From assembly GCA_034226945.1 (NCBI GenBank), contig CP120457.1, positions 1,054,001-1,118,000 of the forward strand: a stretch of 64,000 nucleotides of DNA, in the 5' to 3' direction. Numbering within the stretch: position 1 is the first letter of the stretch; each line of letters begins with the position of its first letter. A program made the position numbers and the translations under genes. This document shows, piece by piece, positions 1 through 64,000 of the stretch. The stretch comes from Picochlorum sp. SENEW3 (Eukaryota). The notes beneath the pieces were generated by a model. That model was not told where the DNA came from and did not search any database. It was given only the letters and a program-made list of their open reading frames with translations.

Positions 1-859
1 TCGAACATATCTATCCTGACTGCCAGTCGCCAGCATGAGCTTTTTGTCTGCCACATGAACAAAATCAACTCCCCGAATCCAATTCTGATGACCAGACAGA
101 ACGCATGCCAGCGTAAAGGAAGACAATGATCCTTTCTCATCCATATATAGCTTTACCAATCCATCCACATATCCCATCGCCACCAACACAATACCATGAT
201 CACGCGCACTGGGATGCGGCAGCATTCCAATGGCAGCACAATGAACCAACTTTGTCCCAAAAGACAGCCGCTGTGTCTCCTTACAAGACACCACATCATC
301 CACAATATCCACGCCATACACCACAGCATCTCCATCCCCGCCTCCACTCACTAACACAAAGCCACCATGCCCCATACACTCCACTGCAAGACACGTCACA
401 GGCCCACCATGCCCCTCCATCTTCAGGCACAACTCCCATCCACACTTCTCACGGACCTTCCAAACACAAATACACCCATCTCCTCCACCTGACACCAGAA
501 ATCGGCCATCAGTACCACGACGACCGTCAGGCAACCACACCACATTCGTCACCACATCCTCGTGACCCAACAGCGTCCCCTCTACCCTTCCATTCTGCAG
601 ATATCATGGTATATAGTAGTATTATATGCACATATATACGTCTGTAAATAAGATACCAGTCCCATCCCACCGCAACAGGGGGCATGTCATGCAGCCATGC
701 AGCAAAATTCAGACAGCAAGAATAGCAAGAAAAAGCTCGCACCTGAATATTATACAGCACAACTACCCTATGAGATCCAAATGCAACAATTCCTTCGTCA
801 TTCCATGTGATATTCCCAACGCATCGGTTGCAACCAGCACTTGTATATTCCAACTCCAT
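1..859 (-). CDS. ELP2: Elongator complex subunit 2 (WD40), 5' part; runs off the left edge; intron 595-742
   Basis: Exon 1 MELEYTSAGCNR...LYNIQ, GT at 742, AG at 595-596. Exon 2 reads NGRVEGTLLGHEDVVTNVVW...LSGHQNWIRGVDF...LATGSQDRYVR (WD40 repeats, ELP2-like N-terminal AGCNR motif). Confidence 0.85.
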
Positions 860-986
860 GGTTTGGTGATTCTCATTCTACAGTGGAATCAACAACAATG
901 CGGTAGTCCTAGGAATGATTTCCTATCCATAATCTCTGTTTCAAATAATAATCAAATCAATCACCATCTTCTGCGCAGAACACATT

Positions 987-1367
987 CTAGGAATTCCCAG
1001 GGGACGAGAGGGATCTCCAAAGAGGTTCGGTCGAGGGTGATGCTTGAAGGGCCGGAGTATCCAATGCCATATTCTCTCGGTCACTGGACATATTTGATGG
1101 GAACATAGCGAATAGAGAGAGATTGCTGTGCTGTCGGACACAGCCGTCCTCTTGTGGAACCGCTGCCCCCTGCAGTATCCCTCTTCCAAAGCACTTATTT
1201 GATTCACCAATTGGAAATTTTTTCACGTTCGGACGAGACAGCCTGCAGGTACGCGTGCAGTTGTGAATGGGTGCAGTGAACACGGAACGGGGCAGTCGTG
1301 TGATTGTTAGTTACCTGACAGCCTCGTTCACCCAATTGAATGGTTCAATATATTTTTCAATAGACAT
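987..1367 (-). CDS. Possible small orphan protein (102 aa), intron 1243-1314
   Basis: ATG 1367 MSIEKYIEPFNWVNEAVR; strong donor GTAACT and acceptor CTGCAG join in frame to ORF 987-1283; no recognisable domain. Confidence 0.35.
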
Positions 1368-1779
1368 GGGTCGCCGATTTGGGGGTGAGGGGTGGTATGC
1401 TGGGACGAAAGGTGGCTCCGAACATGGGCGTTGGAAGCATCAAGATGTGACGCCGATGCCTTGAGCGTGGCCTTTCTGGCATTGGGTTGGTTGCGAGTAT
1501 GGGGTGGCCATAGTATCTAATGGATATTTATTGAGTAAAATTGTACCTTGGTTGTGCAGTTACCCCTGTGTGCGGTGTAGACGTGTGAGTGTTGTGAGGA
1601 CGTGTTTCAGAGTCGGAGCTTGTCAGGTATCTTCGGTAGAGGAGGTTGATTTGAGTATTTTTGATCAGGATATCCTGGAATTAATCGATTGACGACACGA
1701 GTCGGCAGTGGTACGTGTTTCGGTGGAACGAACGACAGCGGCGTGAGGGCTTTTTATTTTTTTCCGAAGGACATCTCAT

Positions 1780-3102
1780 ATGAAGCATCAGGCGACGAAT
1801 CTGCCAGCGGGTTTCCCGAAAGGATTGCATGTTTTGGTTGTGGACGAAGAGCAGAATCTCCCCGGTATCGAGGCGCAGCTGCGGCAGCCAGAGTTGCAGT
1901 ACAATGTGACCTGTGCCTGTAATGCCATGGAGGCTCTGGAGTTGTTGCGATATGCTGGTAATGGGCAAGGAGGGCGGCATAATTACACGTCATCGTTGGC
2001 TAATTATACCTATGACATCATATTGGCGGATGCCAGGCTGGTCGCCATGGAAGACTCTACGGGAAAGGCATTTGTTGATGCCTGTGAAGAGCTTCCAGTT
2101 GTCTTGATGGCAGAGCATGGAAGTCCAAAGGATGTGATGAGATCCGTGCAGCTTGGTGCTGTGGATTTTTTGGACAAGCCTCTGTCCATGTTGAAATTGA
2201 AAACTATTTGGCAGCATGCTGTGAGGAAGATGATGAGGCAGAACTCCCTCTTGTCTTTCCGTGATGCAGCTACAAGACCATGTTACTCAGCTGTTGATGA
2301 ACTGGGTATACAACCCAGTTCTATCAGTGGATGCGTTCCAAGCTCCATGACGGCTCCAATTGTGCCCGGTGCGAGCACTGGGTATGTGTGCACTGGCATT
2401 GCAGGATATGCTGGTGCCTATGGAAGCGTCGGTAATCTGAATAGCTTGGCTGAGACAAAGCAAGGAAACCAAAAGCAGGCGTGGAGATCATCTGTCGATT
2501 CCCCTCAGACACCTTCCGGAAGTGACGTGGAATTGGCAGGTGAGAGTACAAGCGCGGCGAGTGCACATAATAATACGCAGCCTGGACAGACATCCAGAGA
2601 CGTCTGCGTCCAAAGTGCAAATGGCCAGACCGACCAGGGAGGAGCTGCCATCAAATCGTCTGGAGGTGCATCTCGCACCAAGCGCTATGTGAAGAGACAG
2701 TCATCCCCCCAATTGCCACCCATGGCGTGCAAGCAAGGTAATGCGCCTGCATGCTTACCTTTGGGCGTGTCTGAATGGCCTCCCCTCGAACCTGGATGCA
2801 CCTGGGGAACGCCAGTGGGAGGGTCAGTTTTACCACCACCGCTTACGGTTAGCTACTCTGTAGCACCAAAGCCGTGCATGCTCGAGGCTGGTGTGACTCC
2901 ACAAAAATACCTGATGAAATCGAGCGTGTCGAGTCAGTCCCAAGGTCAGAGTGGAAGTCAGGGTCTGGATGGTGAGATTGTCTCGGGAGAGTTCTTCAAG
3001 AGCTCGAACAAGGCGCAATGCCCTGGCCCTATCGGATTGAAACTGAAGAAGAGTGACAGTCTGTTGGACTTGATCAACTCCACTCTCACCAAGGCGCATT
3101 AG
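1780..3102 (+). CDS. Response-regulator receiver-domain protein (APRR2/type-B-like N-terminus, no evident Myb/CCT output domain)
   Basis: FPKGLHVLVVD, DIILAD (phosphoacceptor Asp), GAVDFLDKPL, LKTIWQH; low-complexity middle; C-terminal PIGLKLKKSDSLLDLI. Confidence 0.8.
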   Translation: MKHQATNLPAGFPKGLHVLVVDEEQNLPGIEAQLRQPELQYNVTCACNAMEALELLRYAGNGQGGRHNYTSSLANYTYDIILADARLVAMEDSTGKAFVDACEELPVVLMAEHGSPKDVMRSVQLGAVDFLDKPLSMLKLKTIWQHAVRKMMRQNSLLSFRDAATRPCYSAVDELGIQPSSISGCVPSSMTAPIVPGASTGYVCTGIAGYAGAYGSVGNLNSLAETKQGNQKQAWRSSVDSPQTPSGSDVELAGESTSAASAHNNTQPGQTSRDVCVQSANGQTDQGGAAIKSSGGASRTKRYVKRQSSPQLPPMACKQGNAPACLPLGVSEWPPLEPGCTWGTPVGGSVLPPPLTVSYSVAPKPCMLEAGVTPQKYLMKSSVSSQSQGQSGSQGLDGEIVSGEFFKSSNKAQCPGPIGLKLKKSDSLLDLINSTLTKAH

Positions 3103-3562
3103 CTTCTTGTGCTTGTATGGCACAGCCAGTTGAAATGGATCTTACACCTACTTCAGGAGAGGGCCAGAGGAATGCACATTGGTTCTGTATGCATGTCTCT
3201 GAGCTCCTTTTTGTTCTTTTCCAACAGTGGTTTCCGATGCAGGAGTTTTAGGCCATTTGTTTTTTCCCACACAGCATATCAGCAAATACTTTTTTTTCCA
3301 CAAGAGGCGCTATTGCTGGACCTTTTCCTTTTCCCAATTCAGGGCAATCCTGAAATTGATGTCCCTTTTCTCTCTGTTGTGAGAGCTCCTCATGACATCA
3401 ATTTTGAAGCCACGCACTCGCTGCTGTGGCTGTAATTCATGAAATTTCATACTTTTATTCATGAGCAACACGAACCATTGCCAAGAAATGCAGTTTTAGT
3501 GTTTTTTGTTTTTTTTAGCGAATGAACATGTAATGAACATAATTACACGTGAAATTTCATTT

Positions 3563-6022
3563 TCAAAGTTCATCATGGCCTGCTTGTTCCTCAGCCTGCT
3601 TGATCAAATCCTCAATCTCTTCAGCAGACTTGTCTTCACCTGCACTCTCTTTCTTTTCCTCCTTCTTTTCTTCCTTGATTTCTGGGTAGTCAATCTCTTC
3701 GCCAGGACTGAGGTCAGAGACCTTCATGTCCTCTCCAAGGAGGGACAAGATTCTGGCATTGTGAGATTTGACATCATCCAAAATGTACCCAGACTCCATC
3801 AAACAGGATTCGTAGAGGAGCTTGGCATTGGCAATTAAATTTTCATCTTCTGGGTTTTCCTCCCATTGTTTTCTGATTTCTTTGATCAAAGGATGCCTTG
3901 GATTGACCTCAAGAATTCTCTGGCTCTTCATGATGTTTGCCTTGTCTGAATCTCCGAGAGCCTGGACGCGTGCAATCCTCTCCATGGTGGCCGACCACCC
4001 ATACTTGCCCGAAACGACAACACATGGTGCACTGGACAAGCGCCTAGATACTCTAACTGAAGAAATATCCTTCACATTCTTCTTCCACCAAGAGCCAAGA
4101 CCCTTAAAGTATGCTGATGCACGCTTGTTCTTCTCCTTCTCCTCCTTTTGGTCATTCTCTGGGAGCTTCAGATCATCCTTGGAAACGTTGATCAGCGTTT
4201 TACCTTCATACTCTGTGACATGACTCGTCACATACTCGTCCAATGGGTCGGTGAAGAAGATCACTTCGTATCCCTTTGACACAAGCATTTCGACAAAAGG
4301 AGAGCGCTTGAGCTCATCTGTTCCAGACGTTCCAACAAGGTAGTAAATACCGGTCTGGTTTTCTTTCATTCTAGACACGTATTCATCCAAGGTTGTGACA
4401 TTGCCATCGGTGGCAGACGTCTCAAAGCGCAAGAGACTCAAAAGGCGCCTTCTATTCGACTGATCCTCAATCAATCCCATTTTCACAGCCTTGCCATACG
4501 ACTTCCAGAACTTGTCATACTTGGAGGTAGCCTCCTCCTTTGCTTTTTCGATGGCACTTTCTTTCTCACCCTCTTCCGGAGCTGGCTTGCCAGTGAGCTT
4601 GGAAAGCCATTCATCCTCAGATTCGTCCTCCTCTGGACCCTTGCGAGCCCTCACATCTGCATCACTGAGTTTCTTCATCATCTCAATGGCCTTGCGCACA
4701 ATCTTCTTACGAATCACTTTCAGTCCTTCGCTCATCTGCAGCATTTCTCTGGAAACATTCAAAGGCAGAGAGTCAGAGTCCACAATGCCCACCAGGAAGG
4801 AGAGCCATTTTGGAAGCAAATCCTCGAACGAATCAGAGATGAACACACGTCTCACGTAGAGCTTCAAACTTGCTTTCTTGCTCTGGAAATTCTCATAAAA
4901 ATCAGCCGCCAGACTTGATGGAAGATAGAGAACAGACTTGAAATCCACATCTCCCTCGGCACTGAAATGGGAATGGGCCAGAGGAGAGTCATATGGGTTC
5001 TTGCTCAAAACCTTGTAGAACCCGTCATGCTCCTCATCCGTCACATTAGATGGAGGCCTCAGCCACAAAGCCTTTGCGTCGTTCAACACCTCCCAATCCT
5101 GGACGGTTTCAGTCACAGTCTTGGTCTTTGGCTTGTCCTCTTCAACCTCCTCCTCTTCCACATCTACACCATCAGATGACGCTGTCTCGTCTTTCTTCTT
5201 GTCCTCCATATCAGCATCGATATCATCCACTTCCACCTCTTTTTCGATCGTCTTCTCAGTCCAGAGAGAGATTGGGAAGTTGATGAATTCAGAGTAGGTC
5301 TTCACAAGCTCTTTAATCTTGGACTCCTCCAAGTATTCTGAGGCATCCTCTTTCACGTGAATTCGGATCTCTGTACCCCTACCCAATTTTTCTCCCTCAG
5401 TGTCAGCACTGATTGCGTACTTTCCAGATGCAGAAGACTCCCACACCCACTGTGTGTCATCAGAAGCATGTTTGGTCACCACCTCCACATAATCCGCAAC
5501 CAAGTACACAGAGTAGAAACCGACACCAAACTGACCAATCAGGTTCAAATCACCTCCCTTCTGCATCTGCTCCAAAAATGCCGCAGTCCCAGACTTGGCG
5601 ATCGTACCCAGGTTCTGAACCAGGTCCTCCTTTGTCATGCCGATTCCTGTATCCCGAATGGTCAACAGGTGGTTCTCCTTATCAACCTTCATTTTGATCT
5701 CAAAAGGAAGCTGCTGCGTCTCTGCATCACTGCCAATGGCAGAAATGTTGGTCAAAGATACGAAACGTGCCTTGTCCAGGGCATCAGCTGAATTGGACAC
5801 CAACTCCCTCAGGAAAATATCCTTGTTCGAATACAAGCTGTGCACAATGATATCCATCAACCTGGATACCTCGGCCTGGAACTCCCTCGTCTCCGCCCCT
5901 TTCCTAAACTCCCTCACCGGCTCCTCATTCACAGGAGCCTCGTCCTCCCCCCTGATGCATGTCGTCGTCAGGCAGAACAAGACTGCCACCAACCACAAAG
6001 TCGTTCTTCTAGAAACACCCAT
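3563..6022 (-). CDS. HSP90B: Endoplasmin / GRP94 (ER HSP90)
   Basis: Signal peptide, FQAEV, YSNKDIFLRELVSNSADALDK, IGQFGVGFYS, C-terminal HDEL; first ATG at 6022. Confidence 0.97.
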   Translation of the reverse strand: MGVSRRTTLWLVAVLFCLTTTCIRGEDEAPVNEEPVREFRKGAETREFQAEVSRLMDIIVHSLYSNKDIFLRELVSNSADALDKARFVSLTNISAIGSDAETQQLPFEIKMKVDKENHLLTIRDTGIGMTKEDLVQNLGTIAKSGTAAFLEQMQKGGDLNLIGQFGVGFYSVYLVADYVEVVTKHASDDTQWVWESSASGKYAISADTEGEKLGRGTEIRIHVKEDASEYLEESKIKELVKTYSEFINFPISLWTEKTIEKEVEVDDIDADMEDKKKDETASSDGVDVEEEEVEEDKPKTKTVTETVQDWEVLNDAKALWLRPPSNVTDEEHDGFYKVLSKNPYDSPLAHSHFSAEGDVDFKSVLYLPSSLAADFYENFQSKKASLKLYVRRVFISDSFEDLLPKWLSFLVGIVDSDSLPLNVSREMLQMSEGLKVIRKKIVRKAIEMMKKLSDADVRARKGPEEDESEDEWLSKLTGKPAPEEGEKESAIEKAKEEATSKYDKFWKSYGKAVKMGLIEDQSNRRRLLSLLRFETSATDGNVTTLDEYVSRMKENQTGIYYLVGTSGTDELKRSPFVEMLVSKGYEVIFFTDPLDEYVTSHVTEYEGKTLINVSKDDLKLPENDQKEEKEKNKRASAYFKGLGSWWKKNVKDISSVRVSRRLSSAPCVVVSGKYGWSATMERIARVQALGDSDKANIMKSQRILEVNPRHPLIKEIRKQWEENPEDENLIANAKLLYESCLMESGYILDDVKSHNARILSLLGEDMKVSDLSPGEEIDYPEIKEEKKEEKKESAGEDKSAEEIEDLIKQAEEQAGHDEL

Positions 6023-6123
6023 TCCTACCACTCGCCTCTATACAATTCTTCTCACTTGTGTATCAACAGCAAAAAAGTGTAGCACACAAAGCCAATGTCT
6101 CGAGAATGTACGGACAGATCACC

Positions 6124-6142
6124 CAAATCGAATCAGTCCACG
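6124..6142 (+). promoter_or_regulatory. ERSE-like element CAAAT-N9-CCACG in the GRP94/BiP divergent promoter; palindromic CCACGTGG box also at 6420-6427
   Basis: One mismatch to the ERSE consensus CCAAT-N9-CCACG with exact spacing, lying between two UPR chaperone genes. Confidence 0.45.
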
Positions 6143-6514
6143 GACAAACGAACGAATCCTTCTCGTCGCACTCACAATCTCACAATGGACGAATGATGAG
6201 AAGTCTTCTTTTAATAAGAATACTGAAATAAAATGCCTCTGCAGAATTTTTCAATCTCCACATCTGCCTGGCCATCATGCAGACTTTCTTTTCTCGATGA
6301 CTCGGTCATTTTCTGACTTTCTTGAATGACTCACGCGCGCGTCCTTTGTCCATGTGTACCATCCAATAGAGCCTTGGATGGGCAAATGAGGGATTGACGA
6401 TGGCGACGACTTTCTCATCCCACGTGGTGGTTGGTGCCAGTCTGAACAAATAGACGCGTCACACTCAGTCACACCTACATTCAATACAAGTAAATTGTGT
6501 TTAGAAAAGGAAAA

Positions 6515-8626
6515 ATGCGTGGATTCACGGCATTGTTTTTGCTAGGTACGTGAATAATGCCAGCCAATCTGATGTTGATCAGGTTGGTCAATGCACCTTG
6601 AGACAGTCTGTCATTGAGTCTCATTCCCATACCAACGACTATTATATGCATTGCAGTGACTGTTCTTTTGGGCTTTGGCTCTCAACAGGGACAGTATGCA
6701 ATTGGTGTTCATGGAGCTGCCGATCAGGATGGGAAAGACGGCGATAAGTTGGGTACTGTGATTGGAATCGATCTTGGAACGACCTATTCTTGTGTTGGAG
6801 TGTATAAGAATGGTAAAGTCGAGATCATTGCCAACGATCAGGGAAATAGAATCACTCCCTCGTACGTGGCGTTTACTGACTCTGAGCGTTTGATTGGAGA
6901 CGCTGCAAAGAATCAGGCCACGTCCAACCCAACTAGAACTGTGTATGATGTGAAGAGATTGATTGGAAGGAACTTCAAGGATGCAGAGGTGCAGAAGGAC
7001 AAGGATTTGGTGTCTTACAAGATTGTGGACAACAAGTCAAAGCCCTATGTTAGGGTGGACGTGAACAAGGAGGACAAGACATTTTCGCCCGAGGAGATTT
7101 CTGCCATGGTGTTGACAAAGATGAAGGAGACTGCCGAAGCGTATCTGGGTAAGGAAGTCAAGCATGCTGTGGTGACTGTGCCAGCATACTTTAATGATGC
7201 ACAGAGACAGGCCACCAAGGATGCAGGTACTATTGCTGGTTTGAACGTGGTGCGTATTATCAACGAGCCTACTGCGGCTGCAATTGCCTATGGTTTGGAC
7301 AAGAAGGGTAAGGAGCAGAATATCTTGGTGTTCGATCTCGGAGGTGGTACATTCGATGTGTCCATTTTGACCATTGACTCTGGAGTCTTTGAGGTGGTGT
7401 CCACTGCTGGAGATACCCACTTGGGAGGAGAGGACTTTGACCAACGTATCATGGAGTACTTCATCAAGCTGATCAAGAGGAAGTACAGTAAGGATATCAG
7501 CAAGGACGCAAAGGGCTTGCAGAAGTTGAGACGCGAGGCTGAACGTGCCAAGAGGGCTCTGTCTTCTCAGCACCAGGTCCGTGTGGAGATTGAGTCACTC
7601 ATTGATGGAGAAGACTTCAGTGAGCCATTGACAAGGGCAAGATTCGAGGAGTTGAATGCTGATTTGTTCAAGAAAACCCTTGGACCAGTGAAGAGAGCTC
7701 TTGAGGATGCCAGCATGAAGAAGGATGATATCCATGAAATTGTCTTGGTCGGAGGATCCACTCGTATTCCAAAGGTGCAGCAGCTCATCAAAGATTACTT
7801 CAACGGAAAGGAACCAAACAAAGGTGTCAATCCAGATGAGGCTGTCGCATACGGAGCAGCTGTCCAGGGAGGAATCCTTGGAGGAGATGGAGGTGATGAT
7901 GTGAAGGACATTCTCTTGCTCGATGTGTGCCCATTGTCCATGGGAATTGAGACTGTCGGAGGGGTGATGACCAAATTGATTCCACGTAACACGGTCATTC
8001 CAACCAAGAAGTCTCAGGTCTTCTCCACGTACCAGGACAATCAGCAGACTGTCGGAATTCAGGTGTATGAGGGAGAGCGTGCCATGACCAAGGACAATCA
8101 CAAATTGGGACACTTTGACCTGAACGGCATTCCACCAGCTCCTCGTGGACAGCCACAGATCGAGGTCACTTTTGAAATCGATGCCAATGGAATCTTGAAC
8201 GTCCAGGCCGTCGAGAAGGGAAGTGGCAAGAGTGAGAAGATCACCATCACCAATGACAAGGGTAGACTGAGCCAGGAAGAAATCGATCGAATGGTCGAGG
8301 AAGCTGAAGAATTTGCCGAGCAGGATAAGAATGTCAAGGCCAAGGTGGATGCTCGTAACAACCTTGAGACATTCTGCTATTCCACGAAGAACCAGCTGAA
8401 TGACAAATTGGGTGAGAAACTTAGCGATTCGGACAAGAAGACCGTGGAGGCTGCACTGGAAGAAGGCCTGGAATGGCTTGATGCCAATGCTGATGCAGAG
8501 AAGGAAGAGTACGAGGAGAAACTCAAGGAAATTCAGGACACATGCCAGCCAATCCTGGCCAAGGCCATGGCCGAGTCTGGTGCCGGTGGTGATGACGAGG
8601 ATCTTGGCGGACATGACGAGTTGTAA
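6515..8626 (+). CDS. BIP: BiP / ER HSP70; intron 6546-6656
   Basis: Exon 1 [10 protein letters not shown] spliced to VTVLLG gives a signal peptide; [36 protein letters not shown]. Confidence 0.97.
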
Positions 8627-8652
8627 ATTCAAAGAAATTTTAATAATTGTGC

Positions 8653-9675
8653 ATGATTTTGTGTAATACAGTACCCCTCAAATCGAGTGTGGTGGGGGCC
8701 TACGCTGTTGGGCAATCTCTGACCAAGGCCTCTCACGGAAACCCACGCGAGCATGCCAGGCTGTCATTGAAATGCGCAGCATTTTCATCTGATCCGTCAC
8801 CAGTCGCTCGGAGAGTGGTTTTGGTTTCACTCGCCTTACTGCAACTCAGTAGTCCAGATGCCAATGCTGCTGCTGCTTCTCTTGAAGACGTGGAACCCCC
8901 CAAGATTGATCTGTCCTTGGCACCCGACCAAGCACAGTATGACAAGTATGACCCTGAGCTCAGACGGGCTGCAAACATGATTCAAGAGGGCCTGAATGCA
9001 GAAACGGTTGAGGAAGAGGAGAGGGTGTGGACAAGAATTATCGATGAATTCTCAACCAGCAAAGCGAATTGGAGGGATGATGTCGTTGGAAGAGCCCTTG
9101 GGAACCGAGGTAATGCTCGATCGAGGCAAGGAAAATTTAGATTCGCTTTAGAAGACTACAACGAGTCTATTGCAACCTGCCCATGGTCAGTTGACCCTGT
9201 GCTCAATCGAGGCGTACTGCTCGAAAATCTAGGGCGTTTCGATGAAGCGAAGCGGGATTATAGAGCAGTCATTTCTGTAGATCCATTAGATCCTGCAGGT
9301 TGGAATAACCTGGGGAATGCATGTGCTGGGGCAGGGGAATTTGAAGAGGCGGTGAAGTACTATGAACGTGCAACTCGCCTAGCACCAAAGTTCTCCTTTG
9401 CTGCAGCAAATAGGGCCCTAAGCACGTACCAAATCGGACGCGACTCGGAAGCACTTAAAGAAATGGAGTCGCTGGTGAGACGGTATCCCGATTTTAGCGA
9501 TATACGGGCAGCCTTGGCAGCAGCATACTGGGCAAGTGGTAAGCAAGCAGCTGCTGAGGAGGCTTTCCAGCGCGTTGATGATATTCGATACAGAGACGTC
9601 AATTGGCTTCGTTTAGAACGCCGATGGCCTCCCCGTTTGGTCAAAGAAATGGAGTCATTTTTGAAATTGCAATAG
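8653..9675 (+). CDS. Plastid (probably thylakoid-lumen) TPR protein of cyanobacterial type
   Basis: Transit-like N-terminus plus RR-hydrophobic-ANA signal; TPRs GNRGNA, LNRGVLLE, WNNLGNA; C-terminal RYRDVNWLRLERRWPP. Confidence 0.8.
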   Translation: MILCNTVPLKSSVVGAYAVGQSLTKASHGNPREHARLSLKCAAFSSDPSPVARRVVLVSLALLQLSSPDANAAAASLEDVEPPKIDLSLAPDQAQYDKYDPELRRAANMIQEGLNAETVEEEERVWTRIIDEFSTSKANWRDDVVGRALGNRGNARSRQGKFRFALEDYNESIATCPWSVDPVLNRGVLLENLGRFDEAKRDYRAVISVDPLDPAGWNNLGNACAGAGEFEEAVKYYERATRLAPKFSFAAANRALSTYQIGRDSEALKEMESLVRRYPDFSDIRAALAAAYWASGKQAAAEEAFQRVDDIRYRDVNWLRLERRWPPRLVKEMESFLKLQ

Positions 9676-9686
9676 TCAATAAGAAA

Positions 9687-10718
9687 TCACAGTGGCGAAG
9701 AGAAAAGGTTTGGACACGGCTTATCCAGCCCCATCATCCTCATGACACCCATATCATCAAATATCTGAAAGAACGCATCATGAAAATCTAACGAGGCGCG
9801 ATGGCAGTCTTCCGAGAGGTGAACGTCTGTTTTGGCATGGGATGGGGCTTTGATCATCATGAAGGGAACAGTAAAGGGATTCGGTGTCTGAATGCCCTTC
9901 TCCTGTGCCACCAACAGAAGAGGCAACGGAGCATCTTGATTCCGAAGAATAAGATTTGACAAACAGAATAATTTAGTTGCCGATTCAGCAGTCGATGTCA
10001 ATTGCCCCTGCACCTGTTCTACAAGCTCATCTCGTTTCAAACGCAATCTCTCTAAGTTTGATCTTGCAGCAATTCTTTTATCGTTCCGTTCGGTGGGCCA
10101 GCCCACCCACCGTATAGATTTTGAAGATTCTTTATGAACCACCCCAATCGCATCCAACACATTCAACGCATCGTACACGCGCCTTCTCACATTCTTCTCT
10201 TCCGGTGGCACATCCAACACGCCCGCTTGATATTCCTGCTGCAGTTCCTCCACCAGCGCGTCTGCGATCTCATTATATGTCACGCAGCGACGAGTCTCGA
10301 TTATTTCGCACAATCGCACGGTGAAATGCTTCAAACCGGTTTGACTTGCTGCTCCCGCAGCAGCAGCTGTAGGACTGGTCGAAGGCTTTGCTGCCACGTC
10401 TTCACCCATACTTCCATCTCTCGGGCCATCCTGCCCTCGGAATCCCTTGACAACCTCCAATTCGGACTGAACTTTTGGTACGTCGTCGTACACCTTGGAT
10501 GCCAGTTCGAGACCCTTGGAGACAGACGCATCCCCGTCTGCCAGCCTGGACTCGGTAATTCCAAATTGATCGTACACCCGTTGCACGAGCTCTGTATCTA
10601 GTCCAATAGGAAGTGCTGTTTTATCCTGAAATTGCATCGTAACTTGAAAAGTACCCCCCTCTTGGTTATTACGGATGGCGTCAGTCAAACCTCCTCCCGC
10701 GCAAGAAGTGTGTTCCAT
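9687..10718 (-). CDS. DP: DP (E2F dimerisation partner) transcription factor
   Basis: GLKHFTVRLCE, TYNEIADALV, KNVRRRVYDALNVLDAIGV, IRWVGWP. Confidence 0.9.
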   Translation of the reverse strand: MEHTSCAGGGLTDAIRNNQEGGTFQVTMQFQDKTALPIGLDTELVQRVYDQFGITESRLADGDASVSKGLELASKVYDDVPKVQSELEVVKGFRGQDGPRDGSMGEDVAAKPSTSPTAAAAGAASQTGLKHFTVRLCEIIETRRCVTYNEIADALVEELQQEYQAGVLDVPPEEKNVRRRVYDALNVLDAIGVVHKESSKSIRWVGWPTERNDKRIAARSNLERLRLKRDELVEQVQGQLTSTAESATKLFCLSNLILRNQDAPLPLLLVAQEKGIQTPNPFTVPFMMIKAPSHAKTDVHLSEDCHRASLDFHDAFFQIFDDMGVMRMMGLDKPCPNLFSSPL

Positions 10719-10949
10719 GCTCCGTCAGATCTACCCTTCTCTGGAATACTATCTGAGCAATAAATTGTTCTGCTTTTGCATAGAGTCCAATTTCTGTATC
10801 GAATCGAGAGTATCACTGTAGGGCCGCTCTCCGTAATAAAAAAGCACGAAACGCTTGTCGTAATTGGATATATTATAAAAACGGTTGATCTCCTTTAGGA
10901 CAAGGGTACCTCTGCCAGCCTCTTGTCATCATGACAACAAACAAATAAT

Positions 10950-12608
10950 ATGGAGTTTGAATCCTTGCAAGAAAATAGGCCACCAATTGGTGGAGATGCG
11001 AGGGGAATGCACCTTGCCGTTAGAGAACCGGTAACAAAGAGTTCAGCTTCCAATCCTCAGTTGACACATTCTCTCGAACAATCCAAGCAAGGCATGAATA
11101 GAGGCAGGGCATTCGGAGATAGTATATCAAATACGGTGAATACGAGGAGGGGCACAGGCCTGAGCGATTTGCAAGATGCGATACGTTCTTTGAGGAAGGG
11201 GGGTGCCACGCAAAACTTTCAGGAGACCCGGCCCGGCCACGCACATGCATATGTGGGCTCTAGGGATGCAGTTGAGAAGGCTCGGACGCCATCAGCGCCC
11301 ATGCTTGATTCTCAGGGGGATGTTGTGATGGGGGATGCAGTGATTACACCTGTTGTGTTGTCTGGGAAGAAGAATGATGTCGGTAGAGAGGATGTCTTCC
11401 AAACTCCAAAGGAAGGGTACGAGGGGAGTGATCCTGCGACGGAGGGGAAGAGATTAGCCCAGCAGATGCAACGTGTGGCAGAACAATTAAGCAATTCACC
11501 CGTGGTGAGGCAATCAGAAGAGGAGGATGCAACAATCGTCATTAGAAATAGAGTGGTGCAGCAGCATCCAGTGAGGCGGTTGGATTCTGCATCGACGGAG
11601 GAAAGGCCCAAGCCAGTGGCTCGTCGATCCTCTATTTTAGCAGATGGGGTGGCTCCAATATTGGATCTGAATGGGTTCGATGCACATGGAGACCAGCGGA
11701 GGAACAGCATAGCAACGCCAGTGATTCGGTCCAAATTGTCGCCTGAGAATGAAAGGCCGATGCCAAAGGCGTTAGATGCTACAGCAGGAAATTTGGAGAA
11801 GCTTCAAAAGCATATACAAGAGTTAGAAATGGAAAAGGAGGAGGCCACATCCTTGTTGGAAAGTTACCAAGGATCTATAGCAAAGCTTCAGGATGCATAC
11901 TCCAAAGACACCTTGACGCTGAAAAATGAGAATAAACTCATGGAGACGGAGGTTGAAAGACTTCGAAAAGAGAGACAGCAAATCCACGATCAATTCTCTG
12001 TGCTGTACAACAGGAAGTATTTGCCCCTGAAGCAGGAAGCAACTGCGCTGCGTGAGAGTGTCAAGATGATGCAGGAGCGCACGGAAAACTTGAACTCTGC
12101 CCAAGATGAGATACAGCTCCTTCGGAATGAGATTGAGACTTTGAAGAAGTCAGAAGAAGCGTTAAGGAATTCGGTTGAGGCTGCAGAAGCCCGTGCACAG
12201 GCTGCTGTTGAATCAGAACAGCTGGTCCATGGCAGGTTGGAGAGTGAGAGACAGAAAGATGGTCGTAAAATTAGCCAGCTCGAAGAGCAGATTAGAGTTC
12301 TTGAATCTGAACGAGATACTAATCAAGGTGAGATCGACCGACTGAAGGAGAAGTATGATTCGCTCCGCCAGCATCTCGAAGAGAGCATGCATAGATGCGA
12401 GGTTGCATGTGCGGGATATGAGCGCAAAAAGTTGGAAGTAAACGCCAGAGAGGAAGAAGTGTATACCCTTCAAGTCGAGAACAAAGAATTGAGAAAACGC
12501 TTGGATGACTACCGCGCGGAGAATGAGAAGTTTTATCACACGAGAGAAAAATATAGGGCGCAAATTCGGCTTCTGATGTCAGAGAGAAGGGGGCAAGAAG
12601 GATCTTGA
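10950..12608 (+). CDS. Hypothetical protein with long C-terminal coiled coil
   Basis: 552-aa ORF, disordered N-half, heptad-rich E/K/Q/L C-half. Confidence 0.7.
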   Translation: MEFESLQENRPPIGGDARGMHLAVREPVTKSSASNPQLTHSLEQSKQGMNRGRAFGDSISNTVNTRRGTGLSDLQDAIRSLRKGGATQNFQETRPGHAHAYVGSRDAVEKARTPSAPMLDSQGDVVMGDAVITPVVLSGKKNDVGREDVFQTPKEGYEGSDPATEGKRLAQQMQRVAEQLSNSPVVRQSEEEDATIVIRNRVVQQHPVRRLDSASTEERPKPVARRSSILADGVAPILDLNGFDAHGDQRRNSIATPVIRSKLSPENERPMPKALDATAGNLEKLQKHIQELEMEKEEATSLLESYQGSIAKLQDAYSKDTLTLKNENKLMETEVERLRKERQQIHDQFSVLYNRKYLPLKQEATALRESVKMMQERTENLNSAQDEIQLLRNEIETLKKSEEALRNSVEAAEARAQAAVESEQLVHGRLESERQKDGRKISQLEEQIRVLESERDTNQGEIDRLKEKYDSLRQHLEESMHRCEVACAGYERKKLEVNAREEEVYTLQVENKELRKRLDDYRAENEKFYHTREKYRAQIRLLMSERRGQEGS

Positions 12609-12692
12609 GGTACAGGGTGCCCACCCATACACGATAACGACACGTCCTTCTTCTTTTGTAAAAGTTGGAAAATGTAAGAGTTTCCGTCACGA

Positions 12693-14079
12693 ATGACATC
12701 CAAAAAATTTGTCCTCGAAGGCAAGTCGGTTGCTCTGCTGCTGGTCCTCTTGGCAGTCTTGCCGTTGCCTTGTGTCGTAGCTTCACCAGGTAAGGGGACG
12801 AAAGAACCGAAAGGGATAACCTTTTTCTCCTCAATCTCCTATATTGCGTTTCTAAAAGACGAGAATGCTTTGAAAGATCTGTATCTTTTTTCTCGCAGGT
12901 CTGTTGGATGCACCAGTCAACCTAGTCAATCTGAGGAAAAAAAGAGCACATATTGAGGCTGAACCACCCTCTACATTTTTCCGCTTTGCACAAAGATCTC
13001 TGGATGGCCTCGAGGCATTCGGTTCGCGATATTCTTACGGGGCCATCCAGAGGTCAAGTTCGCCAGGAGACCGAGTGGCATATGGGGCACCTGCTGCAAA
13101 AGGACAGTTTCCATTCGCTGTTCGGTTGGAAATAGAGAAGAAAAACGGAAAATTATCTCTTTGCGGAGGGTCCCTCGTGTCCCCAAAGGTCGTCCTGACA
13201 GCTGCACACTGCCTATATGAGACTGATGGAAGCTCTAAAGCTGAGGAGATCACGGCAATCATCGACGATAGAATTGTCCATGGAGAGTCGTATTTCTGTC
13301 CCGAATTTTCTCCTCGGACTCGAAAAGACTATTATGCTGACCTTGCCCTGATTTTGCTGGAGGAGGACGTGTCTAGTGCTGAGAAAGGCCTTATTCGCCT
13401 AGACAATGGCACTATAAAGGTTGAGGATGGAAAGAAACTTGTTGCTCTCGGTTGGGGCCACACCGAGGAACATTTTCTGTCAGAATCTCTGCTATATACC
13501 GATATTCCGTATATAAGTCGTAGGAAATTTTCAAAGTGGATCAAAGACGTCTCGAAGACTGCAAAATGGCTGTCAGGCTTTGATATTGAACAGGACAAAA
13601 TTGTGGCAGGACTGGATAAAAGCAGAAAAGACACGTGTGCTGGGGATTCAGGAGGGCCTCTGATAATAAAGAAAAGGAATGCGTGGGTGCAGATTGGCAT
13701 CACATCATATGGTCTGATAGAAGTCTGTGGACACGATCAGATGAATGTTGGTATGTATACTTCAGTTTCTCATTGGAAGAATTGGATTGCAGACGTCTTG
13801 GCCGTATACAATATGAACAGCGATTTGGATGAGAAAAAGTACACCCGAAGCAATAGCAAACCTGTATCCAAATGCCTTAGAGGCAAAGCATTCAAGGCTA
13901 TGTCCTCCTCGTTGGCTGACTGCTGCAACAGTTGTAAATCCAGCAGAGGGTGGTCCTGCCTTGCATGGTCATGGTCAAAGTCAAAACAGGAATGCAAATT
14001 GTTCGACTCGCGTCCAGACGCTAGAGCAGGAAGCGGCAAATGCATGTCTGGATATATCGAGCTCGAAGTTAACCATTGA
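12693..14079 (+). CDS. Secreted trypsin-like (S1) serine protease with C-terminal PAN/apple-like domain; intron 12790-12898
   Basis: Signal-peptide exon joins in frame; LTAAHC, DLALI, GDSGGP triad; CCNSC...CLAWSW...CKLF. Confidence 0.9.
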
Positions 14080-14310
14080 TTCACGCAGCAATAAATGACA
14101 ACTACAGTACTTGTAACACACGTTTTTTTTCAGTCTGACGGATCCATTCCATGCATGGATCCATATGGAACTCTGGCCAGAAGGTGGATGGGCAGCTGAC
14201 AAGTGATCCGCGGCCAACGTGTTGAGATGCAAAAGGTTGAATCTTTCGTCTTTTGAAGCATCAAAATAAATATCAAACATAATATATTGCCGAAAAATTA
14301 GGGGAATATC

Positions 14311-15528
14311 ATGGGAAAGGGTACTCTCTGGTTGTTCGCAACCTTGACTGTCCTATTTACCACAAGACCAATTTATGGTGCGCTAGAGGCTCGCTTTGAC
14401 ACACTACAGACCATAGTGAGTATGACAGAAGTATTTGATCGCGTCATGAATCCATATGAGTGCAGGGAAAGTCGCAGGAGCGGAACACTTCACGTTGGAC
14501 ACAAAGGGGGGCCAAGAGTTCACAGGACTCGGTACTGACCCCTCCCTCATTCGAAAGGACTTCGACACATCTCCCCTGAGAGAACTAGCTTTAAAATCAA
14601 CTGAAATGTATGTGCTTTCCCCTGTTTCTCCGTAGAGTGTGCAGCGATGCACGACGCGTTTTGAGCGGTCAAAGAGGCTAACGACGCGGTGTTGAACTAC
14701 TGCAGATCCCAGAATGCGAGCTATCAAGAGATTCCGGAGCTGATCAATGGAACAAGTAGTTTAGCTAGAATAGCATATGGCAAGAGCGTGCCGAAAGGAG
14801 TCATGCCCTTTGCTGTCTTCCTCGAAATTGAGGCTGCAGATGGAGTATACAATTGTGGTGGAACACTCATCGGACAAGAAACCGTCTTGACAGCCGCCCA
14901 CTGCTTCTTTGATGAATTCGGATACTTGACGGCATATTCCGCCGTGGCAGTTGTCGGAGAGCGGGTGATTAAGAGATCAAACAAGCTGTATGAAGTTACT
15001 GATGTTGTCAAACCACGCGGATTCAGCCCAGCATTTTCATACGAATTATTTGGCGATATAGCAATCATCAAACTCGGCTCCAGACCAAATAGAAAGCCCA
15101 TGAAACTTGGATCCAAGAAGACATCGGTCCCAAAATGGTACATCACAGCTGGCTGGGGTCTGACTGAGGACAACAGAAGGGCCTCTGAAGTGCTCCAGTA
15201 TGCCGCCGTGCCAAGCTTGTCCATCCGCCAGGTTCAAACATGGACCCAAAATATAGGAGCATACTACTCCATGGAAGTGGACCACATTGCAGCTGGCTTG
15301 GGAAGTGATAGGGCAGACTCTTGCCAGGGAGACTCGGGTGGGCCTCTATTCAAGCCAGGCAAGCAATATTCAAACTCCGAGTCATCCACTGATGTTCTCA
15401 TGGGAGTTGTATCGTATGGCCTCTCTTCTAGATGTGGCCTCAAGAACAGAAACGTAGGATTTTACACAAGTGTGCCATACTGGAGGTCCTGGATTTTGAG
15501 CCAAATGAAAAAGAGGGGATGGAAATAA
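14311..15528 (+). CDS. Second secreted trypsin-like serine protease (intron 14608-14705 plus an uncertain first intron near 14416-14477)
   Basis: Signal-like exon at 14311; RIAYG, LTAAHC, DIAII, CQGDSGGP. Confidence 0.85.
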
Positions 15529-15746
15529 ATAAATAAAATGTGTTTCATAATAATAAATGTTTGTTATTTCTATCCATACAAATGTATCCATTTTTTTAAT
15601 TCCATGTCAAAGTTTAAGATTTTTGAACTACAATCTTCGTATCTTTTACAAGGAACTTTCCGTTGTTGAGTCGTTGACAGTTCAAACCAGAGACCGGTGG
15701 TTCGCGTCTACATTCTTTATGTTTTCTTCTCACTTGCAAGAAAAAT

Positions 15747-17882
15747 ATGACGAACGATGCCAAGGATAAAGCTCTTTTCCTGCTCAAGCTGTCTGAGCAA
15801 GAACCGCATAACAACGCCTTCAGGGACCTGTTGGAAACCATCAAGCATCGCTGGGAATCCTCAGTGGATGAGATTGGCAGATGCTTAATGAATTCATTTG
15901 AATCCTCATGTAATTTGAAGCGTGTCCTGCGCCTGTGGAATGCTGATTTCATGATTGCCTTGAAGGATTTGTTGCATACAGTAGCACCAAGGGTATGGAG
16001 AGAGGATAGTCCATATTGTGGTGGATTTGCAAAATGGAGAGGGAATGATGAGTTTACACAGGCTTGGGGGGATGGAGCTGAGGTGGCGCATATATATTTT
16101 TGTCTTGAGGTTTTCAGGATGTGTCAGCAGAAGAAGTTTTGCTTTCCAACTGCCATGGACATGGTGCACCATCTCAAAAGCAGCACGCAGAAGTCTGTGA
16201 GGGGTCTTTTGTCCGAGGAGGAGAGAAGGACGTATGTTCGAGAGGCTAGGGAGTGGAAAGAACGACAAGAAAGACTAGGAAGTTACTGGGAGGAAGTGGT
16301 GGCTTCTCCAGAGTCTATCAGCATCATGCGGGAACACATGATGTACATGAGTGTTGTTCGCTGCTTTGTCAAGAAAGTGACCAAGGGCGCCATGCGCGAC
16401 CCTGTATGCCGGATAGATGGGAAATGTATGACTTGGGAAGAAATTGTCATGCATGTTGGGGAGGATCCAGCCATGAGAGGGAAGTCTGCCTGGAAGAAGG
16501 CAGATCGCATGAGGGTTTTGGCTCGGGAGCATGGAGTGAAACCTCCAAACAAAGTATGGTCCGATGAGGAAACACGCGAGTTGATTGACCTTGTGATGAA
16601 GACGCAGACTGGCCCAGGTTTCTGGTGTGAGGTTTTTGCGCAATGGAAGGCCACAAACAGGACATGCACGACCTACTCTCCCACTCAACTGCGCGAGAGA
16701 TACAGAAGTCTTCATAATAATATTACTGGGAAAGCCCGTGCAAGACACGACTTGGTGTTGAAGGAAGAACAGATTGAGTTTTTACGTTCTCATTATGAAA
16801 ATCTCAGCTGGCACAAGCAAAAGAATTCCACACCAGTCCCGATTGACCTTTATCATCATATGGAAAGCAAACTACCACAGGGACACGTGGAGTGGAATGA
16901 TATTATCACGATCGTGGAGAGTGAACCAGCGCTCCAAGGCGCAAATGTATTTCAGAAAGTGCAGTGCATGAAAAAGTTGGCTCAACGGCATGGTGTCAAA
17001 GCTCCACCAATCACCGATGAATGGACTGAAGCAGATACAAGAGATTTGATCCGGTTGGTCATGCAAACGCCTGATTCTATCTGCTTTTGGGAAGATATTT
17101 TCAATCAATGGAAGATGATACGGAAAGACACCACCGTCTACTCTCCAGATCAGCTGCAAAATCGATACAGAATGCTTCACGGCAATGTTATGTTGAAGAC
17201 AAGAAGACAGGCTGATTTGGTCCTACCCCAGGAAGAGATTGACTTTATACGCTCTCACCCACTTGTTCACTCTAGGTGCCGAACACCAGAAGGAGACACT
17301 GATGCAAAGCCTCTGCAGCAAGCAAAATCACGGTATGGAGTTCTCTCTGAGGAGGCTCGACTTGGACAGCTCAAGGAGTATGTCCGACAGGAGAGGCAAT
17401 GGCATGCTCATGACCCTTCCTACGTGGTCCTGAGGCCAACAGAAGACTCGTACAACATGAATTACCGACGGGAAAAATTTGGAAAAAATCCCTCATGGTG
17501 GAAGGTTGACCAATTTTTTAAAGAAGCAGAATTAGAGCAGCGCTTGTCCTATTGGATCAATAATCTGGTGTCTTTTGCGCAAGGAAAGAATGGGGCGGAA
17601 AAGAGCGAATATTTTCAAAAGCAGTGTGCTGGATTACTTAAAAAAGTTGGACAGGTACTTCAGTATGAAGAGGATGACTGGTGGTCCCTGGAGAAGTACT
17701 TGAAGCCTCCTCCAGGAGATATATCTGATGAAAATACAAACCCAAAACCCACCGGTCCTGAAGTTATTTCTGTTCGAAATGAAATCCTCCTTCCAACGAA
17801 ATCAGGAAGGGCCAGAACCAGGCCATCATGGCTTGAGGACACAGTGATTTTGAGGCCAAACAGACAGCCTAGGGTTGATTGA
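15747..17882 (+). CDS. Hypothetical protein with two tandem ~120-aa Myb/SANT-like modules
   Basis: WSDEETRELIDLV...FW...YSPTQLRERYRSL and WTEADTRDLIRLV...FW...YSPDQLQNRYRML. Confidence 0.7.
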   Translation: MTNDAKDKALFLLKLSEQEPHNNAFRDLLETIKHRWESSVDEIGRCLMNSFESSCNLKRVLRLWNADFMIALKDLLHTVAPRVWREDSPYCGGFAKWRGNDEFTQAWGDGAEVAHIYFCLEVFRMCQQKKFCFPTAMDMVHHLKSSTQKSVRGLLSEEERRTYVREAREWKERQERLGSYWEEVVASPESISIMREHMMYMSVVRCFVKKVTKGAMRDPVCRIDGKCMTWEEIVMHVGEDPAMRGKSAWKKADRMRVLAREHGVKPPNKVWSDEETRELIDLVMKTQTGPGFWCEVFAQWKATNRTCTTYSPTQLRERYRSLHNNITGKARARHDLVLKEEQIEFLRSHYENLSWHKQKNSTPVPIDLYHHMESKLPQGHVEWNDIITIVESEPALQGANVFQKVQCMKKLAQRHGVKAPPITDEWTEADTRDLIRLVMQTPDSICFWEDIFNQWKMIRKDTTVYSPDQLQNRYRMLHGNVMLKTRRQADLVLPQEEIDFIRSHPLVHSRCRTPEGDTDAKPLQQAKSRYGVLSEEARLGQLKEYVRQERQWHAHDPSYVVLRPTEDSYNMNYRREKFGKNPSWWKVDQFFKEAELEQRLSYWINNLVSFAQGKNGAEKSEYFQKQCAGLLKKVGQVLQYEEDDWWSLEKYLKPPPGDISDENTNPKPTGPEVISVRNEILLPTKSGRARTRPSWLEDTVILRPNRQPRVD

Positions 17883-17977
17883 AAAAAATGTGCATACTTT
17901 TTCCATTGAAACTTTGAAATTAATTGTTGTAAGTGTCAAGCAATAGAAGAAAAAGCGGTGAATAATAGTTGTGCCAG

Positions 17978-18796
17978 ATGGTGGATGAGAAAATGATGCA
18001 ATTCACAATAACGTTACTTCTCATGTTTTTTGGCGCCTACGGGGCCGCGTATATTCCTTTTGCTTGGGATGTGAGTGATAAACAAATAAACATTATATCT
18101 AGCTTAGGTGGAGGACTCATGATTGGCAGTTGCTTGGCGGTCGTGATTCCGGAAGGGTTCGCAAGTTTTTCTGGTCACCACGATCACCATGACTCTGATG
18201 TGGGCGAGATTCCAGAAGGTTTTGCTGGGATTGCGCTTGTGGTGGGGTTCTTGGGAATGTATTTACTGGATCAAATGCAGGCAGATCATCCTCACGGATG
18301 CTGTGCTCACAGGAAGAGCGGGGACGAGGAGGAGAAGGTGCCTCAACGTCGGCCAGAGAAGGCAATTACTGGTTTGCTGATTCACTGCATTGCCGACGGT
18401 GTTGCAATGGGCTCGGCATTCTTAAGCGGGAACTCATCAGTGACTTTGATTTTAGGCACAGCCATGGTGCTGCATAAAGCACCGATGGCGTTCGGACTTT
18501 CGTCGTTTCTGATCAGCTCGGGGTGGACGTGGGAAAGATCTGCAAGCACATTGCTGCTATTTTCGAGCATGGCACCCGCAGCGACAGTCGTGACGTATAT
18601 TGTATTGCAGATACTTCCTTTATTTGGCGGTGAGCAATCAATTGCTCTGGCGATACTGTTCAGTGGAGGTACCTTTTTGCATGCAGCAACCATGCATATT
18701 TTACCCGAAGTGACTATTGGGAGAAATCTAGATTTGCTCTTTTTAAGTATTGGTGCCTTGGCCCCACCTCTTTTGTCTTGGGGACATTCGCATTAA
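17978..18796 (+). CDS. ZIP9-like zinc transporter
   Basis: VVIPEG, His-rich loops, GLLIHCIADGVAMG, LHKAPMAFGL, FSGGTFL, HILPE. Confidence 0.92.
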   Translation: MVDEKMMQFTITLLLMFFGAYGAAYIPFAWDVSDKQINIISSLGGGLMIGSCLAVVIPEGFASFSGHHDHHDSDVGEIPEGFAGIALVVGFLGMYLLDQMQADHPHGCCAHRKSGDEEEKVPQRRPEKAITGLLIHCIADGVAMGSAFLSGNSSVTLILGTAMVLHKAPMAFGLSSFLISSGWTWERSASTLLLFSSMAPAATVVTYIVLQILPLFGGEQSIALAILFSGGTFLHAATMHILPEVTIGRNLDLLFLSIGALAPPLLSWGHSH

Positions 18797-18842
18797 TTTC
18801 ATTACAGTTGATGATTGTAAAATTACTATTGTGCAGAAACAG

Positions 18843-20633
18843 TCAGTGCTTTCTGAGATCACAGAGTTCACAGTTTCTGGCAGCAGGCGAATTTAGCAGG
18901 TTGCAGCGGAGGCACGTCCATGACTCCGGCGGTTTCTCGGATCCATGCCCATGCCCTGCGCATCTTTTGTTGGGATGCAACACAGCTGTTGTTCTCTCTG
19001 TATGTGGTACAGGGTTCTTTGAGGACTGATCTCTAATTTCTTGGATGCTTTTATCCAGTCCATGTTCAAGCACTCTAACCAGTTTTAAAAACTGATTCCT
19101 CGTGACATCTGTGAGACCGATGAGATCCTGTCTAAAGTCATTCCAAGACGAAATTCTTCTACTCTTTTCGATGCCTCCCGCCACTGACCCCTTAAATTCG
19201 GACAGTTCCACTTCCAACTTGTGGCTCAAGCGCTCCAAAGCAATTTCAGCATCATTCTGAGTGAAATCAAAGAACCTCCTCACATGGACCATAGACTCGG
19301 TGTCTAAATTGCTCTTTATGAATCTGTATTTCGTGTCAACCTCATCATCGAACGAAAAGTACCCTGCTACATACGCCCATTTCAGGAACTTCTGACACCT
19401 TTCAAGCTCTTTCCATGCTTCCGTCACAAATCCCAGATTAGGCGTGGGAATCTGTAAAATCTTCGAAAACCGCTCTATTTCTTCACTCTCCCATATCTTG
19501 ATTGATTCTCGAACTATTTTCAAAGCCTTATCGTGCTCTGCCCACCTCTCCCAGAAGTACAAGTGTAACCTCTGTGAAGATATTTTCTCCATCGAACTGC
19601 CTAGGTTCTCTGTTGGGGCCATATTACACGAATAGTACCCACCCGTCGTGGACGAATGCTTCTTCCAGTCCCCCAAGCAAAGCCAACAGAACTCGTGTTT
19701 GCATTGAGAGCACGTCATGTGCATGCACCCATGATTCTTCTGTATGGGCCTGTTGCACCCAGGACATCCCTTTGTGTTGACCACTAACCACTCCATATTC
19801 AAGCTCTCCTTGTCATTCTTTGCTTTCCAGAACTTCACAACCTGACAGTCCACTGGCCTGTGACCTTCCTCCATACATTGAAAGCAGAATTCTGTATGGC
19901 ACCCAGCGCAAGACACATCTGTTGGCTGGCCACAGCCACCAAAAAGCCTCACCGCCCGCCCGCAGTCGACACCAGGGCACCACACTATATCTGAATGCTT
20001 CTCTACAAAATTTTCTATGGCTAGCTGTTTCACCCGTGCCACGTCCTTGCTAGACAGGGCCGCTTCAACCAGTGCTGCAGGAGCTCTTCTCCCACACTTG
20101 TACACAGGGCATCTAATATCCAATGACGACCCTCCGTCTTCAACCTTTGAATGTACATATTGTTTCCAGCACTCTTTACACATGGAATGACCACACCCGC
20201 AACCAAGCATATCCGTCTCAGTCTCAAACCTGTCGAAACAAATCTGGCACTGAGTCTCTGCATCTTTGACACTCTCCCCAAGACCCAAACGAGAGCGCAC
20301 ACGCTCCGGTTCGGAGAACCATTCCTCTTGAAATCTCTCTGCATCCCATTTGTAGGCAATCAGCATCCCCATGAGATCATCCCGACGAGCACCCACGATA
20401 CTGGACACTTCGCCAGTCAACACGAGCATTTTCCTGTACAGATCCTCGCTTGACAGAGTTTCCCACCGGATTTTTTCCTCATTGATCTCAGTGAAATCAA
20501 TTTCGACATCTTGGCTGTCAGATATGCGGCAGGACGATGCTTCTTCAAAGACGGTTCCTCCACTGGTATACCCTTCAAACTCCACCGACTCCTGCTGCTC
20601 CATAGCAAGCTGTACATTCACATTCCCTGACAT
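18843..20633 (-). CDS. ARI: Ariadne-family RBR E3 ubiquitin ligase with C-terminal RanBP2-type zinc finger
   Basis: RING1 CQICF...CGHSMCKECW, IBR WCPGVDC, RING2 CPGC..IQKNHGCMHMTC; WTCLRCNLLN...CELC. Confidence 0.93.
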   Translation of the reverse strand: MSGNVNVQLAMEQQESVEFEGYTSGGTVFEEASSCRISDSQDVEIDFTEINEEKIRWETLSSEDLYRKMLVLTGEVSSIVGARRDDLMGMLIAYKWDAERFQEEWFSEPERVRSRLGLGESVKDAETQCQICFDRFETETDMLGCGCGHSMCKECWKQYVHSKVEDGGSSLDIRCPVYKCGRRAPAALVEAALSSKDVARVKQLAIENFVEKHSDIVWCPGVDCGRAVRLFGGCGQPTDVSCAGCHTEFCFQCMEEGHRPVDCQVVKFWKAKNDKESLNMEWLVVNTKGCPGCNRPIQKNHGCMHMTCSQCKHEFCWLCLGDWKKHSSTTGGYYSCNMAPTENLGSSMEKISSQRLHLYFWERWAEHDKALKIVRESIKIWESEEIERFSKILQIPTPNLGFVTEAWKELERCQKFLKWAYVAGYFSFDDEVDTKYRFIKSNLDTESMVHVRRFFDFTQNDAEIALERLSHKLEVELSEFKGSVAGGIEKSRRISSWNDFRQDLIGLTDVTRNQFLKLVRVLEHGLDKSIQEIRDQSSKNPVPHTERTTAVLHPNKRCAGHGHGSEKPPESWTCLRCNLLNSPAARNCELCDLRKH

Positions 20634-20819
20634 GAATACTGCATCTCATGAACGAATTGGATTTGAATATGTCGCACAGTGAAGGCGCAAGGTACTTTCG
20701 ACATGCATCCTGGCAGAGCGAATTCTCCATATTTAGTTAGAATGCAAATGTCGAGGTGAATTTGACCTTATGGGCAGCTCCTACCCACAATTGTTGAAAT
20801 TAAATATGTGGTATGGGAT

Positions 20820-23800
20820 ATGGATGAGTTAAAGAAGCTTCAATATCTATCGTTGGTGAGCAAAGTGACGACAGAGTTGGAGAATAATGTTGGTATAGCT
20901 GATAGGACCGTTTCTGAGTTTGTTATAGAGACGGCCAAGGGGAAGAATGACGTTAAAGAATTTGATGCATCGTTGAGAGAGTACGGGGCTGAGTTCCCGG
21001 GCGGGTTGGTGGAAACGCTGTGGAATGTGATTTCTAGAATGCAAGGGAAGAAGACTGATGCAAAGGGAGGAGCGCGCAATTATTTTGCTGAGAATAGAGG
21101 AGACAAATATGCGGGTTTGAGGATGCCAAACATGGTGGAGGATGTGAAGAAAATGGAAGCAGATATTCTCAAGGAAGGAGAGGAGAGGCGAAAGAGGAGG
21201 ACCCATGGAGATTCTAAGAGGTCGCCTGAACGGGAGAGCAGTCGTAGCGAGCGAAGGAGGGGAAATAATGATCACAGTAGTAGAAGGAGGGGGAGGTCTC
21301 CGCCCCAGAGAGATAGGAGGAGGGTGTATGATGCCCCAGAATTGCATGCTGTTTACGAAGGTCGAGTGAGCAAGGTGGTTGATTTTGGGTGCTTTGTGGA
21401 ACTCCAAGGGTTTCGTTCGAGAACTGAGGGGCTGGTCCATGCCAGTAATATATCTGCGTCTTCGAGGCAGAATCCACGCGATGTGGTGCGGAGGGGGGAT
21501 AGCGTGTGGGTCAAGGTCATATCCTTGTCCAATGACAGGATTGGCCTGTCCATGCGGGATGTAGATCAAAAGACTGGTGATGACTTACTCCCCATACAGT
21601 CTTCTAACGGGGAAAGGCGAGGTGAATCCAAATCATCCCTCTATGGATTGTCAGGCATACAACAGAATGTCAAGGACGCAGTAGAAGCACCAGGGCTTGT
21701 CAAGAAGAGGCGTCGGCGCTTGAATTCTCCCGAGCGGTGGGAAATTAGTCAGCTTATTAAAAGTGGAGTGCTAGATCCAAGCGAGTATCCGGAGTTGGAC
21801 GAAGAATATCATGAGAGGGGAGCTGATGACGAGGTGGAAGAGGAGTTTGAAGTAGATTTGAACGAGGATGAGCCCTTGTTCCTGAAAGGAGTTTCAAGCA
21901 AGAGTACCGGCGGGGTCAGTCCTGTGAAAGTTGTCAAAAATCCTGATGGTTCACTGCAACGAGCCGCGATGACGCAAGGATCTTTGGCAAAGGAGCGTCG
22001 AGAGTTACAGCAGCACCAGCAGAAAACTGTTCTGGAGTCCATTCCCAAGGATTTATCCAAGCCTTGGCAAGACCCAATGGCATCCGGCTCAGATAGAGCA
22101 TTGGCACAAGAACTCCAAGGCGTTGGACTGAGGCCTCATGAGATGCCAGAATGGAAAAAGGCATCCCTAGGAAAGGCACCAACGTTCGGCATCCAGGACA
22201 ATAGGTCAATCAAAGAGCAGCGGGAGTCTTTACCAATTTTCTCATTGAGGGATGCACTGCTGTCTGCGATCCATGATAATCAAGTTTTGGTGGTTATAGG
22301 AGAAACTGGAAGTGGTAAAACAACCCAGATGACGCAGTATTTAGCAGAAGCAGGATATACAGCGAATGGCAAGATTGGCTGCACGCAGCCTAGACGAGTT
22401 GCTGCCATGAGCGTAGCAAAAAGAGTTGCAGAGGAGGTAGGATGTCGTCTCGGGGAAGAGGTAGGTTACGCCATCCGATTCGAAGATTGTACATCCCCGT
22501 CGACAGTGATCAAGTACATGACGGATGGTATGCTACTTCGTGAAGCCTTGCTGGATGATGCCGTCAGTGCCTATTCTGTCATCATCTTGGATGAGGCTCA
22601 CGAGAGGACTATTCACACGGATGTCCTCTTTGGCATCCTCAAGGGTATACTCAAACGAAGGAAAGATCTCAAAGTGATTGTGACCTCGGCCACTTTGGAC
22701 GCAGAGAAATTTTCCTCATACTTTTTCGACTGCCCAATTTTCACAATACCGGGAAGGACATATCCCGTGGAGGTGATGTACACCAAGGTATGTGTATGCT
22801 TGCGTGACTATAGGATCTGCTTCACTTGATTGATAAAATGACCATGTTTACACGGTTTCTGCAGGATCCAGAGAGTGACTATGTGGATGCTGCTCTCATA
22901 ACTGTCATGCAGATTCACTTGACGGAACCAGAGGGAGATATACTGCTCTTCCTCACCGGGCAGGAGGAAATTGATACCGCCGCACAAGTCCTCTATGAAA
23001 GAACCAGAGCACTAGGCCCCGCTGTACCAGAGCTGATCATTCTACCAGTTTACTCGGCCCTACCGTCTGAGATGCAGAGCAGAATTTTTGAGCCAGCCCC
23101 TCCAGGTGCCAGGAAAGTTGTTATTGCAACGAATATTGCAGAAGCATCCCTGACGATCGATGGAATATACTACGTTGTTGACCCTGGATTTTCAAAGCAG
23201 AAGGTGTATAATCCAAAGATAGGTATGGACTCGCTGGTCGTCGCTCCCATCAGTCAGGCGTCTGCTCGCCAGAGGGCTGGACGTGCAGGTAGAACGGGCC
23301 CGGGAAAATGCTACAGGCTGTACACTGAAGTCGCATTCAAAGAGGAAATGCTCCCCACAACCGTTCCAGAGATTCAGCGGTCAAATTTGGCCATGACTGT
23401 GCTGACCATGAAAGCCATGGGCATCAATGACCTACTCAATTTTGATTTCATGGACCAGCCCCCTCCCCAGACCCTTGTCACAGCACTCGAGCAGTTGTAC
23501 AACCTGGGCGCCTTGGACGAGGAAGGCCTCCTCACCAAATTAGGTCGCAAAATGGCAGAATTTCCCCTCGACCCACCAGTGTCCAAAATGCTCATCGCGA
23601 GCGTCGACTTGGGATGTAGTGAAGAAGTTGTCACAATCATTGGCATGCTCAGCGCTCAAAACATCTTCCATAGGCCTCGAGATAAACAAGCCGCTGCTGA
23701 CCAACGTAAATCCAAGTTCAATCAGCCAGAAGGAGATCATTTGACTATGTTGGCTGTTTACGAGGCGTGGAAGGCAGCAAAATTCTCAACCCCGTGGTGC

Positions 23801-24271
23801 TATGAGAATTTTATCCAAGCCAGGTCCATGAGAAGAGCCCAGGATGTCAGGAAACAACTCGTCACCATCATGGATCGATACAAGCTGGACCTCGTCAGCG
23901 CTGGTCGAAATTGGAAAAAGATTCAAATGGCAGTAGCCTCAGGGTTCTTCTTCCACGCGGCAAGAAAGGACCCGCAGGAGGGATACAAGACTGTCGTTGA
24001 GCAGCAGTCTGTAGCCATCCACCCCGGATCATCCCTGTACCAACAGCAGCCAGCATGGGTGATCTATCATGAATTGGTGCTCACAACAAAAGAATATATG
24101 CGAGAAGTCACGGCTATAGATCCGAAATGGCTCGTCGAGTTGGCCCCCAGGTTCTTCAAACAGGCTGATCCCCACAGGTTGAGCAGGAGGAAGCGGCACG
24201 AAAAGATTGAGCCATTGCACGATCGATACAGAGATCCAAATGATTGGAGGCTTTCCAGAAGACGGGGATAA
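20820..24271 (+). CDS. PRP22: Spliceosomal DEAH helicase PRP22/DHX8; intron 22788-22864
   Basis: YLSLVSKV N-terminus, RS region, S1 domain, [25 protein letters not shown]. Confidence 0.97.
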
Positions 24272-24336
24272 ATTAATTTTAAATACACATGTGCATACAC
24301 GTGTAAGAAGATATCGAAGAAAACTACTGTAGCGGG

Positions 24337-25084
24337 ATGAGTACGGTGGAAGTCAGAACGACCTATCTCACCCTGTATAACGTATGCCAGGCATTTGGAT
24401 GGCTTTATGTACTCTATAAATCAATTCACGGTACAATAGATGCCTCTTCCTTATCAGGGGCCATGCCTGCTGCAGGCTCTAGCGTCGGTTCGTGTTTTCA
24501 ATTTTGAAAATGTTAGTACTCTCGATAGGGGCACGCTCACGCATGATTCCCTTTGCAATGCAGCGCTATTCCAAATGGTATCTTTTCTCGAGATTCTCCA
24601 TGCTCTTCTAGGACTGGTTCGGGGGTCCCCTATGGCAGCACTTTTGCAGTGGGTTGGCAGGTCCAACGTCCTCTATGCGATTGTTTTGGCGATTCCAGAG
24701 ATCAAGTCGGGAGTGGCAGCTGGGGCCATGGTTCTTGCATGGTCTCTTTCCGAGATCATACGGTACCCATGGTACGCTGCCCAGCTGAAAGGCGCCTGCC
24801 CTTTCTGGCTGACCTGGCTGCGGTATACCATGTTCATCCCCTTGTACCCTGTTGGAGTGTTGGGAGAGATAGTTTCGATTTACAATGCTCTGCCAACAAT
24901 TGCATCAAAACATATGTACAGCATTAGCATGCCGAATTCGTGGAACTTTGGCTTTGACTACGCAGTATTTTTAAAACTCGTGTTGCTGGTATATCCACTG
25001 CTCTGGTGGCAGCTCTATGCCATGCTGCTGAAAACTCGATCCAAAAAATTGCCTGGTTCGTTTATGAAGAAGAAGAAAATGTAA
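24337..25084 (+). CDS. PAS2: Very-long-chain 3-hydroxyacyl-CoA dehydratase (HACD/PAS2); intron 24488-24563
   Basis: YLTLYN...GW exon, LEILHALLGLVR, WSLSEIIRYPWY, WLRYTMFIPLYPVG, dilysine C-terminus. Confidence 0.9.
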
Positions 25085-25087
25085 TAG

Positions 25088-25516
25088 TCATTCGTATAAC
25101 AAATAGGATACAAGCTCCCGACTGTGGACGACACAATCGCTGTGAAGCAATCGAATCTCTGGAGCCCACATGTTCTTCTGAAATTCCACAGCTCTCTCCA
25201 CGACCGCTTCCACATCTTCGTCCACAACCCCTACCAAATCTCTTTCCTGGAGATTAAAATGTTTCACGTTACTCTTGACGCGGAGCAGAGCCGGCACGGA
25301 TTGCAATGCAAGCAAAGCTGCCAGTGTCCTTGGGTGTGTGGGATCCTTTGGGATCACATCAAACCAATGCATGGGGGAAGCCCCGTCTCCTGCAGGGAAT
25401 GGACGCACTATGACAGCATGGTGCAGTCTGAAAAGAGGAATCTTCGGTGCTCCCAAGAGATGCGTCCGAATTCGAAACACCTCCGTCTGTTTGGTGGAGC
25501 TAGGCTTGGACTGCAT
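25088..25516 (-). CDS. Conserved-looking hypothetical protein (~142 aa)
   Basis: Fills the gap between PAS2 and FAD4; HHAVIV...FDVIPKDP...DC..HSRELV pattern; family not identified. Confidence 0.55.
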   Translation of the reverse strand: MQSKPSSTKQTEVFRIRTHLLGAPKIPLFRLHHAVIVRPFPAGDGASPMHWFDVIPKDPTHPRTLAALLALQSVPALLRVKSNVKHFNLQERDLVGVVDEDVEAVVERAVEFQKNMWAPEIRLLHSDCVVHSRELVSYLLYE

Positions 25517-25783
25517 CGCCACTCACATGTATGACCCGCGCATTCCGTATCAACATCAGTACTATATTTTTACATCAATTACATACGTCCTTGGCACTCG
25601 ACGTCGAACCAATCGTTAATAGATGCAATACAGGGGTGATCTTCCTTGATTAGATACGTGAAAAAAGAAAACGAACTCCTTTCGAAAGTTCCCCATCCAA
25701 CCGGGGAGCAACATATATCCAGTATTTAATTATTTTATTTACCACAGTGTTTTGTTAATATTTAGTGTGTGCACTGCGTGACA

Positions 25784-26704
25784 ATGGCACTCACAACCGC
25801 GCTGTGTGGCTCTGGATATGCCATGCTTCAACGACACCGGACGGTGTCCGTTGCTCAGCGCAACACGCTGTATCTCGTAGCAGAAAGAAAATCTTTATTA
25901 CACAACAGGGTGTATGCGGTGGCACCTGATAGCGTGGTGGAGAAGGAAGGGCAGGAGGCCAAGGTTGGGCGAGTGGTGTTGGAGTCTGAAGAAGAGCTCA
26001 AGAGTACGTGGGAGCATAGAGCCCTGGTGGGGAGTTCGATCTGTCTGATGGCGGCGACATTTTACAGTGGATTGTCGCATGCGGATGGTTTGCTGGACTA
26101 CGCTAGCTTTGCGATTGGTACTGTGGCAGCATATTTTTTATCTGACTTGGGGACTGGAATCTACCACTGGGGTGTGGATAATTATGGAGACGGAAACACA
26201 CCAGTGTTTGGGGGCCAGATTGCAGCTTTTCAGGGCCACCATCAGCGTCCTTGGACTATTACAGAGCGCGAATTCTGCAACAATGTCCACAAAGTATTTG
26301 GCCCAGCCATTCCAGTGGCAGGGGCACTCTTCCTGGGATCATGCGTGCATCCAGGCACTTGGTCGGCGGTGTCGTCTACCTTTCTGTTTTTGGTGTGCAT
26401 GAGCCAACAGTTCCATGCGTGGAGCCATATGAAAAAGAGCGAGCTCCCGGCTTTTGTTTGGATGGCACAAGATGCTGGGCTGCTGATATCCAGGAAGGAT
26501 CACGGAGCACACCACAAGGCTCCATTCGATGGTAATTATTGCATTGTATCAGGCATTTGGAACCCAATCTTGGATCAGGAAGGTGATGAGAATAAAAGCT
26601 TCTTTAGAATCATGGAGCGTCTTGTGTATAATGTGTATGGTGTGGAGCCACGATGTTGGCATGAGCCACAGGAGGACTGGATGGAGGAGAAGAGGGTGGC
26701 TTGA
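25784..26704 (+). CDS. FAD4: Fatty acid desaturase 4 (TMEM189/CarF family), plastid
   Basis: GIYHWGVDNYG, FQGHHQRPWTIT, SQQFHAWSH, HGAHHKAPF, YCIVSG. Confidence 0.93.
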   Translation: MALTTALCGSGYAMLQRHRTVSVAQRNTLYLVAERKSLLHNRVYAVAPDSVVEKEGQEAKVGRVVLESEEELKSTWEHRALVGSSICLMAATFYSGLSHADGLLDYASFAIGTVAAYFLSDLGTGIYHWGVDNYGDGNTPVFGGQIAAFQGHHQRPWTITEREFCNNVHKVFGPAIPVAGALFLGSCVHPGTWSAVSSTFLFLVCMSQQFHAWSHMKKSELPAFVWMAQDAGLLISRKDHGAHHKAPFDGNYCIVSGIWNPILDQEGDENKSFFRIMERLVYNVYGVEPRCWHEPQEDWMEEKRVA

Positions 26705-26743
26705 ATGTTTTCTATTTTTTTATTTTTAAAATAACAATACTGT

Positions 26744-27841
26744 CTATTTCTTTTTCGTCGCAAGGATCAGTCTGTGTCTCGGGTCAGACTCCAAAGTCCT
26801 GACATGCTCAAACCCTGCTTGCCGCAAACATGCTTCTGTGTCAAAAGCGTAATATTCGTCACTGTGTGGCTCTGTGGATTTCATCAAAGTAAAAAGCGGT
26901 GCAGGAAGATTCTGTATAACCGCGCTTTTCGGGTTGTTGTCCAAAAAGAAGCACGTTCCCCCCGGCCGCAAGATCCTCATGCATTCCTCTGCAATGACCC
27001 TGGTGGGCTCTGGTGGCAACTCATGGAGCAAGAATTGGCAGCTCACAGCATCAAAGGACTCGGAATCAAACTTTGTGTGTTCAGCATTCCCATGAACATA
27101 CGTTACATTTTCTTTCTCATGCTGCAGCCCAAAGAGAGCCCCGCCCTGCTGCTTGCGAAGCAAGGCCACAGAGAGCATGTAGGGACTGAGGTCCATGCCA
27201 ACAACCGAGGCCTTGGGCCATGATCTCGCCACGTATGTGGTCGATACCCCCACAGAACACCCAATATCTAATATTCGTTCGATATCTCTGCAATCGCACT
27301 CTTCCATGTACCCTTTCACCATGTCAAATGCAGTATCTCTCAACCGATCCTGGGCAACAACTGGCTGTAACCCAACTTCATCCTTCCACACCCTCATCGC
27401 CATGCTATACGTGGCAGGTTCTGCCTCAAAGGCTGCCAACCAGTTCATATTCCCTTCATCGTACCCATGGAATGGCTTTGTAAAATAGTCTGGATACCTA
27501 CCCTCCTTGTCCTCGACCTCCTCGAACAACCGCTGCAATCTCGACAAATCAGACTCGAGCGCCTTCACACAGGAACTCCAAGCGATGTCACTATTCTCAG
27601 CAGTCGCCTTCATCTGCTGACGAGCTCCTAATTTCAAGAGATTGAATATCAGCGGAGTCTCAATGGCAAGATTGACAGCTTTGGATATGACCGTGTCACC
27701 AGTCCAATCAGGACGATCGCTACCTGATTCTATTTTCTCTGAAACAGCATATGTCTTCCTTTGTTGCCGTGGTGGCACTGTCAGGCTTGGTACTGATGCT
27801 CCACCATTCCTCAAACAAGTGGACACGTGTCTCAAGTTCAT
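26744..27841 (-). CDS. Class I SAM-dependent methyltransferase, probably plastid
   Basis: PFHGYDEGN, ILDIGCSVGVST, DLSPYML, LHELPP, RILRPGG, KSTEP; start uncertain (27841 or 27943). Confidence 0.88.
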   Translation of the reverse strand: MNLRHVSTCLRNGGASVPSLTVPPRQQRKTYAVSEKIESGSDRPDWTGDTVISKAVNLAIETPLIFNLLKLGARQQMKATAENSDIAWSSCVKALESDLSRLQRLFEEVEDKEGRYPDYFTKPFHGYDEGNMNWLAAFEAEPATYSMAMRVWKDEVGLQPVVAQDRLRDTAFDMVKGYMEECDCRDIERILDIGCSVGVSTTYVARSWPKASVVGMDLSPYMLSVALLRKQQGGALFGLQHEKENVTYVHGNAEHTKFDSESFDAVSCQFLLHELPPEPTRVIAEECMRILRPGGTCFFLDNNPKSAVIQNLPAPLFTLMKSTEPHSDEYYAFDTEACLRQAGFEHVRTLESDPRHRLILATKKK

Positions 27842-28350
27842 CCTTCTAGATACAGATGTAACCCTGTTTAAGCTTGTTTCTGGTATGACATGAATTAAAA
27901 GGTAATTAAATGTACATTTGAATTTAAGAATTAGTTTGGACATAGAGCTCGGTGTCTTGGATCAGATAAGACGCCTCAGGCCTGCATGGGGTTCTTCAGA
28001 CCATTCCATGCTGAGAGAAAAAGGATCTCTCTCATCTCGTTGGGTCGAACCTCGAACAAACACATACCATGTCGAACTCACATGTCTATGGTGAATTTGG
28101 TTTATTTCTTATGCATTCCAGGCTTGATAGAGAGAGAAGAAAGCTGTTGTAACTATTCATCACTAGGTGTATAGTTCTGGGCTTGCTTGACAAGGTGATC
28201 ACTGCATTGTGGAGGGAACAGATGGATTGCTGAGTGAGAGAGAGATTCCCTTTCCATTTGCATAGCCCTGAAAGACTACTATTTCTTTTCGTGTATTTTA
28301 TGGAAGGAGAAGCGTGAAATTTTGGTCGTGGTGGTTGTTCTAGGAGTCAG

Positions 28351-30196
28351 ATGCAAGCATCCTCCTGGGTTTTGGCACAGGACCACGATGAGACCAACAT
28401 GCCTGCTGGGCGTGGAGGGTATAGTGGAGAAGACAAAGACGATAATTACGTAGAGTGTCGTAGCGTGGCCCAGATATATCAATATGGCTCTGCAGATGGC
28501 GTGGAATGTAGGGTATGTAGCAGCACAATGACATCAGGGAGTTGGAGACGTGGGTGGCGAATTGAGCTTCGCCTGGAGGAAGAGGGCACCCTGAAGGATG
28601 AGGATCGCCCATTATATGCAAACTTATGCAACAGGTGCGTTTTTGTGTCCAGTATTGCTGCTGCTCTGGGAGTGTGGTTGGAGGAGGGCAACGTTCGGAT
28701 GTCGCATGGCAGTACCGGACGGCTGTTTGATCACCCAAGGACGTCGCCTTGTGTCGTTTGAACGCGTTTCGCTCTTCCCATCGTCCGCTGGTGCTTCCTC
28801 ATAGTACTTTACATCATGGTGAATAATGTGGACGCATATAATTCATTTGAATACAGATGCGGACAGCGTTGGGCAAAGTTGGGCAAGGTGTCTTCCCCAG
28901 ACGCTTTGAAGGAGGTCATGAAACGGTCCGGTGGGTTTGCTGATGATGGATATCGAAAGAAGAGTAAGATGAACGATACAAAAATATATGGAGATGGAGA
29001 TTCGTTGCCTGTAGCGACCGAGAATCACTACTCGGGGTACATTATGACGAGAGTGATAGAGGACAAGGTAACGTATGCTCTGTTTTGGCTCCTGGATGTC
29101 CGGGAAAATTGGTTGCTTGTTGCACTGGTACGTCTTTTTTTTTTCATACCTCGTGTACTGTTTTTGAGGACTTGAACAAAATGGCATGTCCTCTAGCTGG
29201 CACTCGATCTTCTGTGACTTGTCCGTTCTTTCTCCGTCGGATGTTGTAACCCTACCACCTCGTATGCAGGGCGTGGATCCCAGGAGCTCTGGCCATTTCA
29301 CATACCAGCATGCACCAGCGTTATCTGATGGAATTACATCGCATCTCAAATGTACAAATCGATCTGAGACTATCAAATGGATAAAATCTAATTTCGGAGA
29401 TGTTCAGTTACTCTCACATGACTGGAGATCGAGAGTTCCTACTCTGAGTGCTGCTCAGATATCTGGGATGCTTGGGGCTAACAAGAGCTCCATACAACAG
29501 CAGCAGCAGCAACAACATTTGTGCCAGATTTGTGGATGCAATCATCCCACGGAAGATTGTGGTCTGAGATCGACTGCGTTCAGTCCAGGCTTGTTGGCGT
29601 CGAAACACTTTGCTGAGGACTCTGACATTCGCGCGCTGCTGGACCAAAGCATAGAGCTAGGCCCCTTTCAGAATGGAGACAGCACCCCATCTGGAGATTT
29701 ATTTGCAAGTGTGAGTCCCCATGAATCTCTTCCGAGCCCATCCATCGTGTTTCAGCCTGAAAATACGAATCAAAACCCAGGCATCTTGGCAAATGATGCC
29801 CCGCAGATTCCCATGCCACATCAAGACATTCTGTCAAAGAGGACTATGGCACACGAGGCTGAAAACATGTACATAGACTGGACATCCACACTCCCAAAAA
29901 GTATTGTAGAGGACATATTTGAAGCCTGGTCCCGATCATTACGGTTTTTCAATTGTGACAGTAGGTCTGTCGCTTTGCCTGGAATGAATGGTACAACGAC
30001 CGGCATTCCACAGGTGCTGACCATTCTCCATCAGCTACTTGCCTGCAACGAGGTAGACTTCGAGCTCTTATCAAAGTCTAATATTTCATCCTCGATTGCT
30101 CGCCTCTGTAGACACCCTGATGCAACCATAGCGGCCAGATCAAGGCAGTTGGTGGAAAAGTGGAGGAGTTGTGCATTTCAGGCACTCAAACAATGA
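28351..30196 (+). CDS. Nuclear protein with GATA/VAL-like zinc finger, CCHC-like knuckle, polyQ and TFIIS-N (Med26-type) domain; introns 28635-28856 and 29068-29269
   Basis: Splicing gives CRVC...WRRGW...NLCNRCG; CQICGCNHPTEDC; C-terminal LLSKSNISSSIARLCRHPD...SRQLVEKW. Confidence 0.7.
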
Positions 30197-30217
30197 TATG
30201 ATACAGTCAAAACTTGG

Positions 30218-30260
30218 TTTCATTTCACTTCATTTCATTTGATTTCATTTACATTTCATT
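30218..30260. repeat. Degenerate (TTTCA)n microsatellite between convergent genes
   Basis: tttcatttcacttcatttcatttgatttcatttacatttcatt. Confidence 0.8.
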
Positions 30261-30275
30261 GAGAAACAACAATAC

Positions 30276-31067
30276 TCATCGCGCCGTCCAGCCACCATCT
30301 ACAGAAATCACAGAGCCAGTGATTGCCGCTGCATCGTCACTTGCTAAGAAGGCAACAGTTGCCCCTACCTCCTCTCCCCGCACGAATCTCTTGATCGGCT
30401 GATCAGCCAAGAGAATATCTTGAATAATTTTTTCTTTGGGCACACCGCGCGCCTTGGCCTGTCCTTCCAGCTGCTTATCAATCAACTCAGTATGAACATA
30501 ACCTGGACATACACAGTTTGCTGTGACCCCTTTCGTGGCGGTTTCCAATGCCACTGTCTTGGTGAATCCAGCAACTCCATGCTTTGCTGCATTATAGGCA
30601 CTCTTGTATGGCGATGCCACCAAGGAATGCATCGAGCCAGTGTTGATTATTCTTCCCCAGCCTCTCTCGATCATCCTTGGCAAGGCTGCCTTTGTGGGAA
30701 GAAATGTTCCCTTCAGAACCACATTCATGATCTCATCCCATTTCTCCTCCGGAAAATCTTCTACGCTACATACATGCTGCACTCCAGCGTTATTCACGAG
30801 CACATCCAAAGAGCCGTGCCGCAAGTGAATCCTCTTGACCAAATCCTCGACTTCGTCGCTCTGTGTAATATCGGCTCCTTCAGCCCATATAAGTCTTCGA
30901 TCGAGTCCCAAATTATCGTTTAACTCTTTTGCGATTCTATCCAAAGCATTGCGAGACTCCAACCCATGTAAAATCGTCGTGAACCCGCTACGTGCCAATG
31001 CTGAAACTATTCCATTTCCGATGCCGCGCAGAGTCGAGGACCCTGTCACCAGTGCAACTCGAGACAT
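30276..31067 (-). CDS. D-3-hydroxybutyrate dehydrogenase (SDR, bacterial BdhA-like)
   Basis: TGSSTLRGIG, NNAGVQHV, SMHSLVASPYKSAYNAAKHG, CPGYVHT, DGGWTAR. Confidence 0.88.
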   Translation of the reverse strand: MSRVALVTGSSTLRGIGNGIVSALARSGFTTILHGLESRNALDRIAKELNDNLGLDRRLIWAEGADITQSDEVEDLVKRIHLRHGSLDVLVNNAGVQHVCSVEDFPEEKWDEIMNVVLKGTFLPTKAALPRMIERGWGRIINTGSMHSLVASPYKSAYNAAKHGVAGFTKTVALETATKGVTANCVCPGYVHTELIDKQLEGQAKARGVPKEKIIQDILLADQPIKRFVRGEEVGATVAFLASDDAAAITGSVISVDGGWTAR

Positions 31068-31510
31068 TTTATATCATAATTGAAACACGTTTTCTCAATA
31101 TGAAGATTATCTGCCAAATGCAGCTGAAATCATGCCACTCCATGCATGTCGAGAGCACCACCTTTCCAGGCTCCTCGGTGACCGGGTGGAAGATGGGGAT
31201 ATACGCCTCGCCATTGGTGAATCTTCCATCGTGTTGAAATGATTCATGATCCAGCAACAACCGCTAGGTGGTACCAGCCCTTGCTGCACCTTCATGCCCC
31301 AGCACGCGTATTTAAAAACAAAATTCTTGCTTATTCGTTTCGTATTTCTCGCGAACTTCGAGTTGATTACATCGGTACCCGAAGTCGAGTTGCTCCGGAT
31401 ACGTAGGAGCTTCTGAGCGATATCACGGTTCGTCATGGAGTGGGGTTTTTTGAACTCGAGTGCGCAAATGAATGTATGATATTTGCTCATGCAGATTTTT
31501 CAAACGGAAC

Positions 31511-33388
31511 ATGGCCACTGAGACGCAGAGCCTCCCTGCGACAACTGGGCAGGTGCAGCTACCTCCGAGGCAGGAAGCTGACGCACAGGAGACTCCCATC
31601 AGCTCGGTCTCGGATGCTGTGGAAGAAGAGGAAGATGTGGTGGAACACTTCGAAACCTTGGTGACAGATCTCGGCGAGGACAAGGCGGCATCGCTCCTAT
31701 CTTGCCTTGGAAATGTATTGGAACAACATTTCCACAGAGAGGAGACTGAGTTTGTCAGAATTGACTCACTTAAAAAGGTGTTGGAAGATATCGCCAGTGG
31801 TGCTCTATTTGAAGAGAGGGAGAGCAACTCCGATAGCGTAGAGGAGTACGGTATTGTTTTCAAGCATGCATGCAGACATTATGGATGTACGGATCAAAAA
31901 TGCATTCTTTGTTCCCAGTGCCAGGACAGGCGATGTTTGCAGAACTTTTCGAGCAAGTACGTTGTTGGTGATGCGTTGAGAGCCTTCTGTGGCGCCGACA
32001 TTGTCCTGGACGTTGTGCATGGAAAGACCCAAACATCCCTGTCTCCCGAGCAGATGAAACGAATATCGTTTAAAATTGGTATCTTGAGCAGTGAATGTTC
32101 CAGGGATGCATGCAAGGACAGATACATGCTCAATTCTTTGGTCATTCGGAGCACGCCGGATGGGTCCACCATTCTCAAGATAAATGACCAGCCTGCCCAA
32201 GATGGTTGGGTCCACCTTGACCCGACGAAGAACAAAATATCTGATATAAAAGTCTTGGGAAGCACAGAGTCAATGTTATCGGGAACAAAACCAAAGTTTT
32301 GCCTCGTCGTCGTGCCACGCATCCCGAAAGATATGAATGCACATATAGGCCTCCCAAAGTTTGCATTCAGTGAGCCTTTTGCCGTAACTTCTTTGCGGTC
32401 ACGATCCGTGTTCAAAGCTCATATTCCTCATGTTTGCGATCCCTTGTCAAAATTGAAGGCCTTGGGGAACGCATCACAGCTGAAATTGAAGAATTTGAGG
32501 CAGACAACTCAGGGCCATGGCATTGACGACTGCCCATTTCATTCTGTACAGACTGTGGGCGAGTATCGAGACTTGATATTATGGGCAGAAGAGGACGCTG
32601 TCCGAAGATCTAAGCTCAAAAAGGCACTTAATTTCACACGAGGCTGGGATGAGGCAAAGGAGCACGCCCTGAGGTCAGTGTGCGACGATTCTCTGGTCAG
32701 GCTCTGGCTTCCAGCAAAAGGCCAAAAGGGCCTGCTGTTCCCGTGTACAAACGCAATACCAGACTTTACACCGATTTCCTATATGATTTCAAAAGATGAT
32801 ATGTACTCAATCGTACATAAATCGCTGATTTCAAATCCGCATTTGGAGAAAGAGTATGGATATGACCATTCTCAGTTGATGGACATGGTGGAGGATGCAA
32901 AACGATGCTGGTTTTCGTCTGGGCATCCTGGATGGAGCATTATGCCTGTGGCTACAGGGAAATTTTCGGAGCTTTTGAGTGCAGAAAATGGGATTACAAA
33001 GATACCAGTGGATTTGGTCCTGAAAAAGGACACTGATCCTTTGAAGGGTTCGTTGGATGTTATGGCACATGTGGCTTGCGGCACTGTCCGATCAAGTAAA
33101 CGACCTCGTACAGCATTTGAGACTCCTCAAATCCAGCCTTTCGCTGGCATATCCTTCAAAAGTCCTTCAGATGACATGCTGCATGATATTTTCCTGGGTA
33201 CGTCGATGGACCAGGTCCTTAATGCAGGAGATCCACCCAGGTCACCACTAGGAAGCCTTGGAAGTCTAATCTTGCAAGAGGTGGGGAAGACTGATTCCGA
33301 GTCTACGCTGCATCAGTTTGCAGCGCGCAAGAAAAGTATCGACTTTTTAAAGTCTATTGATTTCGAAAAGAAGAAGTATCATGCTTGA
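31511..33388 (+). CDS. CBP60/SARD1-like (calmodulin-binding protein 60 family) protein
   Basis: SEPFAV..LR, IP...DPLSKLKALG, VQTVGEY, LKKAL...WDEAKEHA resemble the CBP60 conserved region. Confidence 0.6.
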   Translation: MATETQSLPATTGQVQLPPRQEADAQETPISSVSDAVEEEEDVVEHFETLVTDLGEDKAASLLSCLGNVLEQHFHREETEFVRIDSLKKVLEDIASGALFEERESNSDSVEEYGIVFKHACRHYGCTDQKCILCSQCQDRRCLQNFSSKYVVGDALRAFCGADIVLDVVHGKTQTSLSPEQMKRISFKIGILSSECSRDACKDRYMLNSLVIRSTPDGSTILKINDQPAQDGWVHLDPTKNKISDIKVLGSTESMLSGTKPKFCLVVVPRIPKDMNAHIGLPKFAFSEPFAVTSLRSRSVFKAHIPHVCDPLSKLKALGNASQLKLKNLRQTTQGHGIDDCPFHSVQTVGEYRDLILWAEEDAVRRSKLKKALNFTRGWDEAKEHALRSVCDDSLVRLWLPAKGQKGLLFPCTNAIPDFTPISYMISKDDMYSIVHKSLISNPHLEKEYGYDHSQLMDMVEDAKRCWFSSGHPGWSIMPVATGKFSELLSAENGITKIPVDLVLKKDTDPLKGSLDVMAHVACGTVRSSKRPRTAFETPQIQPFAGISFKSPSDDMLHDIFLGTSMDQVLNAGDPPRSPLGSLGSLILQEVGKTDSESTLHQFAARKKSIDFLKSIDFEKKKYHA

Positions 33389-33402
33389 CTTATCACATTG
33401 TA

Positions 33403-35849
33403 TTACAAATCTAGAATTGGTTGATAGATTGATCTTTGTGCATGGTCCCCTTTTTTCCTCTTGGACGATTGAATCATCCCAACAAATTGTAAATCTTGTA
33501 GGCTCTGAGAGAATCGGGCAATACATTCCCTCTTGGCTAAAGTCTCGCTCGTCTCAGCCTCCACACCACGAGCGTGTCTGCCTCCTTCAACAAACTCCTC
33601 AAAAGACAGGTACCAGTCTACCAGGTTGGAACATAACGGGTCCTCATCGAAAAGTGTGTATGCAATGCAGGTATCCTCTTCAACACAATTCGTTTCCATC
33701 GAAAGCCCGGACATTTTGTCAGGGTAGAATGCCTTGGGATGTCGAAGTGCACGATGAATATTTTTTCTCGTCGATGCTACTAAATATTCTCTCAAGGAGT
33801 TGGACTCGAGTGAGCAAGAGAACAACTCGGCGATCGGATGATCTAATGGAGAAACTCTGAGGGCGTCTTCGAAAAACTCGCACAAAGTGTTGATCCATGC
33901 CAATGCTCGCTGGGACGGTTGAGGATCCGCCCTTGCTGCCTGGTTTGGGCATGCTCCTTTGGCATCCGACAGCTGAGTGGCCTTGCTGCGTTTGTTCCCG
34001 AGATCCTTTGTGCTATTTCGCTTAGATTTTGCTGGAGGTTTGGACTTGTGTCTGTCACTTTCCTCGACAAGTTCTTCCTTACCTCTGGGCCCAGTCTCTT
34101 TGAGAGCTGACTGCAGATTCTCAATCATTTCGACAGCCTCAACAGGACACCATTCGGACTTTTTAAAACCTTTTTCGAATAAATCTTCGATGCCTTTTTG
34201 TAACATTTTGATATACCCGTCATCGAGCGCTTTCAATTTTGTCTGTAGATTGTCCAAGAGCCTAGGAAGCTGGACTGTTGCAAAATCCTCACTCAAGGCC
34301 GCTTCATAATTTCTCCAGCACGAAAACACTGAACACAGCAGGGGCGACAAAATGGTTAATATCGTCATCCATCTATTTTGCAAATCGAGATGGAGACAAG
34401 AATACAAAACTCAACCGCATAATACTTAAAGAATCACGTACAGGAGGATGCTTCAACAGCCTTTCCAGCATTCGTCAGCAACTCAAAAGCAAACTTCCAG
34501 GCCTCCCAAGTCTTTCTGAAATCACAGTACAATATGAAAAAATCTTCGGACCTATCATTCTTCGACTTTTTCTTCCTATTTCTGCTTCTGTCCTGATCAG
34601 ACCCATCTTTCAAATCTGCAAGAACCTCGTCAATCTCATCTCTGCTCTCAACACTGTCATATATCGCCTTCCATATACAATCCACCTCGTCTGTAGACAA
34701 CGAGCATACATGATTTTTAAACTCTTCCCTACTACCCAGAGAAGAGTACACGAGTGAAGGGCAGGGGTGATTGACCAAGGCATCTGCAGCTGCTAGTTTC
34801 ATTCCCCTGTAGATGGTACTGACTGTGAAATGGTGCAGAAAAAATGTATCCAGCAAAAAATGGAACGCTCTAAAGTGAAATAGAAGCCCGTGCCAATTTT
34901 TTACGAGAATATTCTCCACAAAGGATTCCAGCTGCATCATGGCAGGCGCCAAATCAAAGTTGTAGCATGTGAGACACCTATCGATATATGTGTGCGGCAA
35001 TGCATCTACAAGTGTCTCACTGGTCGTCGTCAGCCCCAACAACAAGAGATGAGGAATAGAGGAATAGCGCTCGTACAAGACATGGATAAAATCTTGTAGG
35101 GCTTCCGATCGCGTCGTCTCCACCGATTCCACAATGATGACCAGTGGCTGGGTTTCTCTGCCTTTCTTTCCTCTGGCATACTTTTCATACCATCCCACCA
35201 AATCGTCCATGGTGAAATAGTCCTTTTCTTCATCCAGATAGTCCGATATATCTTCCCCTTCTTTTCGCATCTGGTCCAGCATCTTTGCCAGTGTGAAGGA
35301 CAATGTCTTTCCTGTGAATGCCAATGGCGACAACAGTGCCACTCTGCATCCACTTGACTCCAAGTACTGTTTCAGTGCGGGAAAAATCCGCGAATGATCC
35401 GCCGAGTTCACACCGCCAGCAAACACAAGTCCTGTTAGTATTGTGCTGTCAAAATCGCTCGGATGGCGCCTCGCTGACCGCTTAGCAAGGTTTAAGACTC
35501 CCTCAAACACATGCTCATCAGCTCGTTGCATATTCAGTTTGACACTCTCTTCCAAACGGTCGAGGAACCCGTCAAAGTCAATCCCATTTCCTATTTTCGC
35601 CTTATTCCCTGATTTCTTCTTGCCTCTTCGAGTGGCTGATGTCGAGACCCCCTGTAAACACAGTTCGTCAAACAGCTCCTCCTCCACCTGGCTCTCCCCT
35701 TCCTTTGCCTCCGCACCCTGCCCTCCTCGCCTTGTACTCAGCTTTCGCTTTCCTCTATGTATCACTATAAAAGGAGAGTCCTCAAGGTGATCGTCCTCAA
35801 AGGTTGCCTCGTCAACAGCGCCGGGTTGAAGTCGATTCAGTATGTCCAT
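33403..35849 (-). CDS. ORC3: Origin recognition complex subunit 3; intron 34329-34441
   Basis: GGVNSADH, PLVIIVESVE, LLLGLTT; C-terminal EDTCIAYTL...NLVDWYLSF...ARF..SLQDLQFVGMI winged helix. Confidence 0.9.
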
Positions 35850-36237
35850 TCTAGTGCCACGGCCCGATCACTGTCCACTCCCTCTTCTTGATAAATACCG
35901 CCTGTTATATTATTTGATTCACAAGAGGCCTCCAGCCAAGTACTCTGGAGTATCAGATCTGATTCGAAGGTTTTAAATTCAAATTCAATCAAATTCAAAA
36001 TTCAACCAAACTTTTGCCAAATTGTCTCAATTACGGACGACACTGAGATTTACACACATCCCGGTAGGATGGATGTCAAAAGCCAACGCTCTGTCCATTG
36101 GGAGAACACATTCTTTATTCTTCTGGTTGTGCGTGTTGCCCACCGAGGACCTAGATTATTGCCATTGTGAAGTCGTCTGAAACTTTTCTCTGGTCGGCAT
36201 GGCTGTCTGCGATACCGCATAGGGTTGCGACGATACG

Positions 36238-37497
36238 ATGGTGAATTTATTGGAATTGGCAGAATTAGCTGCACGTCCTGTCATCGTGACTGGGCTGTTG
36301 GCCTCAGCTGGCGCACTCTTGTCCAAAAAGGGTATTTTGACACACCCTGCTGGGACAGCCACGCTAGCGGGATGTTGCTTCTATTTGTTCATCCCTGCGC
36401 TGACATTTAGTAATCTTGCATCAAGCGTCACCGTGTCAAAGATTGTCCACCTTCTGCCCCTGATGATCAACATGACGATGTGCGTTTTGGTGGGCCTGGT
36501 TTTAGGATATTTAACAAGCCATATCATGGGCGTGGAAAAAGAGAATCGCAATGTTATCGTTTCCGTAATAGGCTTCAAGAACGTAGGAAACCTTCCGTTG
36601 GTTTTTATTCCCTCAATGTGCACTGGATCAACAATCTTCACCAAGTTTCTTGGAGACAGCTGTACAAGGGTTGGTATGAGTTACGTTGCTATTGATATTT
36701 GCATTGCAACCTTGCTCCAATTTACGATTGCCATACAGCTTTTGAAAAAGAGAGATTTTGTGGAGCAAAACATTGATAGGCATGAATCCTTGCAGCCTCT
36801 CTTATCTGTAGGGTCCTCTGGGGTGATTGAACTCCAGCAAGCGTGGACTCGAGAGGAGGAGGAGGAGGAGGAGCCCTTTCCTGTGCAGAATGCAACCACG
36901 GATGAACGGGCACTGGATAACGACCTTGATGGTGAACCAGATGCAATGAATCTATGGGATTGTCTGAAAGGGATCAATTGGAAACAACTGTTTCCCCTGC
37001 CATCTCAAGCAGCGCTTGCTGGGTTGCTGTTTGGGTGCATATCACCTTTGAGGTCGCTGCTCTACGGACCCACTCCCGTGCTGGCTCCAATAGCAGAAGC
37101 TTTGGACCTCCTTGGGCAGGGGGTGATTCCTGGAGCCATACCTCTTCTTGGATCTGTTTTGAGTAAGGGTCCTGGAGACTCAAAAATGCCCATCTCACAA
37201 ATTCTTGGCACTGTCTTTGTGAGTTTGGTCATCCAGCCCTGGGTGTTATCGGGATTGGTCGTCCTTTTTGTGAAGATTGGGCTTTACACTGCTCCCGATC
37301 CAATGTTTTTGTTCGTCATGATGCTCGCAAACTCGACACCAGGTGCAGTAAACTTGCAAACCATGACGATTCTGTTCAATAATCGTGCCGAGGAGATGGC
37401 ACAAATATTGTTTTGGTCATATGTCTCAGCACTTCTTGTCCTGCCAGTGAATGTAGCATTATTCATTCAAATTATTACATGGTTTTTTCCTCAATGA
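36238..37497 (+). CDS. PILS: PIN-LIKES / AEC-family membrane transporter
   Basis: LFIPALTFSNLA, NVGNLPLV, LGQGVIP...LLG, TPGAVNL; ~10 TM segments. Confidence 0.85.
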   Translation: MVNLLELAELAARPVIVTGLLASAGALLSKKGILTHPAGTATLAGCCFYLFIPALTFSNLASSVTVSKIVHLLPLMINMTMCVLVGLVLGYLTSHIMGVEKENRNVIVSVIGFKNVGNLPLVFIPSMCTGSTIFTKFLGDSCTRVGMSYVAIDICIATLLQFTIAIQLLKKRDFVEQNIDRHESLQPLLSVGSSGVIELQQAWTREEEEEEEPFPVQNATTDERALDNDLDGEPDAMNLWDCLKGINWKQLFPLPSQAALAGLLFGCISPLRSLLYGPTPVLAPIAEALDLLGQGVIPGAIPLLGSVLSKGPGDSKMPISQILGTVFVSLVIQPWVLSGLVVLFVKIGLYTAPDPMFLFVMMLANSTPGAVNLQTMTILFNNRAEEMAQILFWSYVSALLVLPVNVALFIQIITWFFPQ

Positions 37498-37597
37498 CAA
37501 AATTATTTTATTGTATATTCGTTTTGTAATGGAAATGCAAAAACAGAACAATCAAAATCAATGACAAAATTTACCGCAGGCAAAAGTGGTGTGTGCT

Positions 37598-39452
37598 CTA
37601 TGCAACTTGGCTTTTCTTTCTAGACTTTGCGCTGAGCGTTTTTGATGGCATGATATTAGCACTCTCAGAGTGTGCTGCTTCCAAAGAAGGAGCGTCCAAC
37701 AAATCCCCAAACGCCTGTCTCGCAACGGCGAGAACCGCTCTACGGCCCTCATTGACACCACTCAGCAGGGTGGGAACGTCAGTGCACAATGGAGAGAATG
37801 ATGAAGCGTGTGACGAAGGGTATATGGGCAGCACATGTGTTCCTGCGAACCATGGGAGTTTGTGTGATTCTTCGTCCAAAGATCTGAGAAGAATATCATC
37901 ATTGCTGATCCCATCCATGACAAGATGCTTCACGCTAGCCCTCCATGCGTCCACCATGTAATCTGGATTCATCACTGCTTTTTTAATCGCTGCCTCCAGA
38001 GCATCAGCGAGAGCTTTGTCAATCGCAGATTTACGGACAGGTGCAGGTCGTGTGCACAGCACAACGACATGAGTGCAGCCATCAGCAATGGCCGACCTGA
38101 ATGGCACCGCTTCAAACACTGCTGCATCAACCAGCCTGTGTCCTCGATGCTCAACCGGCCCACCAGCGACTTGAGGGACATTGGCAGATGCCCTCAGACA
38201 CTCTATCAAATCCTCCTTGTTTCTGAACTCTTCCAAGAGGACGGGAGACAAGGAATCCAGAGAGGATGCAACCACCTTCAGTGGTATGGGGGACTCGAGC
38301 ACAGCGTCAAAGTCCAGAGGCAATACTTCCTGAATCACATGGTCTAATAGAAACTCCAGGTTCAGAGCTGCAGGTGTTCCTGGCTTCCTATTGATGAGCC
38401 TCTTGAGGTCTATAAAGTCCGGTGAGGCAATATGCTGGTGATAAATGTCAACACCATCCCGTTGCCCGGACAGAAAATATGTGCTATTGATGGCGCCAGC
38501 TGATGATCCATACACGGCGTCGAACACATTTTGAAGTCCAAGCTCGCTCAAGGCCATCAAGGCACCTCCGCTCACACAGCCTCTCATACCCCCTCCTTCG
38601 ACCACAAGCCCCAGTTTGAAAGGGTCTGCCCTGTTCCCCGGAAGGGATCCAGATTCGATTCTAGATCTCATAAGATCGAGGGATGCATGGTCCTTTCGGA
38701 TAGGAGGCGAATCTATGATGGCAACATTGCCCCTTCTCTTGCTCATCCTCCTATACTGTCTAGCACTGGGTTGCGAGCCGTCCCTGCTCAAGTACCCCAT
38801 CCGTTGCGCCTCCTCCGCTGCCGCTACAAACGTATCATTGCTAGGAATGTCATCCATGTACATTTGAGCCGCAGCATACCCCAAGACCGATGCGTCACCT
38901 GCTGACTCCACCCCATAATGTGTGGATGCCATGCCGTCACCCATGAACAGATCCTCATCCGCTGACCCGGCATCCAGCCTGCTTGCCAGAGGAATTTGAT
39001 CCTCGCCTTTCTTCCCCAACAATCCTCGACGACGCTGCGACCTCGCCCCCCAACCAGGAAGCCATTTCCTGATCAAACTCTTCTTCCCAGACCTGCTCGG
39101 CCCTGCATCAGCATCCTTGTTCGTCTCCGAGGTACCCTTCAGTACACCATTCTGCACACAGCATTGTTTTCTCATATCACTATCAAGGAACTCATGCCCT
39201 CGTAACAAAGACTCCATACCAAACGCGTACCTCTTCGTTCGTGACAGAATTCCAAGACACGCTGCCACGCTCACCGCCTCCTCGGTGGGCCTCACACCTC
39301 GCGAGCGAATATTTTATATGCCATATCTGACAATTGAGGCGTGGCAATGGAGCTCCAGACGCTGTGCGACCGCGTCCACGACCAAACTGCCCTGACTGCT
39401 TTCTGGAAGGCCCCTTCGCCAATGGCTTGGCATTCGACAAAAGAGCCGCCAT
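37598..39452 (-). CDS. Patatin-like phospholipase; intron 39152-39230
   Basis: EGGGMRG, GSSAG nucleophile elbow, LRASANVP, LVDAA. Confidence 0.88.
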
Positions 39453-39862
39453 ATATATCCCTATTTATATGAATGTACACACGTTATCGGTCTATTGAGG
39501 CGTCTTTTCTGTACAAAACCGAGTGCCTCAACTCCCACTACAGGTGAGTCAATAACACCAACACCATGAGATTTCCTACGTGTACGAGTCCACGTGTAAT
39601 AAATTTATTTGAATGCAACAGCAACCACAAAAGATGCTGTTGTACTGGGATATAGAGCACATTCTACGAGTGAAATCGGAGGATTGCCATTTCACCATCA
39701 ATGGCTGGCTTTGATGGTACAACATTGTCAATGCGATGCTTTGACTGGGCCCTGGGCCTTTCAAACCTCGTGCATCAAAGTGCAGTGCTCTTACCCTGCT
39801 CAAACATTCTTTGTGTACAAAAAGGAGTTGTCTGGTTAGAATTGAGGTTTCAAATTGACAGC

Positions 39863-41497
39863 ATGAGACGAAATGCTACTCTGATCTTCCTGGCGTGTGC
39901 CGTCCTGCTGATCGCAGGAAGGTCTGCCGCAGATGACGTGGACGAGAAGGATGTTGTTGTCCTTGGAGACAAGAATTTCACGGAAGGATTGAAGCAGAGC
40001 AAGTTCGCACTGGTACGTGCTGACCCAATCGGTTCGCTGCCTTTGACTCTGATGTCCTCGAATAGATCAGGGGACCCTGTGTTCCCTTGTGGTAGACATA
40101 GGGGACTGATGTGATTGAACATTATCTTTTTATTCCTATAGGTGGAGTTTTATGCCCCATGGTGTGGACACTGCAAGAATTTGAAGCCGGCCTATGCCGA
40201 GGCAGCTACCAGGCTCAAGGACGAGCTCAAGGACGTTGACGTCATCCTCGCCAAAGTCGATGCAACCGTTGAGAAGACGGTGGCCCAGGAGCACGATGTG
40301 AAGGGATTCCCAACGCTCAAATGGTTTGTGGATGGAACTCCAATCGACTACACCGGAGGCCGCTCCGCAAGTGAAATTGTCAACTGGATCAAGAAGAAGA
40401 CTGGGCCTGCTGCTGCCGTGGTCGACTCGGCCGAGGCTCTGGAGAAGGCACAGAAGGACGAAGTGGCCGCGTTCGTGTATGTTGAGAAGGAGGAGGGAAA
40501 AGAGTATGATGCATACATGTCTCTTGCCAGCAAGACAGAGGACACTGGATTCTACATCGTGAAGGATGCTGAACTTGCCAAGAAGGTTGGTTTGACCAAA
40601 GCGCCAGGATTTGCTGTGTCTCGTAACTTTGCTGGTTTTGATGTGGAAGTGATTTCATCAGAATCAAAGGAGACTCCTGTGAAGTCTGCTGATGAGGAGG
40701 GCATTGCTGCCTTCCTCAAGGAAAACAAGCTGCCACCATACTTGGTGTTCAGCAAGGAGACAAGCCAGCGCATTTTCGGAAGCGGTATTGCGCATCAAAT
40801 TATCATTGCAGCTCCATCCGATGACTTGAAGAAGGGATCCGAGTTGATCAAGGCGATTGAGGGTGCCAAGGGCAACCGAGGAAAGATTGTCACTGTGCTG
40901 TCTGATATTTCTTCTGCAGATGCCTCTCCCGTGCTGGAGTTTTTCGGATTTGACAAGGCATCCAAGACCGCCATGGTGGCTGGCTTCCATGCTACTGGTG
41001 GCAAAAAGTACGCCTTCCCAGAGGGAGCGAAGATCTCTTCCTCTTCTTTGGAAGAGTTTGCTGAGAACGTCATTGCTGGAAAGGCTGATGCCATGACCAA
41101 GTCCGCAGAGATTCCATCCGAGCCATATGAGGAGGATGTGAGGGTGGTCGTCGGAAAGAACTTTGATGAGGTTGTCCTTGACCCAAAGAAGTTTGTGCTT
41201 TTGGAGGTGTACGCCCCTTGGTGTGGACACTGCAAGAAGCTGGCTCCAGTGTACTCCAAACTGGGTGCCTTGTTCAAGGACAGTGACAAGGTGGTCATTG
41301 CCAAGATGGATGGCACCGAAAACGAAGTTCCCCATGTGGAAGTGAAGGGATTCCCAACGATTGTGTACTTTGACGCCAAGGAGGGCGCCACTGCTGAGCC
41401 ATACCAGGGAGGCAGGGAGTTGGAAAACTTGCAAAAGTTTGTCGAGGACAAGGCAGGGGTGAAGGCTGAGGCTAAGGAACAGCACGAAGAGTTGTAA
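39863..41497 (+). CDS. PDI: Protein disulfide isomerase; intron 40013-40141
   Basis: Signal peptide, two WCGHC sites, C-terminal HEEL. Confidence 0.96.
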
Positions 41498-41539
41498 TAA
41501 TCTCCCACAGTTTGACAATATCATGTAAAAACCAAACAA

Positions 41540-43159
41540 TCACTTACTCATTTCAATCTCAATTTCTTTGAGGCTCTTGCCCTTGGTCTCGACCACTTGC
41601 TTTGACACAAAGATGACGGCCAGGGCACACACGACAGCGAAGAATGTGTACACTCCAGCCACACCAAACATACTCACAGCTGGCAAGAACATCTGACCCA
41701 CGAAAAAGTTGCAAACCCAGTGCGATCCCATGGCCAATGCCACAGCAGTTCCTCTGATTCTGTCCCCCGTGATTTCTGGCACCAGGAGCCCTGGAACAGG
41801 TCCAGCTCCAGCAGCAAAACAGAGAACGTACACCAAAGTCCCAAGCAGAGCAATAGCTCCAGCAATTGGAGCTAGTGAGGGAAGTGCCAAACCAAGGGAC
41901 ATGATGAGCATTGATAGCCCCATCCCTGTGAAACTCAATTTAAGCAACTGCTTTCTCCCAGCCCTGTCCATGAAAGAGGCAGCACCCACAGTACCAATCA
42001 CATTGATCAACCCCACGGCAGCACTTGCCAAGGCATCTGATGTGATCCCGGCAGACGCAAAAACAGAAGAGGAGAAAAAAACGATGGCATTGATGCCAGA
42101 AAATTGCTGGAGCAGAAACATGACAACACCTATTCGTGTACCCTTATTGCTGATCACCTCCTGCCAAGAGATGCGTGCATTTTCAGTCGCCTTCAACATT
42201 GCATTCTCCCCGGCACCCCCCAGCTGCGATGGGCCATCTGGGCCCCACAACTTCAGGGCCACATCTTCGGCTTCCTCTGTCTGACCCATGAGTGATAACC
42301 ACGATGGACTCTCCGGTGAAAATCCCATGCCAACTCCCAAGAGGACGGCCGGCACTGCCGCGATCAAAAACATTGTCCTCCACGAGGTAGCGGGAATGAA
42401 AACGTTTACCAGAAGAGCGGCAAGGATGCCGATACAGATCATCAACTGGTTGATGCTCCCCAAGGCCCCTCTCAAATGTGTGGGGGCCACCTCTGAAATG
42501 TACAGGGGAACCAAGGCGGAACTCAATCCGATTCCCAGTCCGATGATGGTTCGTCCTAAGATGATGGAGGAGATACCAGTAGCCATGGAACAAATCAAAG
42601 CTCCTGCCAACAAAGGTATGCAGTCCAAGAAAAAGGCCTTCCTGCGGCCGAGGGCATCTGCAAGTCCAGATCCCCCTAGTGATCCCACTGCCGCACCTGC
42701 AAGAGAGCTGCTGATCACTAGACCTTGAAGACTTGCGCTTTCCGCAAATCCTAGGTCAGCAGCAATGGTTCCCAATGGTCCATTCAGAACACCCAAATGA
42801 TACCCGAATGCAAAGGCACCACACGAGGCCACAGCAACAGCCAGGAACGCGGGCATCAGGTTGACCTTTGCCATGCCTGCATCGCCAGCATACGCATGTC
42901 GAGAAACATTTGATTTTCGTAATGGAGACATGGACCCGTCGTTTGAAGTCCAACGCCCCGTTCCAAAGAGATCTCCCTCGGCACCAAACCTTTTAGACAG
43001 GTTCATTCGTTTGCTTTCCAAACCCTGGTTCAAAACTCTCGACAAGGGTGTCAGAGAAGCACGGGTACAATATGAGCGTAAATTCCGTCTGCTATCACGA
43101 TGCGATGACGATGCAGCGAAAGAGCGCGCTGCTGAACTCTTCAATCTCAACGTTGTCAT
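41540..43159 (-). CDS. Plastidic glucose transporter (MFS sugar porter)
   Basis: Transit peptide, FGYHLGVLNG, PLYISEVAP..LRG, QQFSGINA, VETKGKSL. Confidence 0.9.
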   Translation of the reverse strand: MTTLRLKSSAARSFAASSSHRDSRRNLRSYCTRASLTPLSRVLNQGLESKRMNLSKRFGAEGDLFGTGRWTSNDGSMSPLRKSNVSRHAYAGDAGMAKVNLMPAFLAVAVASCGAFAFGYHLGVLNGPLGTIAADLGFAESASLQGLVISSSLAGAAVGSLGGSGLADALGRRKAFFLDCIPLLAGALICSMATGISSIILGRTIIGLGIGLSSALVPLYISEVAPTHLRGALGSINQLMICIGILAALLVNVFIPATSWRTMFLIAAVPAVLLGVGMGFSPESPSWLSLMGQTEEAEDVALKLWGPDGPSQLGGAGENAMLKATENARISWQEVISNKGTRIGVVMFLLQQFSGINAIVFFSSSVFASAGITSDALASAAVGLINVIGTVGAASFMDRAGRKQLLKLSFTGMGLSMLIMSLGLALPSLAPIAGAIALLGTLVYVLCFAAGAGPVPGLLVPEITGDRIRGTAVALAMGSHWVCNFFVGQMFLPAVSMFGVAGVYTFFAVVCALAVIFVSKQVVETKGKSLKEIEIEMSK

Positions 43160-43210
43160 CCCACCAAGACAGTCGATGAGAGTTTGTTGATTGTTCCTTT
43201 GTACAATTCC

Positions 43211-44176
43211 TTATAAATATATCTGACATCCGATTGGCAGGTGATCAGAGCAAAGTCTCTCATTCGGGATACCCTTGGATAGGATGTCCTCTGCAGTGCA
43301 TGGCTCAGGAACAGGGTCAAACACCCCACGCACTGACGTGGTCTGCGTTGCCCACAAAAAGTCCACCCTGGAGCCATGTTGGTTTCGAACATGCGTGAAT
43401 GGTGGATCAAAGTTGCTGGCAACGTAGACCTCTCGGAACGGTGAAAATGGATGCCTGAGTGTACTGATTCTGTGACCTTGCTGGTCATAGTGATCATGGT
43501 GGGATGCATCCAAGGTGGCATCGATTTTGCCCTGATCCAGATACGTGCAGGGCCCATCATGTATCTCCGAGTTGAAATCCCCTGCGACTATTACTTTTGC
43601 ATCTTTTGGGTCTCCCAGAGATACACCTACATGGTGGTGCAGTCGTTTCAAAGCCTTGTGAATCTGAGAGACTCTGCTTCCAGACTTCTCCGGCTTTCCT
43701 TCCAAATGCACATTTACAACATATAAGGACTTTTCCCCCTTTCGAAACTCGCAGAGTAACGTCCGACTGCGCTCTTCTGACCATTGCAGCAAGATGTGCT
43801 CCCGTTTGAAAAAGCAAGCCAAAGGTACCTTGTGGGCCTTTGTCGACTGATGCACGCCACTATACCCTTGCTCTTGCATGAAGCCATTCAAACGATCCCA
43901 TTCGACAATCGCTGCTTCTTGGAGGCAGACAATATCTGCATCGAAACTGTTGATTTCGTCCTGAAAGCATCTGAAACGGTGGTTCGGTTCCAAAAACTCG
44001 GTCGGCACCTGGGGGAATCTCGAAGGCGTGCAGAACATGTCACACAGAATATTATAGCTCACCAAGGTTACTGTATTCGGGGGGGATGGTTTCTTTTCCC
44101 CTCTATGGAGCACTCGAGAGAGTGGGGAGCTCCCTGCTGAAGTCGCGTGCACGAAAACTGCCCTGCGACACGCCAT
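43211..44176 (-). CDS. EEP-family (CCR4/nocturnin/PDE12-like) phosphodiesterase
   Basis: SYNIL, DIVCLQE, NVHL, AGDFNS, VDFLW, SDHLP. Confidence 0.9.
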   Translation of the reverse strand: MACRRAVFVHATSAGSSPLSRVLHRGEKKPSPPNTVTLVSYNILCDMFCTPSRFPQVPTEFLEPNHRFRCFQDEINSFDADIVCLQEAAIVEWDRLNGFMQEQGYSGVHQSTKAHKVPLACFFKREHILLQWSEERSRTLLCEFRKGEKSLYVVNVHLEGKPEKSGSRVSQIHKALKRLHHHVGVSLGDPKDAKVIVAGDFNSEIHDGPCTYLDQGKIDATLDASHHDHYDQQGHRISTLRHPFSPFREVYVASNFDPPFTHVRNQHGSRVDFLWATQTTSVRGVFDPVPEPCTAEDILSKGIPNERLCSDHLPIGCQIYL

Positions 44177-44235
44177 TTTGTCAGTCTTTTGTCCGCTGCA
44201 TTGTCTGAAATTAAATATATATGTATAGGAATAAT

Positions 44236-45042
44236 TTAAAATTCTTCGTCATCCCCGCTTGACAACGAAGGAGGTGAAGAAGGTGGTGAATTCTCTCTCC
44301 AGTCCTTCATCTTGGAATTCTCGGCAATCCCCACAAAACCTTCTTTGAGCACGTCCCATCCAGAGGGCTCCTCGGCCTTGCTCTTTTGATCTTCACCATC
44401 GACATCGTCGCGTTCTTTCATGTGCTTGATTTCAGCCAGGAATCCAGCCTTGCCCAGGCGGGCAATTTTCCCCTTGTTACCCTTGGTCTCTTCGCTCCGT
44501 ATCCTCTTCTGAGCGGCATTGATTGCATTGAACAACTGAACGACCCCCTTGGTCGCAGTTTTCTGAAGACGTTTCTCCCTCCCATCCCTCTCCGGATCCA
44601 GACCCTTTCTTGCAGGAATAGAATGACCTCTCTGCTTCATCTCATCCCGTATCTTCTTGGCAGCCTTGGCGGCTTGTATCTCTTTCTCCTCCTCTAGTTT
44701 GCGTTTTGAGATGCTCTTACTTCCCTGTAGTGCACAATCAGAGTCAGATTACGCTCGCAATGGACACACCCCATGACAAACACCACGCACCGCCAAAATA
44801 GGAGCTGAGCCACTTCCTTCGGCACCTTCTCGATCGACCAGCCTATGAAACGCCCTGGAGAAAGATTCCACCTTGCCACCTTCAAGAAATCCGACGGCAC
44901 GCCCTTCGTCTTCGCCAGACGACTCGTTCTCGGCACGCCCTTCGTCTTCGCCAGACGACTCGTCACTGTCAGGAGGACCTGACAAAGACTCATCGCTATC
45001 GAGCGAATCCGGCCTCTCGACCTCTCTATCACCGTCAGACAT
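44236..45042 (-). CDS. RRP15: RRP15-like ribosome biogenesis protein; intron 44725-44790
   Basis: Acidic N-terminus, PILA, EKRLQKTATKGVVQLFNAI, WDVLKE, MKDW. Confidence 0.88.
44895..44963. repeat. 33-bp direct repeat (36-bp period) in RRP15 exon 1, encoding ESSGEDEGRA twice
   Basis: cggcacgcccttcgtcttcgccagacgactcgt occurs twice. Confidence 0.9.
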
Positions 45043-45378
45043 AGTGATAACATCATCTGTACATGAATAAATAGGTGAGTCGCAGCAATACACCCATCAG
45101 CCTTCATTGCAAAGACATGCATGACCCTTCTTACCCGCACCGGTCACATGGTCCTCCGCCCCATTCGATAGAATACGTTCAATCGCAGCCTCCATATTAG
45201 ATGCATGCAAAGATATTCATACACAACTCATGACCAGCGCCTGTGGTCTTGTAACCGACGAATGTCTCCAAACCATCGAATTACGAAACCGATGCTTTCG
45301 AATTGGAAGAATGCTTCCTCATGATGAGCAGCAGGCGTGTTCTTCTCCACCCATGTACAATACAGTATTCCGAGTAGT

Positions 45379-46260
45379 ATGCTATTGATCCGAACAGCCA
45401 CCCCCACTCGAGTTGGTACGCCCCAGCTGAGAGCTGCTGGACAGCGCACCAAGCTTATCAGGCACGCCGAGCAAGGGATTGCAGCATTCGATAGAACTAT
45501 TTACTATTCACCTACTTTTGGACAGCGACAAAGAAGCAGAATGCAGACCCATGTTGAATGCACTGGAAGTGACACAAATGGTACGTTGGAGTGAGAGCTC
45601 TTGGACAGCCTTTTTTTGTTTCTACATAATCGATCTCGCTGCTTGTTGGCAGGTTCTGGACCATCAAGAATAGGAACTGTAAAGAGAGAAACGAAGGAGA
45701 CCAAAATTGACCTGACAATCAATATTGATGGGACAGGAAAGTGCCAGTCCAAATCACAGATACCATTCTTGGATCATATGATGGATCAGTTGGCATCCCA
45801 CGGACTCTTTGATATTCATCTAGAGGCGGAGGGGGATACATGGATTGATGACCACCACACGAATGAGGATATTGCTCTGGCCATGGGGACGGCACTCTCT
45901 CAGGCCCTGGGTGACAGGAAAGGAATCCACAGGTTTGGAAACTTTACAGCTCCGTTGGATGAGGCTCTGGTGCAAGTAGTATTGGACTTATCCGGTAGGC
46001 CGCACCTGTCGTGCTCGCTTGATCTACCGACGGAGAGGATTGGGACCTATGAGACGCAGCTCGTGGAACACTTTTTCCAGAGCATGGCCAACACCAGCGG
46101 GATGACTCTGCACATTCGCCAATTGGATGGCAGAAACAGCCACCACATTGTAGAGGCCACCTTCAAGGCGTTTGCCAGGGCACTGAGAGTGGCATGTGAG
46201 GAAGACCCCCGCCGAGCGGGAACCATTGCGTCATCCAAGGGCGTCTTGACCCAGCAATAG
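45379..46260 (+). CDS. HISN5: Imidazoleglycerol-phosphate dehydratase, plastid; intron 45581-45652
   Basis: [47 protein letters not shown]. Confidence 0.95.
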
Positions 46261-46347
46261 AAGACCTTGTGCGCACAGCAGCCTGGTCCATACAATATAT
46301 GCGATAATAAATAAATAAAAAGTTCAATAATCAAATAGAGTACCAAA

Positions 46348-47872
46348 ATGTTCTTCGGAGGAGGTTTTCCTGGAGGGCATCCGTTTGGAGGGATGCCAGG
46401 CGGAGGAGGCCCTGTAAACAATTCAAAGTATTACGAGATTTTGGGCGTCAGCAAAGATGCAACAGCCCATGAAATCAAAAAAGCGCACAGGAAACTGGCT
46501 CTGAAGTACCATCCTGACAAAGGTGGGTCGAGGCACGATTGAACAACATGCCGATTTGAAACGCCGTTGGTTGCCGTCTGGGGTTCGGGGACGTTATTTC
46601 TACTGATTTTGTTTAATATTGGGTCATTAATGGAGATTGAATGGATCCATTGGCTACGCGGAGCAACCAAGAAGGAATCTTGTGGATTGCTTCTGGAATG
46701 TTTTGACCGAGGAGCCGACAAACTAACCAGTGTATGTGCATTTCATCGCAGGAGGGGATCAGGAAAAGTTCAAGGAGATTAATGAGGCATATGAAGTCCT
46801 TCGAGATGAGGAGAAGCGCGAAATTTACGACAAATATGGAGAGGAAGCTGTGAAAGACGGTTCTGGTATGGGTGGAGGAGCAGGCGGAGCTGACATTTTC
46901 GACCTGTTCGGTATGGGTGGTATGGGCCGCCGCAGCCAAAGAGAGAGAAAGAGCGAAGACGTCGTGCATCGCCTGAAAGTATCGTTGGAAGATATGTACA
47001 AAGGATCAACCAGGAAGCTTCAAAGCACCCGCAACATCAAATGTCCCGAATGTAATGCCACTGGCAGTAAGAGCGGGAAGAAATATCGATGCGATACCTG
47101 CCAAGGCAGTGGAATGGAGGTCAAGATGCGACAAATCGGGCCAGGGATGGTGCAGCAAATCCAGCAGCGGTGCTCTTCGTGCTCTGGTGCCGGATTCTCT
47201 TGTCCTCCGTCAGACAGATGCAGCAGATGCAATGGAAAGTGTCTGGTTGCCGACAAAAAGATATTTGAGGTTCACGTGGAAAGGGGCGCACGGCATAATT
47301 CAAAGGTTGTGTTCAGAGATGAAGCAGGGACTGATTCCCCAGATGTCCTACCAGGTGATTTGATATTTGTGTTGGAGCAGAAACCAAACGACTCCTTCAA
47401 GAGAATTGGAAACGATTTGTTCATGGAGAAATCTGTGAGTCTCGTGGAATCCCTGACCGGGTGCACCATGCACATCACTCAGCTTGATGGAAGGATTCTG
47501 GAGATGAAGACACCAGTTGGACACGTGATCACTCCAGACTCTTGGACATGCATCAAAAATGAAGGAATGCCAATCCAAGGACATCCATTTGATAAAGGCA
47601 ACTTGTACATTCACTTTACTGTCGAGTTTCCGGAGAAGATTACCGAGGAGCAGAGCAATGCCTTGAGAACAATCTTTGGCGCACCACAGTCCAATGGCAC
47701 ATCGCCCATGAATGAGGAGGACATCGAGGAGGTTGCCATGGTAACAGTGGCGGATATAGAAGAGGAAATCAAGAGGCGCAAGCAGTACGAAAGGACGTCG
47801 GGAGCTTACAACAGTGATAGTGATGATGACATGGGTGACAGACCACGAGGCGTGTCATGTGCTCAGCAGTAA
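46348..47872 (+). CDS. Type I DnaJ (DNAJA/ATJ2-like); intron 46523-46751
   Basis: HPD, G/F region, CxxCxGxG repeats, CaaX box CAQQ. Confidence 0.96.
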
Positions 47873-47955
47873 AAGCTACAGTATATTTTGCGATGTATTC
47901 TTTTCATTTTCTTTAATACTATCACATTGGTTTCCCTGCAGCATATGTGCTGTAG

Positions 47956-48181
47956 CCCACCCTATGCCGCTATGAACTATGGTTTGTACACTAGGGTACA
48001 AATGTCGGGTTCGTTCTTAGGTACAAAATAGTCAGTCCTCCTAGAGACCTGGTCAACATGTTTTCGTTGTCGAGCAACTCCCAAACCGTCACAACCAACT
48101 ACGCGACGTTTGGTCAAGTCTCCCACCAGGTAACCCAAGTCATGAGTATTCTTTCCCTCTCCGCACTAGCGTGGGTGCGGT
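47956..48181 (-). ncRNA. Putative Fanzor omega-RNA scaffold (right end); guide would extend into the flank 47955-~47936
   Basis: Stems CCGCAC/GTGCGG (48161-48180), GAGACTTG/CAGGTCTC (48115-48122 with 48044-48051) enclosing CCAAAC/GTTTGG, and TTTGTAC/GTACAAA (47983-48002), directly 3' of the Fanzor stop. Confidence 0.6.
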
Positions 48182-49397
48182 CTACCAGCAAATGCTGGCG
48201 GATGTTTCCTTCAAAAATTTGAGGAAGATGTTGAACGCTGCGAGGATGTCTCGATCAGCGTGAAAACAGCACGACTTGCATGCGAAGACCTTACTACCTC
48301 CTAATGTCTCGTGTAAAATACCACATCTACAGCACGTTTTTGTCGTATACTCTTCCCCAATAACGAACACATTTTCCCCCATCCTTTCTGCTGTTTGAAT
48401 CAATATCTCCCTAAACTTGGAATGATCATTGGTCATGACCGAGGCATATCATGTGACGGACGCTTTTGGTTCTCAAACGCCTATCAACACGTTTCGACAT
48501 ACTCTTCGACCCGAATTTTGGAATGACGATATTGTCATACATGGAACAGAGATAGTGTGCTGCTTTAAAGTGGAAATCCTTCAGAATGGACTGAAACCTT
48601 CCTGTCAAACGCTCAAACGCCATTTTCTTTCGCTTGCGTTTCCTATGGTCAGGTTCAGTATCTATACTCGACCGGAGTTTATCCAGGGCAACAAGCCTCG
48701 GGTATAACTTTGTTGCAAACCCTAGACCAAGTTCTGAGGTGCCTTCTGGAGACCATATAGACCCGAATGTTCTGACACCTGGGTCGATAGCACAGTAATT
48801 GGATATGGTCATTACCTTCTCCTCCCTTGGGACATGTACTGGAATGGCCAAGTAAAACTTGCCTTTTGTCTTCATCAACCTACAATCGTGATGTACAGGT
48901 ATCTCGATACTTTGACGCACTCTCAATACACCTTGGAGACTTCTCTTGTATATATGGACTCCTTGATGGTCAATACGGAGACCCGACGGACCTTTCTGAA
49001 TGAGAATAGATTGGTCACTGTCAGACTTCTTACGGAAACCCATTCGAAACCGTTCGATGTTCTTCCTTTTCCTGTTTGTGAGAGCAGCCTTGTATGCTCC
49101 TTGAAAATCCTTGATTGCTCCTTCTCTGATGTGCTTCGGTGTTGAAAGAAGCCACACCTTGCTACCTTGGATGTTCTTGTTAGTGACAAATCTGTTCCGT
49201 AGCCATTGAAACCAGTTCTTCTTCGTCGGAATGGTTCCTAGATTGTTTAAGAAACCCACACATTCGTTATATGTATATCGACAGGCGCCGAACCATTGAT
49301 TAAGCACTCTTTCCTGCAGGACCAGCTGGTCTTTTGTTGGGAATATTTCAATCCGACGAATTCTTGTTAGCCCGTCTTTTGTACTTTCTCCGACCAT
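48182..49397 (-). pseudogene. Fanzor2 / IS607 TnpB RNA-guided endonuclease, frameshifted by a 13-bp insertion at 48426-48438 (frame open upstream to ATG 49892)
   Basis: RIEIFPT..Q..LNQWFGACRYTYN, RuvC-I AIDPG, Fanzor-type IVIPKF, relocated catalytic E in GEEYTTKTC, Zn ribbon CCRC..CKSC, RuvC-III DRDILAAFNI. Confidence 0.92.
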
Positions 49398-49899
49398 AAA
49401 TTTTTTAACTGAAGACCGTGACAATTGAAATGATATCATCGACGAGTTCTTCTTCTCTTGATTTATGTTTGTCGTTAGAATCGCAGACGATCCTAACTCC
49501 TTTTCGTGCCAACATGAATTCGATGATATCGAACCCGAACCGAGCAAGTCGGTCCTTGTGAGCGACCGCAACAAACGAGACGCCTCCTTGCAGCGATCGT
49601 TGAAGAATGGATCGAAGGCCTTTTCGGTTCCAATTGAGTCCGCTTCCGATATCGGTGACGACCTCCCAACCAGGCATATACCGGACCTGTCGCTCAAGGT
49701 CATCTTTTTGCCCGCTCGATGATACTCTACAGTAACAGATTTGCGCTTGTTGCTTACCATCTTGAACCTCAATCCCATAATGCCTTTGTCCACTTGGCTG
49801 CACGACATATTTGATGCGGTCATTGTTCGCCCATTTGACAATGGTCTGACCAGAGACTCCGAAATGCTCGGCTGCTTTTTATCGCGACACATACTGCAT
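49348..49899 (-). pseudogene. tnpA: IS607 TnpA (MerR-like HTH + serine recombinase) with in-frame TAA at 49881-49879 and 49407-49405
   Basis: MQYVSR*KAAEHFGVSGQTIVKWAN, YCRVSS..QKDDLERQ, DIGSGLN..RKGL, AHKDRLARFGF, ELVDDIISIVTVFS*KIYGRRK. Confidence 0.92.
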
Positions 49900-50032
49900 A
49901 TTAATGATACATTATTTATGACTGATTAGCGCAATCATGTACTCTTATATAGAGTTATTCACAATTAAGTCAACTGCTGAAGCCCAATACTGAGAGAAGC
50001 TCTCATCAGTTCAAGTTAAATCTGCAGTCTAC

Positions 50033-50121
50033 TCTGGTCTGTATTTTGATTTTTTTAAAGTCATATTTTTAGTCGTATTTCAGTATACTGTGGCTGTGAG
50101 AAGTTAGAAATACAGACCAGA
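50033..50121. repeat. Perfect 14-bp inverted repeat enclosing 61 bp (MITE-like remnant?)
   Basis: TCTGGTCTGTATTT (50033-50046) and AAATACAGACCAGA (50108-50121). Confidence 0.65.
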
Positions 50122-50233
50122 ACTTCTCTCCAGCGTTGTTGACCAAGAATTGTTGAAAAATAGTGGTGAGTCCTGAGAAGGGACGCTGACCATTCAATAT
50201 ACAAATTTCAAGTGAAATATTTCGTTTCGTAGC

Positions 50234-51949
50234 ATGGCAGAACAGTCAGCAGCCTGCCACTGCACATGTTGCAGAAAAAATTCTCGTTCTTCTTTGGAGT
50301 TGAGGGAGCTGCACGCCAGGACATTATCGGAGATGAGGGGCTCCATCAGCAGCCTTACCACAAAGTACAAGTCGACGCTAGAGGCGATGGAAACACTTAA
50401 AAGGGAATCGGAGGAGAACAGAAGGCTAGGTGCCATGGCAGCCAATTCTGCTCAGATACACTGTGATGAGATTAAGAATGGCTTGCAGGCAATGTCTCTC
50501 GATGCAAACGAGTTGGTTCAGATTCTTTCGACTGAACTGAGCTCGGTGAAGGAAGAAAGGGATAAATTGAGGAGAAACCAAGACGTGCTATGCAGTAAAC
50601 TGTCCAGTATGTCCCAACCTGGTGTGGAGGAGAGAGCCGTTCTGGTTGGGGAAATTCAGGATCTAACGCGGTCTCGAGAAACTCTTCAAGTTTTGATAAG
50701 TAATTTGAGGACCAAGTGCTCAGACCTGGAGGCCACGGTTGCTTCGCTCCAGGATGAAAATGCGCGCCTGTTGCAGCGGGAACCCACAGATGCTCCTGCA
50801 GTGGATGGATTGAGGACCAAGTGCTCAGACCTGGAGGCCACGGTTGCTTCGCTCCAGGATGAAAATGCGCGCCTGTTGCAGCGGGAACCCACAGATGCTC
50901 CTGCAGTGGATGATTTGAGGACCAAGTGCTCAGACCTGGAGGCCACGGTTGCTTCGCTCCAGGATGAAAATGCGCGCCTGTTGCAGCGGGAACCCACAGA
51001 TGCTCCTGCAGTGGATGATTTGAGGACCAAGTGCTCAGACCTGGAGGCCACGGTTGCTTCGCTCCAGGATGAAAATGCGCGCCTGTTGCAGCGGGAACCC
51101 ACAGATGCTCCTGCAGTGGATGGATTGAGGACCAAGTGCTCAGACCTGGAGGCCACGGTTGCTTCCCTCCAGGATGAAAATGCGCGCCTGTTGCAGCGGG
51201 AACCCACAGATGCTCCTGCAGTGGATGGATTGAGGACCAAGTGCTCAGACCTGGAGGCCACGGTTGCTTCCCTCCAGGATGAAAATGCGCGCCTGTTGCA
51301 GCGGGAACCCACAGATGCTCCTGCAGTGGATGGATTGAGGACCAAGTGCTCAGACCTGGAGGCCACGGTTGCTTCGCTCCAGGATGAAAATGCGCGCCTG
51401 TTGCAGCGGGAACCCACAGATGCTCCTGCAGTGGATGATTTGAGGACCAAGTGCTCAGACCTGGAGGCCACGGTTGCTTCGCTCCAGGATGAAAATGCGC
51501 GCCTGTTGCAGCGGGAACCCACAGATGCTCCTGCAGTGGATGATTTGAGGACCAAGTGCTCAGACCTGGAGGCCACGGTTGCTTCGCTCCAGGATGAAAA
51601 TGCGCACCTGCTGAAGGCTCAAAGCAAGTCGCACCCTTCATCAGTTGAGAAGCTTCTCCGGCTCACAAGGGAGAATCAACACTTTGCAGTGAAGTTATCA
51701 GAGCAGGAGAACAAATCAAAGGCATTAGAATCAACAATTATGCTCCTGAATAAGTATCTTGACAGAGAGATCAATACTGGAGGAGTAGAAAATAGCTTGA
51801 TTGATATTTTGGATGACATTTCTTACATAAAGAGAACAACGAATTCACGTGAGGCCAAGGAGCTCATAGGAATGACTGAGAAAGGTTTGGAGAGAATCAA
51901 CGAACCTAGATTTCATGATTCCGGTCATCCAGTACTCCCCCAAACATGA
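50234..51949 (+). CDS. Coiled-coil protein containing a 35-aa tandem repeat
   Basis: 571-aa ORF; LRTKCSDLEATVASLQDENARLLQREPTDAPAVD[G/D] repeated. Confidence 0.8.
   Translation: MAEQSAACHCTCCRKNSRSSLELRELHARTLSEMRGSISSLTTKYKSTLEAMETLKRESEENRRLGAMAANSAQIHCDEIKNGLQAMSLDANELVQILSTELSSVKEERDKLRRNQDVLCSKLSSMSQPGVEERAVLVGEIQDLTRSRETLQVLISNLRTKCSDLEATVASLQDENARLLQREPTDAPAVDGLRTKCSDLEATVASLQDENARLLQREPTDAPAVDDLRTKCSDLEATVASLQDENARLLQREPTDAPAVDDLRTKCSDLEATVASLQDENARLLQREPTDAPAVDGLRTKCSDLEATVASLQDENARLLQREPTDAPAVDGLRTKCSDLEATVASLQDENARLLQREPTDAPAVDGLRTKCSDLEATVASLQDENARLLQREPTDAPAVDDLRTKCSDLEATVASLQDENARLLQREPTDAPAVDDLRTKCSDLEATVASLQDENAHLLKAQSKSHPSSVEKLLRLTRENQHFAVKLSEQENKSKALESTIMLLNKYLDREINTGGVENSLIDILDDISYIKRTTNSREAKELIGMTEKGLERINEPRFHDSGHPVLPQT
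50705..51610 (+). repeat. 105-bp minisatellite, 8 full units plus 1 partial, near identical
   Basis: Units start at 50705, 50810, ... 51545; the full units differ only at GGA/GAT and TCG/TCC. Confidence 0.97.
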
Positions 51950-51985
51950 TTTGTTTCGAAATAAAGATGTAATACTTTTCGCAGA

Positions 51986-54265
51986 ATGTGGTGGTTTATT
52001 TTGGTTACCTGTGTCATTTCACACACAAGCAAAGCTTCAATACTATCATTCAGTGAACTCACCCAATGCCTGGATGAGGAGGTAGGAATATTAGATATGT
52101 CCCACTGAGACTGGTAATTCAGGTGCATGCTTGATTATTCAGGACATTTTAACATGCTCTGAGAAACTCGTCGTCTCTATGACAGTAGAGAATGGCAAGA
52201 TATACGAGACTGACTACCTAGATTTTACCATTGACTGTGTTGGTTCACCAACTGGGGAATGCCCCTGTGGCTGCATGCACTCTGTCGATAAAGACTGCTC
52301 GTGTAGGGATTTGTCAACCCCCATCAGAGTCAGTGTTGTCAGAACTCCTGTGAAGATCCTGTACCCACTTGCAGAGCCAACAACTTTCAATGGAAGGCCA
52401 CACGAGGTGTGTAATTCCCTGTCCACAGCTGTTAGGTGAGACGAAGATACTGTTTAACTCGAGATCTGTGCTGACATAGGTATATATTCCAACAGGGTAT
52501 GGATCTCGCGAAAATCAGTGTATCGACGACGAGTTTCACTCCAATCCAACATGTGGGTGGGCACGTTCCAGCAGTGCCACTGCATCAAATATAGATATCC
52601 TGTATGTTTGCCTGCATATTTCGCATCGTATGATCTAGCACGTTACCTGAAATCATTTTCAATTCATTTTTAGGGACAGCCAAGGATTCTGCTGCGTGTG
52701 CCCTTTTTGGGGGGCGCAAGAAACGATCCCAAGAGGCTACAGGGACTGTTCGTATTCTCTTTCCTGGTTGACAGAAGGGACCCCAGGCTCTGCTCATTGC
52801 TTGCGATACGACGAAGATTGGTGGTACAGAGGATATAAAATAGGTAAATATCAACTGGATTTTCAGATCCAAGTGAGCATCCAAAATATGGCAAACCATT
52901 CTGAGAATTATCCACAGACAAGCAGACGGGAACTAATTTCACTGTCACCTTCACAGACGTCACACACCTCAAGCATTGGCAATATGCATGCCGAGCTGGT
53001 GGGGGATCTCGCGTCTTATCAAGAAATAGCGAGTCTGAAGGATTATTGGGTAATGGTGCCCGTGCAGCCAGGGCTCTCGCCGAATGAGATCTTCACATCT
53101 AATAGGGACATGTGGCTCATCCTGCCACCTTCACTGGTATCCACATCGGGGGAGTGTGACAAGGTCGGAGTAAGCTATTCTTCCTTCAGATACCAGACTA
53201 ATGGATGTCAGAGGCCCTTAGGGTCTTGTTTGTCCAATCAAATTTATGATTTTGAGATGCAGGACAGATACCGTGTGGAGGAGGGGCTGGAGCCACTTTA
53301 CAACATCCGCCGTTATGGAGGAGGCAGTGATAATCCCGAACAGATCAGCGAAAATTCACATGGTCTCGTTCTCAGTCTTCCCTTGAAGCAGATGCGAAGC
53401 AGTGTCGTGGTGCTTTCCATCAATGCTGACTCGGTCAGATTTGTGACCCAGGTTGGCCATGGCATCATCAGTGGAGCAGCCATCTGTACTTTTGATGGTG
53501 ACACGTGCGGACAGTTCCAGGCAATATCAGGCAGAGGATATCTTCAAGTACATGTCAATAATACGAGCACAAATGATGCCATGTTCCACGTGTCTGTTGT
53601 CAATTGCAGTGCTGAAATAGTCCCAATCCTGCAGATTAGTGCAGCGGTGCAGGGAATACACATGGAAACTTTCATGTTCGAGGTACAATCACGAACTGAT
53701 ATAGCATCTAATTGCTCTTGTACTGTTGTCGTGAAGAATGCTTTGGCAGAAGTAACTGATACACTGTCAGTGCTCTTTCGGCTAACACCCACAGACTACA
53801 CTCCAAACTCAGAACAATCAGATATTGAGGACAAGGTGCGATCGGCGAGTTATCACCCCGCAATTCTATTCTGTAGTTGCATAAGACATTCAATAAATTA
53901 TGTTTTGTACATGTTTGCTTGTGCAGGCAAGCAACCCCGGCAATCCCCCACAATATTCACCCTGTAGCAAACTCTGCCCGAATGTGTTCAACCTCAAATG
54001 CTCATTATTTGCTGGATGTTGGTCCCAAGCTTTGAAAGGATTTATCATTTTGCTTGGTATAGTCGGATCAATTTACATGACATGGGTCATCTTTAAAACC
54101 CGTGCCATCCCCAGGGCTTTGTCGTATCTGTTCATCAGAAATCCACAGAGACGAGAATCTGTGCCAAGTCTGCGGTCGAACCCGGTCTATGACGCAGGCG
54201 GTGTGCAAAACCAGCCTTCGACTCTATTTAAAACCACATGCAATGGCCCAACTGCGCCAATATAG
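51986..54265 (+). CDS. HAP2: HAP2/GCS1 gamete fusion protein; introns 52082-52142, 52407-52479, 52602-52673, 53836-53926
   Basis: Signal peptide, C.EKLVV, PTCGW, SQGFCC, SAHCLR, CDKVGVSYSSFRYQ..C.RP.GSCL.NQ, single C-terminal TM helix; all splice phases fit. Confidence 0.93.
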
Positions 54266-54946
54266 GGACGCACTCTGTTTCCAATGAGCTCCCATGCGCT
54301 GTGATGGTATGATGCAGACTCTGGCCCGTGATATCTGGCTTTCAACAGATTCAAATACACAAAGATGTTGGTCGCTAGTCGTAACTTTCCACTCATCAGC
54401 AAAAAGCTCACCATTAACTGTAACAATGCCCCTATATCACAGAGGCCCATGTACAACAGCGCTTGCTGTTGCGTTTGACCCAATGTTCTGTACCATCTGT
54501 CGAACCTTGGTGCTGACACTTGAGAGTCAGTTAAAACCTTGTTCGCAAACGACGCTGCATGATATACAGCTAAGATACTCTGCGATACAAGCATAAGCGT
54601 TGCTGATGGATTGGACAACAAGATGAAATCGCCCAGCAGGTAAAAAGATTCAGTTGTGCCTGCAACACTCCTCAACCATGCCACCAAGGCCGAAAAACTC
54701 TTTGGAGGCGGAGCCCTCCTGAGCAGCTACAGCGACAGACTTTGTATGATCAGGGTATTATTCTTCATGAACATTGACAAAAAGGATACACACCCGAAGT
54801 ACATGCACCAGGAGGGATATTCGAGTCGCTAGAAACGACGCTTGATTCTGCAAAGATTTTGAGAAGGGTTGCAAGGCCACGCAGGTGCAGGCTATCAGGA
54901 TCACATGGATCCATAGTAAGAAAATATCTTTTGCACTTTTGATCAT
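54187..54946 (-). CDS. TMEM33/Pom33 (UPF0121) membrane protein; intron 54727-54793
   Basis: Spliced MIKSAK...VALQPF...HVLRLLRRAP...FYLL...LLKARYH...AWELIG, resembles plant/algal TMEM33. Confidence 0.7.
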
Positions 54947-55956
54947 TACAACTCTCCCTGAAAAAGGTATTCTGAAATGGTTTTGGCCACCCTCTCCTCG
55001 TGAGGCAGGTAGTGTCGCTCGTGAATCCTGGGGAAAGGCGTATCGTATCCCGTCACTCTGAGCGGCGGTGCCTTCAGACTACTCCAGCAAAGCTCAGAAA
55101 TGGATGCGACAAGCTCTGCCCCAAAACCACTCGTCTTTGGAGCCTCGTGCACGACGACCAAGCGCCCAGTCTTGCTCACAGACGCCACCAAACATGGCAG
55201 ATCAAGCGGGATGAGAGATCGAACGTCGATCACTTCACAAGAAATGTCCAGTCTATCCTTCAGAAGCGAAGAAGCACTCAGTGATGTATGAACCTGCTGG
55301 CCCCATGCCAAAATGGTCACGTCTGTCCCTGCCTGCACAATATTCGCCTTCCCCAGGGGGATTGAGTAATGTTCATATGGAACCATTTCCTCCCTCAGCC
55401 TGTACATTATTTTAGGCTCGAAGAAGACCACTGGATTTTGATTCTCTATGGAAGATATTAGAAGGCCTTTCGCGTCGTGTGGGCCGCTGGGAATGACGAC
55501 ATGGATCCCTGGAACGTGGGTCAGGAATGCTTCTGGGGACTGCGAATGATACATACCTCCATGCCCCACTGCCCCCCAAGGAGCTCGTATCGTGAGGCCT
55601 CCGACGTTGCAATGCCCCCCTGATCGATACCTATATTTAGCAGCCTCGTTAATTATTTGATCGAGGGCTGGGTATATGTAATCGGCAAATTGGATCTCAG
55701 CCAAGGCCGTGAAGCCTGCTGCTGCTGCTCCCACACCAAAGCCGACAATACCCTGCTCGGATAGAGGCGTATTGAATACACGCTTCCCTCCAAACTGCTT
55801 CTGAAGACCCTCTGTACATCTAAAAACGCCGCCAAAGGCGACATCTTGCCCGAATAAGATGGACTTTTCATTCCTTGACATGACTGAGTGCAAGGCATCT
55901 CGTACTGCCCCACATAGATTCAACTTTCTCCTGAGCATTCTACCGTGCCCTTTCAT
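54946..55956 (-). CDS. BCKDHB: Branched-chain 2-oxo-acid dehydrogenase E1 beta
   Basis: FGQDVAFGGVFRCT, FNTPLSEQGIVGF, EIQFADY, GHGGMYHSQSPEA, GYDTPFP. Confidence 0.95.
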   Translation of the reverse strand: MKGHGRMLRRKLNLCGAVRDALHSVMSRNEKSILFGQDVAFGGVFRCTEGLQKQFGGKRVFNTPLSEQGIVGFGVGAAAAGFTALAEIQFADYIYPALDQIINEAAKYRYRSGGHCNVGGLTIRAPWGAVGHGGMYHSQSPEAFLTHVPGIHVVIPSGPHDAKGLLISSIENQNPVVFFEPKIMYRLREEMVPYEHYSIPLGKANIVQAGTDVTILAWGQQVHTSLSASSLLKDRLDISCEVIDVRSLIPLDLPCLVASVSKTGRLVVVHEAPKTSGFGAELVASISELCWSSLKAPPLRVTGYDTPFPRIHERHYLPHEERVAKTISEYLFQGEL

Positions 55957-56031
55957 GACAGATACACCCTGTATCAGTCAATATCAGAATAGCTTGCCGT
56001 GGATTACAGCTGAGTATCAAGGGCTCTAATC

Positions 56032-56169
56032 TGACCGGTCGATATCGGTCAACATGATCATCTCGTCCCTTCGAATTCGAATTCGAATTTCGTCCCTTCG
56101 AAGGGCGCACGCGTGCGCGTCCTCAGTCGAGATCTAGATCTGGCCTCAGATCTGAGGCCAGATCTCGAC
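56032..56169. repeat. Cluster of nested palindromes in the E1b/SSADH divergent promoter
   Basis: GACCGGTC, CGATATCG, (TTCGAA)3, CCCTTCGAAGGG, GCGCACGCGTGCGC, perfect 30-bp AGATCTGGCCTCAGATCTGAGGCCAGATCT (56136-56165). Confidence 0.9.
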
Positions 56170-56240
56170 ATCCATGATACCACTCTGTGTCAAGCCGCGG
56201 TCGTTCCTTCTTGAAGGTTTAATGAAATACAAATCTTGTC

Positions 56241-57999
56241 ATGTCTTTGGTGTATCACAGTCGATCTCGTGCAAGGTTTGTTTCGAGGGTGGGGTATTTC
56301 CTTCTTGGGAAAAGACAATTTTCATCTTCCTTGGGTTCGATGTCGAATGACGCCATGCCGCTTGAATTGAATGATAAAGAATTATTTCAGACAGGGGCAT
56401 TCATCGGGAACGAGTGGATCCAGCAGTCCGAATCCGGCAAGAGGTACCAGGTGCGACGAGTATGCAGTATCTTGCGTTGGTCCGAAGACTGGGCCTGAGA
56501 GTATCAGTGTTCGCATTCCAGGTTCAAAATCCTGCCACAGGAGAATCCATAGCTGAGGTTGTAGAATGTGGGGCTGTCGAGACCGAGAAGGCCATTCAAG
56601 AGGCCTCGTCAGCGTTCAAAAGTTGGTCTCAGAGGACAGCAAAGTCGCGGGCAAGTATACTGCATCGGTGGCATCAAGAGATTGTGAACGCCAGGGACGA
56701 TATCACCCGTATCATGACACTGGAATGTGGAAAACCTCTCCCCGAGTCGCGAAATGAATTTGATTCTGGGTGCGTATTGTCCTCTCCCTTTGACGCATTG
56801 TCACTTTGATTGTGAGTGTTACAGTTCCCAAATGGATTGCATTGTGCAGAGTGGAGTCCATCACCTGGTTCGCAGAGGAGTGCAAACGGAGCAATGGCGA
56901 CATCATCGAAACTCCTGCAGACGACAAGCAGTTCTTTGTGCTGAAGCAGCCTGTCGGGGTGGTTGGGGCCATCACCCCCTGGAATTTTCCATTCAGCATG
57001 ATCACTCGCAAGGTATCCCCGGCTCTCGCTGCGGGATGCACAGTATGTTTAAAACCAGCTGAGCTGACGCCTCTGACCGCTTTTGCTTTAGCTGAATTGG
57101 GAAAGAGGGCTGGCATCCCCAAAGGTGTGCTGAATATTGTGTCAGGAGATGCCATAGCCATCGGCAAAGCTTTCACTGATTCCAGAATCGTGAGAAAGTT
57201 GGCCTTCACTGGGTCGACCCGAGTTGGCAAATTGCTATATGCTGCTTCCTCAGACACCATGAAAAGGGTATCTCTAGAATTGGGAGGAAATGCACCCTAC
57301 ATTGTTTTTGAAGATGCAGACGTGGACATTGCAGCGCGGGATGTCGTGCTGTCATCTTATCGTAATGCTGGGCAGACGTGCATTTGCACGAATAGAGTCT
57401 TTGTTCACGAGAATATTTATGACAAGTTCAATGATGCCTTGAGCAAACAAGTCGCCAAATTGCGTCTGGGAGATGGCCTGCAGCCTGGAATTTCTCATGG
57501 GCCGCTGATCTCCAAGACAGCTGTCGATGAGGTTCACGCGAAAGTTCAGGATGCTGTAGGCAAAGGAGGAGTCGTCCTAGCCGGTGGGCAGCGACCCGAT
57601 TTTGGCACCTCGTCACCGCTAGGTGGAGGCTTCTTTTATGAACCAACAGTGATCACGAATGCAACAGTGGACATGAGGGTATTCAAAGAGGAAATATTCG
57701 GACCAATCACGCCCGTCTTCAAATTTTCCAGTGATGCGGAAGTGGTACAAATGGCCAATGACACAGAATACGGCCTCGCTGCATATTTCTATACACAGAA
57801 TGTCACCCGTGTCTGGAGGGTGGCAAAGGCCCTTGAATACGGCATGGTTGGGGTGAATCAGGTTGCGATAACGAGCGAAGTTGCCCCATTTGGAGGAGTA
57901 AAAGAATCTGGATTAGGAAGAGAACACTCCAAGTACGGATTGGATGAATTCCAGGACAAAAAGACTGTCTGCCTTGGGCTGGGCAAACTTGATCTTTGA
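56241..57999 (+). CDS. SSADH: Succinate-semialdehyde dehydrogenase (ALDH5), mitochondrial; introns 56451-56521 and 56770-56849
   Basis: ITPWNFP..MITRK, FTGSTRVG, LELGGNAP, RNAGQTCIC, EEIFGP, PFGGVKESGLGRE. Confidence 0.93.
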
Positions 58000-58016
58000 C
58001 ATTCGTTTTTTGAATT

Positions 58017-59737
58017 TTACTTCTTGAGCTTTAACTTTTTTGCCAGCCGCTGCTGAACAGATAATTTGTGTTTGATTTTGTTGTTTCTTTGATCGCTAGA
58101 CATCCTGGAAGGCAAATCTTCCAGTGAGGATAGGTGGGCTGGTTGGCTTGCCTCACGGAGTATTTGTTCATTATACAACCTCTCCGCTTTCCTCTTCTCC
58201 TTACTGCTCAGAGAACTAGAATTCACAATACTCGTATCACCATGATACGGGGTCTCTTTGGGGTATCTGGATGGCTGTATTGCTTTTCTGGCAGGTTGGC
58301 ATTGTTCCTCCCTCGGATGGTTTTTGTACTGGATATTGGACTGGTCTACAAGAAACAGGGCATCCAGTCGATCCTTTGGGAGCTCTTGATGTACATCTAC
58401 CGGACCCCAATGATTTGACACCTCCATGGCGTGTGATCCAGCATAGACTGGCGGAGCGTCACTGTCCCAGACACGTGCAAAGCTGCTTGATGCTACAATA
58501 GGTGCAACTTCTGCCAATTTCTTCAACACTGCCTTGTCGCTGGACGATCCTCTAGAGACTTGATCTTTGGCCTTATCCCTTTGTAGTTTATAGTGATTTG
58601 ACACGCGAGCACGAGGAGCTGTCGGATCGTTGATCATCTGCATGGGATTGTGCGGTTTGGCACTCGGACCACCCTGCTGCTCTGCAGTCTGGCTAGAGCT
58701 GGATGCTCTGCGTGCTCCATTGAGCCCATTGCGAAGCTCTCGAACAAACTTTTCCTGATATTCCATGCATATGGCGACAATATCTGAGTTGATCTCCGCA
58801 GCCTCCCGGAGGACACTGCCCGCCTCTGCACTTCCCACGTGCCGCTGGCATGTCCTGACAATAGACTGAAGGCGCGGAATCGCCTGGATAGTGGCCTCCC
58901 TGTATCCATCTAAGAGATGTGCACTATAACTTTCCAGGCCGTTGTCGCTGCCTTCTTGCACATCCTCCCAGTCGTCTTCAGACACCTCTTCTGTTCCCAC
59001 AGGGGCTGGCAGGCCGGACGGAGCCTTGCCATCAAGTATGTTGCGCGCATTTTTTAGCTCTTCTAGTAATACTTTCCATCGAGGAAGTTTGGATCGAAAC
59101 TCTGCGATCGCTGCCTGTAGCTCCCGTGAGATTATGGCAGCATCTGGGCTGGAGGTGCCTTCTGCCAGTTGCTCGTGCCTAGAGTCAACACGTTCCGGCA
59201 CAACTGACGCAATCTGTGGAGACTCGATCAGCCCTGATGACTCTAAATATCTATAGGCTACTCGAAGTCTCGGCAAGACCTCGGCATATCGCTGATGCCA
59301 GTGCTTCAACGACCTAGCACCACAGTGTTTGAGTTCCTCTGCCGAAGCTTGAGGCTCTGGCAAAGCCCCTCGCCGCCGACACCCAATCACATTGTCCAGA
59401 AATAGATCTAATTTTTGACACGCAAGGTCTCGAAACAGACTAGACCTCTCGAAAAGCGCTGTCCACAGCTCCAAAGCACAAAGCCGAATCTACAAGGACA
59501 CAACAGGAAAGGGTACTCAGGCCACGCCCTCGGATCCAAAAGACTTCCACGACCTCGTACCTGACTATTATTGGCTTGTAATCTGTCCAAAATAGCGTTA
59601 AAAAGCTTCCTAATGTTCCCCTGCGAGATCTTCCCCAGTCGTTTTACTGCCAGGATGTCCCTGTGCTCTACTTCTTCTCCAGGACACTTGTGCTCGGTTG
59701 CCCGCTGAACAAACTCCTTTATAGCATTCTCATTCAT
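58017..59737 (-). CDS. UVSSA: UV-stimulated scaffold protein A; intron 59490-59560
   Basis: Spliced NSQIRLCALELWTALFERSSLFR, LPEP..SAEEL, DPT, LAEVAP, NHWGP, C-terminal VQQRLAKKL. Confidence 0.8.
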
Positions 59738-59994
59738 TGGAAAACTGATTTGGGTGTGTCCAAGCAACCCATACCCCACGTATTTGAATGGGCGCATGTG
59801 GGTACCTTTTTTAAAAAAAAAATCGACGAATGACCGACTCGGAATGTCCGATGATCCGTGTGAACTCGGAGATGTTTAGGGAGAAAGCCTTTCGCTTTCG
59901 TGCATATCTTATTGTTCAATATCCGACAATATTCATACGTATGTGTGAGAGTCGTGCGTTGCTGGTGATCGTTTGAAACTGTGTGCACACTGCC

Positions 59995-60489
59995 ATGTGT
60001 ACCACACAACACAACACGGATAGGCATCCTCAATCTGGTAGAAACAAAGATAATTCCAATTTTCATGGGGGTCCAGAGACTCCATCTCCTCTGGGTATGC
60101 ACTCCGTGCCCATCGCCAGGACGCCAGTGTTGGAAGGAGAGGTTTGTGTCTCTGACAAGCGAGAAAGAGAACGAGAGGTTTTAGATGCCGCAAATCGATT
60201 GTGCGATTTCAATGTGCAACTTATGGCTCACATTGAGACATTACGCTCGAGAATCCTTGAGTTGGAGGAGGAGAATTCCTCCCTGCGACAGAAAGTAGAT
60301 GGGCAGTCCACACCCTCACAGGGAGATGAAAGCGTCATTCACCTGCTGCAGGTCGAAGTAGCCGATTTGGAAAGGCAGCTATATCATGCAAAGATTGCAA
60401 GAAAATCGGCAGAGGAGAATGAAGCTGCTGCAAGGGAGAGGGCTGATATGATTTCTGCCATGTTTGAGCAATTCGTGACCAAGAATTGA
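59995..60489 (+). CDS. Small coiled-coil hypothetical protein
   Basis: Heptad-rich ORF filling the gap. Confidence 0.6.
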   Translation: MCTTQHNTDRHPQSGRNKDNSNFHGGPETPSPLGMHSVPIARTPVLEGEVCVSDKREREREVLDAANRLCDFNVQLMAHIETLRSRILELEEENSSLRQKVDGQSTPSQGDESVIHLLQVEVADLERQLYHAKIARKSAEENEAAARERADMISAMFEQFVTKN

Positions 60490-60512
60490 TTTTTAAACTT
60501 ACAAATGAAAAA

Positions 60513-61223
60513 CTAAAAATTCATTTTCCTGGGCACCGATCCCCCGTGATGAAGAACAAGTTTCCAGTCTCCCTTCTGTTTCTCGAAAATATTTGTGGCG
60601 ACCACCCTTCCCCTGCTTTCCTCAGTGTCCACAACCTCCACAACAGTCACAATCCCCTGGGTGTCTGTGGCGTATATTCTCACATCTTCTAGCTCGATAT
60701 CCATCCTCTGAGACGAAGCTAAGATGAGTTTCCAGCTTGCTAGAACGTCCTCTCGTCCTGCAATACATTCTGCAGCGGGGTGAATGCACTGCACGTGTGC
60801 CCCAGACCCCCAAATCTTCGCCATGGCGACATAGTTACCCCCCCTAAAAGCGTCGTAGAATGCGTCGTTCGCCTCTTCCACAGCCAAACGGTTGTCATCC
60901 CGCCTTTTCCTACAGAAACACGGCAATTTGCTCGCTGAAGCACGAGGGAGTCGATCAAAATCATGAACAGACAGGACGTACTGTATCTCATCCCTGAGAG
61001 AGGCAGCCAACTCGTACTCTTCTCTGTCTATGGCACTATCCAAATCCTCCACTAATCGTTGGAGAGTCCTTGGATCATCGTTCCCAGATGCATGCGCCAC
61101 CATGGACGCCCTTTTGGGCGATGCCCGTCCTCCTCTCGGCCTTGCAGTGAGGATGCAGTGCTGCCCACCCCTGCATCCCACCACACCGCCTCCCCGATTG
61201 TTGGATTGATAAAGTACATTCAT
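60513..61223 (-). CDS. UVR + SnoaL/NTF2-like domain protein (SKIP8-like); in-frame intron 60910-60981
   Basis: AIDREEYELAASLRDEI; ANDAFYDAF, CIHP, GREDVLASW, ATNIFE...WKLVLHH. Confidence 0.88.
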   Translation of the reverse strand: MNVLYQSNNRGGGVVGCRGGQHCILTARPRGGRASPKRASMVAHASGNDDPRTLQRLVEDLDSAIDREEYELAASLRDEIQYVLSVHDFDRLPRASASKLPCFCRKRRDDNRLAVEEANDAFYDAFRGGNYVAMAKIWGSGAHVQCIHPAAECIAGREDVLASWKLILASSQRMDIELEDVRIYATDTQGIVTVVEVVDTEESRGRVVATNIFEKQKGDWKLVLHHGGSVPRKMNF

Positions 61224-61383
61224 ATTTATTTTATATTACGCACCAGTACTCCGAAAGGGGATGATGCAAGCAGAAAAGGACAAGGCCAGCGTCCTTTTTT
61301 TTTAAGGAGGACCGCGGATCCACCCTGCACAAAAGACCCGCCATGACTTCGATGTTGCCAGATTGATATTAAATTTCCCCATC

Positions 61384-62847
61384 ATGGCATCTAGTATCTT
61401 GAAAAGGCGGGATATATGCAACGCACTCGGGTGGAGTGCCTGTAGAACGAGAGCATTTTCGACCTACACGCTGTCGAGTGTCGTGGATCACCTTCCTCAA
61501 GCTGTAGCCAAATTTCACGTACGATCCTCGGCTGTATATCTTTAATTGATTACTAGTAACAATGTACTCGTATGGGTTCAGGACATTGTGGCAGACAGAG
61601 CTTCTGGGTGCTATGTTTGGGACACCTCTGGTAGAAAGTTGATGGACTTGACAAGCGGCATTGGTGTCACTTCCACGGGCCATTCGCACCCAAAAGTGAT
61701 TGAAGCGATTCATAATCAGGCAAATAGGATCATATTTGCCCAGCAGAATATCCTGCCTGCGACAGAGGCTTCGATCAACCTCATCAACCACCTCAAAGGC
61801 ATCATGCCTTCTACCCTCAGCAGATTCTTCTTCTGTAATAGCGGTTCAGAAGCAGTAGACAATGCCATCAAAGTGGCTCGATCCTACACTGGAAAGCAAA
61901 ATATTATATGCATGCAAGGTGGCTACCATGGGCGCACGTATGGCGCAATGTCCATCACGACGTCAAAAACGGTGTATCGGCAAACATTTGGGCCCCTGCC
62001 CAGTGGGATTGCTGTGGCCAGTTATCCGTACTGCTTGCACTGTCCGACTCGGAAGGCAGCCGGAGGTATGGGCTTTTCTGTTTCTCCGTGTGTGGAGGGT
62101 GTGGGGAAATCATTCTCAGAGAGGCAATGCTGCGGATCACCACTCGAGCAGCTGGAATTGTTGTTGAAAACACAGTCTCACCCAAGTGAGACTGCTGCGA
62201 TCATCATCGAGCCTATCCTGGGAGAGGGAGGGTTCCTAGTCCCTCCAAGTGGATATCTAGATGAGCTCAGGAGAATCTGTGACCAGAACAACATGCTGCT
62301 CATATTTGATGAGGTGCAATCTGGTGTGGCCCGTACTGGAGAATGGTGGGGACACCAGACTCTCACAAAGGTGCAACCAGACATTATGATATTTGCAAAA
62401 GGAATAGCCAGTGGATTCCCCTTCGCAGGCTTGGCAGCGAGGGACGACATGTTCTCTAAGATGACGCCAGGCATGATGGGCGGAACGTATGGGGGCAGTG
62501 CCCTTGGGTGCGCTGCTGCTGTTGGCACACTTGAAGCCATCATGGAGGAAAATATGATGGCTAATGCCAAAGCCAGAGGGTCACAGATGATGAATGCGCT
62601 GGTCAAACTCGCCGATACATACCCAATCCTTGAGGTCAGAGGCAGGGGACTGATGATTGCTGTTGAGTTTGACGGCCCGCCAGGAACAGCTGCCAAAGTG
62701 GTACAAGAAGGGTTCGATGAAGATTTAATTCTCATCACCGCTGGCATCAGAGAGACTGTGAGGCTCTTACCACCGCTGGTGATCACTGAGGAAGACGTCC
62801 ATTTTGCCATGGGTGCTTTGGATAGAGCACTCTCTCGAGTTTTTTGA
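61384..62847 (+). CDS. Class-III aminotransferase, most likely 4-aminobutyrate (GABA) transaminase of bacterial GabT-like type; intron 61519-61581
   Basis: Mitochondrial-like presequence, DLTSGIGVTSTGHSHP, NSGSEAVDNAIK, YHGRT, IEPILGEGG, FDEVQSG..RTG, AKGIASGFP, GGTYGG. Confidence 0.75.
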
Positions 62848-63118
62848 TTTGTTCAATCCTCCCTGTTTTTATTTTATTTTCGGTGCCATGTGAGTAAGCT
62901 CCTACCACTCTGCGTTTGTTGCACTGTTATGTCATGTATATCTGGAGCAGTACAACTTGTCTCTGTTGTGAGACAAGAATTCTTGCCAATCAATCCGCGT
63001 CCCACGATGGTGGGTACCCACCGGATGACCGGTCATCAACCCTACCCTCAACCGCTTTCATGCATACGATATTCCTTCAGAATTTAACAGTTCCATTGCA
63101 CAAAAACAGAATCAGACA

Positions 63119-64000
63119 ATGTTTAAAGAGTCTCAATCAACCAAGGACGTGTCCCACCTCCAGGGCCGGGATCGTGATGACGTTGTGGACTGCACGTTTG
63201 CATCGAGGTATATGAGCGAACCCATTCCAAAATCTGTCATGCCAGAGTCCAGTATTCCAGCAAATGTGGTTCACCAGGTGATCAAGGACTTGCGCACGCT
63301 GGACGCAAGGCCAAATCTTAACCTCGCATCTTTTGTGACAACTTGGATGGAGCCCCAGGCTCAAGAATTGATCATGGATTCTCTGAATATCAACTTTGTT
63401 GATACTGATGAGTACCCATCGTGCCAAGAGATTTCCAACAGGTGCGTGGCCATGCTTGCCCAGCTCTTCCACTCTCCTTCTGTGGATGCTTTGGGGAATG
63501 GAGACGCAGTCGGAGCCCCAACTGTTGGCTCCAGTGAGGCAATCATGCTTTCCGGACTTGCCATGAAAAAGAGGTGGCAGGAGAGACGCGCTGCGGAGAA
63601 CTTGGACACCACCAAGCCAAACTTGGTCATGGGAAACCAGACCCATGTGTGCTGGGAAAAGTTCTGCAGATACTGGGATGTGGAGGCTAGGTACGTCCAG
63701 GTCGAGGAAGGTCGCTACTGTGCTACTCCAGAACTCATTGCTGCTCGATGCGATGAGAACACCATTGGGGTCGTGTCTGTATTCGGTTCCACCTACACCG
63801 GTGAGTTTGAAGACACTGAAGCCCTCGATGCCATGGTGACAAAGATGAACAAGGAGAATGGCTGGAACATCGTCATCCACGTAGACGGAGCATCCGGTGC
63901 CATGGTCGCCCCATTTGTGTATCCAGATGTCAAGTTTGACTTCCGGTTGGATAATGTTGCCTCCATCAACATTTCAGGACACAAGTACGGCTTGGTTTAT
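63119..64000 (+). CDS. GAD: Glutamate decarboxylase, 5' part (runs off the right edge)
   Basis: TFASRY, PNLNLASFVTTWME, DTDEYP, TVGSSEAIML, CWEKFCRYWDVE, HVDGASG, SINISGHKYGLVY. Confidence 0.96.
   Translation, partial: MFKESQSTKDVSHLQGRDRDDVVDCTFASRYMSEPIPKSVMPESSIPANVVHQVIKDLRTLDARPNLNLASFVTTWMEPQAQELIMDSLNINFVDTDEYPSCQEISNRCVAMLAQLFHSPSVDALGNGDAVGAPTVGSSEAIMLSGLAMKKRWQERRAAENLDTTKPNLVMGNQTHVCWEKFCRYWDVEARYVQVEEGRYCATPELIAARCDENTIGVVSVFGSTYTGEFEDTEALDAMVTKMNKENGWNIVIHVDGASGAMVAPFVYPDVKFDFRLDNVASINISGHKYGLVY

Follow-up and report, generated by a model that had tools for sequence, protein, structure and literature searches.

A probable guide-RNA scaffold forms the right end of a decaying Fanzor2-carrying IS607 transposon in a green alga

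Introduction

The closest experimentally studied system to the locus described here is ApmFz2 (also ApmFNuc; PDB ID: 9b0l), the Fanzor2 of Acanthamoeba polyphaga mimivirus, which is accompanied by an IS607 TnpA (PMC11832414, PMC10530073). In the available portions of these reports, the first 45 nt of the 205-nt ApmFz2 scaffold are described as forming a pseudoknot with positions −4 to 0, including the pairs G:C(−2) and C:G(−3) (PMC11832414), and the nuclease is described as accepting all four NGGG sequences (PMC10530073). A bacterial system, ISXfa1 of Xylella fastidiosa, is a serine-recombinase IS607 element with a GG core and a guide that is read from the right flank. According to the available part of the preprint (bioRxiv 10.1101/2023.08.09.552727), its TnpB cleaves GGG targets and leaves CGG targets uncut, CGG precedes the guide in the occupied site, and activity requires a pseudoknot between the stem-loop apex and guide-adjacent bases. 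In green-algal viruses, the chlorovirus elements ISvNY2A_1/ISNY2A1 and ISvAR158_1 are known by description to combine an IS607 TnpA with a Fanzor2 and to lack terminal inverted repeats and target-site duplications (available parts of PMC3627910 and bioRxiv 10.1101/2023.08.09.552727). The accessible literature links Fanzor with Picochlorum through incidental mentions at most.

Here, an element of this known kind is described in a 64,000-nt stretch of the nuclear genome of Picochlorum sp. SENEW3 (the window, to which all coordinates refer). Positions 48184-47967 on the minus strand very probably constitute the gene of an omega-RNA (reRNA/fRNA) scaffold, which forms the right end of a 2016-nt IS607-type Fanzor2 element. 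As far as the accessible parts of the ApmFz2 reports allow a comparison, the two systems have in common the IS607 TnpA partner (PMC11832414, PMC10530073), a GGG that adjoins the left end (PMC10530073) and, as a prediction for the present family, a pseudoknot between the 5′ region of the scaffold and the bases that immediately precede the guide. The scaffold measures ~205 nt in ApmFz2 (PMC11832414), 218 nt in the window and 238 nt in a relative, L001. The present locus differs from ApmFz2 in its nuclease sequence, with an identity of only ~28–30% as judged by eye from the alignment, in its host, an algal nuclear genome, and in the state of the window copy, a pseudogene; the helix details of the two scaffolds are not alignable by sequence. 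The GGG/CGG pattern of ISXfa1, as described in the part of the preprint seen here, is found again in the present loci, at five of five readable left flanks and at six of six right ends. In contrast, ISXfa1 is bacterial, has a shorter scaffold (144 nt) and carries a canonical TnpB that lacks a long N-terminal frame.

Genes and relatives of the element

The element is inserted in an intergenic position after a DnaJ gene. The following features make up its overall architecture.

47967..49982, minus strand: whole IS607-type element, 2016 nt, in the order left end (LE), tnpA, Fanzor2, omega-RNA and right end (RE) ending in CGG; limits taken from the X11 empty-allele contig and from homology
49960..49982, minus strand: left end with the conserved motif CT(T/G)CA(G/A)CAGTT(G/A)A, from a comparison of upstream regions
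49351..49899 (low end approximate), minus strand: tnpA pseudogene, IS607-family serine recombinase (Pfam Resolvase, 3e-15; NCBIfam transpos_IS607)
48429..49892, minus strand: Fanzor2/TnpB frame before the frameshift (Pfam HTH_OrfB_IS605 and OrfB_IS605; guided_TnpB)
48423..48435 (about), minus strand: 13-nt insertion, source of the Fanzor2 frameshift, at a place where relatives encode CLGH(A/S)KFREIL
48185..48436, minus strand: C-terminal piece of Fanzor2 in the shifted frame, with RuvC-II/III and the zinc finger (Pfam Cas12f1-like_TNB, 9.8e-17; translation)
47967..48184, minus strand: predicted omega-RNA scaffold, 218 nt, from the stop codon to the end of the RE; conserved in five relatives, with covariation

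As in the IS607 family, the tnpB-type gene lies downstream of tnpA on the same strand. The tnpA fragment scores 154.3 bits against the NCBIfam equivalog model transpos_IS607 (cutoff 110), compared with 179.7 bits for tnpA of L001. Two in-frame TAA codons, at 49881-49879 and 49407-49405, occupy positions at which the relatives have Ser or Ala codons. The core of the TnpB-type nuclease starts at ATG 49397, with the frame open farther upstream from ATG 49892, and the TnpB/Fanzor frame ends at a TAG codon (48184-48182, minus strand). The frameshift divides the nuclease into pieces that score 71.4 and 48.3 bits with guided_TnpB, for which the cutoff is 100 and the intact relative P0007 reaches 139.7 bits. 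The segments IDPGVR, EEYTTKTC and ADRD, which hold the RuvC D-E-D residues, line up with the motifs of ApmFz2. The closest solved relative of P0007 is mimivirus Fanzor2 L79 (PDB ID: 9b0l; E = 5.1e-30), with residues 14–387 of P0007 aligned on residues 135–513. The first 323 residues of the window's TnpB core are 100% identical to P0003, a protein with the source name Picochlorum sp. SENEW3 ‘Putative transposase R104’, and metagenome relatives are 65–74% identical.

Five distinct relatives, all on metagenome or MAG contigs, were compared with the window: L001, L002, L003, L005 and L034. Loci L001 to L005 came from a scan of metagenome contigs, with L003 and L004 representing the same insertion. 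L034 was added from a DNA-motif scan of genome contigs, in which it was the one true relative among 34 matches; the other matches look like chance. Viral contigs yielded 183 pattern matches and no relatives in a protein-pattern scan, and seven matches in a DNA-motif scan, none of which is accompanied by a TnpB relative or ends in AGCGG. L001 adjoins a gene for an NCLDV minor-capsid P9 domain and L034 adjoins a glutaredoxin-RNR small-chain gene, and these neighbours look like those of algal giant viruses, not of bacteria. Assignment of the nuclease to Fanzor2 in the strict sense, within the clade of the viral Fanzor2s, is tentatively suggested by the identical protein named for Picochlorum sp. 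SENEW3, by the NCLDV neighbour genes of the relatives and by ApmFz2 as the nearest solved structure.

An unoccupied allele and the relatives place both ends

To locate the ends of the element, its relatives were aligned with the window and public sequencing runs were searched for the locus. For the interval 47300–50500, 21 public runs were listed and the contigs of four (X9, X10, X11 and X16) were compared. In X11, from organism C, a close relative, record 9 (1988 nt) spans 47300–47965 and continues at 49982–50500, skipping 2016 nt. Outside the skipped segment, ~98% of its letters match the window flanks, with 12 letter differences and 17 gap positions. At the joint, 47965/49982, three letters (GGC, minus strand) fit either side. 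Read on the minus strand, this unoccupied allele consists of ...GTATTGGG joined directly to CATAGGGTGGGCTACAGCAC, and the joint fixes the element as 49982..47967. Homology with L001, L002, L003 and L034 begins and stops at these same points. Terminal inverted repeats and a target-site duplication are absent, and the joint shares just the three letters GGC, which hold GG; this is the IS607 pattern. A repeat scan likewise found no inverted repeat joining the two ends. X9, X10 and X16 provided short contigs only, and a lack of cover in these runs is not evidence of absence. The X9 contig has 25 extra letters near 47966-47984 at this locus, and shows small insertions exactly at 47966/47967 (only two of its indels are listed).

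On the left, the initial annotation had put the boundary just after TTGGG. This pentamer (49987-49983) does precede CTTCAGCAG (to 49974) on the minus strand, and the X11 joint at 49982, with its three ambiguous letters, places the left end there. On the right, the DNA after the stop codon can be aligned with the window in all five distinct relatives, ends in C(A/G)TAGCGG and is unrelated thereafter. The corresponding end in the window is 47967 (...CATAGCGG). The three CATAG repeats described earlier are present on the minus strand (47982-47978, 47974-47970 and 47966-47962), followed by GGGTGGG (47962-47956). The latter, which had been read as the right boundary, is not one: the five relatives and the empty allele of X11 all put the end elsewhere, 11 nt before 47956. 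The proposed empty site, GTATTGGGCTACAGCAC, is therefore 11 nt off from the allele found in X11, and the predicted guide is displaced by the same 11 nt; the initial annotation had itself named such a result, with an empty allele or other copies pointing to different boundaries, as one that would refute it.

TAM, recombination core and guide

The corrected ends define the flanking features that follow.

49983..49985, minus strand: GGG adjoining the left end, putative TAM, with the last two G as recombination core; found at five of five readable left flanks
47947..47966, minus strand: predicted guide-encoding flank, CATAGGGTGGGCTACAGCAC, the first bases past the RE, with a length of 20 nt assumed
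47936..47955, minus strand: guide proposed in the initial annotation; given the corrected boundary, plain flanking DNA, part of which coincides with the 3′ half of the corrected guide

The left flanks end in GGG at all five readable independent insertions (window, L001, L002, L003, which equals L004, and L034), with the ends TGGG, TGGGG, TGGG, CGGGG and TGGG. All five thus have a third G beyond the two core G of the recombinase. The right ends terminate in CGG at six of six loci, and the left flanks in GG at five of five. By analogy with ISXfa1 TnpB and ApmFz2, we infer that GGG serves as the TAM here. An earlier proposal of (T)GGG holds for GGG, which the five left flanks and both described systems bear out, and not for T, which is found in three of the five and is not required. 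GGG is not universal, since the left flank of a second X11 copy of the element ends in ...GTAGCGC; the right end of this copy, as far as the 30 loose letters show it, is ...CATAGCGTT. At this second insertion, either GGG was not used or the ends have mutated.

By analogy with the described systems, the guide should start with CATAGGGTGGG and run from 47966 downward. Its assumed length follows the 17 nt of ISXfa1 and the 21 nt of ApmFz2, and the predicted guide CATAGGGTGGGCTACAGCAC is unique within the window. The guide put forward earlier, CTACAGCACATATGCTGCAG with the start CTACAGCAC, is shifted by 11 nt, in disagreement with the X11 empty allele and with the ends of the relatives.

Structure of the scaffold RNA

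By folding energy alone, the region is only modestly better than chance: the predicted minimum free energy of 47936-48200 (minus strand) is −89.3 kcal/mol (z = −2.24), and three of 200 shuffles are equally stable. An Rfam scan of 47000-51000 at E ≤ 1 gave no match. In the comparison of related sequences, on the other hand, the support for a structured RNA after the Fanzor stop is strong. RNAalifold was given six sequences (window and five relatives, effectively five lineages) and returned a consensus of 41 pairs, 15 of which show compensatory changes, with 90.5% of cells paired. Shuffles have a mean of 5.7 ± 1.8 compensatory pairs and none of 500 reaches 15, and controls in which the partners were slid by one to three columns have zero to eight. 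The earlier suggestion that the ~220 nt after the stop fold as an omega-RNA-type scaffold is supported by this conservation and covariation among the relatives. The predicted domains are given below.

48161..48180, minus strand: stem-loop 1, CCGCAC/GUGCGG, with the invariant loop CCACGCUA; two of six pairs compensatory, cells 100% paired
48019..48158, minus strand: long-range helices P2–P4 and closing helix, round a two-arm multibranch domain; from compensatory pairs
47974..48012, minus strand: 3′ domain, with the stem GAAC/GUUC around the hairpin UUUGUAC/GUACAAA (48002-47983); from folds and relatives
47967..47973, minus strand: scaffold 3′ tail AUAGCGG, invariant in six of six, in which UAGCG (47972-47968) is the proposed 3′ pseudoknot partner

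The loop of stem-loop 1 is identical in all six sequences. Compensatory changes are concentrated in the long-range helices 3 and 4 (11 of 16 pairs) and are absent from the 13 pairs of consensus helix 5 (arm 1). Around the multibranch domain, the closing helix ACCUGGU/ACCAGGU pairs 48131-48125 with 48053-48047; in this register L005 reads AGGUUG/CAACUU and L034 reads CGGACG/CGUCUG, with five of six positions compensatory. The closing stem of the 3′ domain abuts AUAGCGG and takes the forms GAAC/GUUC, GAGA/UCUC, GAGU/ACUC or GAUU/AAUC (two of four positions compensatory). For hairpin a of this domain, a count of four of five compensatory positions is inflated by a one-pair register shift in L002; without L002 the count is one of five, plus one at a sixth position. 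Hairpin b, with four of six positions compensatory, is present together with a linker (~25 nt in all) in the five relatives and absent from the window. Folds of single sequences have the same helix order in five of six cases, and that of L003 differs because of a ~92-nt internal tandem duplication.

Some of these counts depend on how the sequences were aligned. RNAalifold on the 3′ domain alone returned zero pairs. MAFFT fails to align hairpins of differing loop length, and the helices of the 3′ domain were therefore counted from per-sequence folds in the stated registers. In the multibranch and 3′ domains it also places L005 and L034 wrongly, so that helix registers set by hand from neighbouring anchors underlie part of the covariation.

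The multibranch region had been described at the outset as closed by GAGACTTG/CAGGTCTC (also written GAGACUUG/CAGGUCUC). Both strings are present, but they do not form the conserved closing helix. The window and L003 can form this pairing; L001 and L002 each lack one of its pairs, and L005 and L034 offer nothing comparable at the corresponding positions. In alignment A5 the helix is 79% paired. We accordingly treat it as an alternative to the conserved pairing.

In stem-loop 1, the loop bases CGCUA (48171-48167) are complementary to UAGCG in the scaffold tail, and both are identical in six of six sequences. By analogy with the pseudoknots of ApmFz2 and ISXfa1, the loop is proposed to pair with these final scaffold bases. 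Because both partners are invariant, the pairing shows no covariation. The pseudoknot geometry fits only with a scaffold that ends in ...AGCGG, which provides a third argument for the corrected boundary.

Decay of the window copy

The window copy is decaying and probably unable to act alone: tnpA has two stops, Fanzor2 carries a frameshifting insertion of 13 nt, and the scaffold has lost 25 nt. The 13-nt insertion is carried by the X9 and X10 contigs as well, so it is not an assembly slip of the window record alone; it is absent from the second copy in X11, which is ~97% identical. This intact-frame copy (X11 record 10) lies at another locus of the related strain and was recovered at about half depth. 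As all three components of the window copy are broken, present activity is not claimed for it.

Alternative readings of the right end

An anatomy with the right end of the element at GGGTGGG (47956), CTACAGCACATATGCTGCAG as guide and an empty site in which GTATTGGG meets CTACAGCAC has hardly any probability left. Its appeal is understandable: GG is also present at GGGTGGG, and 11 of 13 positions agree between the left junction (TGGGCTTCAGCAG) and the flank 11 nt past the true end (TGGGCTACAGCAC), a resemblance equalled by 19 of 5000 flank shuffles. This look-alike flank probably misled the initial annotation. However, the X11 empty allele retains CATAGGGTGGG and joins 47965, not 47955, to 49982, the five relatives end at AGCGG, and the invariant UAGCG would sit 12–16 nt from the guide rather than abutting it. 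A further possibility, that the 3′ region is conserved only as DNA, as the right-end binding site of the recombinase, or as an mRNA 3′ UTR that yields no guide RNA, is considered very unlikely. IS607 ends do carry TnpA-binding repeats, direct repeats for TnpA lie within the reRNA stem-loop of ISXfa1 (available part of bioRxiv 10.1101/2023.08.09.552727), and the Rfam scan was empty. On the other side, compensatory changes keep at least six helices across relatives whose nucleases are 48–74% identical, which DNA-binding sites would not be expected to yield, and the architecture and pseudoknot position parallel those of the experimentally solved ApmFz2 omega-RNA. A role as DNA end and a role as guide RNA are, moreover, not exclusive.

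The preferred reading, a guide-RNA scaffold at the end of a decaying element, leaves the question of whether an intact Fanzor2 might serve this scaffold in trans, such that the locus still homes despite its broken genes. This is unlikely, if less so than the two readings above. The intact-frame copy in X11 would be a source of such a nuclease, and the window scaffold retains stem-loop 1, the long-range helices, the 3′ closing stem and the AUAGCGG tail. Against this, the 64-kb window has no second copy of the element by repeat scan, and its scaffold is missing hairpin b and the linker that all five relatives have. Of the four runs compared, none is a confirmed RNA library; X9 bears the label ‘RNA? 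(probably DNA)’. The only confirmed RNA runs, X17–X20, contain 5–12% of the sampled words.

Proposed mechanism and implications

With the genes, the exact ends given by the relatives and a natural empty allele, the conserved and co-varying scaffold and the GGG at the left flanks demonstrated, a working cycle for intact members of the family can be proposed; we infer transcription, RNP formation, TAM use, cleavage and homing only by analogy with the described systems. Transcription would run through the right end of the element, and the 3′ part of the transcript would fold into stem-loop 1, the long-range helices round the two-arm multibranch domain and the 3′ hairpin domain, with the loop CGCUA and the terminal UAGCG forming the pseudoknot. 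Read-through transcripts would be trimmed to the scaffold and adjoining flank, of which ~17–21 nt (CATAGGGTGGGCTACAGCAC...) would serve as guide. The serine recombinase TnpA would excise and insert the element by crossover at the GG core, leaving an emptied site in which the target of the guide comes right after the GGG of the left flank, the putative TAM. The Fanzor2–omega-RNA complex would then cut the emptied site, and the element would be regained when the break is repaired from a filled copy (homing). The occupied site would be spared, as the target is preceded there by CGG, the terminal bases of the scaffold and not a TAM.

The locus provides a base-exact natural example of Fanzor2/IS607 in a green-algal nuclear genome, with both ends, an unoccupied allele from a sister strain and a scaffold model. 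The example appears to follow the same logic of GGG (TAM) and CGG (shielded end) as the experiments on ISXfa1 and ApmFz2. It also illustrates that a guide read from a single copy can be misplaced by a look-alike flank, and a shift of 11 nt matters for experiments built on that guide. The intact relatives L001, L002, L003 and L034 offer compact pairs of nuclease and scaffold for testing.

The nuclease frame overlaps tnpA

Upstream of the TnpB core, the nuclease frame remains open over a further 176–254 codons in all six loci; it covers the entire tnpA gene in the +1 frame and has an ATG a few nucleotides past the tnpA start. Resampling of synonymous codons in tnpA gives an expectation of 5.3–7.4 stops in the +1 frame, with zero stops in 0.02–0.22% of 5000 simulations per locus. 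The observed number is zero in five of five intact loci, compared with 6–13 in the +2 frame, and in the window the tnpA frame has two stops and the nuclease frame over the same DNA is open. The +1-frame peptides are more similar than tnpA conservation would predict (identity of 0.39–0.63 versus 0.26–0.31 in simulation, with none of 1000 as high in six of six pairs), an excess that could be inflated by unsaturated synonymous sites. At identical residues, the same codon is used with a frequency of 0.48–0.68 in tnpA versus 0.34–0.46 in the nuclease core (p < 0.05 in four of six pairs). The open nuclease frame over all of tnpA in six loci suggests dual coding.

AlphaFold2 on P0005 with an eight-row alignment gave a mean pLDDT of 56.9, with residues 1–137 all below 50 and no confident fold for the extension. 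In a phmmer search of P0005 against the PDB, only residues 139–512 align to ApmFz2, and the N-terminal extension has no match to the ApmFz2 NTD. The overlap of tnpA and nuclease was not found in the accessible main text of PMC3627910 and bioRxiv 10.1101/2023.08.09.552727 or in the abstracts and excerpts returned by a literature search on overlapping frames.

Taken together, it seems rather more probable than its opposite that tnpA is read twice in this family of algal and giant-virus elements, that its +1 frame supplies the N-terminal ~165–235 residues of Fanzor2 (with an NKRKR-type basic patch) as an extension overprinted on the transposase gene and still so kept in eukaryote-associated elements, and that the family may still be mobile in Picochlorum. 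That the N-terminal frame of the nuclease lies over the whole tnpA gene bears on the origin of the Fanzor2 N-terminal domain. Finally, with regard to mobility, X11 holds both an unoccupied, GGG-bearing target and an intact-frame copy elsewhere.

Overlap of the tnpA and Fanzor2 frames

In the window element and five related elements from metagenome and genome contigs, an open Fanzor2 frame extends over the whole of tnpA, in the tnpA +1 frame (6/6 loci).

Fanzor2 frame overlapping tnpA (window or contig coordinates)
49892-49397 (-), window
1846-2355, L001
326-859, L002
770-1279, L003
102-623, L005
616-1320, L034

Synonymous resampling predicts 5-7 stops in the tnpA +1 frame and none is observed; in addition, synonymous sites are more conserved in tnpA than in the nuclease core. 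Taken together, the stop-free +1 frame and the conserved tnpA synonymous sites suggest that the N-terminal extension of the nuclease is overprinted on tnpA. Separately, in the omega-RNA region of L003 the multibranch arm is duplicated in tandem over ~92 nt (2520-2700); L004, a record of the same insertion, shows the same duplication.

Element junctions and flanks

In the right flank, 11 nt past the true element end, lies TGGGCTACAGCAC (within window 47966-47944 (-)). Of its 13 positions, 11 agree with TGGGCTTCAGCAG of the left junction (within window 49988-49970 (-)), a likeness equalled in 19 of 5000 flank shuffles. It is immediately preceded by CATAG, and the two together resemble a junction of the right end (RE) with the left end (LE). 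The look-alike is also found in the empty allele. The right junction is further crossed, at window 47966-47984, by a contig from another organism (B; record 18 of sequencing run X9). This contig has 25 additional letters at the junction, distributed over several small insertions, at least two of which fall exactly at 47966/47967.

A ~97% identical copy of the element occupies a different locus in a related strain (run X11, contig record 10, against window 47984-49982). Its word depth is about half that of the flanks (101 versus 223), and it lacks the 13-nt insertion that breaks the Fanzor2 frame in the window copy. The left flank of this second copy ends in ...GTAGCGC, not GGG, and its RE reads ...CATAGCGTT.

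Just outside the left flank of the window element, within a GC-rich stretch (0.56-0.585), a 105-nt unit occurs about 9-10 times in tandem (window 50600-51739). The units share 94-100% identity, and the array is probably a repeat within a coding region.

Follow-up and report, generated by a model that had tools for sequence, protein, structure and literature searches.

The stretch of DNA analysed here (the window, 64,000 nucleotides of contig CP120457.1 of Picochlorum sp. SENEW3) contains, between two host genes, a unit that an initial annotation had read as an inactivated IS607 transposon with a Fanzor2 nuclease inside an algal nuclear chromosome. The locus raises the questions of what this element is, whether it belongs to the alga, and what to make of a nuclease reading frame that is open across the whole transposase gene. 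We consider it highly probable that the unit is a dead IS607/Fanzor2-type copy lying between Picochlorum genes, and that in its clade the nuclease ORF overprints tnpA in the +1 frame and thereby gains an extension that most likely corresponds to the N-terminal domain of Fanzor2. The features of the region are the following.

46348..47872, plus strand: host DnaJ gene, two exons seen (ORFs; Pfam DnaJ, DnaJ_CXXCXGXG and DnaJ_C)
47967..49985, minus strand: complete IS607-type Fanzor2 element (ends from the alignment with relatives L001-L003 and from contigs with other flanks)
47967..48200, minus strand: conserved 3' non-coding stretch with hairpins, candidate omega/fRNA scaffold, right end ...TCATAGCGG (conservation with L001-L003)
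48182..48421, minus strand: nuclease core part 2, with alternative Glu (GEEYTTKTC), zinc ribbon and RuvC-III DRD (Pfam TNB, E 1e-16; PDB 9b0l, E 1e-9)
48422..48434, minus strand: 13-nt frameshifting insertion in the nuclease (relatives read RHMMCLGH(A/S)KFR uninterrupted)
48426..49397, minus strand: nuclease core part 1, with WED/REC, RuvC-I AIDPG and IVIPKF (Pfam; PDB 9b0l, E 9e-15; alignment)
49314..49325, minus strand: in-frame insertion of 12 nt that adds QLVL to the nuclease (missing from relatives and from the run X11 copy)
49348..49899, minus strand: tnpA pseudogene, HTH and serine recombinase (translation; Pfam Resolvase, E 3e-15)
49398..49892, minus strand: N-terminal extension of the nuclease, +1 frame of tnpA, open throughout (488-aa ORF; counterparts in relatives)
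49900..49985, minus strand: left non-coding end, begins GGGCTTCAGCAGTTGAC and includes TATATAA at 49951-49945 (conserved with L001-L003)
50234..51949, plus strand: host coiled-coil gene, ten 29-residue repeats (ORF; Pfam matches of coiled-coil type only)

Identity and decay of the element

Positions 47967-49985 of the minus strand form a single IS607-type element of about 2.02 kb. The span first proposed, 47956-49985, is exact on the left, where conservation with L001-L003 begins at GGGCTTCAGCAGTTGAC from GGG onward, a motif found only once in the window; the right end lies at about 47967 (...TCATAGCGG) and not at 47956. Contigs with other flanks break off at 49982-49985 on the left and at 47978-47984 on the right. 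About 25 nt are missing at the right end, and the copy in run X9 has 25 extra letters at 47966-47977. A repeat search of the ends found no inverted pair joining the two ends of the element, and there is no target-site duplication at the flanks ...CAGTATT and CATAGGG.... The TATATAA reported upstream of tnpA is indeed present, 52 nt before the ATG, at a position where the relatives carry TATATGA or CATATGA, so that the word itself is not conserved.

The tnpA product has an HTH-like N-terminal stretch (KAAEHFGVSGQTIVKWA) ahead of its Resolvase domain, the serine recombinase with N-terminal HTH by which IS607 elements are recognized; the TnpA of the intact relative L003 gives a weak HTH_17 match together with Resolvase at E 9e-20. 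Two in-frame TAA codons (49881-49879 and 49407-49405) interrupt the gene at positions where the relatives have Ser, and 12 nt have been deleted, the relatives carrying four additional residues after YM. An alternative genetic code for these TAA codons was rejected, since the host DnaJ ends CAQQ-TAA and the relatives have Ser in both places.

All the motifs that had been listed are found in the translations of the nuclease (AIDPG, IVIPKF, GEEYTTKTCCRCG, CKSCC, ADRD and RKRKRKK). The ORF 49892-48426 contains the DPG motif as AIDPGVRT (all or nearly all of 56 clade members keep D370, P371 and G372) and matches OrfB_IS605 at 24.8 bits, below the Pfam cut-off of 30.5, and HTH_OrfB_IS605 slightly above its cut-off. 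The ORF 48436-48182 matches the Cas12f1-like TNB domain (PF07282, E 1e-16). It carries the alternative Glu in EEYTTKTCCRC (E-x6-CxxC) and then the zinc ribbon and the RuvC-III Asp (CCRC-x14-CKSC-x4-DRD). The canonical Glu site, in the first ORF, is occupied by Pro: an alignment of L003 with the TnpB-like chain 9yyg pairs the P of IVIPAF with the E of AVEDL, and IVIPKF of the window occupies the equivalent place. In a quick tree of 97 TnpB cores, made without bootstraps and with no named Fanzor2 sequence among its rows, one branch (SH-aLRT 99) separates 58 rows, with the extended ORFs and all the DPG plus alternative-Glu ORFs, from the other 39. The window groups with L003, L001 and L002 (SH-aLRT 98), then with L085 (100), inside this extended clade and apart from canonical TnpB, as expected from the Fanzor2 assignment. 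Pfam, the PDB 9b0l matches, the tree and the Pro-for-Glu alignment agree on an IS607-type element whose nuclease is of the Fanzor2 type (DPG plus alternative Glu).

The first part of the core terminates prematurely at a TGA (48428-48426), and the second part ends at the stop TAG at 48184-48182. The two short insertions described initially are real. Both are missing from the X11 copy and from the relatives; of the 13-nt one, X9 has a copy and one X3 contig has none. The 396-aa ORF obtained by removing them is valid as the core but is not the full nuclease, since the ORF of the relatives runs for 521-571 codons from beside the tnpA ATG. Because intact relatives exist (L001-L005), a working protein can be had without reconstruction. 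The initial annotation had overlooked the tnpA stops and deletion, the loss at the right end and the nuclease frame open across tnpA. Its conclusion of inactivation holds on broader grounds: with two stops in tnpA, the 13-nt frameshift in the nuclease and a right end short by about 25 nt, the window copy is dead and not competent for transposition. The basic stretch RKRKRKK, proposed as a nuclear localization signal, does exist but sits within the core, where mimivirus L79 is basic too; an N-terminal NKRK(R)S motif would be a better candidate, by analogy with residues 1-53 of ApmFz2 (PMC11832414). Downstream, about 215 nt are highly conserved with L001-L003 and contain two hairpins with a few compensatory changes (L085; 6 sequences). 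An Rfam search gave no family match in this 3' stretch, its sole match being a chance-level miRNA outside the element.

The insertion site and the movement of the family

The stop of DnaJ is 95 nt short of the right end of the element, and the coiled-coil gene starts 249 nt past the left end. The presence of the element in an algal nuclear chromosome, as first proposed, is well founded: the annotated protein P0001, 100% identical, comes from a 1.13-Mb contig of Picochlorum sp. SENEW3, the DnaJ neighbour contains an intron, and independent contigs cross both junctions. The nuclease is thus encoded by a eukaryote, which is what distinguishes a Fanzor from a TnpB. One could still think of a bacterial or viral contaminant or of a misassembly, as relatives are also found in viral and bacterial contigs and the G+C of the element (44-46%) is slightly below that of its neighbourhood (48-51%). 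However, contigs from run X9, with another organism label and from another study, cover both junctions at the same site, those of X3 likewise cover both sides of it, the host contig has 1.13 Mb and the annotation of Picochlorum sp. BPE23 includes a 95%-identical protein, so that we give contamination or misassembly next to no credence. The deposited model of P0001, a single protein of 526 aa that skips the frameshift, would instead make the nuclease an intron-containing host gene, domesticated and still live. This is very improbable as well, because the model drops about 40 conserved residues (YDNIVIPKFGSKSMSKRVDRRLRTKSVRHM...SKFR) present in all relatives and the part that it skips contains the 13-nt insertion missing from other copies, while tnpA has two stops and the right end of the element is damaged.

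Run X11, from another organism, contains a copy of the element that is 97% alike with different flanks, and run X3 also has flanks other than those of the window site. Different flanks around near-identical copies mean that the element family has moved in the past, and such copies at different sites show recent movement in Picochlorum. A horizontal origin of the element is plausible because its nearest relatives are environmental and viral contigs. Picochlorum is one more green-alga host of Fanzor2, and the existing surveys may already list Picochlorum loci (PMC10432273, PMC10530073, PMC10711439); the added host and the recent movement are useful yet expected.

A nuclease frame nested over tnpA

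In the window the nuclease frame is open through all of tnpA in +1, giving an ORF of 488 codons from an ATG at 49892, only 7 nt after that of tnpA. The same extension is found in P0002-6, P0015 and P0018, and in L001-L005 both tnpA and the long nuclease ORF are intact. In 14 of the 41 loci examined the second frame starts 4-10 nt away from the start of tnpA, while in 23 of them its first ATG is 43-241 nt inside tnpA; L005 has no Met from its first codon to the core, and in prokaryotic members an internal GTG or TTG could serve as start codon. Among 131 tnpA ORFs the number of stops in the +1 frame is at most three in 59 and at least seven in 72, with none intermediate, and the loci with the open frame range from 27% to 58% G+C. 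In all 33 DPG plus alternative-Glu ORFs that reach into tnpA, the overlap is 356-848 nt long; in L037, a 233-codon fragment with the same pattern, it is 0 nt. The ORFs with neither Glu pattern share 0-152 nt with tnpA, apart from L064 (671 nt) and L087 (629 nt), which are members of the extended clade overlooked by the Glu pattern. In a full scan, a profile of the extension matched 1844 cluster representatives at the N-terminus.

The extended clade of 58 takes in cyanobacteria, Chloroflexota and giant-virus contigs. An origin of the nesting as a eukaryote-only adaptation for leaky scanning was dropped, as the prokaryotic contigs are nested likewise. The ORFs flanking L001 and L005 had no Pfam match, and the NCLDV capsid family PF04451 had no match in the viral records from which L005, L009 and L024 come; as the controls were also without match, this has no bearing on the nature of these contigs. 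We found no paper describing such a nesting of the nuclease over tnpA.

Translation of the extension is suggested by the avoidance of stops, by a reduced synonymous change in tnpA and by fixed codons. At equal tnpA pN (0.05-0.2), median pS was 0.33-0.45 for nested pairs (n=18, 5, 5) vs 0.59-0.74 for separate ones (n=23, 50, 81), these pairs being few and not independent. Between the window and L001-3, pS was 0.39-0.52 in tnpA and 0.70-0.81 in the core; the order is reversed for L001 vs L002, probably due to recombination. Val is encoded by GTG in 34 of 42 cases and Asp by GAC in 50 of 54, so that in the second frame W and T are fixed. Synonymous permutation in 28 loci gave per-locus P values from 0.22 to <0.0002, five loci not reaching significance within the gene, L001-L003 (P 0.15-0.22) among them. 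Run on nested +1 translations, the extension profile reaches a median of 205 bits (151-228 in 13 held-out loci), against 59.5 bits on separate ones, so about 60 bits are forced by tnpA alone. The subfamily of the window has LRSLT and SCW in place of the clade motifs LWLPT and NSWF. In an AF2 model of L003, the extension is predicted with low confidence at residues 1-97 and 119-177, and the helix 104-122 is its only confident part.

These data have to be weighed against a simpler possibility, namely that the long +1 ORF is an untranslated by-product and the nuclease is the 396-aa core begun at an internal Met (49397). The window, L001-L003, P0015 and P0018 do have a Met where the core begins, P0005 is annotated at 396 aa, and the mostly disordered prediction for the extension, the 60 bits that come with tnpA conservation and the permutation values of L001-L003 all go in this direction. 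On the other hand the core of P0002, P0004, P0006 and L005 does not begin with a Met, and a by-product would account poorly for a frame open in 59 of the 131 tnpA ORFs, in a single clade and over such a range of G+C, for the reduced synonymous change, for the fixed W and T or for the structured N-terminal domain of ApmFz2 (PMC11832414). We regard it as unlikely, and infer that in the family of the window the extension is translated, the two proteins being expressed from two starts.

In working members of the clade the serine recombinase TnpA would move the element, and the nuclease, carrying a guide RNA transcribed at the conserved 3' end, would cleave unoccupied sites, by analogy with ApmFz2 and TnpB. 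The nuclease ORF, starting beside the start of tnpA or further inside it and not after it, traverses the whole gene in +1, so that about 600 nt would be read twice, with the second reading supplying an N-terminal extension of 150-200 residues. This extension is most likely the counterpart of the N-terminal domain of the mimivirus Fanzor2 (NLS, RuvC-R and thumb), judging from the alignment of positions 139-184 of profile A6, within the extension, to residues 78-134 of L79, a region described as a structured domain (PMC11832414); homology may extend over its whole length. A single-sequence search with L018, from a viral record of 1.02 Mb, gave no alignment of the extension to L79, the two being too distant. 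If the correspondence is right, the domain would date from a prokaryotic ancestor in which tnpA was overprinted. We consider it probable, though less secure than the reading of the locus itself, that the Fanzor2 N-terminal domain was created in this way, with some 600 nt of dual coding across the clade, from cyanobacteria to giant viruses and algae, starts often 4-10 nt apart and one message and one initiation region giving both proteins.

If true, a bacterial operon satisfied the eukaryotic rule of one ORF per mRNA before moving there, and the nesting may bear on why this clade alone established itself in eukaryotes. It would also explain the origin of the Fanzor2-specific N-terminal domain, termed unique by the 2024 structure, and would be among the longest conserved dual-coding stretches of any cellular mobile element. 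It would matter for annotation, as gene callers give either tnpA or the long nuclease, rarely both, and for nuclease engineering, as truncated "core" constructs may miss a working part.

Comparison with known systems

The closest known system is ApmFz2/ApmFNuc (mimivirus L79, PDB 9b0l), itself from an IS607-type element. Both halves of the window nuclease match it best by sequence and the L003 model matches it best by fold (E 8.7e-24), with an identity of just 21% in the fold alignment. L79 and the window share DPG, a Glu before the zinc ribbon and DRD, with G in L79 and P in the window at the canonical Glu site. In L79, as in the clade, the core is preceded by an N-terminal extension, in which the clade profile aligns an NSW(F/Y) motif. 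Conserved non-coding DNA has been described about 200 nt beyond the mimivirus Fanzor2 ORF (PMC10530073), comparable to the stretch of about 215 nt in the window element. They differ in that L79 resides in a giant virus and the window copy in an algal chromosome, and in that the latter is broken and belongs to a subfamily without the LWLPT and NSWF of the wider clade.

The Pro-Fanzors, cyanobacterial IS607 TnpBs with DPG and alternative Glu (NAR 2023, PMC10711439), have both defining motifs and the IS607 TnpA partner in common with the window element but are prokaryotic. The cyanobacterial L088, L090 and L100 fall in the same extended clade and are nested likewise; the searched text of that article contains neither "overlap" nor "N-terminal". 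Canonical IS607 elements (Bacillota and others, with the canonical Glu) also have a serine recombinase TnpA with HTH, tnpB in +1 and no terminal repeats, whereas their tnpA and tnpB overlap by only 0-152 nt, the +1 frame of tnpA contains 7-42 stops, the core begins at residue 1-57 of its ORF and they form a separate clade.

Overprinted genes with close starts are otherwise familiar from viruses, such as turnip yellow mosaic virus with its two ORFs 7 nt apart. The likeness lies in two long ORFs in different frames whose starts are a few nt apart, and in a younger product that is predicted by the model to be largely disordered. The nesting over tnpA differs in belonging to a DNA transposon found in bacteria and eukaryotic viruses alike, with a dual expression that is putative.

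Make-up, site and decay of the element

Open reading frames and Pfam matches reveal a 2.02-kb IS607-type unit between two host genes, as the initial annotation had proposed for a TnpA (HTH plus serine recombinase) followed by a TnpB-like nuclease:

46348-47872, plus strand: host DnaJ gene with one visible intron, flanking the element
47967-49985, minus strand: IS607-type unit
50234-51949, plus strand: host coiled-coil repeat gene, flanking the element on the other side

The tnpA frame from 49899 (minus strand) reads MQYVSR*KAAEHFGVSGQTIVKWA...ICYCRVSS...DRLARFG...VFS*KIYGRRKYK...*, encodes an HTH and then a serine recombinase (Pfam Resolvase domain, E 3e-15), and is interrupted by two TAA codons. 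The nuclease is read in the +1 frame relative to tnpA and is open for 488 codons from an ATG at 49892 to a stop at 48428-48426. The final 320 codons are TnpB (HTH_OrfB_IS605 match; OrfB_IS605 under the Pfam cut-off) and the remainder of TnpB lies in the next ORF, 84 codons long and one base out of frame (Cas12f1-like TNB domain, E 1e-16). The motifs AIDPG, IVIPKF, GEEYTTKTC, CCRC...CKSC, DRD and RKRKRKK, as well as the TATATAA, were all found in the translations and sequence where that annotation had located them. The coiled-coil gene contains ten near-identical 29-residue repeats (LRTKCSDLEATVASLQDENARLLQREPTDAPAVD[G/D]), and the opposite strand is also open there for 389 codons, probably a side effect of the repetition.

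Conservation with three close metagenome relatives (L001-L003) runs from GGGCTTCAGCAGTTGAC (49985) to ...TCATAGCGG (about 47967), and the left-end word occurs only once in the window. A repeat search at the ends found neither an inverted pair joining them nor duplication of the flanks, as expected of IS607. The 215 nt past the stop codon are strongly conserved and form hairpins, in which the more remote locus L085 has a few compensatory changes; they matched no Rfam family, and would fit a candidate guide-RNA scaffold. Within this stretch L003 (2470-2560) and L004 carry an 84-nt duplication absent from other copies. Among named records, L085 itself (2998-4990 of a 10.5-kb contig) comes nearest to the window's family, with a TnpA 61% identical, the same nesting and the right-end word TCATAGCGGA in common. 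It belongs to a MAG labelled Patescibacteria, a label that may be a misassignment of a short contig in a metagenome bin.

Compared with its relatives, tnpA has two TAA codons in place of Ser and a 12-nt deletion, and the right end of the element has lost about 25 nt. The two short insertions that had been recognized in the nuclease were borne out by the same comparison, one of 12 nt in frame (49314-49325) and one of 13 nt that shifts the frame (48422-48434). The deposited 526-aa model bypasses the frameshift by means of an "intron", and we regard it as an annotation artefact because this intron deletes about 40 residues conserved in every relative. It is on record as "Putative transposase R104 [Picochlorum sp. 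SENEW3]" from a 1,133,345-bp contig (100% identity over 89% of the query), and a 226-aa protein of Picochlorum sp. BPE23, 95% identical, is on record as well.

Assembled contigs from four public sequencing runs (X1, X3, X9 and X11) were aligned to window positions 47400-50500. Those of X1 are identical to the window and possibly its own source. X9, from another study and organism label, covers both junctions at the same site, in support of the initial placement inside the algal chromosome; the 13-nt insertion is present in X9, which also has 25 additional letters at 47966-47977. The frameshift common to the window and X9 indicates that the decay is older than the split of these two strains. 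Under a third organism label, X11 provides a 2.4-kb contig, 97% alike, whose match ends at 47984 and 49982 and which continues into different sequence on both sides, while metagenome X3 contains both variants plus another flank at 49985. The element therefore belongs to the chromosome of the alga, its ends are where the alignments place them, and near-identical copies exist at different sites. The X11 copy has neither the 13-nt nor the 12-nt insertion. Its extra letters within the tnpA overlap (5 at 49770 and 1 at 49400) would put both frames out of register from one point to the other; going by the indel table, this otherwise better preserved copy may thus also be left with the core but without TnpA or the extension.

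A Fanzor-type nuclease

The best solved chain for both halves of the nuclease was the mimivirus TnpB-like protein L79 (PDB 9b0l, the Fanzor2 ApmFz2), with E values of 9e-15 and 1e-9; for the C-terminal half the next were Cas12m and Cas12f at 1e-6 or weaker. According to the available text of PMC10711439, Fanzors and pro-Fanzors are defined by DPG at RuvC-I together with a Glu placed six residues ahead of the first CxxC, and the nuclease has both. When the intact relative L003 (76% identical) is aligned with a TnpB-like chain lacking the alternative Glu, the Pro of IVIPAF in L003 falls on the canonical Glu of that chain (AVEDL). The structure predicted by AlphaFold for the L003 protein (overall pLDDT 73, mostly >85 in the core, low confidence over most of the extension) again retrieved 9b0l first (E 8.7e-24), followed by ISFba1 and ISDra2 TnpB. 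The Fanzor assignment made initially thus stands.

A nuclease frame nested in tnpA

The TnpB core is preceded by 165 codons, and the same extension is found in six metagenome proteins of 521-566 aa and 40-70% identity (P0002, P0003, P0004, P0006, P0015 and P0018). Judged by sequence comparison, it is not junk. L001-L004 and L005, a viral contig of 41% identity, have an intact tnpA of 200-212 codons. Throughout L001-L005 the nuclease frame is open through the whole of tnpA, whereas the +2 frame has 6-11 stops; in L005 the sole Met able to yield the whole core lies 4 nt past the tnpA ATG. P0002, P0004 and P0006, known as proteins alone, lack 14-22 residues of the extension exactly at the region of the tnpA catalytic Ser, which suggests that tnpA may be dead there while the nuclease ORF is still open.

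The distribution was surveyed in 164 loci, including 79 viral and 80 prokaryotic ones with a TnpA alignment. A pattern search with a minimum length of 160 codons gave 131 tnpA ORFs, 59 of them with three or fewer +1 stops and 72 with seven or more, and none between. For ORFs with DPG and the alternative Glu, the overlap with tnpA is 356-848 nt and invariably in the +1 frame, the sole exception being a 233-codon fragment (L037) that falls short of tnpA. ORFs with neither Glu pattern overlap by 0-152 nt, except L064 (671 nt) and L087 (629 nt), members of the extended clade missed by the pattern. The core profile starts at residue 94-347 in the former group, against 1-57 in the latter (L021, at residue 71, is below the cut of 90 despite its long ORF). 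A tree built quickly by maximum likelihood from 97 distinct cores (no bootstraps, some long branches flagged) has a branch with an SH-aLRT of 99 that sets the extended ORFs apart, with 58 rows on their side and 39 on the other. The extended side includes viral contigs but also contigs with the labels Microcystis, Chamaesiphon, Dehalococcoidia, Competibacteraceae and Latescibacterota; the nesting is therefore no eukaryotic invention. In ordinary IS607 loci with canonical TnpB, tnpB is also in the +1 frame of tnpA, overlapping by 14-152 nt in 25 of 29. Lengthening of this short overlap in the upstream direction could thus have produced the long one.

Synonymous codons were permuted within tnpA in 28 loci, a test that is conservative since codons that would create stops are already underrepresented in the pool. 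Between 1.2 and 7.1 +1 stops were expected; 24 loci had none and the other four had one or two (per-locus P from 0.22 down to <0.0002). At equal amino-acid divergence of TnpA (pN 0.05-0.2), synonymous difference was lower in the nested class, with a median pS of 0.33-0.45 in nested loci (n = 18, 5 and 5 pairs) and 0.59-0.74 in separate ones, where tnpB lies largely beyond tnpA (n = 23, 50 and 81), the pairs not being independent. The window against L001-L003 gave 0.39-0.52 for tnpA, compared with 0.70-0.81 for the core outside the overlap. Between L001 and L002 the order is reversed, with an almost identical core (0.19) and a more diverged tnpA part (0.34), which suggests recombination between elements of the family. 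Furthermore, two conserved TnpA residues are nearly single-codon in the nested class (Val GTG in 34/42, Asp GAC in 50/54), choices that hold the second frame to Trp and Thr; in the separate class the same Asp is GAT in 44/64.

The extension motifs K.L.P(F/Y)W...LWLPT.TD...NSWFS persist across 49 sequences from 27% to 58% G+C, although diverged in the window's subfamily. When +1 translations of nested tnpA were scored with a profile of the extension, the median was 205 bits (151-228 for 13 loci outside the profile build); separate-class tnpA gave 59.5 bits and the +2 frame about -2. TnpA thus accounts for part of the signal but not for most of it. Against 1.84 billion proteins the profile matched 1844 cluster representatives, 687 at E 1e-30 or better, and with one exception the 150 matches listed start no later than residue 42.

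Proposed working and comparison with ApmFz2

By analogy with work on ApmFz2 and TnpB, TnpA would move the element and the nuclease, with a guide RNA from the 3' end, would cut sites without it. We infer from the comparative signals that the extension is translated as part of the nuclease. Among 41 nested loci, the first second-frame ATG is 4-10 nt after that of tnpA in 14 (7 nt in the window), upstream of it in 4 and 43-241 nt inside tnpA in 23. Where the starts are closely spaced, a single initiation region could serve both proteins, a scheme that would also work on a eukaryotic mRNA.

A full-text search for IS607, TnpB or Fanzor with overlapping or nested frames found no paper on the nesting. 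In the available text, the word "overlap" is absent from PMC3627910 and PMC10711439, PMC10530073 and PMC10432273 use it for the guide RNA only, and the structure paper PMC11832414 contains neither "TnpA" nor "overlap". As far as the available text goes, Fanzor2s have disordered N-termini with nuclear signals (PMC10530073, PMC10432273), and the N-terminal domain of ApmFz2 comprises an unseen NLS (residues 1-53), RuvC-R (65-91) and a DNA-clasping thumb (109-130) (PMC11832414). In our clade profile, extension positions 139-184 align to L79 residues 78-134, with NSWF on NSWY. As this alignment lies in one long match dominated by the core, it provides moderate evidence that the extension by itself is homologous to the N-terminal region of L79.

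Follow-up and report, generated by a model that had tools for sequence, protein, structure and literature searches.

Element and genes at the locus

The 64-kb stretch of DNA that was analysed here (the window) belongs to the nuclear genome of Picochlorum sp. SENEW3 and contains a single copy of an IS607-type element, which aligns over ~2.0 kb, from 49978/49985 to 47978, with intact relatives at 74% identity (blastn). The features of the element are listed in Table 1. Its ends were placed via the homology to the relatives; neither target-site duplication nor terminal inverted repeats are present in the IS607 family (Bao and Jurka 2013). It is noted that the element has a DnaJ gene as its neighbour on one side and a repeat-rich coiled-coil gene on the other.

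Table 1. Features of the IS607-type element, in window positions
Feature	Position	Strand	Remark
Decayed IS607-type element, whole	47978..49985	-	Homologous to intact relatives L005, L002, L003
TATA-like box TATATAAG	49944..49951	-	~45 nt upstream of tnpA ATG; putative promoter
tnpA pseudogene, IS607-type serine recombinase	49348..49899	-	HTH and resolvase domain; 184 codons including stop
Twin starts ATGCAGTATG	49890..49899	-	tnpA ATG 49899-49897; Fanzor-frame ATG 49892-49890
tnpA first in-frame TAA, codon 7	49879..49881	-	Relatives: TCA or TCC/AGC (Ser)
12-nt deletion junction in tnpA	49674..49675	-	Relative to L005, L002, L003
tnpA second in-frame TAA, codon 165	49405..49407	-	Relatives: TCA or TCG
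Fanzor extension, 165 codons, +1 frame of tnpA	49398..49892	-	Ahead of core ATG 49397
Fanzor2 frame to premature TGA, 488 codons	48426..49892	-	Extension and WED/REC/RuvC-I core
In-frame 12-nt insertion, Fanzor core	49318..49329 (approximate)	-	Versus L005, L002, L003
Frame-shifting 13-nt insertion, Fanzor	48421..48433 (approximate)	-	Relatives read ...CLGHAKFRE...
Fanzor2 C-terminal piece, frame-shifted	48182..48436	-	RuvC-II Glu EEYTTKTCCRCG before zinc finger; ADRD
Conserved non-coding right end	47978..48181	-	Likely guide (omega) RNA scaffold (candidate)

The tnpA frame reads MQYVSR*KAAEHFGVS... and terminates with the TGA at 49350-49348. With its stops written as X, it matches the Pfam family Resolvase (PF00239) at E 2.5e-16 and, weakly, HTH_17, and it aligns with the intact TnpA from 20 loci, the catalytic CYCRVSS motif included. 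The N-terminal HTH and the resolvase domain of an IS607 serine-recombinase TnpA are thus still recognizable despite the two nonsense codons and the deletion. In the Fanzor frame both TAA changes are missense (Gln to Lys at the first of them), and the deletion, by which four TnpA residues (R-x-K-Y/F) are lost, leaves both genes in frame. A non-standard code with TAA as a sense codon was also considered and was rejected, because the DnaJ neighbour ends with TAA and the relatives have Ser at both sites.

The Fanzor2 gene is read in the +1 frame of tnpA, which is stop-free from 49925, the preceding TAA being at 49928, down to the TGA at 48428-48426; the +2 frame over the window tnpA has 11 stops. 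The first-pass annotation had described two ATGs 7 nt apart, with the second opening a frame that runs stop-free for 165 codons into the Fanzor core, and this is what the sequence contains, the +1 peptide quoted there being present as written. The Fanzor matches the Pfam families OrfB_IS605 and HTH_OrfB_IS605, and for the extension a Pfam family match is absent. Searched as a single sequence, the protein has its best PDB match in 9b0l (ApmFz2 L79; E 3.6e-14, residues 179-480), and the RuvC-I D-P-G feature of Fanzor2 and pro-Fanzors is found as AIDPGVRTF, aligned to IDPG of ApmFz2.

The frame-shifting insertion separates this frame from the C-terminal piece, which matches Cas12f1-like_TNB of Pfam at E 9.8e-17 and carries the zinc ribbon and the final RuvC Asp (CCRCG...CKSCCFHADRD). 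In the Fanzor2/pro-Fanzor clade the catalytic Glu of RuvC-II has moved to a position ~6 residues ahead of the zinc finger (PMC13565253). The same relocation is found in the window piece, where the Glu in EEYTTKTCCRCG, behind the window frameshift, aligns with E467 of ApmFz2 (profile) and the zinc ribbon does likewise. The contigs of runs X1 and X2 are gap-free at the insertion, and in contigs from four runs, which are probably of DNA, the locus and its lesions are identical where covered. It is also noted that the break of the Fanzor frame near 48421-48433 had been overlooked in the first-pass annotation.

A public gene model of Picochlorum sp. SENEW3 (P0001, 526 aa) has 100% identity over 89% of the core query, and its first 165 residues match the extension at 100%, but it treats the region of the 13-nt insertion like an intron and leaves it out. 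We reject an intron across the frameshift, because the residues IPKFGSK...TKTVRHM...H.KFR, which are present in all relatives, would be lost. With the frame-shifting insertion in Fanzor beside the lesions of tnpA, the whole element is dead: the window holds a dead copy of both genes, with a pseudogene of the Fanzor2 family in place of an intact nuclease-capable gene, and this copy likely gives no protein products. The +1 frame that is open in it is a relic. The earlier argument, that a frame staying open beside two TAA lesions reveals selection in the window copy, thus fails, since the Fanzor is frameshifted too.

At the conserved left end the relatives have TATATGAG/TATATGAT where the window has the TATA-like TATATAAG, which may act as a promoter. 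The right end is conserved above the level of the coding part (alignment A3), and for the ~200 nt past the Fanzor stop a consensus fold with 51 pairs (4 compensatory) was obtained from 4 sequences only; Rfam gave no match over 47850-50100 at E up to 1. The right end is a likely candidate for the scaffold of a guide (omega) RNA.

Two open frames across the relatives

By itself the window does not go beyond chance: when the window tnpA is shuffled 20,000 times each by codon and synonymously, the +1 frame stays open in 4.4% and 16.4% of the trials, respectively. The chance of ~4e-4 that had been given before is correct as arithmetic, but its null model is too simple. The relatives give a different result. 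In 20/20 related loci holding the region (one of them, L011, with its 5' end cut), the tnpA frame and the Fanzor frame across it are both open, down to relatives of 29-36% Fanzor identity, and in 21/21 sequences the +1 frame has zero stops while the +2 frame has 3-15. With 2,000 shuffles per locus, the probability P(open) that the frame is open is 0-0.14 under the codon shuffle and 0-0.22 under the synonymous one. For the 17 lineages (the window included) that are separated at <85% nucleotide identity and have 45-84% between them, the product of P(open) is 1.4e-29 with the synonymous shuffle and 3.4e-37 with the codon shuffle, and the Fisher p is 1.3e-13 and 1.2e-19, respectively, where it should be noted that the lineages share descent and the probability products thus overstate independence. 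As a negative control, 10 relatives of TnpA that lack the long frame were examined, and their +1 frame carries 6-38 stops. From the viral set, 36/80 loci without the CYCRVSS pattern were left out of the analysis.

The overlap of tnpA with a +1-frame Fanzor is therefore confirmed as an observation, and both frames are open across the lineages beyond chance. The overprinting of Fanzor2 on tnpA, as claimed before, and the depletion of stops that was to be looked for in relatives against shuffled controls, both hold. In the literature that was searched, a printed description of this tnpA-in-Fanzor layout was not found.

The peptide of the second frame is shared as well. The window extension aligns with the extensions of 19 homologs, with 20/20 chosen long sequences aligning, so that the likeness to other Fanzor N-termini, which had been suggested before, is real for this clade. 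A search with the extension among 1.84 billion representatives gave 16 matches, of which 10 have at least 500 aa, all of them aligned near the N-terminus, and the other 6 have 166-411 aa. The homologs have lengths of 520-641 aa in 37/67 cases, and the proposed extended Fanzor of ~560 aa is thus the normal form in relatives.

Ordinary IS607 elements have the same two gene families and a CYCRVSS-type TnpA, with the genes in tandem (L111, L156, L167, L170, L176) or divergent (L157, L163). By contrast with the present element, the +1 frame of their tnpA has the 6-38 stops given above and their nuclease lacks an extension encoded within tnpA.

Selection on the second frame

At shared four-fold sites the identity is 0.446 in the overlap vs 0.316 in the Fanzor core, with the overlap being higher in 43/45 pairs. 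Over tnpA, the +1 frame has a dNN/dNS ratio of 0.59 (CI 0.47-0.72). As controls, the corresponding frame in the Fanzor core, which does not overlap tnpA, gives 0.88 (0.77-0.99), and the +2 frame gives 1.39. These sequence comparisons argue for purifying selection on the second frame that exceeds the constraint exerted by the first. The signal of constraint is concentrated in the 3' two-thirds of the overlap, the four-fold identity being 0.361 in the 5' third vs 0.491 in the 3' part. For the extension's 5' third, which precedes the CYCRVSS codons, the synonymous shuffle gives a P(open) of 0.11-0.95 in the individual lineages, and for the 16 5'-complete lineages the product is 1.1e-4 with a Fisher p of 0.98, so that stop depletion in this part is claimed no further than the joint product.

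Twin start codons

Among the 20 5'-complete sequences, the Fanzor ATG is located at +4 or +7 from the tnpA ATG in 16. Two more have it at +10 or +16, and in the remaining 2 it precedes the tnpA ATG, at -5. The spacing of +7, as in the window, occurs in L003, L004 and L005 and that of +4 in 12 loci. Moreover, NAT, which creates the second ATG, is used over NAC in 12/13 lineages (base rate 0.38, binomial P 7.7e-5). The adjoining AUGs are thus conserved in relatives, in accordance with the earlier claim.

Twin out-of-frame AUGs have been described in viral mRNAs, 7 nt apart for TYMV p69/p206, 4 nt for influenza B NB/NA and 16 nt for PEMV2 p26/p27, and initiation at both codons by scanning ribosomes, at 4-7 nt, is reported for TYMV and influenza B (PMC6294492). 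The elements resemble these mRNAs in having two long frames with starts 4-16 nt apart (here +4, +7, +10 and +16). The viral cases are RNA-virus genes with experimentally proven dual initiation, whereas here we have a DNA transposon with predicted dual initiation. By this analogy it is plausible that leaky scanning gives TnpA together with the extended Fanzor, as had been suggested. Close AUGs are not exclusive to eukaryotic elements, as seen from the ATG at -5 in two lineages and from the close spacing in some bacterial loci (+4, +7 or +13).

As the 5' third shows little constraint, the true Fanzor start could be an internal Met. On this reading the overlap is real, but the Fanzor starts at residue 24 (equivalent to ~+76 in cyanobacteria) or at residue 44, before the basic cluster described below, and the first ~25-45 codons are open by chance. 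This would agree with the prokaryotic loci, where the frames usually open at +61 and the first in-frame ATG is mostly at +67 to +76, and with the Met before NKRK, which is conserved in the window's subclade and is the start chosen by gene callers for P0004. If the reading were true, however, it would be by chance that each of the 16 5'-complete lineages keeps the frame open as far as the twin AUG, at the joint product given above. The adjoining ATG is moreover kept through codon choice in 12/13 lineages, and a ribosome scanning past the tnpA AUG reaches this adjoining AUG first. We thus consider an internal start unlikely, though it deserves to be kept in mind.

Prokaryotic loci and the age of the overlap

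In prokaryotic IS607 loci, which were fetched with a TnpA profile and are mostly cyanobacterial, the TnpB frame is open over tnpA in 58/80, counted as such where a +1 ORF of 450 codons or more opens no further than 150 nt from where the tnpA ORF starts. This long frame carries the motif PFW/PYW-C-E-S that is also found in the extension of the eukaryote/virus clade. It follows that the overlap predates the transfer to eukaryotes.

From their sequences, the fetched loci appear to match the published description of the pro-Fanzors, which are cyanobacterial IS607 TnpBs with the DPG and the alternative Glu and which were proposed as the source of Fanzor2 (Yoon et al., NAR 2023, PMC10711439). Being mostly cyanobacterial, they are like the pro-Fanzors described there, and they have the TnpA with CYCRVSS, the long TnpB frame over tnpA and the same N-terminal motif. 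They differ from the eukaryote/virus clade in the first in-frame ATG, which is usually found ~67-76 nt into tnpA and not 4-7 nt from its start. None of the terms overlap, extension, N-terminal and NTD occurs in the main text of PMC10711439.

By contrast, the first-pass annotation took the overprint as a eukaryotic replacement of bacterial coupling, which would imply a de novo origin of the N-terminal domain within the elements of eukaryotes. It is true that the twin AUGs at +4/+7 dominate the eukaryote/virus clade while the prokaryotic first ATG is near +70. If the proposal were correct, however, the long frame with its motif would not be expected in the 58/80 prokaryotic loci that already have it, and we thus regard a eukaryotic origin of the overprint as very improbable. 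The shift of the start codon alone remains as a possible eukaryotic adaptation.

The extension and the N-terminal domain of ApmFz2

In the predicted structure of the intact L005 protein (pLDDT 70.4), residues 1-97 are below 50, a helix is located at 104-121 and strands at 134-161. The model thus suggests that residues 1-97 of the extension are disordered and 98-177 structured, with the helix covering the conserved motif PFF/PFW-x2-C-x-E-x-S before the short strands. VIA-align of this model with 9b0l gives Z 24.1 and rmsd 7.4 with 420 residues aligned, from model 98-562 to chain 53-518, where only the two end residues of the aligned stretch are known and the model has middling confidence at residues 120-180; with TnpB 8h1j the alignment starts no earlier than model residue 178. 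In ApmFz2 the NTD comprises residues 53-130 and the NLS residues 1-53 (PMC11832414). Residues 98-177 of the model would then lie in the range aligned to the NTD of ApmFz2 (RuvC-R and thumb).

In sequence comparisons with phmmer and with a profile, only the core was aligned to ApmFz2, and the extension showed no similarity to its NTD. Likewise, hhalign of the family profile with L157, a free-standing giant-virus Fanzor, aligned only columns 266-575 (core). Of the earlier suggestion that the extension corresponds to the Fanzor2 NTD, the part that stands is thus the structural range aligned to the NTD of ApmFz2, while homology in sequence was not detected. It is noted that a WF-x2-C motif was seen by eye at the Fanzor N-termini of L157 and L163, which is a lead only.

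Inside the disordered part, most lineages have a basic, NLS-like cluster, the mean maximum of K/R in 8 residues being 3.9 vs 2.9, a modest enrichment. The idea that this cluster is a eukaryote-specific mark was dropped, because the difference from prokaryotes is modest.

ApmFz2 (ApmFNuc, L79, PDB 9b0l), whose D324A mutant is dead (PMC10530073), is the best match both in sequence (profile E 1.8e-55) and in fold (by the Z above). In common with it are the DPG motif, the position of the Glu directly ahead of the zinc finger, the association with an IS607 TnpA, and an N-terminus in which a disordered region with the NLS precedes a structured domain (PMC11832414, PMC10530073). Unlike in ApmFz2, the window copy is broken, and the sequence likeness between the two ends at the core. 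An N-terminus overlapping tnpA is not described in those published accounts of ApmFz2 that were searched.

Discussion

We propose that the window holds a dead copy of an IS607 element whose family has an ancient and selected dual coding of tnpA inside Fanzor2, of prokaryotic origin and with dual initiation, and we consider this explanation as a whole to be probable. In this family the whole of tnpA is contained in the 5' region of Fanzor2 and is offset from its frame by one base, so that ~165-200 codons of DNA would encode two proteins. The dual coding would be old, having been present in prokaryotic IS607 elements from which giant-virus and algal elements inherited it. Selection would maintain it, as is suggested by the stop-free second frame and the lowered synonymous change in tnpA. 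In the eukaryote/virus clade, one capped mRNA would give both proteins, because the AUGs are 4-7 nt apart.

Frameshift fusions are common in insertion sequences (OrfAB, the IS3 and IS1 families), and since both frames here share a strand and differ by one base, one might think of programmed ribosomal frameshifting that joins TnpA to Fanzor. If a fusion were made in this way, the second frame would need to be open only past the shift site. This is inconsistent with the facts that it is open from the start of tnpA with its own conserved ATG and that a complete ATG-initiated ORF is called in 37/67 homologs, and such a fusion is thus highly improbable. Least credible of all is that the +1 frame is open by codon composition and the Fanzor starts at the core ATG 49397, for which the window shuffles and the ordinary tandem loci with a core starting at the tnpA end would speak, because zero stops in 21/21 sequences against 6-38 in the controls, the four-fold constraint, the dNN/dNS below its control, the conserved extension peptide and relatives that are far from near-clonal are all left unexplained.

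With the dual coding of tnpA and Fanzor2 as the preferred explanation, it is plausible that the N-terminal domain was born inside tnpA and, if so, in bacterial ancestors. We tentatively put forward a more specific version of this idea, to which we would give somewhat less than even credence: that the Fanzor2 NTD (the RuvC-R helix and the DNA-clasping thumb) and the nuclear-import tail arose de novo in the +1 frame of bacterial tnpA, that, on entry of the element into eukaryotes and their giant viruses, the start migrated to 4-7 nt from the tnpA AUG, with dual initiation on one capped mRNA, and that tnpA-free Fanzor2 such as mimivirus L79 still carry the domain.

Fanzor2 and its bacterial precursors are under study both as genome editors of compact size and as the step that connects TnpB with the eukaryotic RNA-guided nucleases. 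If our explanation is true, the NTD that sets Fanzor2 apart from TnpB would have a traceable origin by overprinting, and the overprint itself would be a rare, long (~170-200 codons) and ancient one, common to bacteria, viruses and eukaryotes. The co-conservation of TnpA and Fanzor sequences would then in part reflect shared nucleotides and would need to be re-read, and annotations or constructs in which Fanzor or pro-Fanzor starts at the core Met would miss a conserved part of the protein. Moreover, with these elements one could test how a two-gene element from bacteria manages under cap-dependent translation.

Overprinting in the related elements

The layout noted in the window is confirmed, and the comparison with relatives supports the reading, drawn from sequence, that the Fanzor of the window is overprinted on tnpA, with the AUGs of the two genes adjacent. 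The first-pass annotation had proposed this together with a eukaryotic origin of the arrangement, and it is the origin that is not supported. A search with the Fanzor core (the TnpB-like remainder of the protein) gave 67 proteins, 37 of which have 520-641 aa, about 170-200 residues beyond the TnpB core. When the window protein was aligned with 19 long homologs, an N-terminal extension matching the window +1 peptide was present in all, with Pro95, Phe96, Ser105 and Leu108 being invariant, and the likeness of this peptide to other Fanzor N-termini is borne out for this clade. With the +1 peptide alone, 16 proteins matched among 1.84 billion representatives, 10 of them having at least 500 aa and matching near the N-terminus and the remaining 6 having 166-411 aa.

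Among 21 related loci whose DNA was fetched (20 metagenomic and one viral), L008 is without the region and L011 is incomplete at its 5' end; in 20 of 20 loci bearing the region, tnpA is open, as is the Fanzor frame over its length, and this double open frame persists down to 29-36% Fanzor identity. In L007 there is a break near the Fanzor 3' end.

It is also noted that L002 and L005 have near-identical Fanzor cores (differences of 0.02, 0.03 and 0.13 by codon position) while their tnpA/extension parts are far more divergent (0.15, 0.09 and 0.23), a contrast that suggests recombination between elements near the tnpA end. In L003, at 2540-2630 (columns 1895-1978 of its DNA alignment with the window, L005 and L002), the conserved non-coding 3' part is longer by about 84 bases, which repeat the adjoining GACCATTCGTCAC...GACGGTTTGGGAGTCG stretch, as if part of the putative guide-RNA scaffold had been duplicated in tandem.

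The window element and its decay

Features of the element and its neighbours, in window positions
Feature	Position	Strand	Evidence or remark
IS607-type element, single copy, 2.0 kb	~49985-47978	minus	homology to relatives
tnpA, IS607-type serine recombinase	start ATG 49899	minus	Pfam Resolvase E 2.5e-16, stops as X
Fanzor +1 frame, stop-free for 488 codons	ATG 49892 to 48426	minus	7 bases 3' of tnpA ATG
Nuclease C-terminal 84 residues, TNB zinc ribbon	48182-48436	minus, different frame	E 9.8e-17
DnaJ-type gene, ends in TAA	46348-47872	+	exon end near 46542, next ORF from 46868
Repeat-rich ORF, 571 aa	50234-51949	+	about nine tandem 34-residue units, LRTKCSDLEATVASLQDENARLLQREPTDAPAVD[GD]

The element is flanked by the 3' end of the DnaJ gene on one side and the 5' end of the repeat-rich gene on the other, with a TATA-like box some 45 nt 5' of the tnpA ATG. 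From residue ~176 on, the Fanzor frame is the TnpB/Fanzor core (Pfam OrfB_IS605, HTH_OrfB_IS605), the closest solved structure being mimivirus Fanzor2, 9b0l (E 3.6e-14, residues 179-480). The DnaJ-type gene appears to be intron-split. Opposite the repeat-rich ORF, the other strand also has an open frame of 389 codons over the repeats.

The tnpA frame is interrupted by TAA at codon 7 and codon 165; the DnaJ-type gene terminates in TAA, and TAA is therefore a stop in the host. With the lesions called against L005, L002 and L003, both interruptions are Ser to TAA changes, each being a missense in the Fanzor frame, and tnpA also has a 12-nt deletion, while the Fanzor has an in-frame insertion of 12 nt and is shifted in frame by a 13-nt insertion. 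Contigs of two further runs, where they cover the lesion sites, have no indels or variant letters there. Judged by these lesions, the window element is a fossil and the copy is dead, and its open frame is no sign of selection in this copy. A public protein model of Picochlorum sp. SENEW3, P0001 (526 aa), is identical to the locus (window 48182-49892, minus strand); it bridges both Fanzor pieces, from ...YLCSM to EILIQ..., leaving out a conserved stretch of about 40 residues that spans the 13-nt insertion, a gap that looks like an invented intron bridging the frameshift. Contigs of run X4 break at window 48256-48257 and 49599 and continue into unlike sequence, and these loose ends may reflect branching of the assembly graph or incomplete copies at other sites of that genome.

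Chance and selection in the second frame

Openness in the window alone is not convincing: shuffling the codons of the window tnpA leaves its +1 frame free of stops in 4.4% of trials, and synonymous shuffling does so in 16.4%, and the chance of about 4e-4 estimated at first, which presupposes equal codon frequencies, gives way to these values based on tnpA's own codons. Across the relatives, the depletion of stops against shuffled controls does emerge, with 0 stops in the +1 frame inside the Fanzor ORF in each of 21 sequences and 3-15 in the +2 frame, the probability of an open frame per locus being 0-0.14 with codon shuffles and 0-0.22 with synonymous shuffles. For the 17 lineages (at <85% nucleotide identity) that the 21 sequences make up, the product of these probabilities is 1.4e-29 (synonymous) and 3.4e-37 (codon), with Fisher p of 1.3e-13 and 1.2e-19, respectively, values that overstate independence because the lineages have common ancestry. 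As a control, 10 TnpA relatives without the long frame carry 6-38 +1 stops.

The second positions of the Fanzor frame are the third positions of tnpA, where differences among L002, L003 and L005 are 0.31-0.32, versus 0.53-0.55 in the non-overlapped Fanzor core. Shared four-fold site identity is 0.446 in the overlap (n=1795) and 0.316 in the core (n=2359), with the overlap ahead in 43 of the 45 pairs. Counted over 10 pairs in the manner of OLGenie, dNN/dNS is 0.59 (CI 0.47-0.72) in the +1 frame and 1.39 in the +2 frame; the control, the non-coding +1 frame of the Fanzor core, gives 0.88 (0.77-0.99), and therefore method bias explains part, not all, of the departure from 1. The selection signal is uneven along the overlap: from the CYCRVSS codons on, the open-frame product is 5.6e-20 and the four-fold identity 0.491, and 5' of these codons they are 1.1e-4 (Fisher p 0.98) and 0.361.

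Twin start codons

In the 20 sequences with a complete 5' end, the nearest Fanzor-frame ATG lies at +4 nt from the tnpA ATG in 12, at +7 nt in 4 (including the window), at +10 or +16 nt in 2 and 5 nt 5' of it in 2, and the adjacency of the AUGs reported from the window thus recurs, at +4 or +7, in 16 of 20. The second ATG arises from a T-ending Tyr, Asp or Asn codon followed by G; NAT is present at this site in 12 of 13 lineages, versus 168/442 (0.38) in the rest of these genes (binomial 7.7e-5). The spacings of 7 and 4 nt of the predicted twin AUGs are also those of TYMV (7 nt) and influenza B (4 nt), where both AUGs are reportedly used, with ribosome oscillation over ~15 nt as one proposed mechanism (PMC6294492).

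What the extension encodes

Modelled with AlphaFold, the intact L005 protein (566 aa, 49-sequence alignment, mean pLDDT 70.4) has pLDDT <50 in residues 1-97, a helix at 104-121 covering the conserved motif, short strands at 134-161 and a confident core from ~180. Its top match by VIA-align is 9b0l, the mimivirus ApmFz2 (Z 24.1, rmsd 7.4, 420 aligned), with model residues 98-562 set against chain 53-518 by end points only, whereas with TnpB and Cas12f chains the alignment begins only at model residue ~178. ApmFz2 is described as having a disordered NLS in residues 1-53 and an N-terminal domain in 53-130, with RuvC-R and thumb (PMC11832414). Judged by these ranges, an equivalence of extension residues 98-~177 in the model with the ApmFz2 N-terminal domain would fit; phmmer and a family profile found no sequence likeness between the two. 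Most eukaryote-clade sequences have a K/R cluster just N-terminal to the S-[VA]-T-[VA]-E motif, which, at a guess by analogy with what is described in PMC10530073, might be an NLS.

Two giant-virus Fanzors, L157 (768-2408, minus) and L163 (3-1121, minus), are divergent from tnpA, without overlap; they begin ...NWFDKCVKL... and ...EWFCNELTKK..., by eye like the PFF/PFW-x2-C motif of the overprinted extensions, and hhalign left this motif-like N-terminal part unaligned.

Origin of the overlap

A full-text literature search, covering passages of mainly open-access papers, gave no mention of tnpA being nested in the frame of Fanzor or pro-Fanzor (cyanobacterial IS607 TnpB), nor did word searches in the accessible text of Bao and Jurka 2013, Jiang 2023, Yoon 2023 (preprint and NAR), Schargel 2024, Saito 2023, the 2023 IS607 IStron preprint and a 2026 review.

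In prokaryotic genomes, the TnpA profile gave 432 relatives among 457 pattern matches, and the best 80 were analysed, mainly from cyanobacteria and also from Poribacteria, Dehalococcoidia and others. It is noted that the closest TnpA of this set (61%), in L022, lies on a 10.6-kb contig labelled as a Patescibacteria MAG, and its +1 frame has the same N-terminus as P0013 (625 aa), a protein of the eukaryote and virus clade; this contig may be mis-binned. The PFW/PYW-x2-C-x-E-x-S motif of the extension is also present in prokaryotic loci. In the viral set, 44 of 80 loci have the motif that the script required, 30 of these with the long frame and 14 without.

In 58 of the best 80 prokaryotic loci, a +1 ORF with 450 codons or more begins no further than 150 nt from the tnpA ORF start and continues into TnpB. 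This is inconsistent with the eukaryotic origin of the overprint that was first proposed, and the overlap is therefore older than the move into eukaryotes. Where the +1 ORF reaches 450 codons or more (63 loci), it opens at +61 in 33 by our count, and the first ATG then lies between +67 and +76; in a few prokaryotic loci the first ATG is at +4, +7 or +13. As far as can be read from the sequences, it is in the position of the first ATG that the eukaryote and virus clade differs.

Follow-up and report, generated by a model that had tools for sequence, protein, structure and literature searches.

In bacteria, the chemistry of the GABA shunt is encoded by the gab operon (gabD-gabT-gabP) together with gadBC, with a GabT-type aminotransferase alongside a GabD-type succinate-semialdehyde dehydrogenase (SSADH). 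In plants, the same route consists of a cytosolic glutamate decarboxylase (GAD) and the mitochondrial enzymes POP2 (GABA transaminase, GABA-T) and ALDH5F1 (SSADH), the genes for which are dispersed, and the plant GABA-T is a pyruvate/glyoxylate-dependent enzyme from another branch of the class-III aminotransferases. Non-homologous eukaryotic genes of one primary-metabolic route can nevertheless be gathered by rearrangement and kept together in one lineage while remaining unlinked in relatives, as in the yeast DAL and GAL clusters and in the nitrate, urea and photorespiration neighbourhoods of green algae (Foflonker and Blaby-Haas 2020, PMC7826186). The GABA shunt does not appear among the 317 conserved algal neighbourhoods of that study, for which the portion of the supplement that was searched gave 0 matches to 'aminobutyrate' or 'glutamate decarboxylase'.

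The window (the whole 64,000-nucleotide stretch of Picochlorum DNA that was analysed) contains genes for SSADH, a class-III aminotransferase and GAD, all on the + strand within 7.8 kb and among six consecutive genes (Table 1). This confirms the earlier note, which had described the three as co-oriented within about 8 kb, with GAD next to the aminotransferase. The locus shares its chemistry with the bacterial systems, but the Picochlorum genes are monocistronic, bear introns and are split by unrelated eukaryotic genes; moreover, the neighbourhood includes GAD, and the proteins have presequence-like N-termini and an algal ancestry. It resembles the DAL, GAL and algal neighbourhoods in gathering genes of one route, although it is looser and is confined to one clade. 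Compared with the plant shunt, GAD resembles the plant enzyme, with 53-59% identity to the angiosperm GADs listed, SSADH belongs to the same family, and the plant division between cytosol and mitochondrion matches the likely one in Picochlorum, whereas the aminotransferase is GabT/PuuE-like.

Table 1. Coordinates of the genes, exons, introns and spacer in the neighbourhood (positions in the window)
Feature	Position	Strand	Basis
Branched-chain 2-oxoacid dehydrogenase (BCKDH) E1 beta	54946-55956	-	Pfam Transket_pyr and Transketolase_C
SSADH gene, 535 aa	56241-57999	+	ATG 56241, stop 57999; Pfam and NCBIfam
SSADH exons	56241-56450, 56522-56769, 56850-57999	+	Spliced RNA contig, run X16 record 7
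SSADH introns	56451-56521, 56770-56849		Spliced RNA-derived contigs, run X16
Intervening gene 1, UVSSA-like (DNA repair)	58017-59797	-	Pfam UVSSA_N E=2.3e-11
Intron of UVSSA-like gene	59490-59560		CT..AC joint, X16
Intervening gene 2, 168-aa ORF; Glu/Leu-rich, heptad-like C-terminal half (coiled-coil)	59983-60489	+	RNA contigs X16 record 9 and X18 record 14
Intervening gene 3, SnoaL_3/DUF4440 and UVR-motif protein	60513-61223	-	Pfam SnoaL_3 2.5e-23, UVR 3.5e-6
Intron of SnoaL_3/UVR gene	60909-60980		Joint in X16
Class-III (omega) aminotransferase gene, GabT/PuuE-like, 466 aa	61384-62847	+	ATG 61384, stop 62847; Pfam Aminotran_3
Aminotransferase exons	61384-61518, 61582-62847	+	RNA contigs X16, X18
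Aminotransferase intron	61519-61581		Spliced contigs, run X16; also metatranscriptome X18
Aminotransferase-GAD spacer, 271 bp	62848-63118	.	Sequence read
GAD, first 294 residues (~60% of protein); gene exceeds window	63119-64000	+	ATG 63119; TIGR01788

The identity of SSADH is firmly established. Exon 3 scored 458 bits against Pfam Aldedh and contains the sequences ...LELGGNAP... and ...GQTCICTNR..., which we take to be the catalytic Glu and Cys motifs of aldehyde dehydrogenases. The top NCBIfam model was TIGR01780 (SSADH, subfamily), and a 99% identical protein from a P. oklahomense transcript (P0241), which crosses both SSADH junctions exactly as spliced, scored 621.4 bits against this model without its presequence, narrowly below the cut-off of 646.35, with the next family other than SSADH at 440. 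Eight of the nine PDB matches at E<=1e-100 bear the name SSADH, and the protein is 58% identical to Cupriavidus GabD. Its 90% identity cluster also includes proteins of Picochlorum sp. SENEW3, Picochlorum sp. BPE23 and P. renovo; the SENEW3 orthologue is called 3-sulfolactaldehyde dehydrogenase in one source. The protein begins with ~35 residues that are rich in Ser and basic in character (6 R+K versus 1 D+E among the first 40) and that, as judged by composition, are presumed to be a mitochondrial presequence.

The GAD assignment is equally firm. The fragment in the window scored 367.5 bits on its 294 residues against the equivalog model TIGR01788, for which the cut-off of 380.4 applies to the whole protein, and two full-length relatives exceeded that cut-off: P0372 with 578.5 bits, a member of the >=90% cluster represented by P0121, which is itself 90% identical to the fragment, and P0122 with 575.4 bits, which is 82% identical. 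The translation ends in ...NISGHKYGLVY, which holds the PLP-lysine motif (S-x-H-K). With 7 D+E within its first 40 residues, the N-terminus of GAD is not presequence-like. At the C-terminus of the full-length relatives, no obvious Trp/Lys-rich calmodulin-binding tail was seen by eye.

The earlier note had called the arrangement a physical gene cluster. Linkage stands, but the arrangement is not a tight or contiguous cluster, since three genes unrelated to the GABA shunt occupy the 3,384-bp gap between SSADH and the aminotransferase. The first, UVSSA-like, is convergent with SSADH, with 17 bp between the stop codons; the second has no Pfam family; and the third and the aminotransferase point away from each other, with 160 bp between them. 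On the other side, the E1-beta gene is divergent from SSADH across 284 bp and matched human BCKDH beta (2j9f) with 427 bits compared to ~200 for PDH beta; this mitochondrial amino-acid catabolic enzyme is only possibly part of the neighbourhood. The RNA-derived contigs show that SSADH, the aminotransferase and GAD are transcribed as separate units, with X16 contig depths of 56, 11 and 388, respectively, values that cannot rank expression. The spacer between the aminotransferase and GAD presumably consists of the 3′ end of the former and the promoter of the latter; the aminotransferase contig stops at 62905 and the GAD contig (X16 record 11) spans 63101-63945, and the uncovered 62906-63100 is by itself no evidence. 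The MMETSP transcripts of an aminotransferase and a GAD bear consecutive numbers (12794 and 12795), but this numbering is not positional and was not used.

At least three non-homologous genes of one pathway thus lie physically close, which is one defining feature of a eukaryotic metabolic gene cluster or neighbourhood. Gene density in the window is approximately one per 1.8 kb, and the gene number (N) is assumed to be roughly 7,000. The chance of finding three named genes within six consecutive positions would then be ~60/N^2 = 1e-6, and it would remain small after allowing for the few hundred pathways one might look for.

Conservation of the linkage was examined in relatives, where it was deduced indirectly, from equal sizes of the longest contigs carrying each gene. 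In 11 relatives, there were 16 exact size coincidences between the contig of the aminotransferase and that of GAD or SSADH. The sizes shared by the aminotransferase and GAD were 29227, 33096, 83943, 190484, 22490, 5163, 61884, 63953 and 98221 bp, and those shared by the aminotransferase and SSADH were 28572, 26164, 25881, 20323, 17207, 16117 and 6120 bp; on contigs as short as 5,163 and 6,120 bp, the two genes must lie close together. All three genes together were seen only within the window's own species group. Throughout the region, X10, a related strain with 95-99% identity, is colinear with the window. In a 40-row tree of the aminotransferase, the 12 linked rows fall inside one 19-row clade with the window (SH-aLRT 99) and the 6 unlinked rows fall outside it, so that one gain suffices. 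Outside the clade, synteny across chlorophyte genomes, which had been proposed as a check, did not hold: the partner genes lie on separate chromosome-scale contigs in seven named chlorophyte species.

These observations bear on the possibility that the linkage is neutral, that is, that a chance rearrangement was followed by slow decay of gene order in small compact genomes, with no co-regulation or selective benefit. Such an origin would account for the three unrelated genes on mixed strands, for the separate transcription units, and for the lack of any promoter word of at least 7 bases that all three upstream regions contain, although with three short sequences this is a weak test. In addition, the absence of linkage in the seven chlorophytes implies that the pathway can work without it. 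Retention may be inertia of gene order. However, the small prior chance calculated above argues against coincidence, and both the aminotransferase-GAD and the aminotransferase-SSADH pairings persist where aminotransferase identity has dropped to 59-61% within the clade, which is as distant from the window as Chlorella and Micractinium, where the genes are unlinked. In summary, the data support a linkage that is non-random and retained over considerable divergence, and we consider a purely neutral history somewhat unlikely.

A second question is whether the aminotransferase acts on GABA or on another omega-amine, such as N-acetylornithine, ornithine, putrescine, 5-aminovalerate or beta-alanine, in which case the locus would hold only two shunt enzymes and a look-alike. 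Membership in the class is clear (Pfam Aminotran_3, 377 bits), but no NCBIfam model reached its curated cut-off: the top model, PRK08117, scored 403 bits where 574 would be needed, and TIGR00700 (4-aminobutyrate--2-oxoglutarate transaminase) scored 310 against 506.65. The argD model TIGR00707 was slightly higher than the latter at 329, and PRK05769 ('acetyl ornithine aminotransferase family') likewise scored at least as high as TIGR00700. The P. soloecismus aminotransferase (P0362) is also below the GABA-T cut-offs, and the name 4-aminobutyrate aminotransferase given to homologues in JGI and UniRef is automatic. The protein is therefore filed as GabT-like, outside the bacterial equivalog.

The structural comparison points the other way. 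The top PDB matches were PuuE (6wj8, 260 bits) and E. coli GabT (1sf2, 243 bits), with the best acetylornithine aminotransferase below them at 220 bits. In the alignment to 1sf2, I50, Y138, R141, E206, E211, D239, V241, Q242, K268, T297 and R398 are all identical. From the E. coli GabT structures, we take the active site to comprise the Schiff-base Lys, the carboxylate-binding Arg141 and Arg398, the Glu211 switch, Ile50, Val241 and Gln242. As these residues are common to the wider 2-oxoglutarate-dependent omega-aminotransferases, they do not single out GABA and are necessary rather than sufficient. A metagenome scan with the aminotransferase alignment returned 80 loci, all bacterial-looking and at most 46% identical. 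An aldehyde:ferredoxin oxidoreductase or aldehyde dehydrogenase lies directly upstream in five of the six closest bacterial loci examined, an aldehyde dehydrogenase lies within 10 kb in 16 of the 80, and in some the aminotransferase adjoins an SSADH-like gene (L080, 52%; L065, 44%). The oxidoreductases paired with the nearest relatives have no assigned substrate, which leaves room for another amine, but partners that oxidise aldehydes suit the catabolism of an amine to an acid and not arginine biosynthesis. Furthermore, this family is represented in Chlamydomonas by CHLRE_09g413750, for which no mention (as Cre09.g413750) was found in the literature searched, whereas the acetylornithine aminotransferase ARG9 of that alga is a different gene, Cre06.g278163 (PMC10216424). 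The acetylornithine alternative, which the earlier note had given as an example of a substrate that would refute its reading, is thereby weakened.

The adjacency of GAD and the closeness of SSADH, kept across a whole clade, also favor GABA. The earlier note had drawn on the linkage to back the GABA-T assignment; this is circular by itself and carries weight only when joined with independent evidence. The assignment is supported by the PDB ranking, the retained active-site residues, the bacterial gene context and the separate ARG9 gene of Chlamydomonas, and it reached no curated cut-off. The enzyme is likely a 2-oxoglutarate-dependent GABA transaminase with GABA as its predicted substrate, and we regard a different amine as quite improbable.

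Horizontal acquisition of a bacterial gab/gad operon with introns added later is rejected as having almost no likelihood: the aminotransferase is a GabT-type enzyme as in bacteria, unlike the pyruvate-dependent enzyme of plants or the ABAT of animals, and Picochlorum is reported to have horizontally acquired stress genes (PMC11092101), but the best named matches of all three proteins are chlorophytes or plants, in which the genes are unlinked, the bacterial aminotransferases returned by the scan are no more than 46% identical, GAD lies near the aminotransferase in 0 of the 80 bacterial loci, and eukaryotic genes are interspersed in the block.

The account that we favor, and hold to be probable, is that the GABA-shunt enzymes are encoded by three separate, linked genes whose neighbourhood was assembled once in the ancestor of the clade and then retained. 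The three are nuclear, monocistronic and intron-bearing, and a 7.8-kb stretch of one strand holds them all. GAD, which has no presequence, would probably convert glutamate to GABA in the cytosol. The bacterial-type aminotransferase, with an exon 1 that is presequence-like in composition, would convert GABA to succinic semialdehyde in the mitochondrion, probably with 2-oxoglutarate, and SSADH, with its presequence-like N-terminus, would oxidize succinic semialdehyde to succinate; these compartments are predicted from the N-termini. As the genes are vertically inherited in green algae and unlinked in other chlorophytes, the neighbourhood would have been assembled by rearrangement in the ancestor of Picochlorum and its relatives. 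Any benefit might lie in co-regulation or in preventing build-up of the reactive semialdehyde.

A more far-reaching version can be proposed, in which a halotolerant green-algal clade built the neighbourhood de novo and kept it under selection. The genes, perhaps with BCKDH E1-beta, would share a chromatin domain and be switched on jointly under salinity, hypoxia or carbon/nitrogen shifts so that succinic semialdehyde never accumulates, and the GABA-T of the clade would be of a metal-binding (Cys4) kind, one that was not observed among its bacterial relatives. In this full form, we regard the proposal as speculative and unlikely.

No published account of such a GABA-shunt cluster was found in the literature searched. 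The locus adds modestly to the metabolic gene neighbourhoods known from eukaryotes, and it is limited to Picochlorum and near relatives. Among eukaryotes, gene clusters for primary metabolism are uncommon, and they serve in studies of how gene order comes under selection. Because one clade has the three genes linked and its sister lineages possess them at unlinked positions, ideas of co-regulation and of toxic intermediates become testable in small genomes, and genetic tools exist for some Picochlorum strains. The linkage also lends context-based support to the GABA-T name for a widespread, uncharacterised family of algal, fungal and oomycete aminotransferases. If this family is indeed GABA-T, the step that a pyruvate-dependent enzyme carries out in land plants would fall to a bacterial-type enzyme in green algae.

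The window carries a GABA-shunt gene neighbourhood, composed of SSADH, a class-III aminotransferase and GAD, that is loosely organised and restricted to one lineage. The coordinates that the earlier note had assigned to the three genes were correct, as determined from open reading frames, family models and spliced RNA contigs, and the genes are predicted to encode a complete enzymatic GABA shunt in which the aminotransferase step is GABA-T-like. The three genes are truly linked on the DNA, and such an arrangement would seldom arise by chance: we estimate a probability of ~1e-6 for three named genes falling within six consecutive genes among ~7,000, which we take to be the gene number for this genome. 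The earlier note had gone further and described a selected, co-oriented neighbourhood within ~8 kb. The three genes and their non-random linkage were borne out, but the arrangement is loose, interrupted and confined to one lineage, and the trio is not contiguous; a UVSSA-like gene, a coiled-coil ORF and a SnoaL/UVR gene lie between SSADH and the aminotransferase. The window has a G+C content of ~48%, with dense genes and short GT-AG introns, and the 31 further ORFs scanned in the 64 kb include no other GABA-metabolism gene.

Features of the window in their order along the stretch
Feature	Position	Strand	Details
HSP90, HSP70 and TPR-repeat protein genes	3563-9675	-, +, +	directly adjoining
Two trypsin-family protease genes	12904-15528		tandem, same strand
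DnaJ gene	46730-47872		
HAP2/GCS1 gamete-fusion gene	52696-53967		Pfam E=2.8e-70
BCKDH E1-beta	54946-55956	-	human BCKDH beta 427 bits vs PDH beta ~200
Perfect 30-base palindrome	56136-56165		AGATCT and GGCC units
SSADH	56241-57999	+	introns 56451-56521, 56770-56849 (X16); 535 aa
UVSSA-like gene	between SSADH and 168-aa ORF	-	intron 59490-59560 (X16)
168-aa coiled-coil ORF	between UVSSA-like and SnoaL/UVR genes	+	
SnoaL/UVR gene	between 168-aa ORF and aminotransferase	-	intron 60909-60980 (X16)
Aminotransferase	61384-62847	+	intron 61519-61581 (X16, X18); 466 aa
Cysteine insert of aminotransferase	62020-62190		'YPYCLHC...RQCCGSP'
GAD	63119 to window end	+	TIGR01788 367.5 bits on 294 residues; incomplete in window

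BCKDH E1-beta and SSADH, two mitochondrial amino-acid catabolic enzymes, are encoded divergently with a spacer of just 284 bp and may share a common bidirectional promoter. The palindrome sits inside this spacer, ~75 bp 5′ of the SSADH start; immediately 5′ of it, the word TCGTCCCTTCGAA is repeated and GAATTC occurs three times. The 18-base core words of the palindrome have no second occurrence within the window. No promoter word of 7 or more bases common to the upstream regions of SSADH, the aminotransferase and GAD was found. Elsewhere, the HSP90, HSP70, TPR and DnaJ genes may represent a chaperone and co-chaperone neighbourhood, two protease genes lie in tandem, and the HAP2/GCS1 gene is of note because, to our knowledge, no sexual cycle has been described for Picochlorum.

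Logan contigs from four public runs were aligned to 55900-64000, and introns were taken from the spliced RNA contigs of run X16, with run X18 being a marine metatranscriptome. The RNA contig of the aminotransferase stops at 62905 and that of GAD starts at 63101. These neighbours thus seem to be transcribed as separate units, and the contigs are compatible with some read-through. Both SSADH splice junctions match P0241, the transcript-derived SSADH protein of P. oklahomense, to which the exon is 99% identical; the 90% cluster of that protein also contains Picochlorum sp. SENEW3, Picochlorum sp. BPE23 and P. renovo. Exon 3 alone scored 528 bits with TIGR01780 versus 374 for the best non-SSADH family, and among the family models SSADH is the best for this aldehyde dehydrogenase gene by a wide margin. 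One public annotation names P0383, the SENEW3 orthologue, '3-sulfolactaldehyde dehydrogenase', which is probably a transferred name because every family and structure search favours SSADH.

The aminotransferase (Pfam Aminotran_3, 377 bits) is GabT-like by sequence and falls outside the bacterial equivalog, and we consider it likely to be a GABA-T. Among solved structures it is closest to PuuE (6wj8, 260 bits) and to E. coli GabT (1sf2, 243 bits), with the best acetylornithine aminotransferase structure below both at 220 bits. Alignment to 1sf2 showed that all 11 of the residues that we take to form the GabT active site (I50, Y138, R141, E206, E211, D239, V241, Q242, K268, T297 and R398) are identical, although these are common to 2-oxoglutarate-dependent omega-aminotransferases generally. 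An aldehyde:ferredoxin oxidoreductase or aldehyde dehydrogenase gene lies directly upstream in 5 of the 6 closest bacterial loci examined (42-46% identity), the sixth being without an upstream flank, and an aldehyde dehydrogenase gene lies within 10 kb of the homologue in 16 of 80 bacterial loci. By analogy, this context resembles the amine to aldehyde to acid pattern of catabolism and not arginine synthesis. The acetylornithine aminotransferase ARG9 of Chlamydomonas is Cre06.g278163 (PMC10216424), separate from CHLRE_09g413750, the Chlamydomonas representative of the present family. Against the assignment, the protein scored below every curated NCBIfam cut-off (PRK08117, 403 vs 574; TIGR00700, 310 vs 506.65), and the argD model TIGR00707 was marginally above TIGR00700.

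A further feature of the aminotransferase is an insert, ~20 residues long and bearing four conserved cysteines (CxxC ... CC), which is present in chlorophyte family members, Chlorokybus and the fungus Diversispora, and missing from the nearest bacterial homologues and the oomycete and Radiomyces rows. The insert may bind a metal or an Fe-S cluster; the [2Fe-2S] cluster that mammalian GABA-AT binds through a CxxC motif serves as a lead only. In the first 40 residues, SSADH (6 basic, 1 acidic) and the aminotransferase (5 basic, 2 acidic) are Ser/Thr-rich and GAD has 7 acidic residues, an N-terminal composition that, taken alone, suggests mitochondrial SSADH and aminotransferase and cytosolic GAD. 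Plants have the same split.

Linkage in relatives was judged from the reported locus tags and contig sizes of homologues, and was called where the aminotransferase and a partner reported exactly equal sizes of the longest contig, the only one given per protein. The aminotransferase matched GAD in nine cases (29227, 33096, 83943, 61884, 63953, 98221, 22490, 5163 and 190484 bp, with the 83943-bp match being the cluster that holds P. soloecismus) and SSADH in seven (28572, 26164, 25881, 20323, 17207, 16117 and 6120 bp, with both proteins on 7 contigs in the 26164-bp case). These 16 exact coincidences are far beyond chance, with well under one expected by our estimate. The 5,163-bp and 6,120-bp contigs are so short that the paired genes must lie near each other; in the window, the distance from the SSADH exon 3 start to the aminotransferase stop is 5,998 bp, which fits the latter. 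Beyond the window, all three genes were found together only in the near-identical, colinear strain X10.

Synteny is kept within one clade, but not across chlorophytes. Among the best 120 matches listed per protein, where lower-ranking paralogues are possible, chromosome-scale contigs separate the aminotransferase from SSADH in Micractinium tetrahymenae (2.77 and 4.70 Mb), Chlorella variabilis (1.34 and 2.57 Mb), Coccomyxa elongata (2.31 and 2.61 Mb), Coccomyxa viridis (2.87 and 2.42 Mb) and Edaphochlamys debaryana (0.74 and 4.22 Mb), the aminotransferase from GAD in Parachlorella kessleri (3.14 and 4.25 Mb), and GAD from SSADH in Coccomyxa subellipsoidea (2.22 and 2.70 Mb). The best database match to the aminotransferase is at most 82% identical, versus matches from the same genus of 99% for SSADH and 90% for GAD; either the aminotransferase evolves faster, or its closest orthologues are absent from or masked in the collection.

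A quick IQ-TREE phylogeny was built from 40 aminotransferase rows, consisting of the window and 39 of the 120 matches listed (81 left out), chosen as all those with linkage information, named chlorophytes, some top matches and 3 outgroups. One 19-row clade (SH-aLRT 99) holds the window, all 11 linked relatives and 7 rows without linkage information, while the six rows labelled unlinked, which are those of Chlorella, Micractinium, Parachlorella, two Coccomyxa and Edaphochlamys, fall outside it. A single state change is enough to account for all labels (12 linked, 6 unlinked), and because kin share labels, the pattern shows a single origin and not selection. An imported bacterial operon was rejected: the nearest named relatives of all three proteins are green algae or plants, which points to assembly from resident genes. 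A metagenome scan with the aminotransferase returned loci that were all bacterial-type.

In the literature covered, including parts of PMC7826186, PMC12458973, PMC11092101 and PMC4256263, a GABA-shunt cluster was described neither for Picochlorum nor for any other alga, although earlier work, which found 'functional gene clusters' in SENEW3 according to PMC11092101, might list the present one. The supplement of PMC7826186 covers 317 conserved algal neighbourhoods, with Picochlorum SENEW3 among the genomes, and the neighbourhoods in its available portion include no entry for 'aminobutyrate' or 'glutamate decarboxylase'. The present neighbourhood can be grouped with catabolic ones that were assembled de novo, such as yeast DAL and the green-algal examples of PMC7826186. 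Its linkage has been kept across a clade in which the aminotransferases have diverged to ~60% identity, and selection is a possible cause of this maintenance. Candidate benefits are common regulation or the prevention of succinic semialdehyde build-up; McGary et al. (2013) reportedly suggested that clusters in fungi avoid the build-up of a toxic intermediate.
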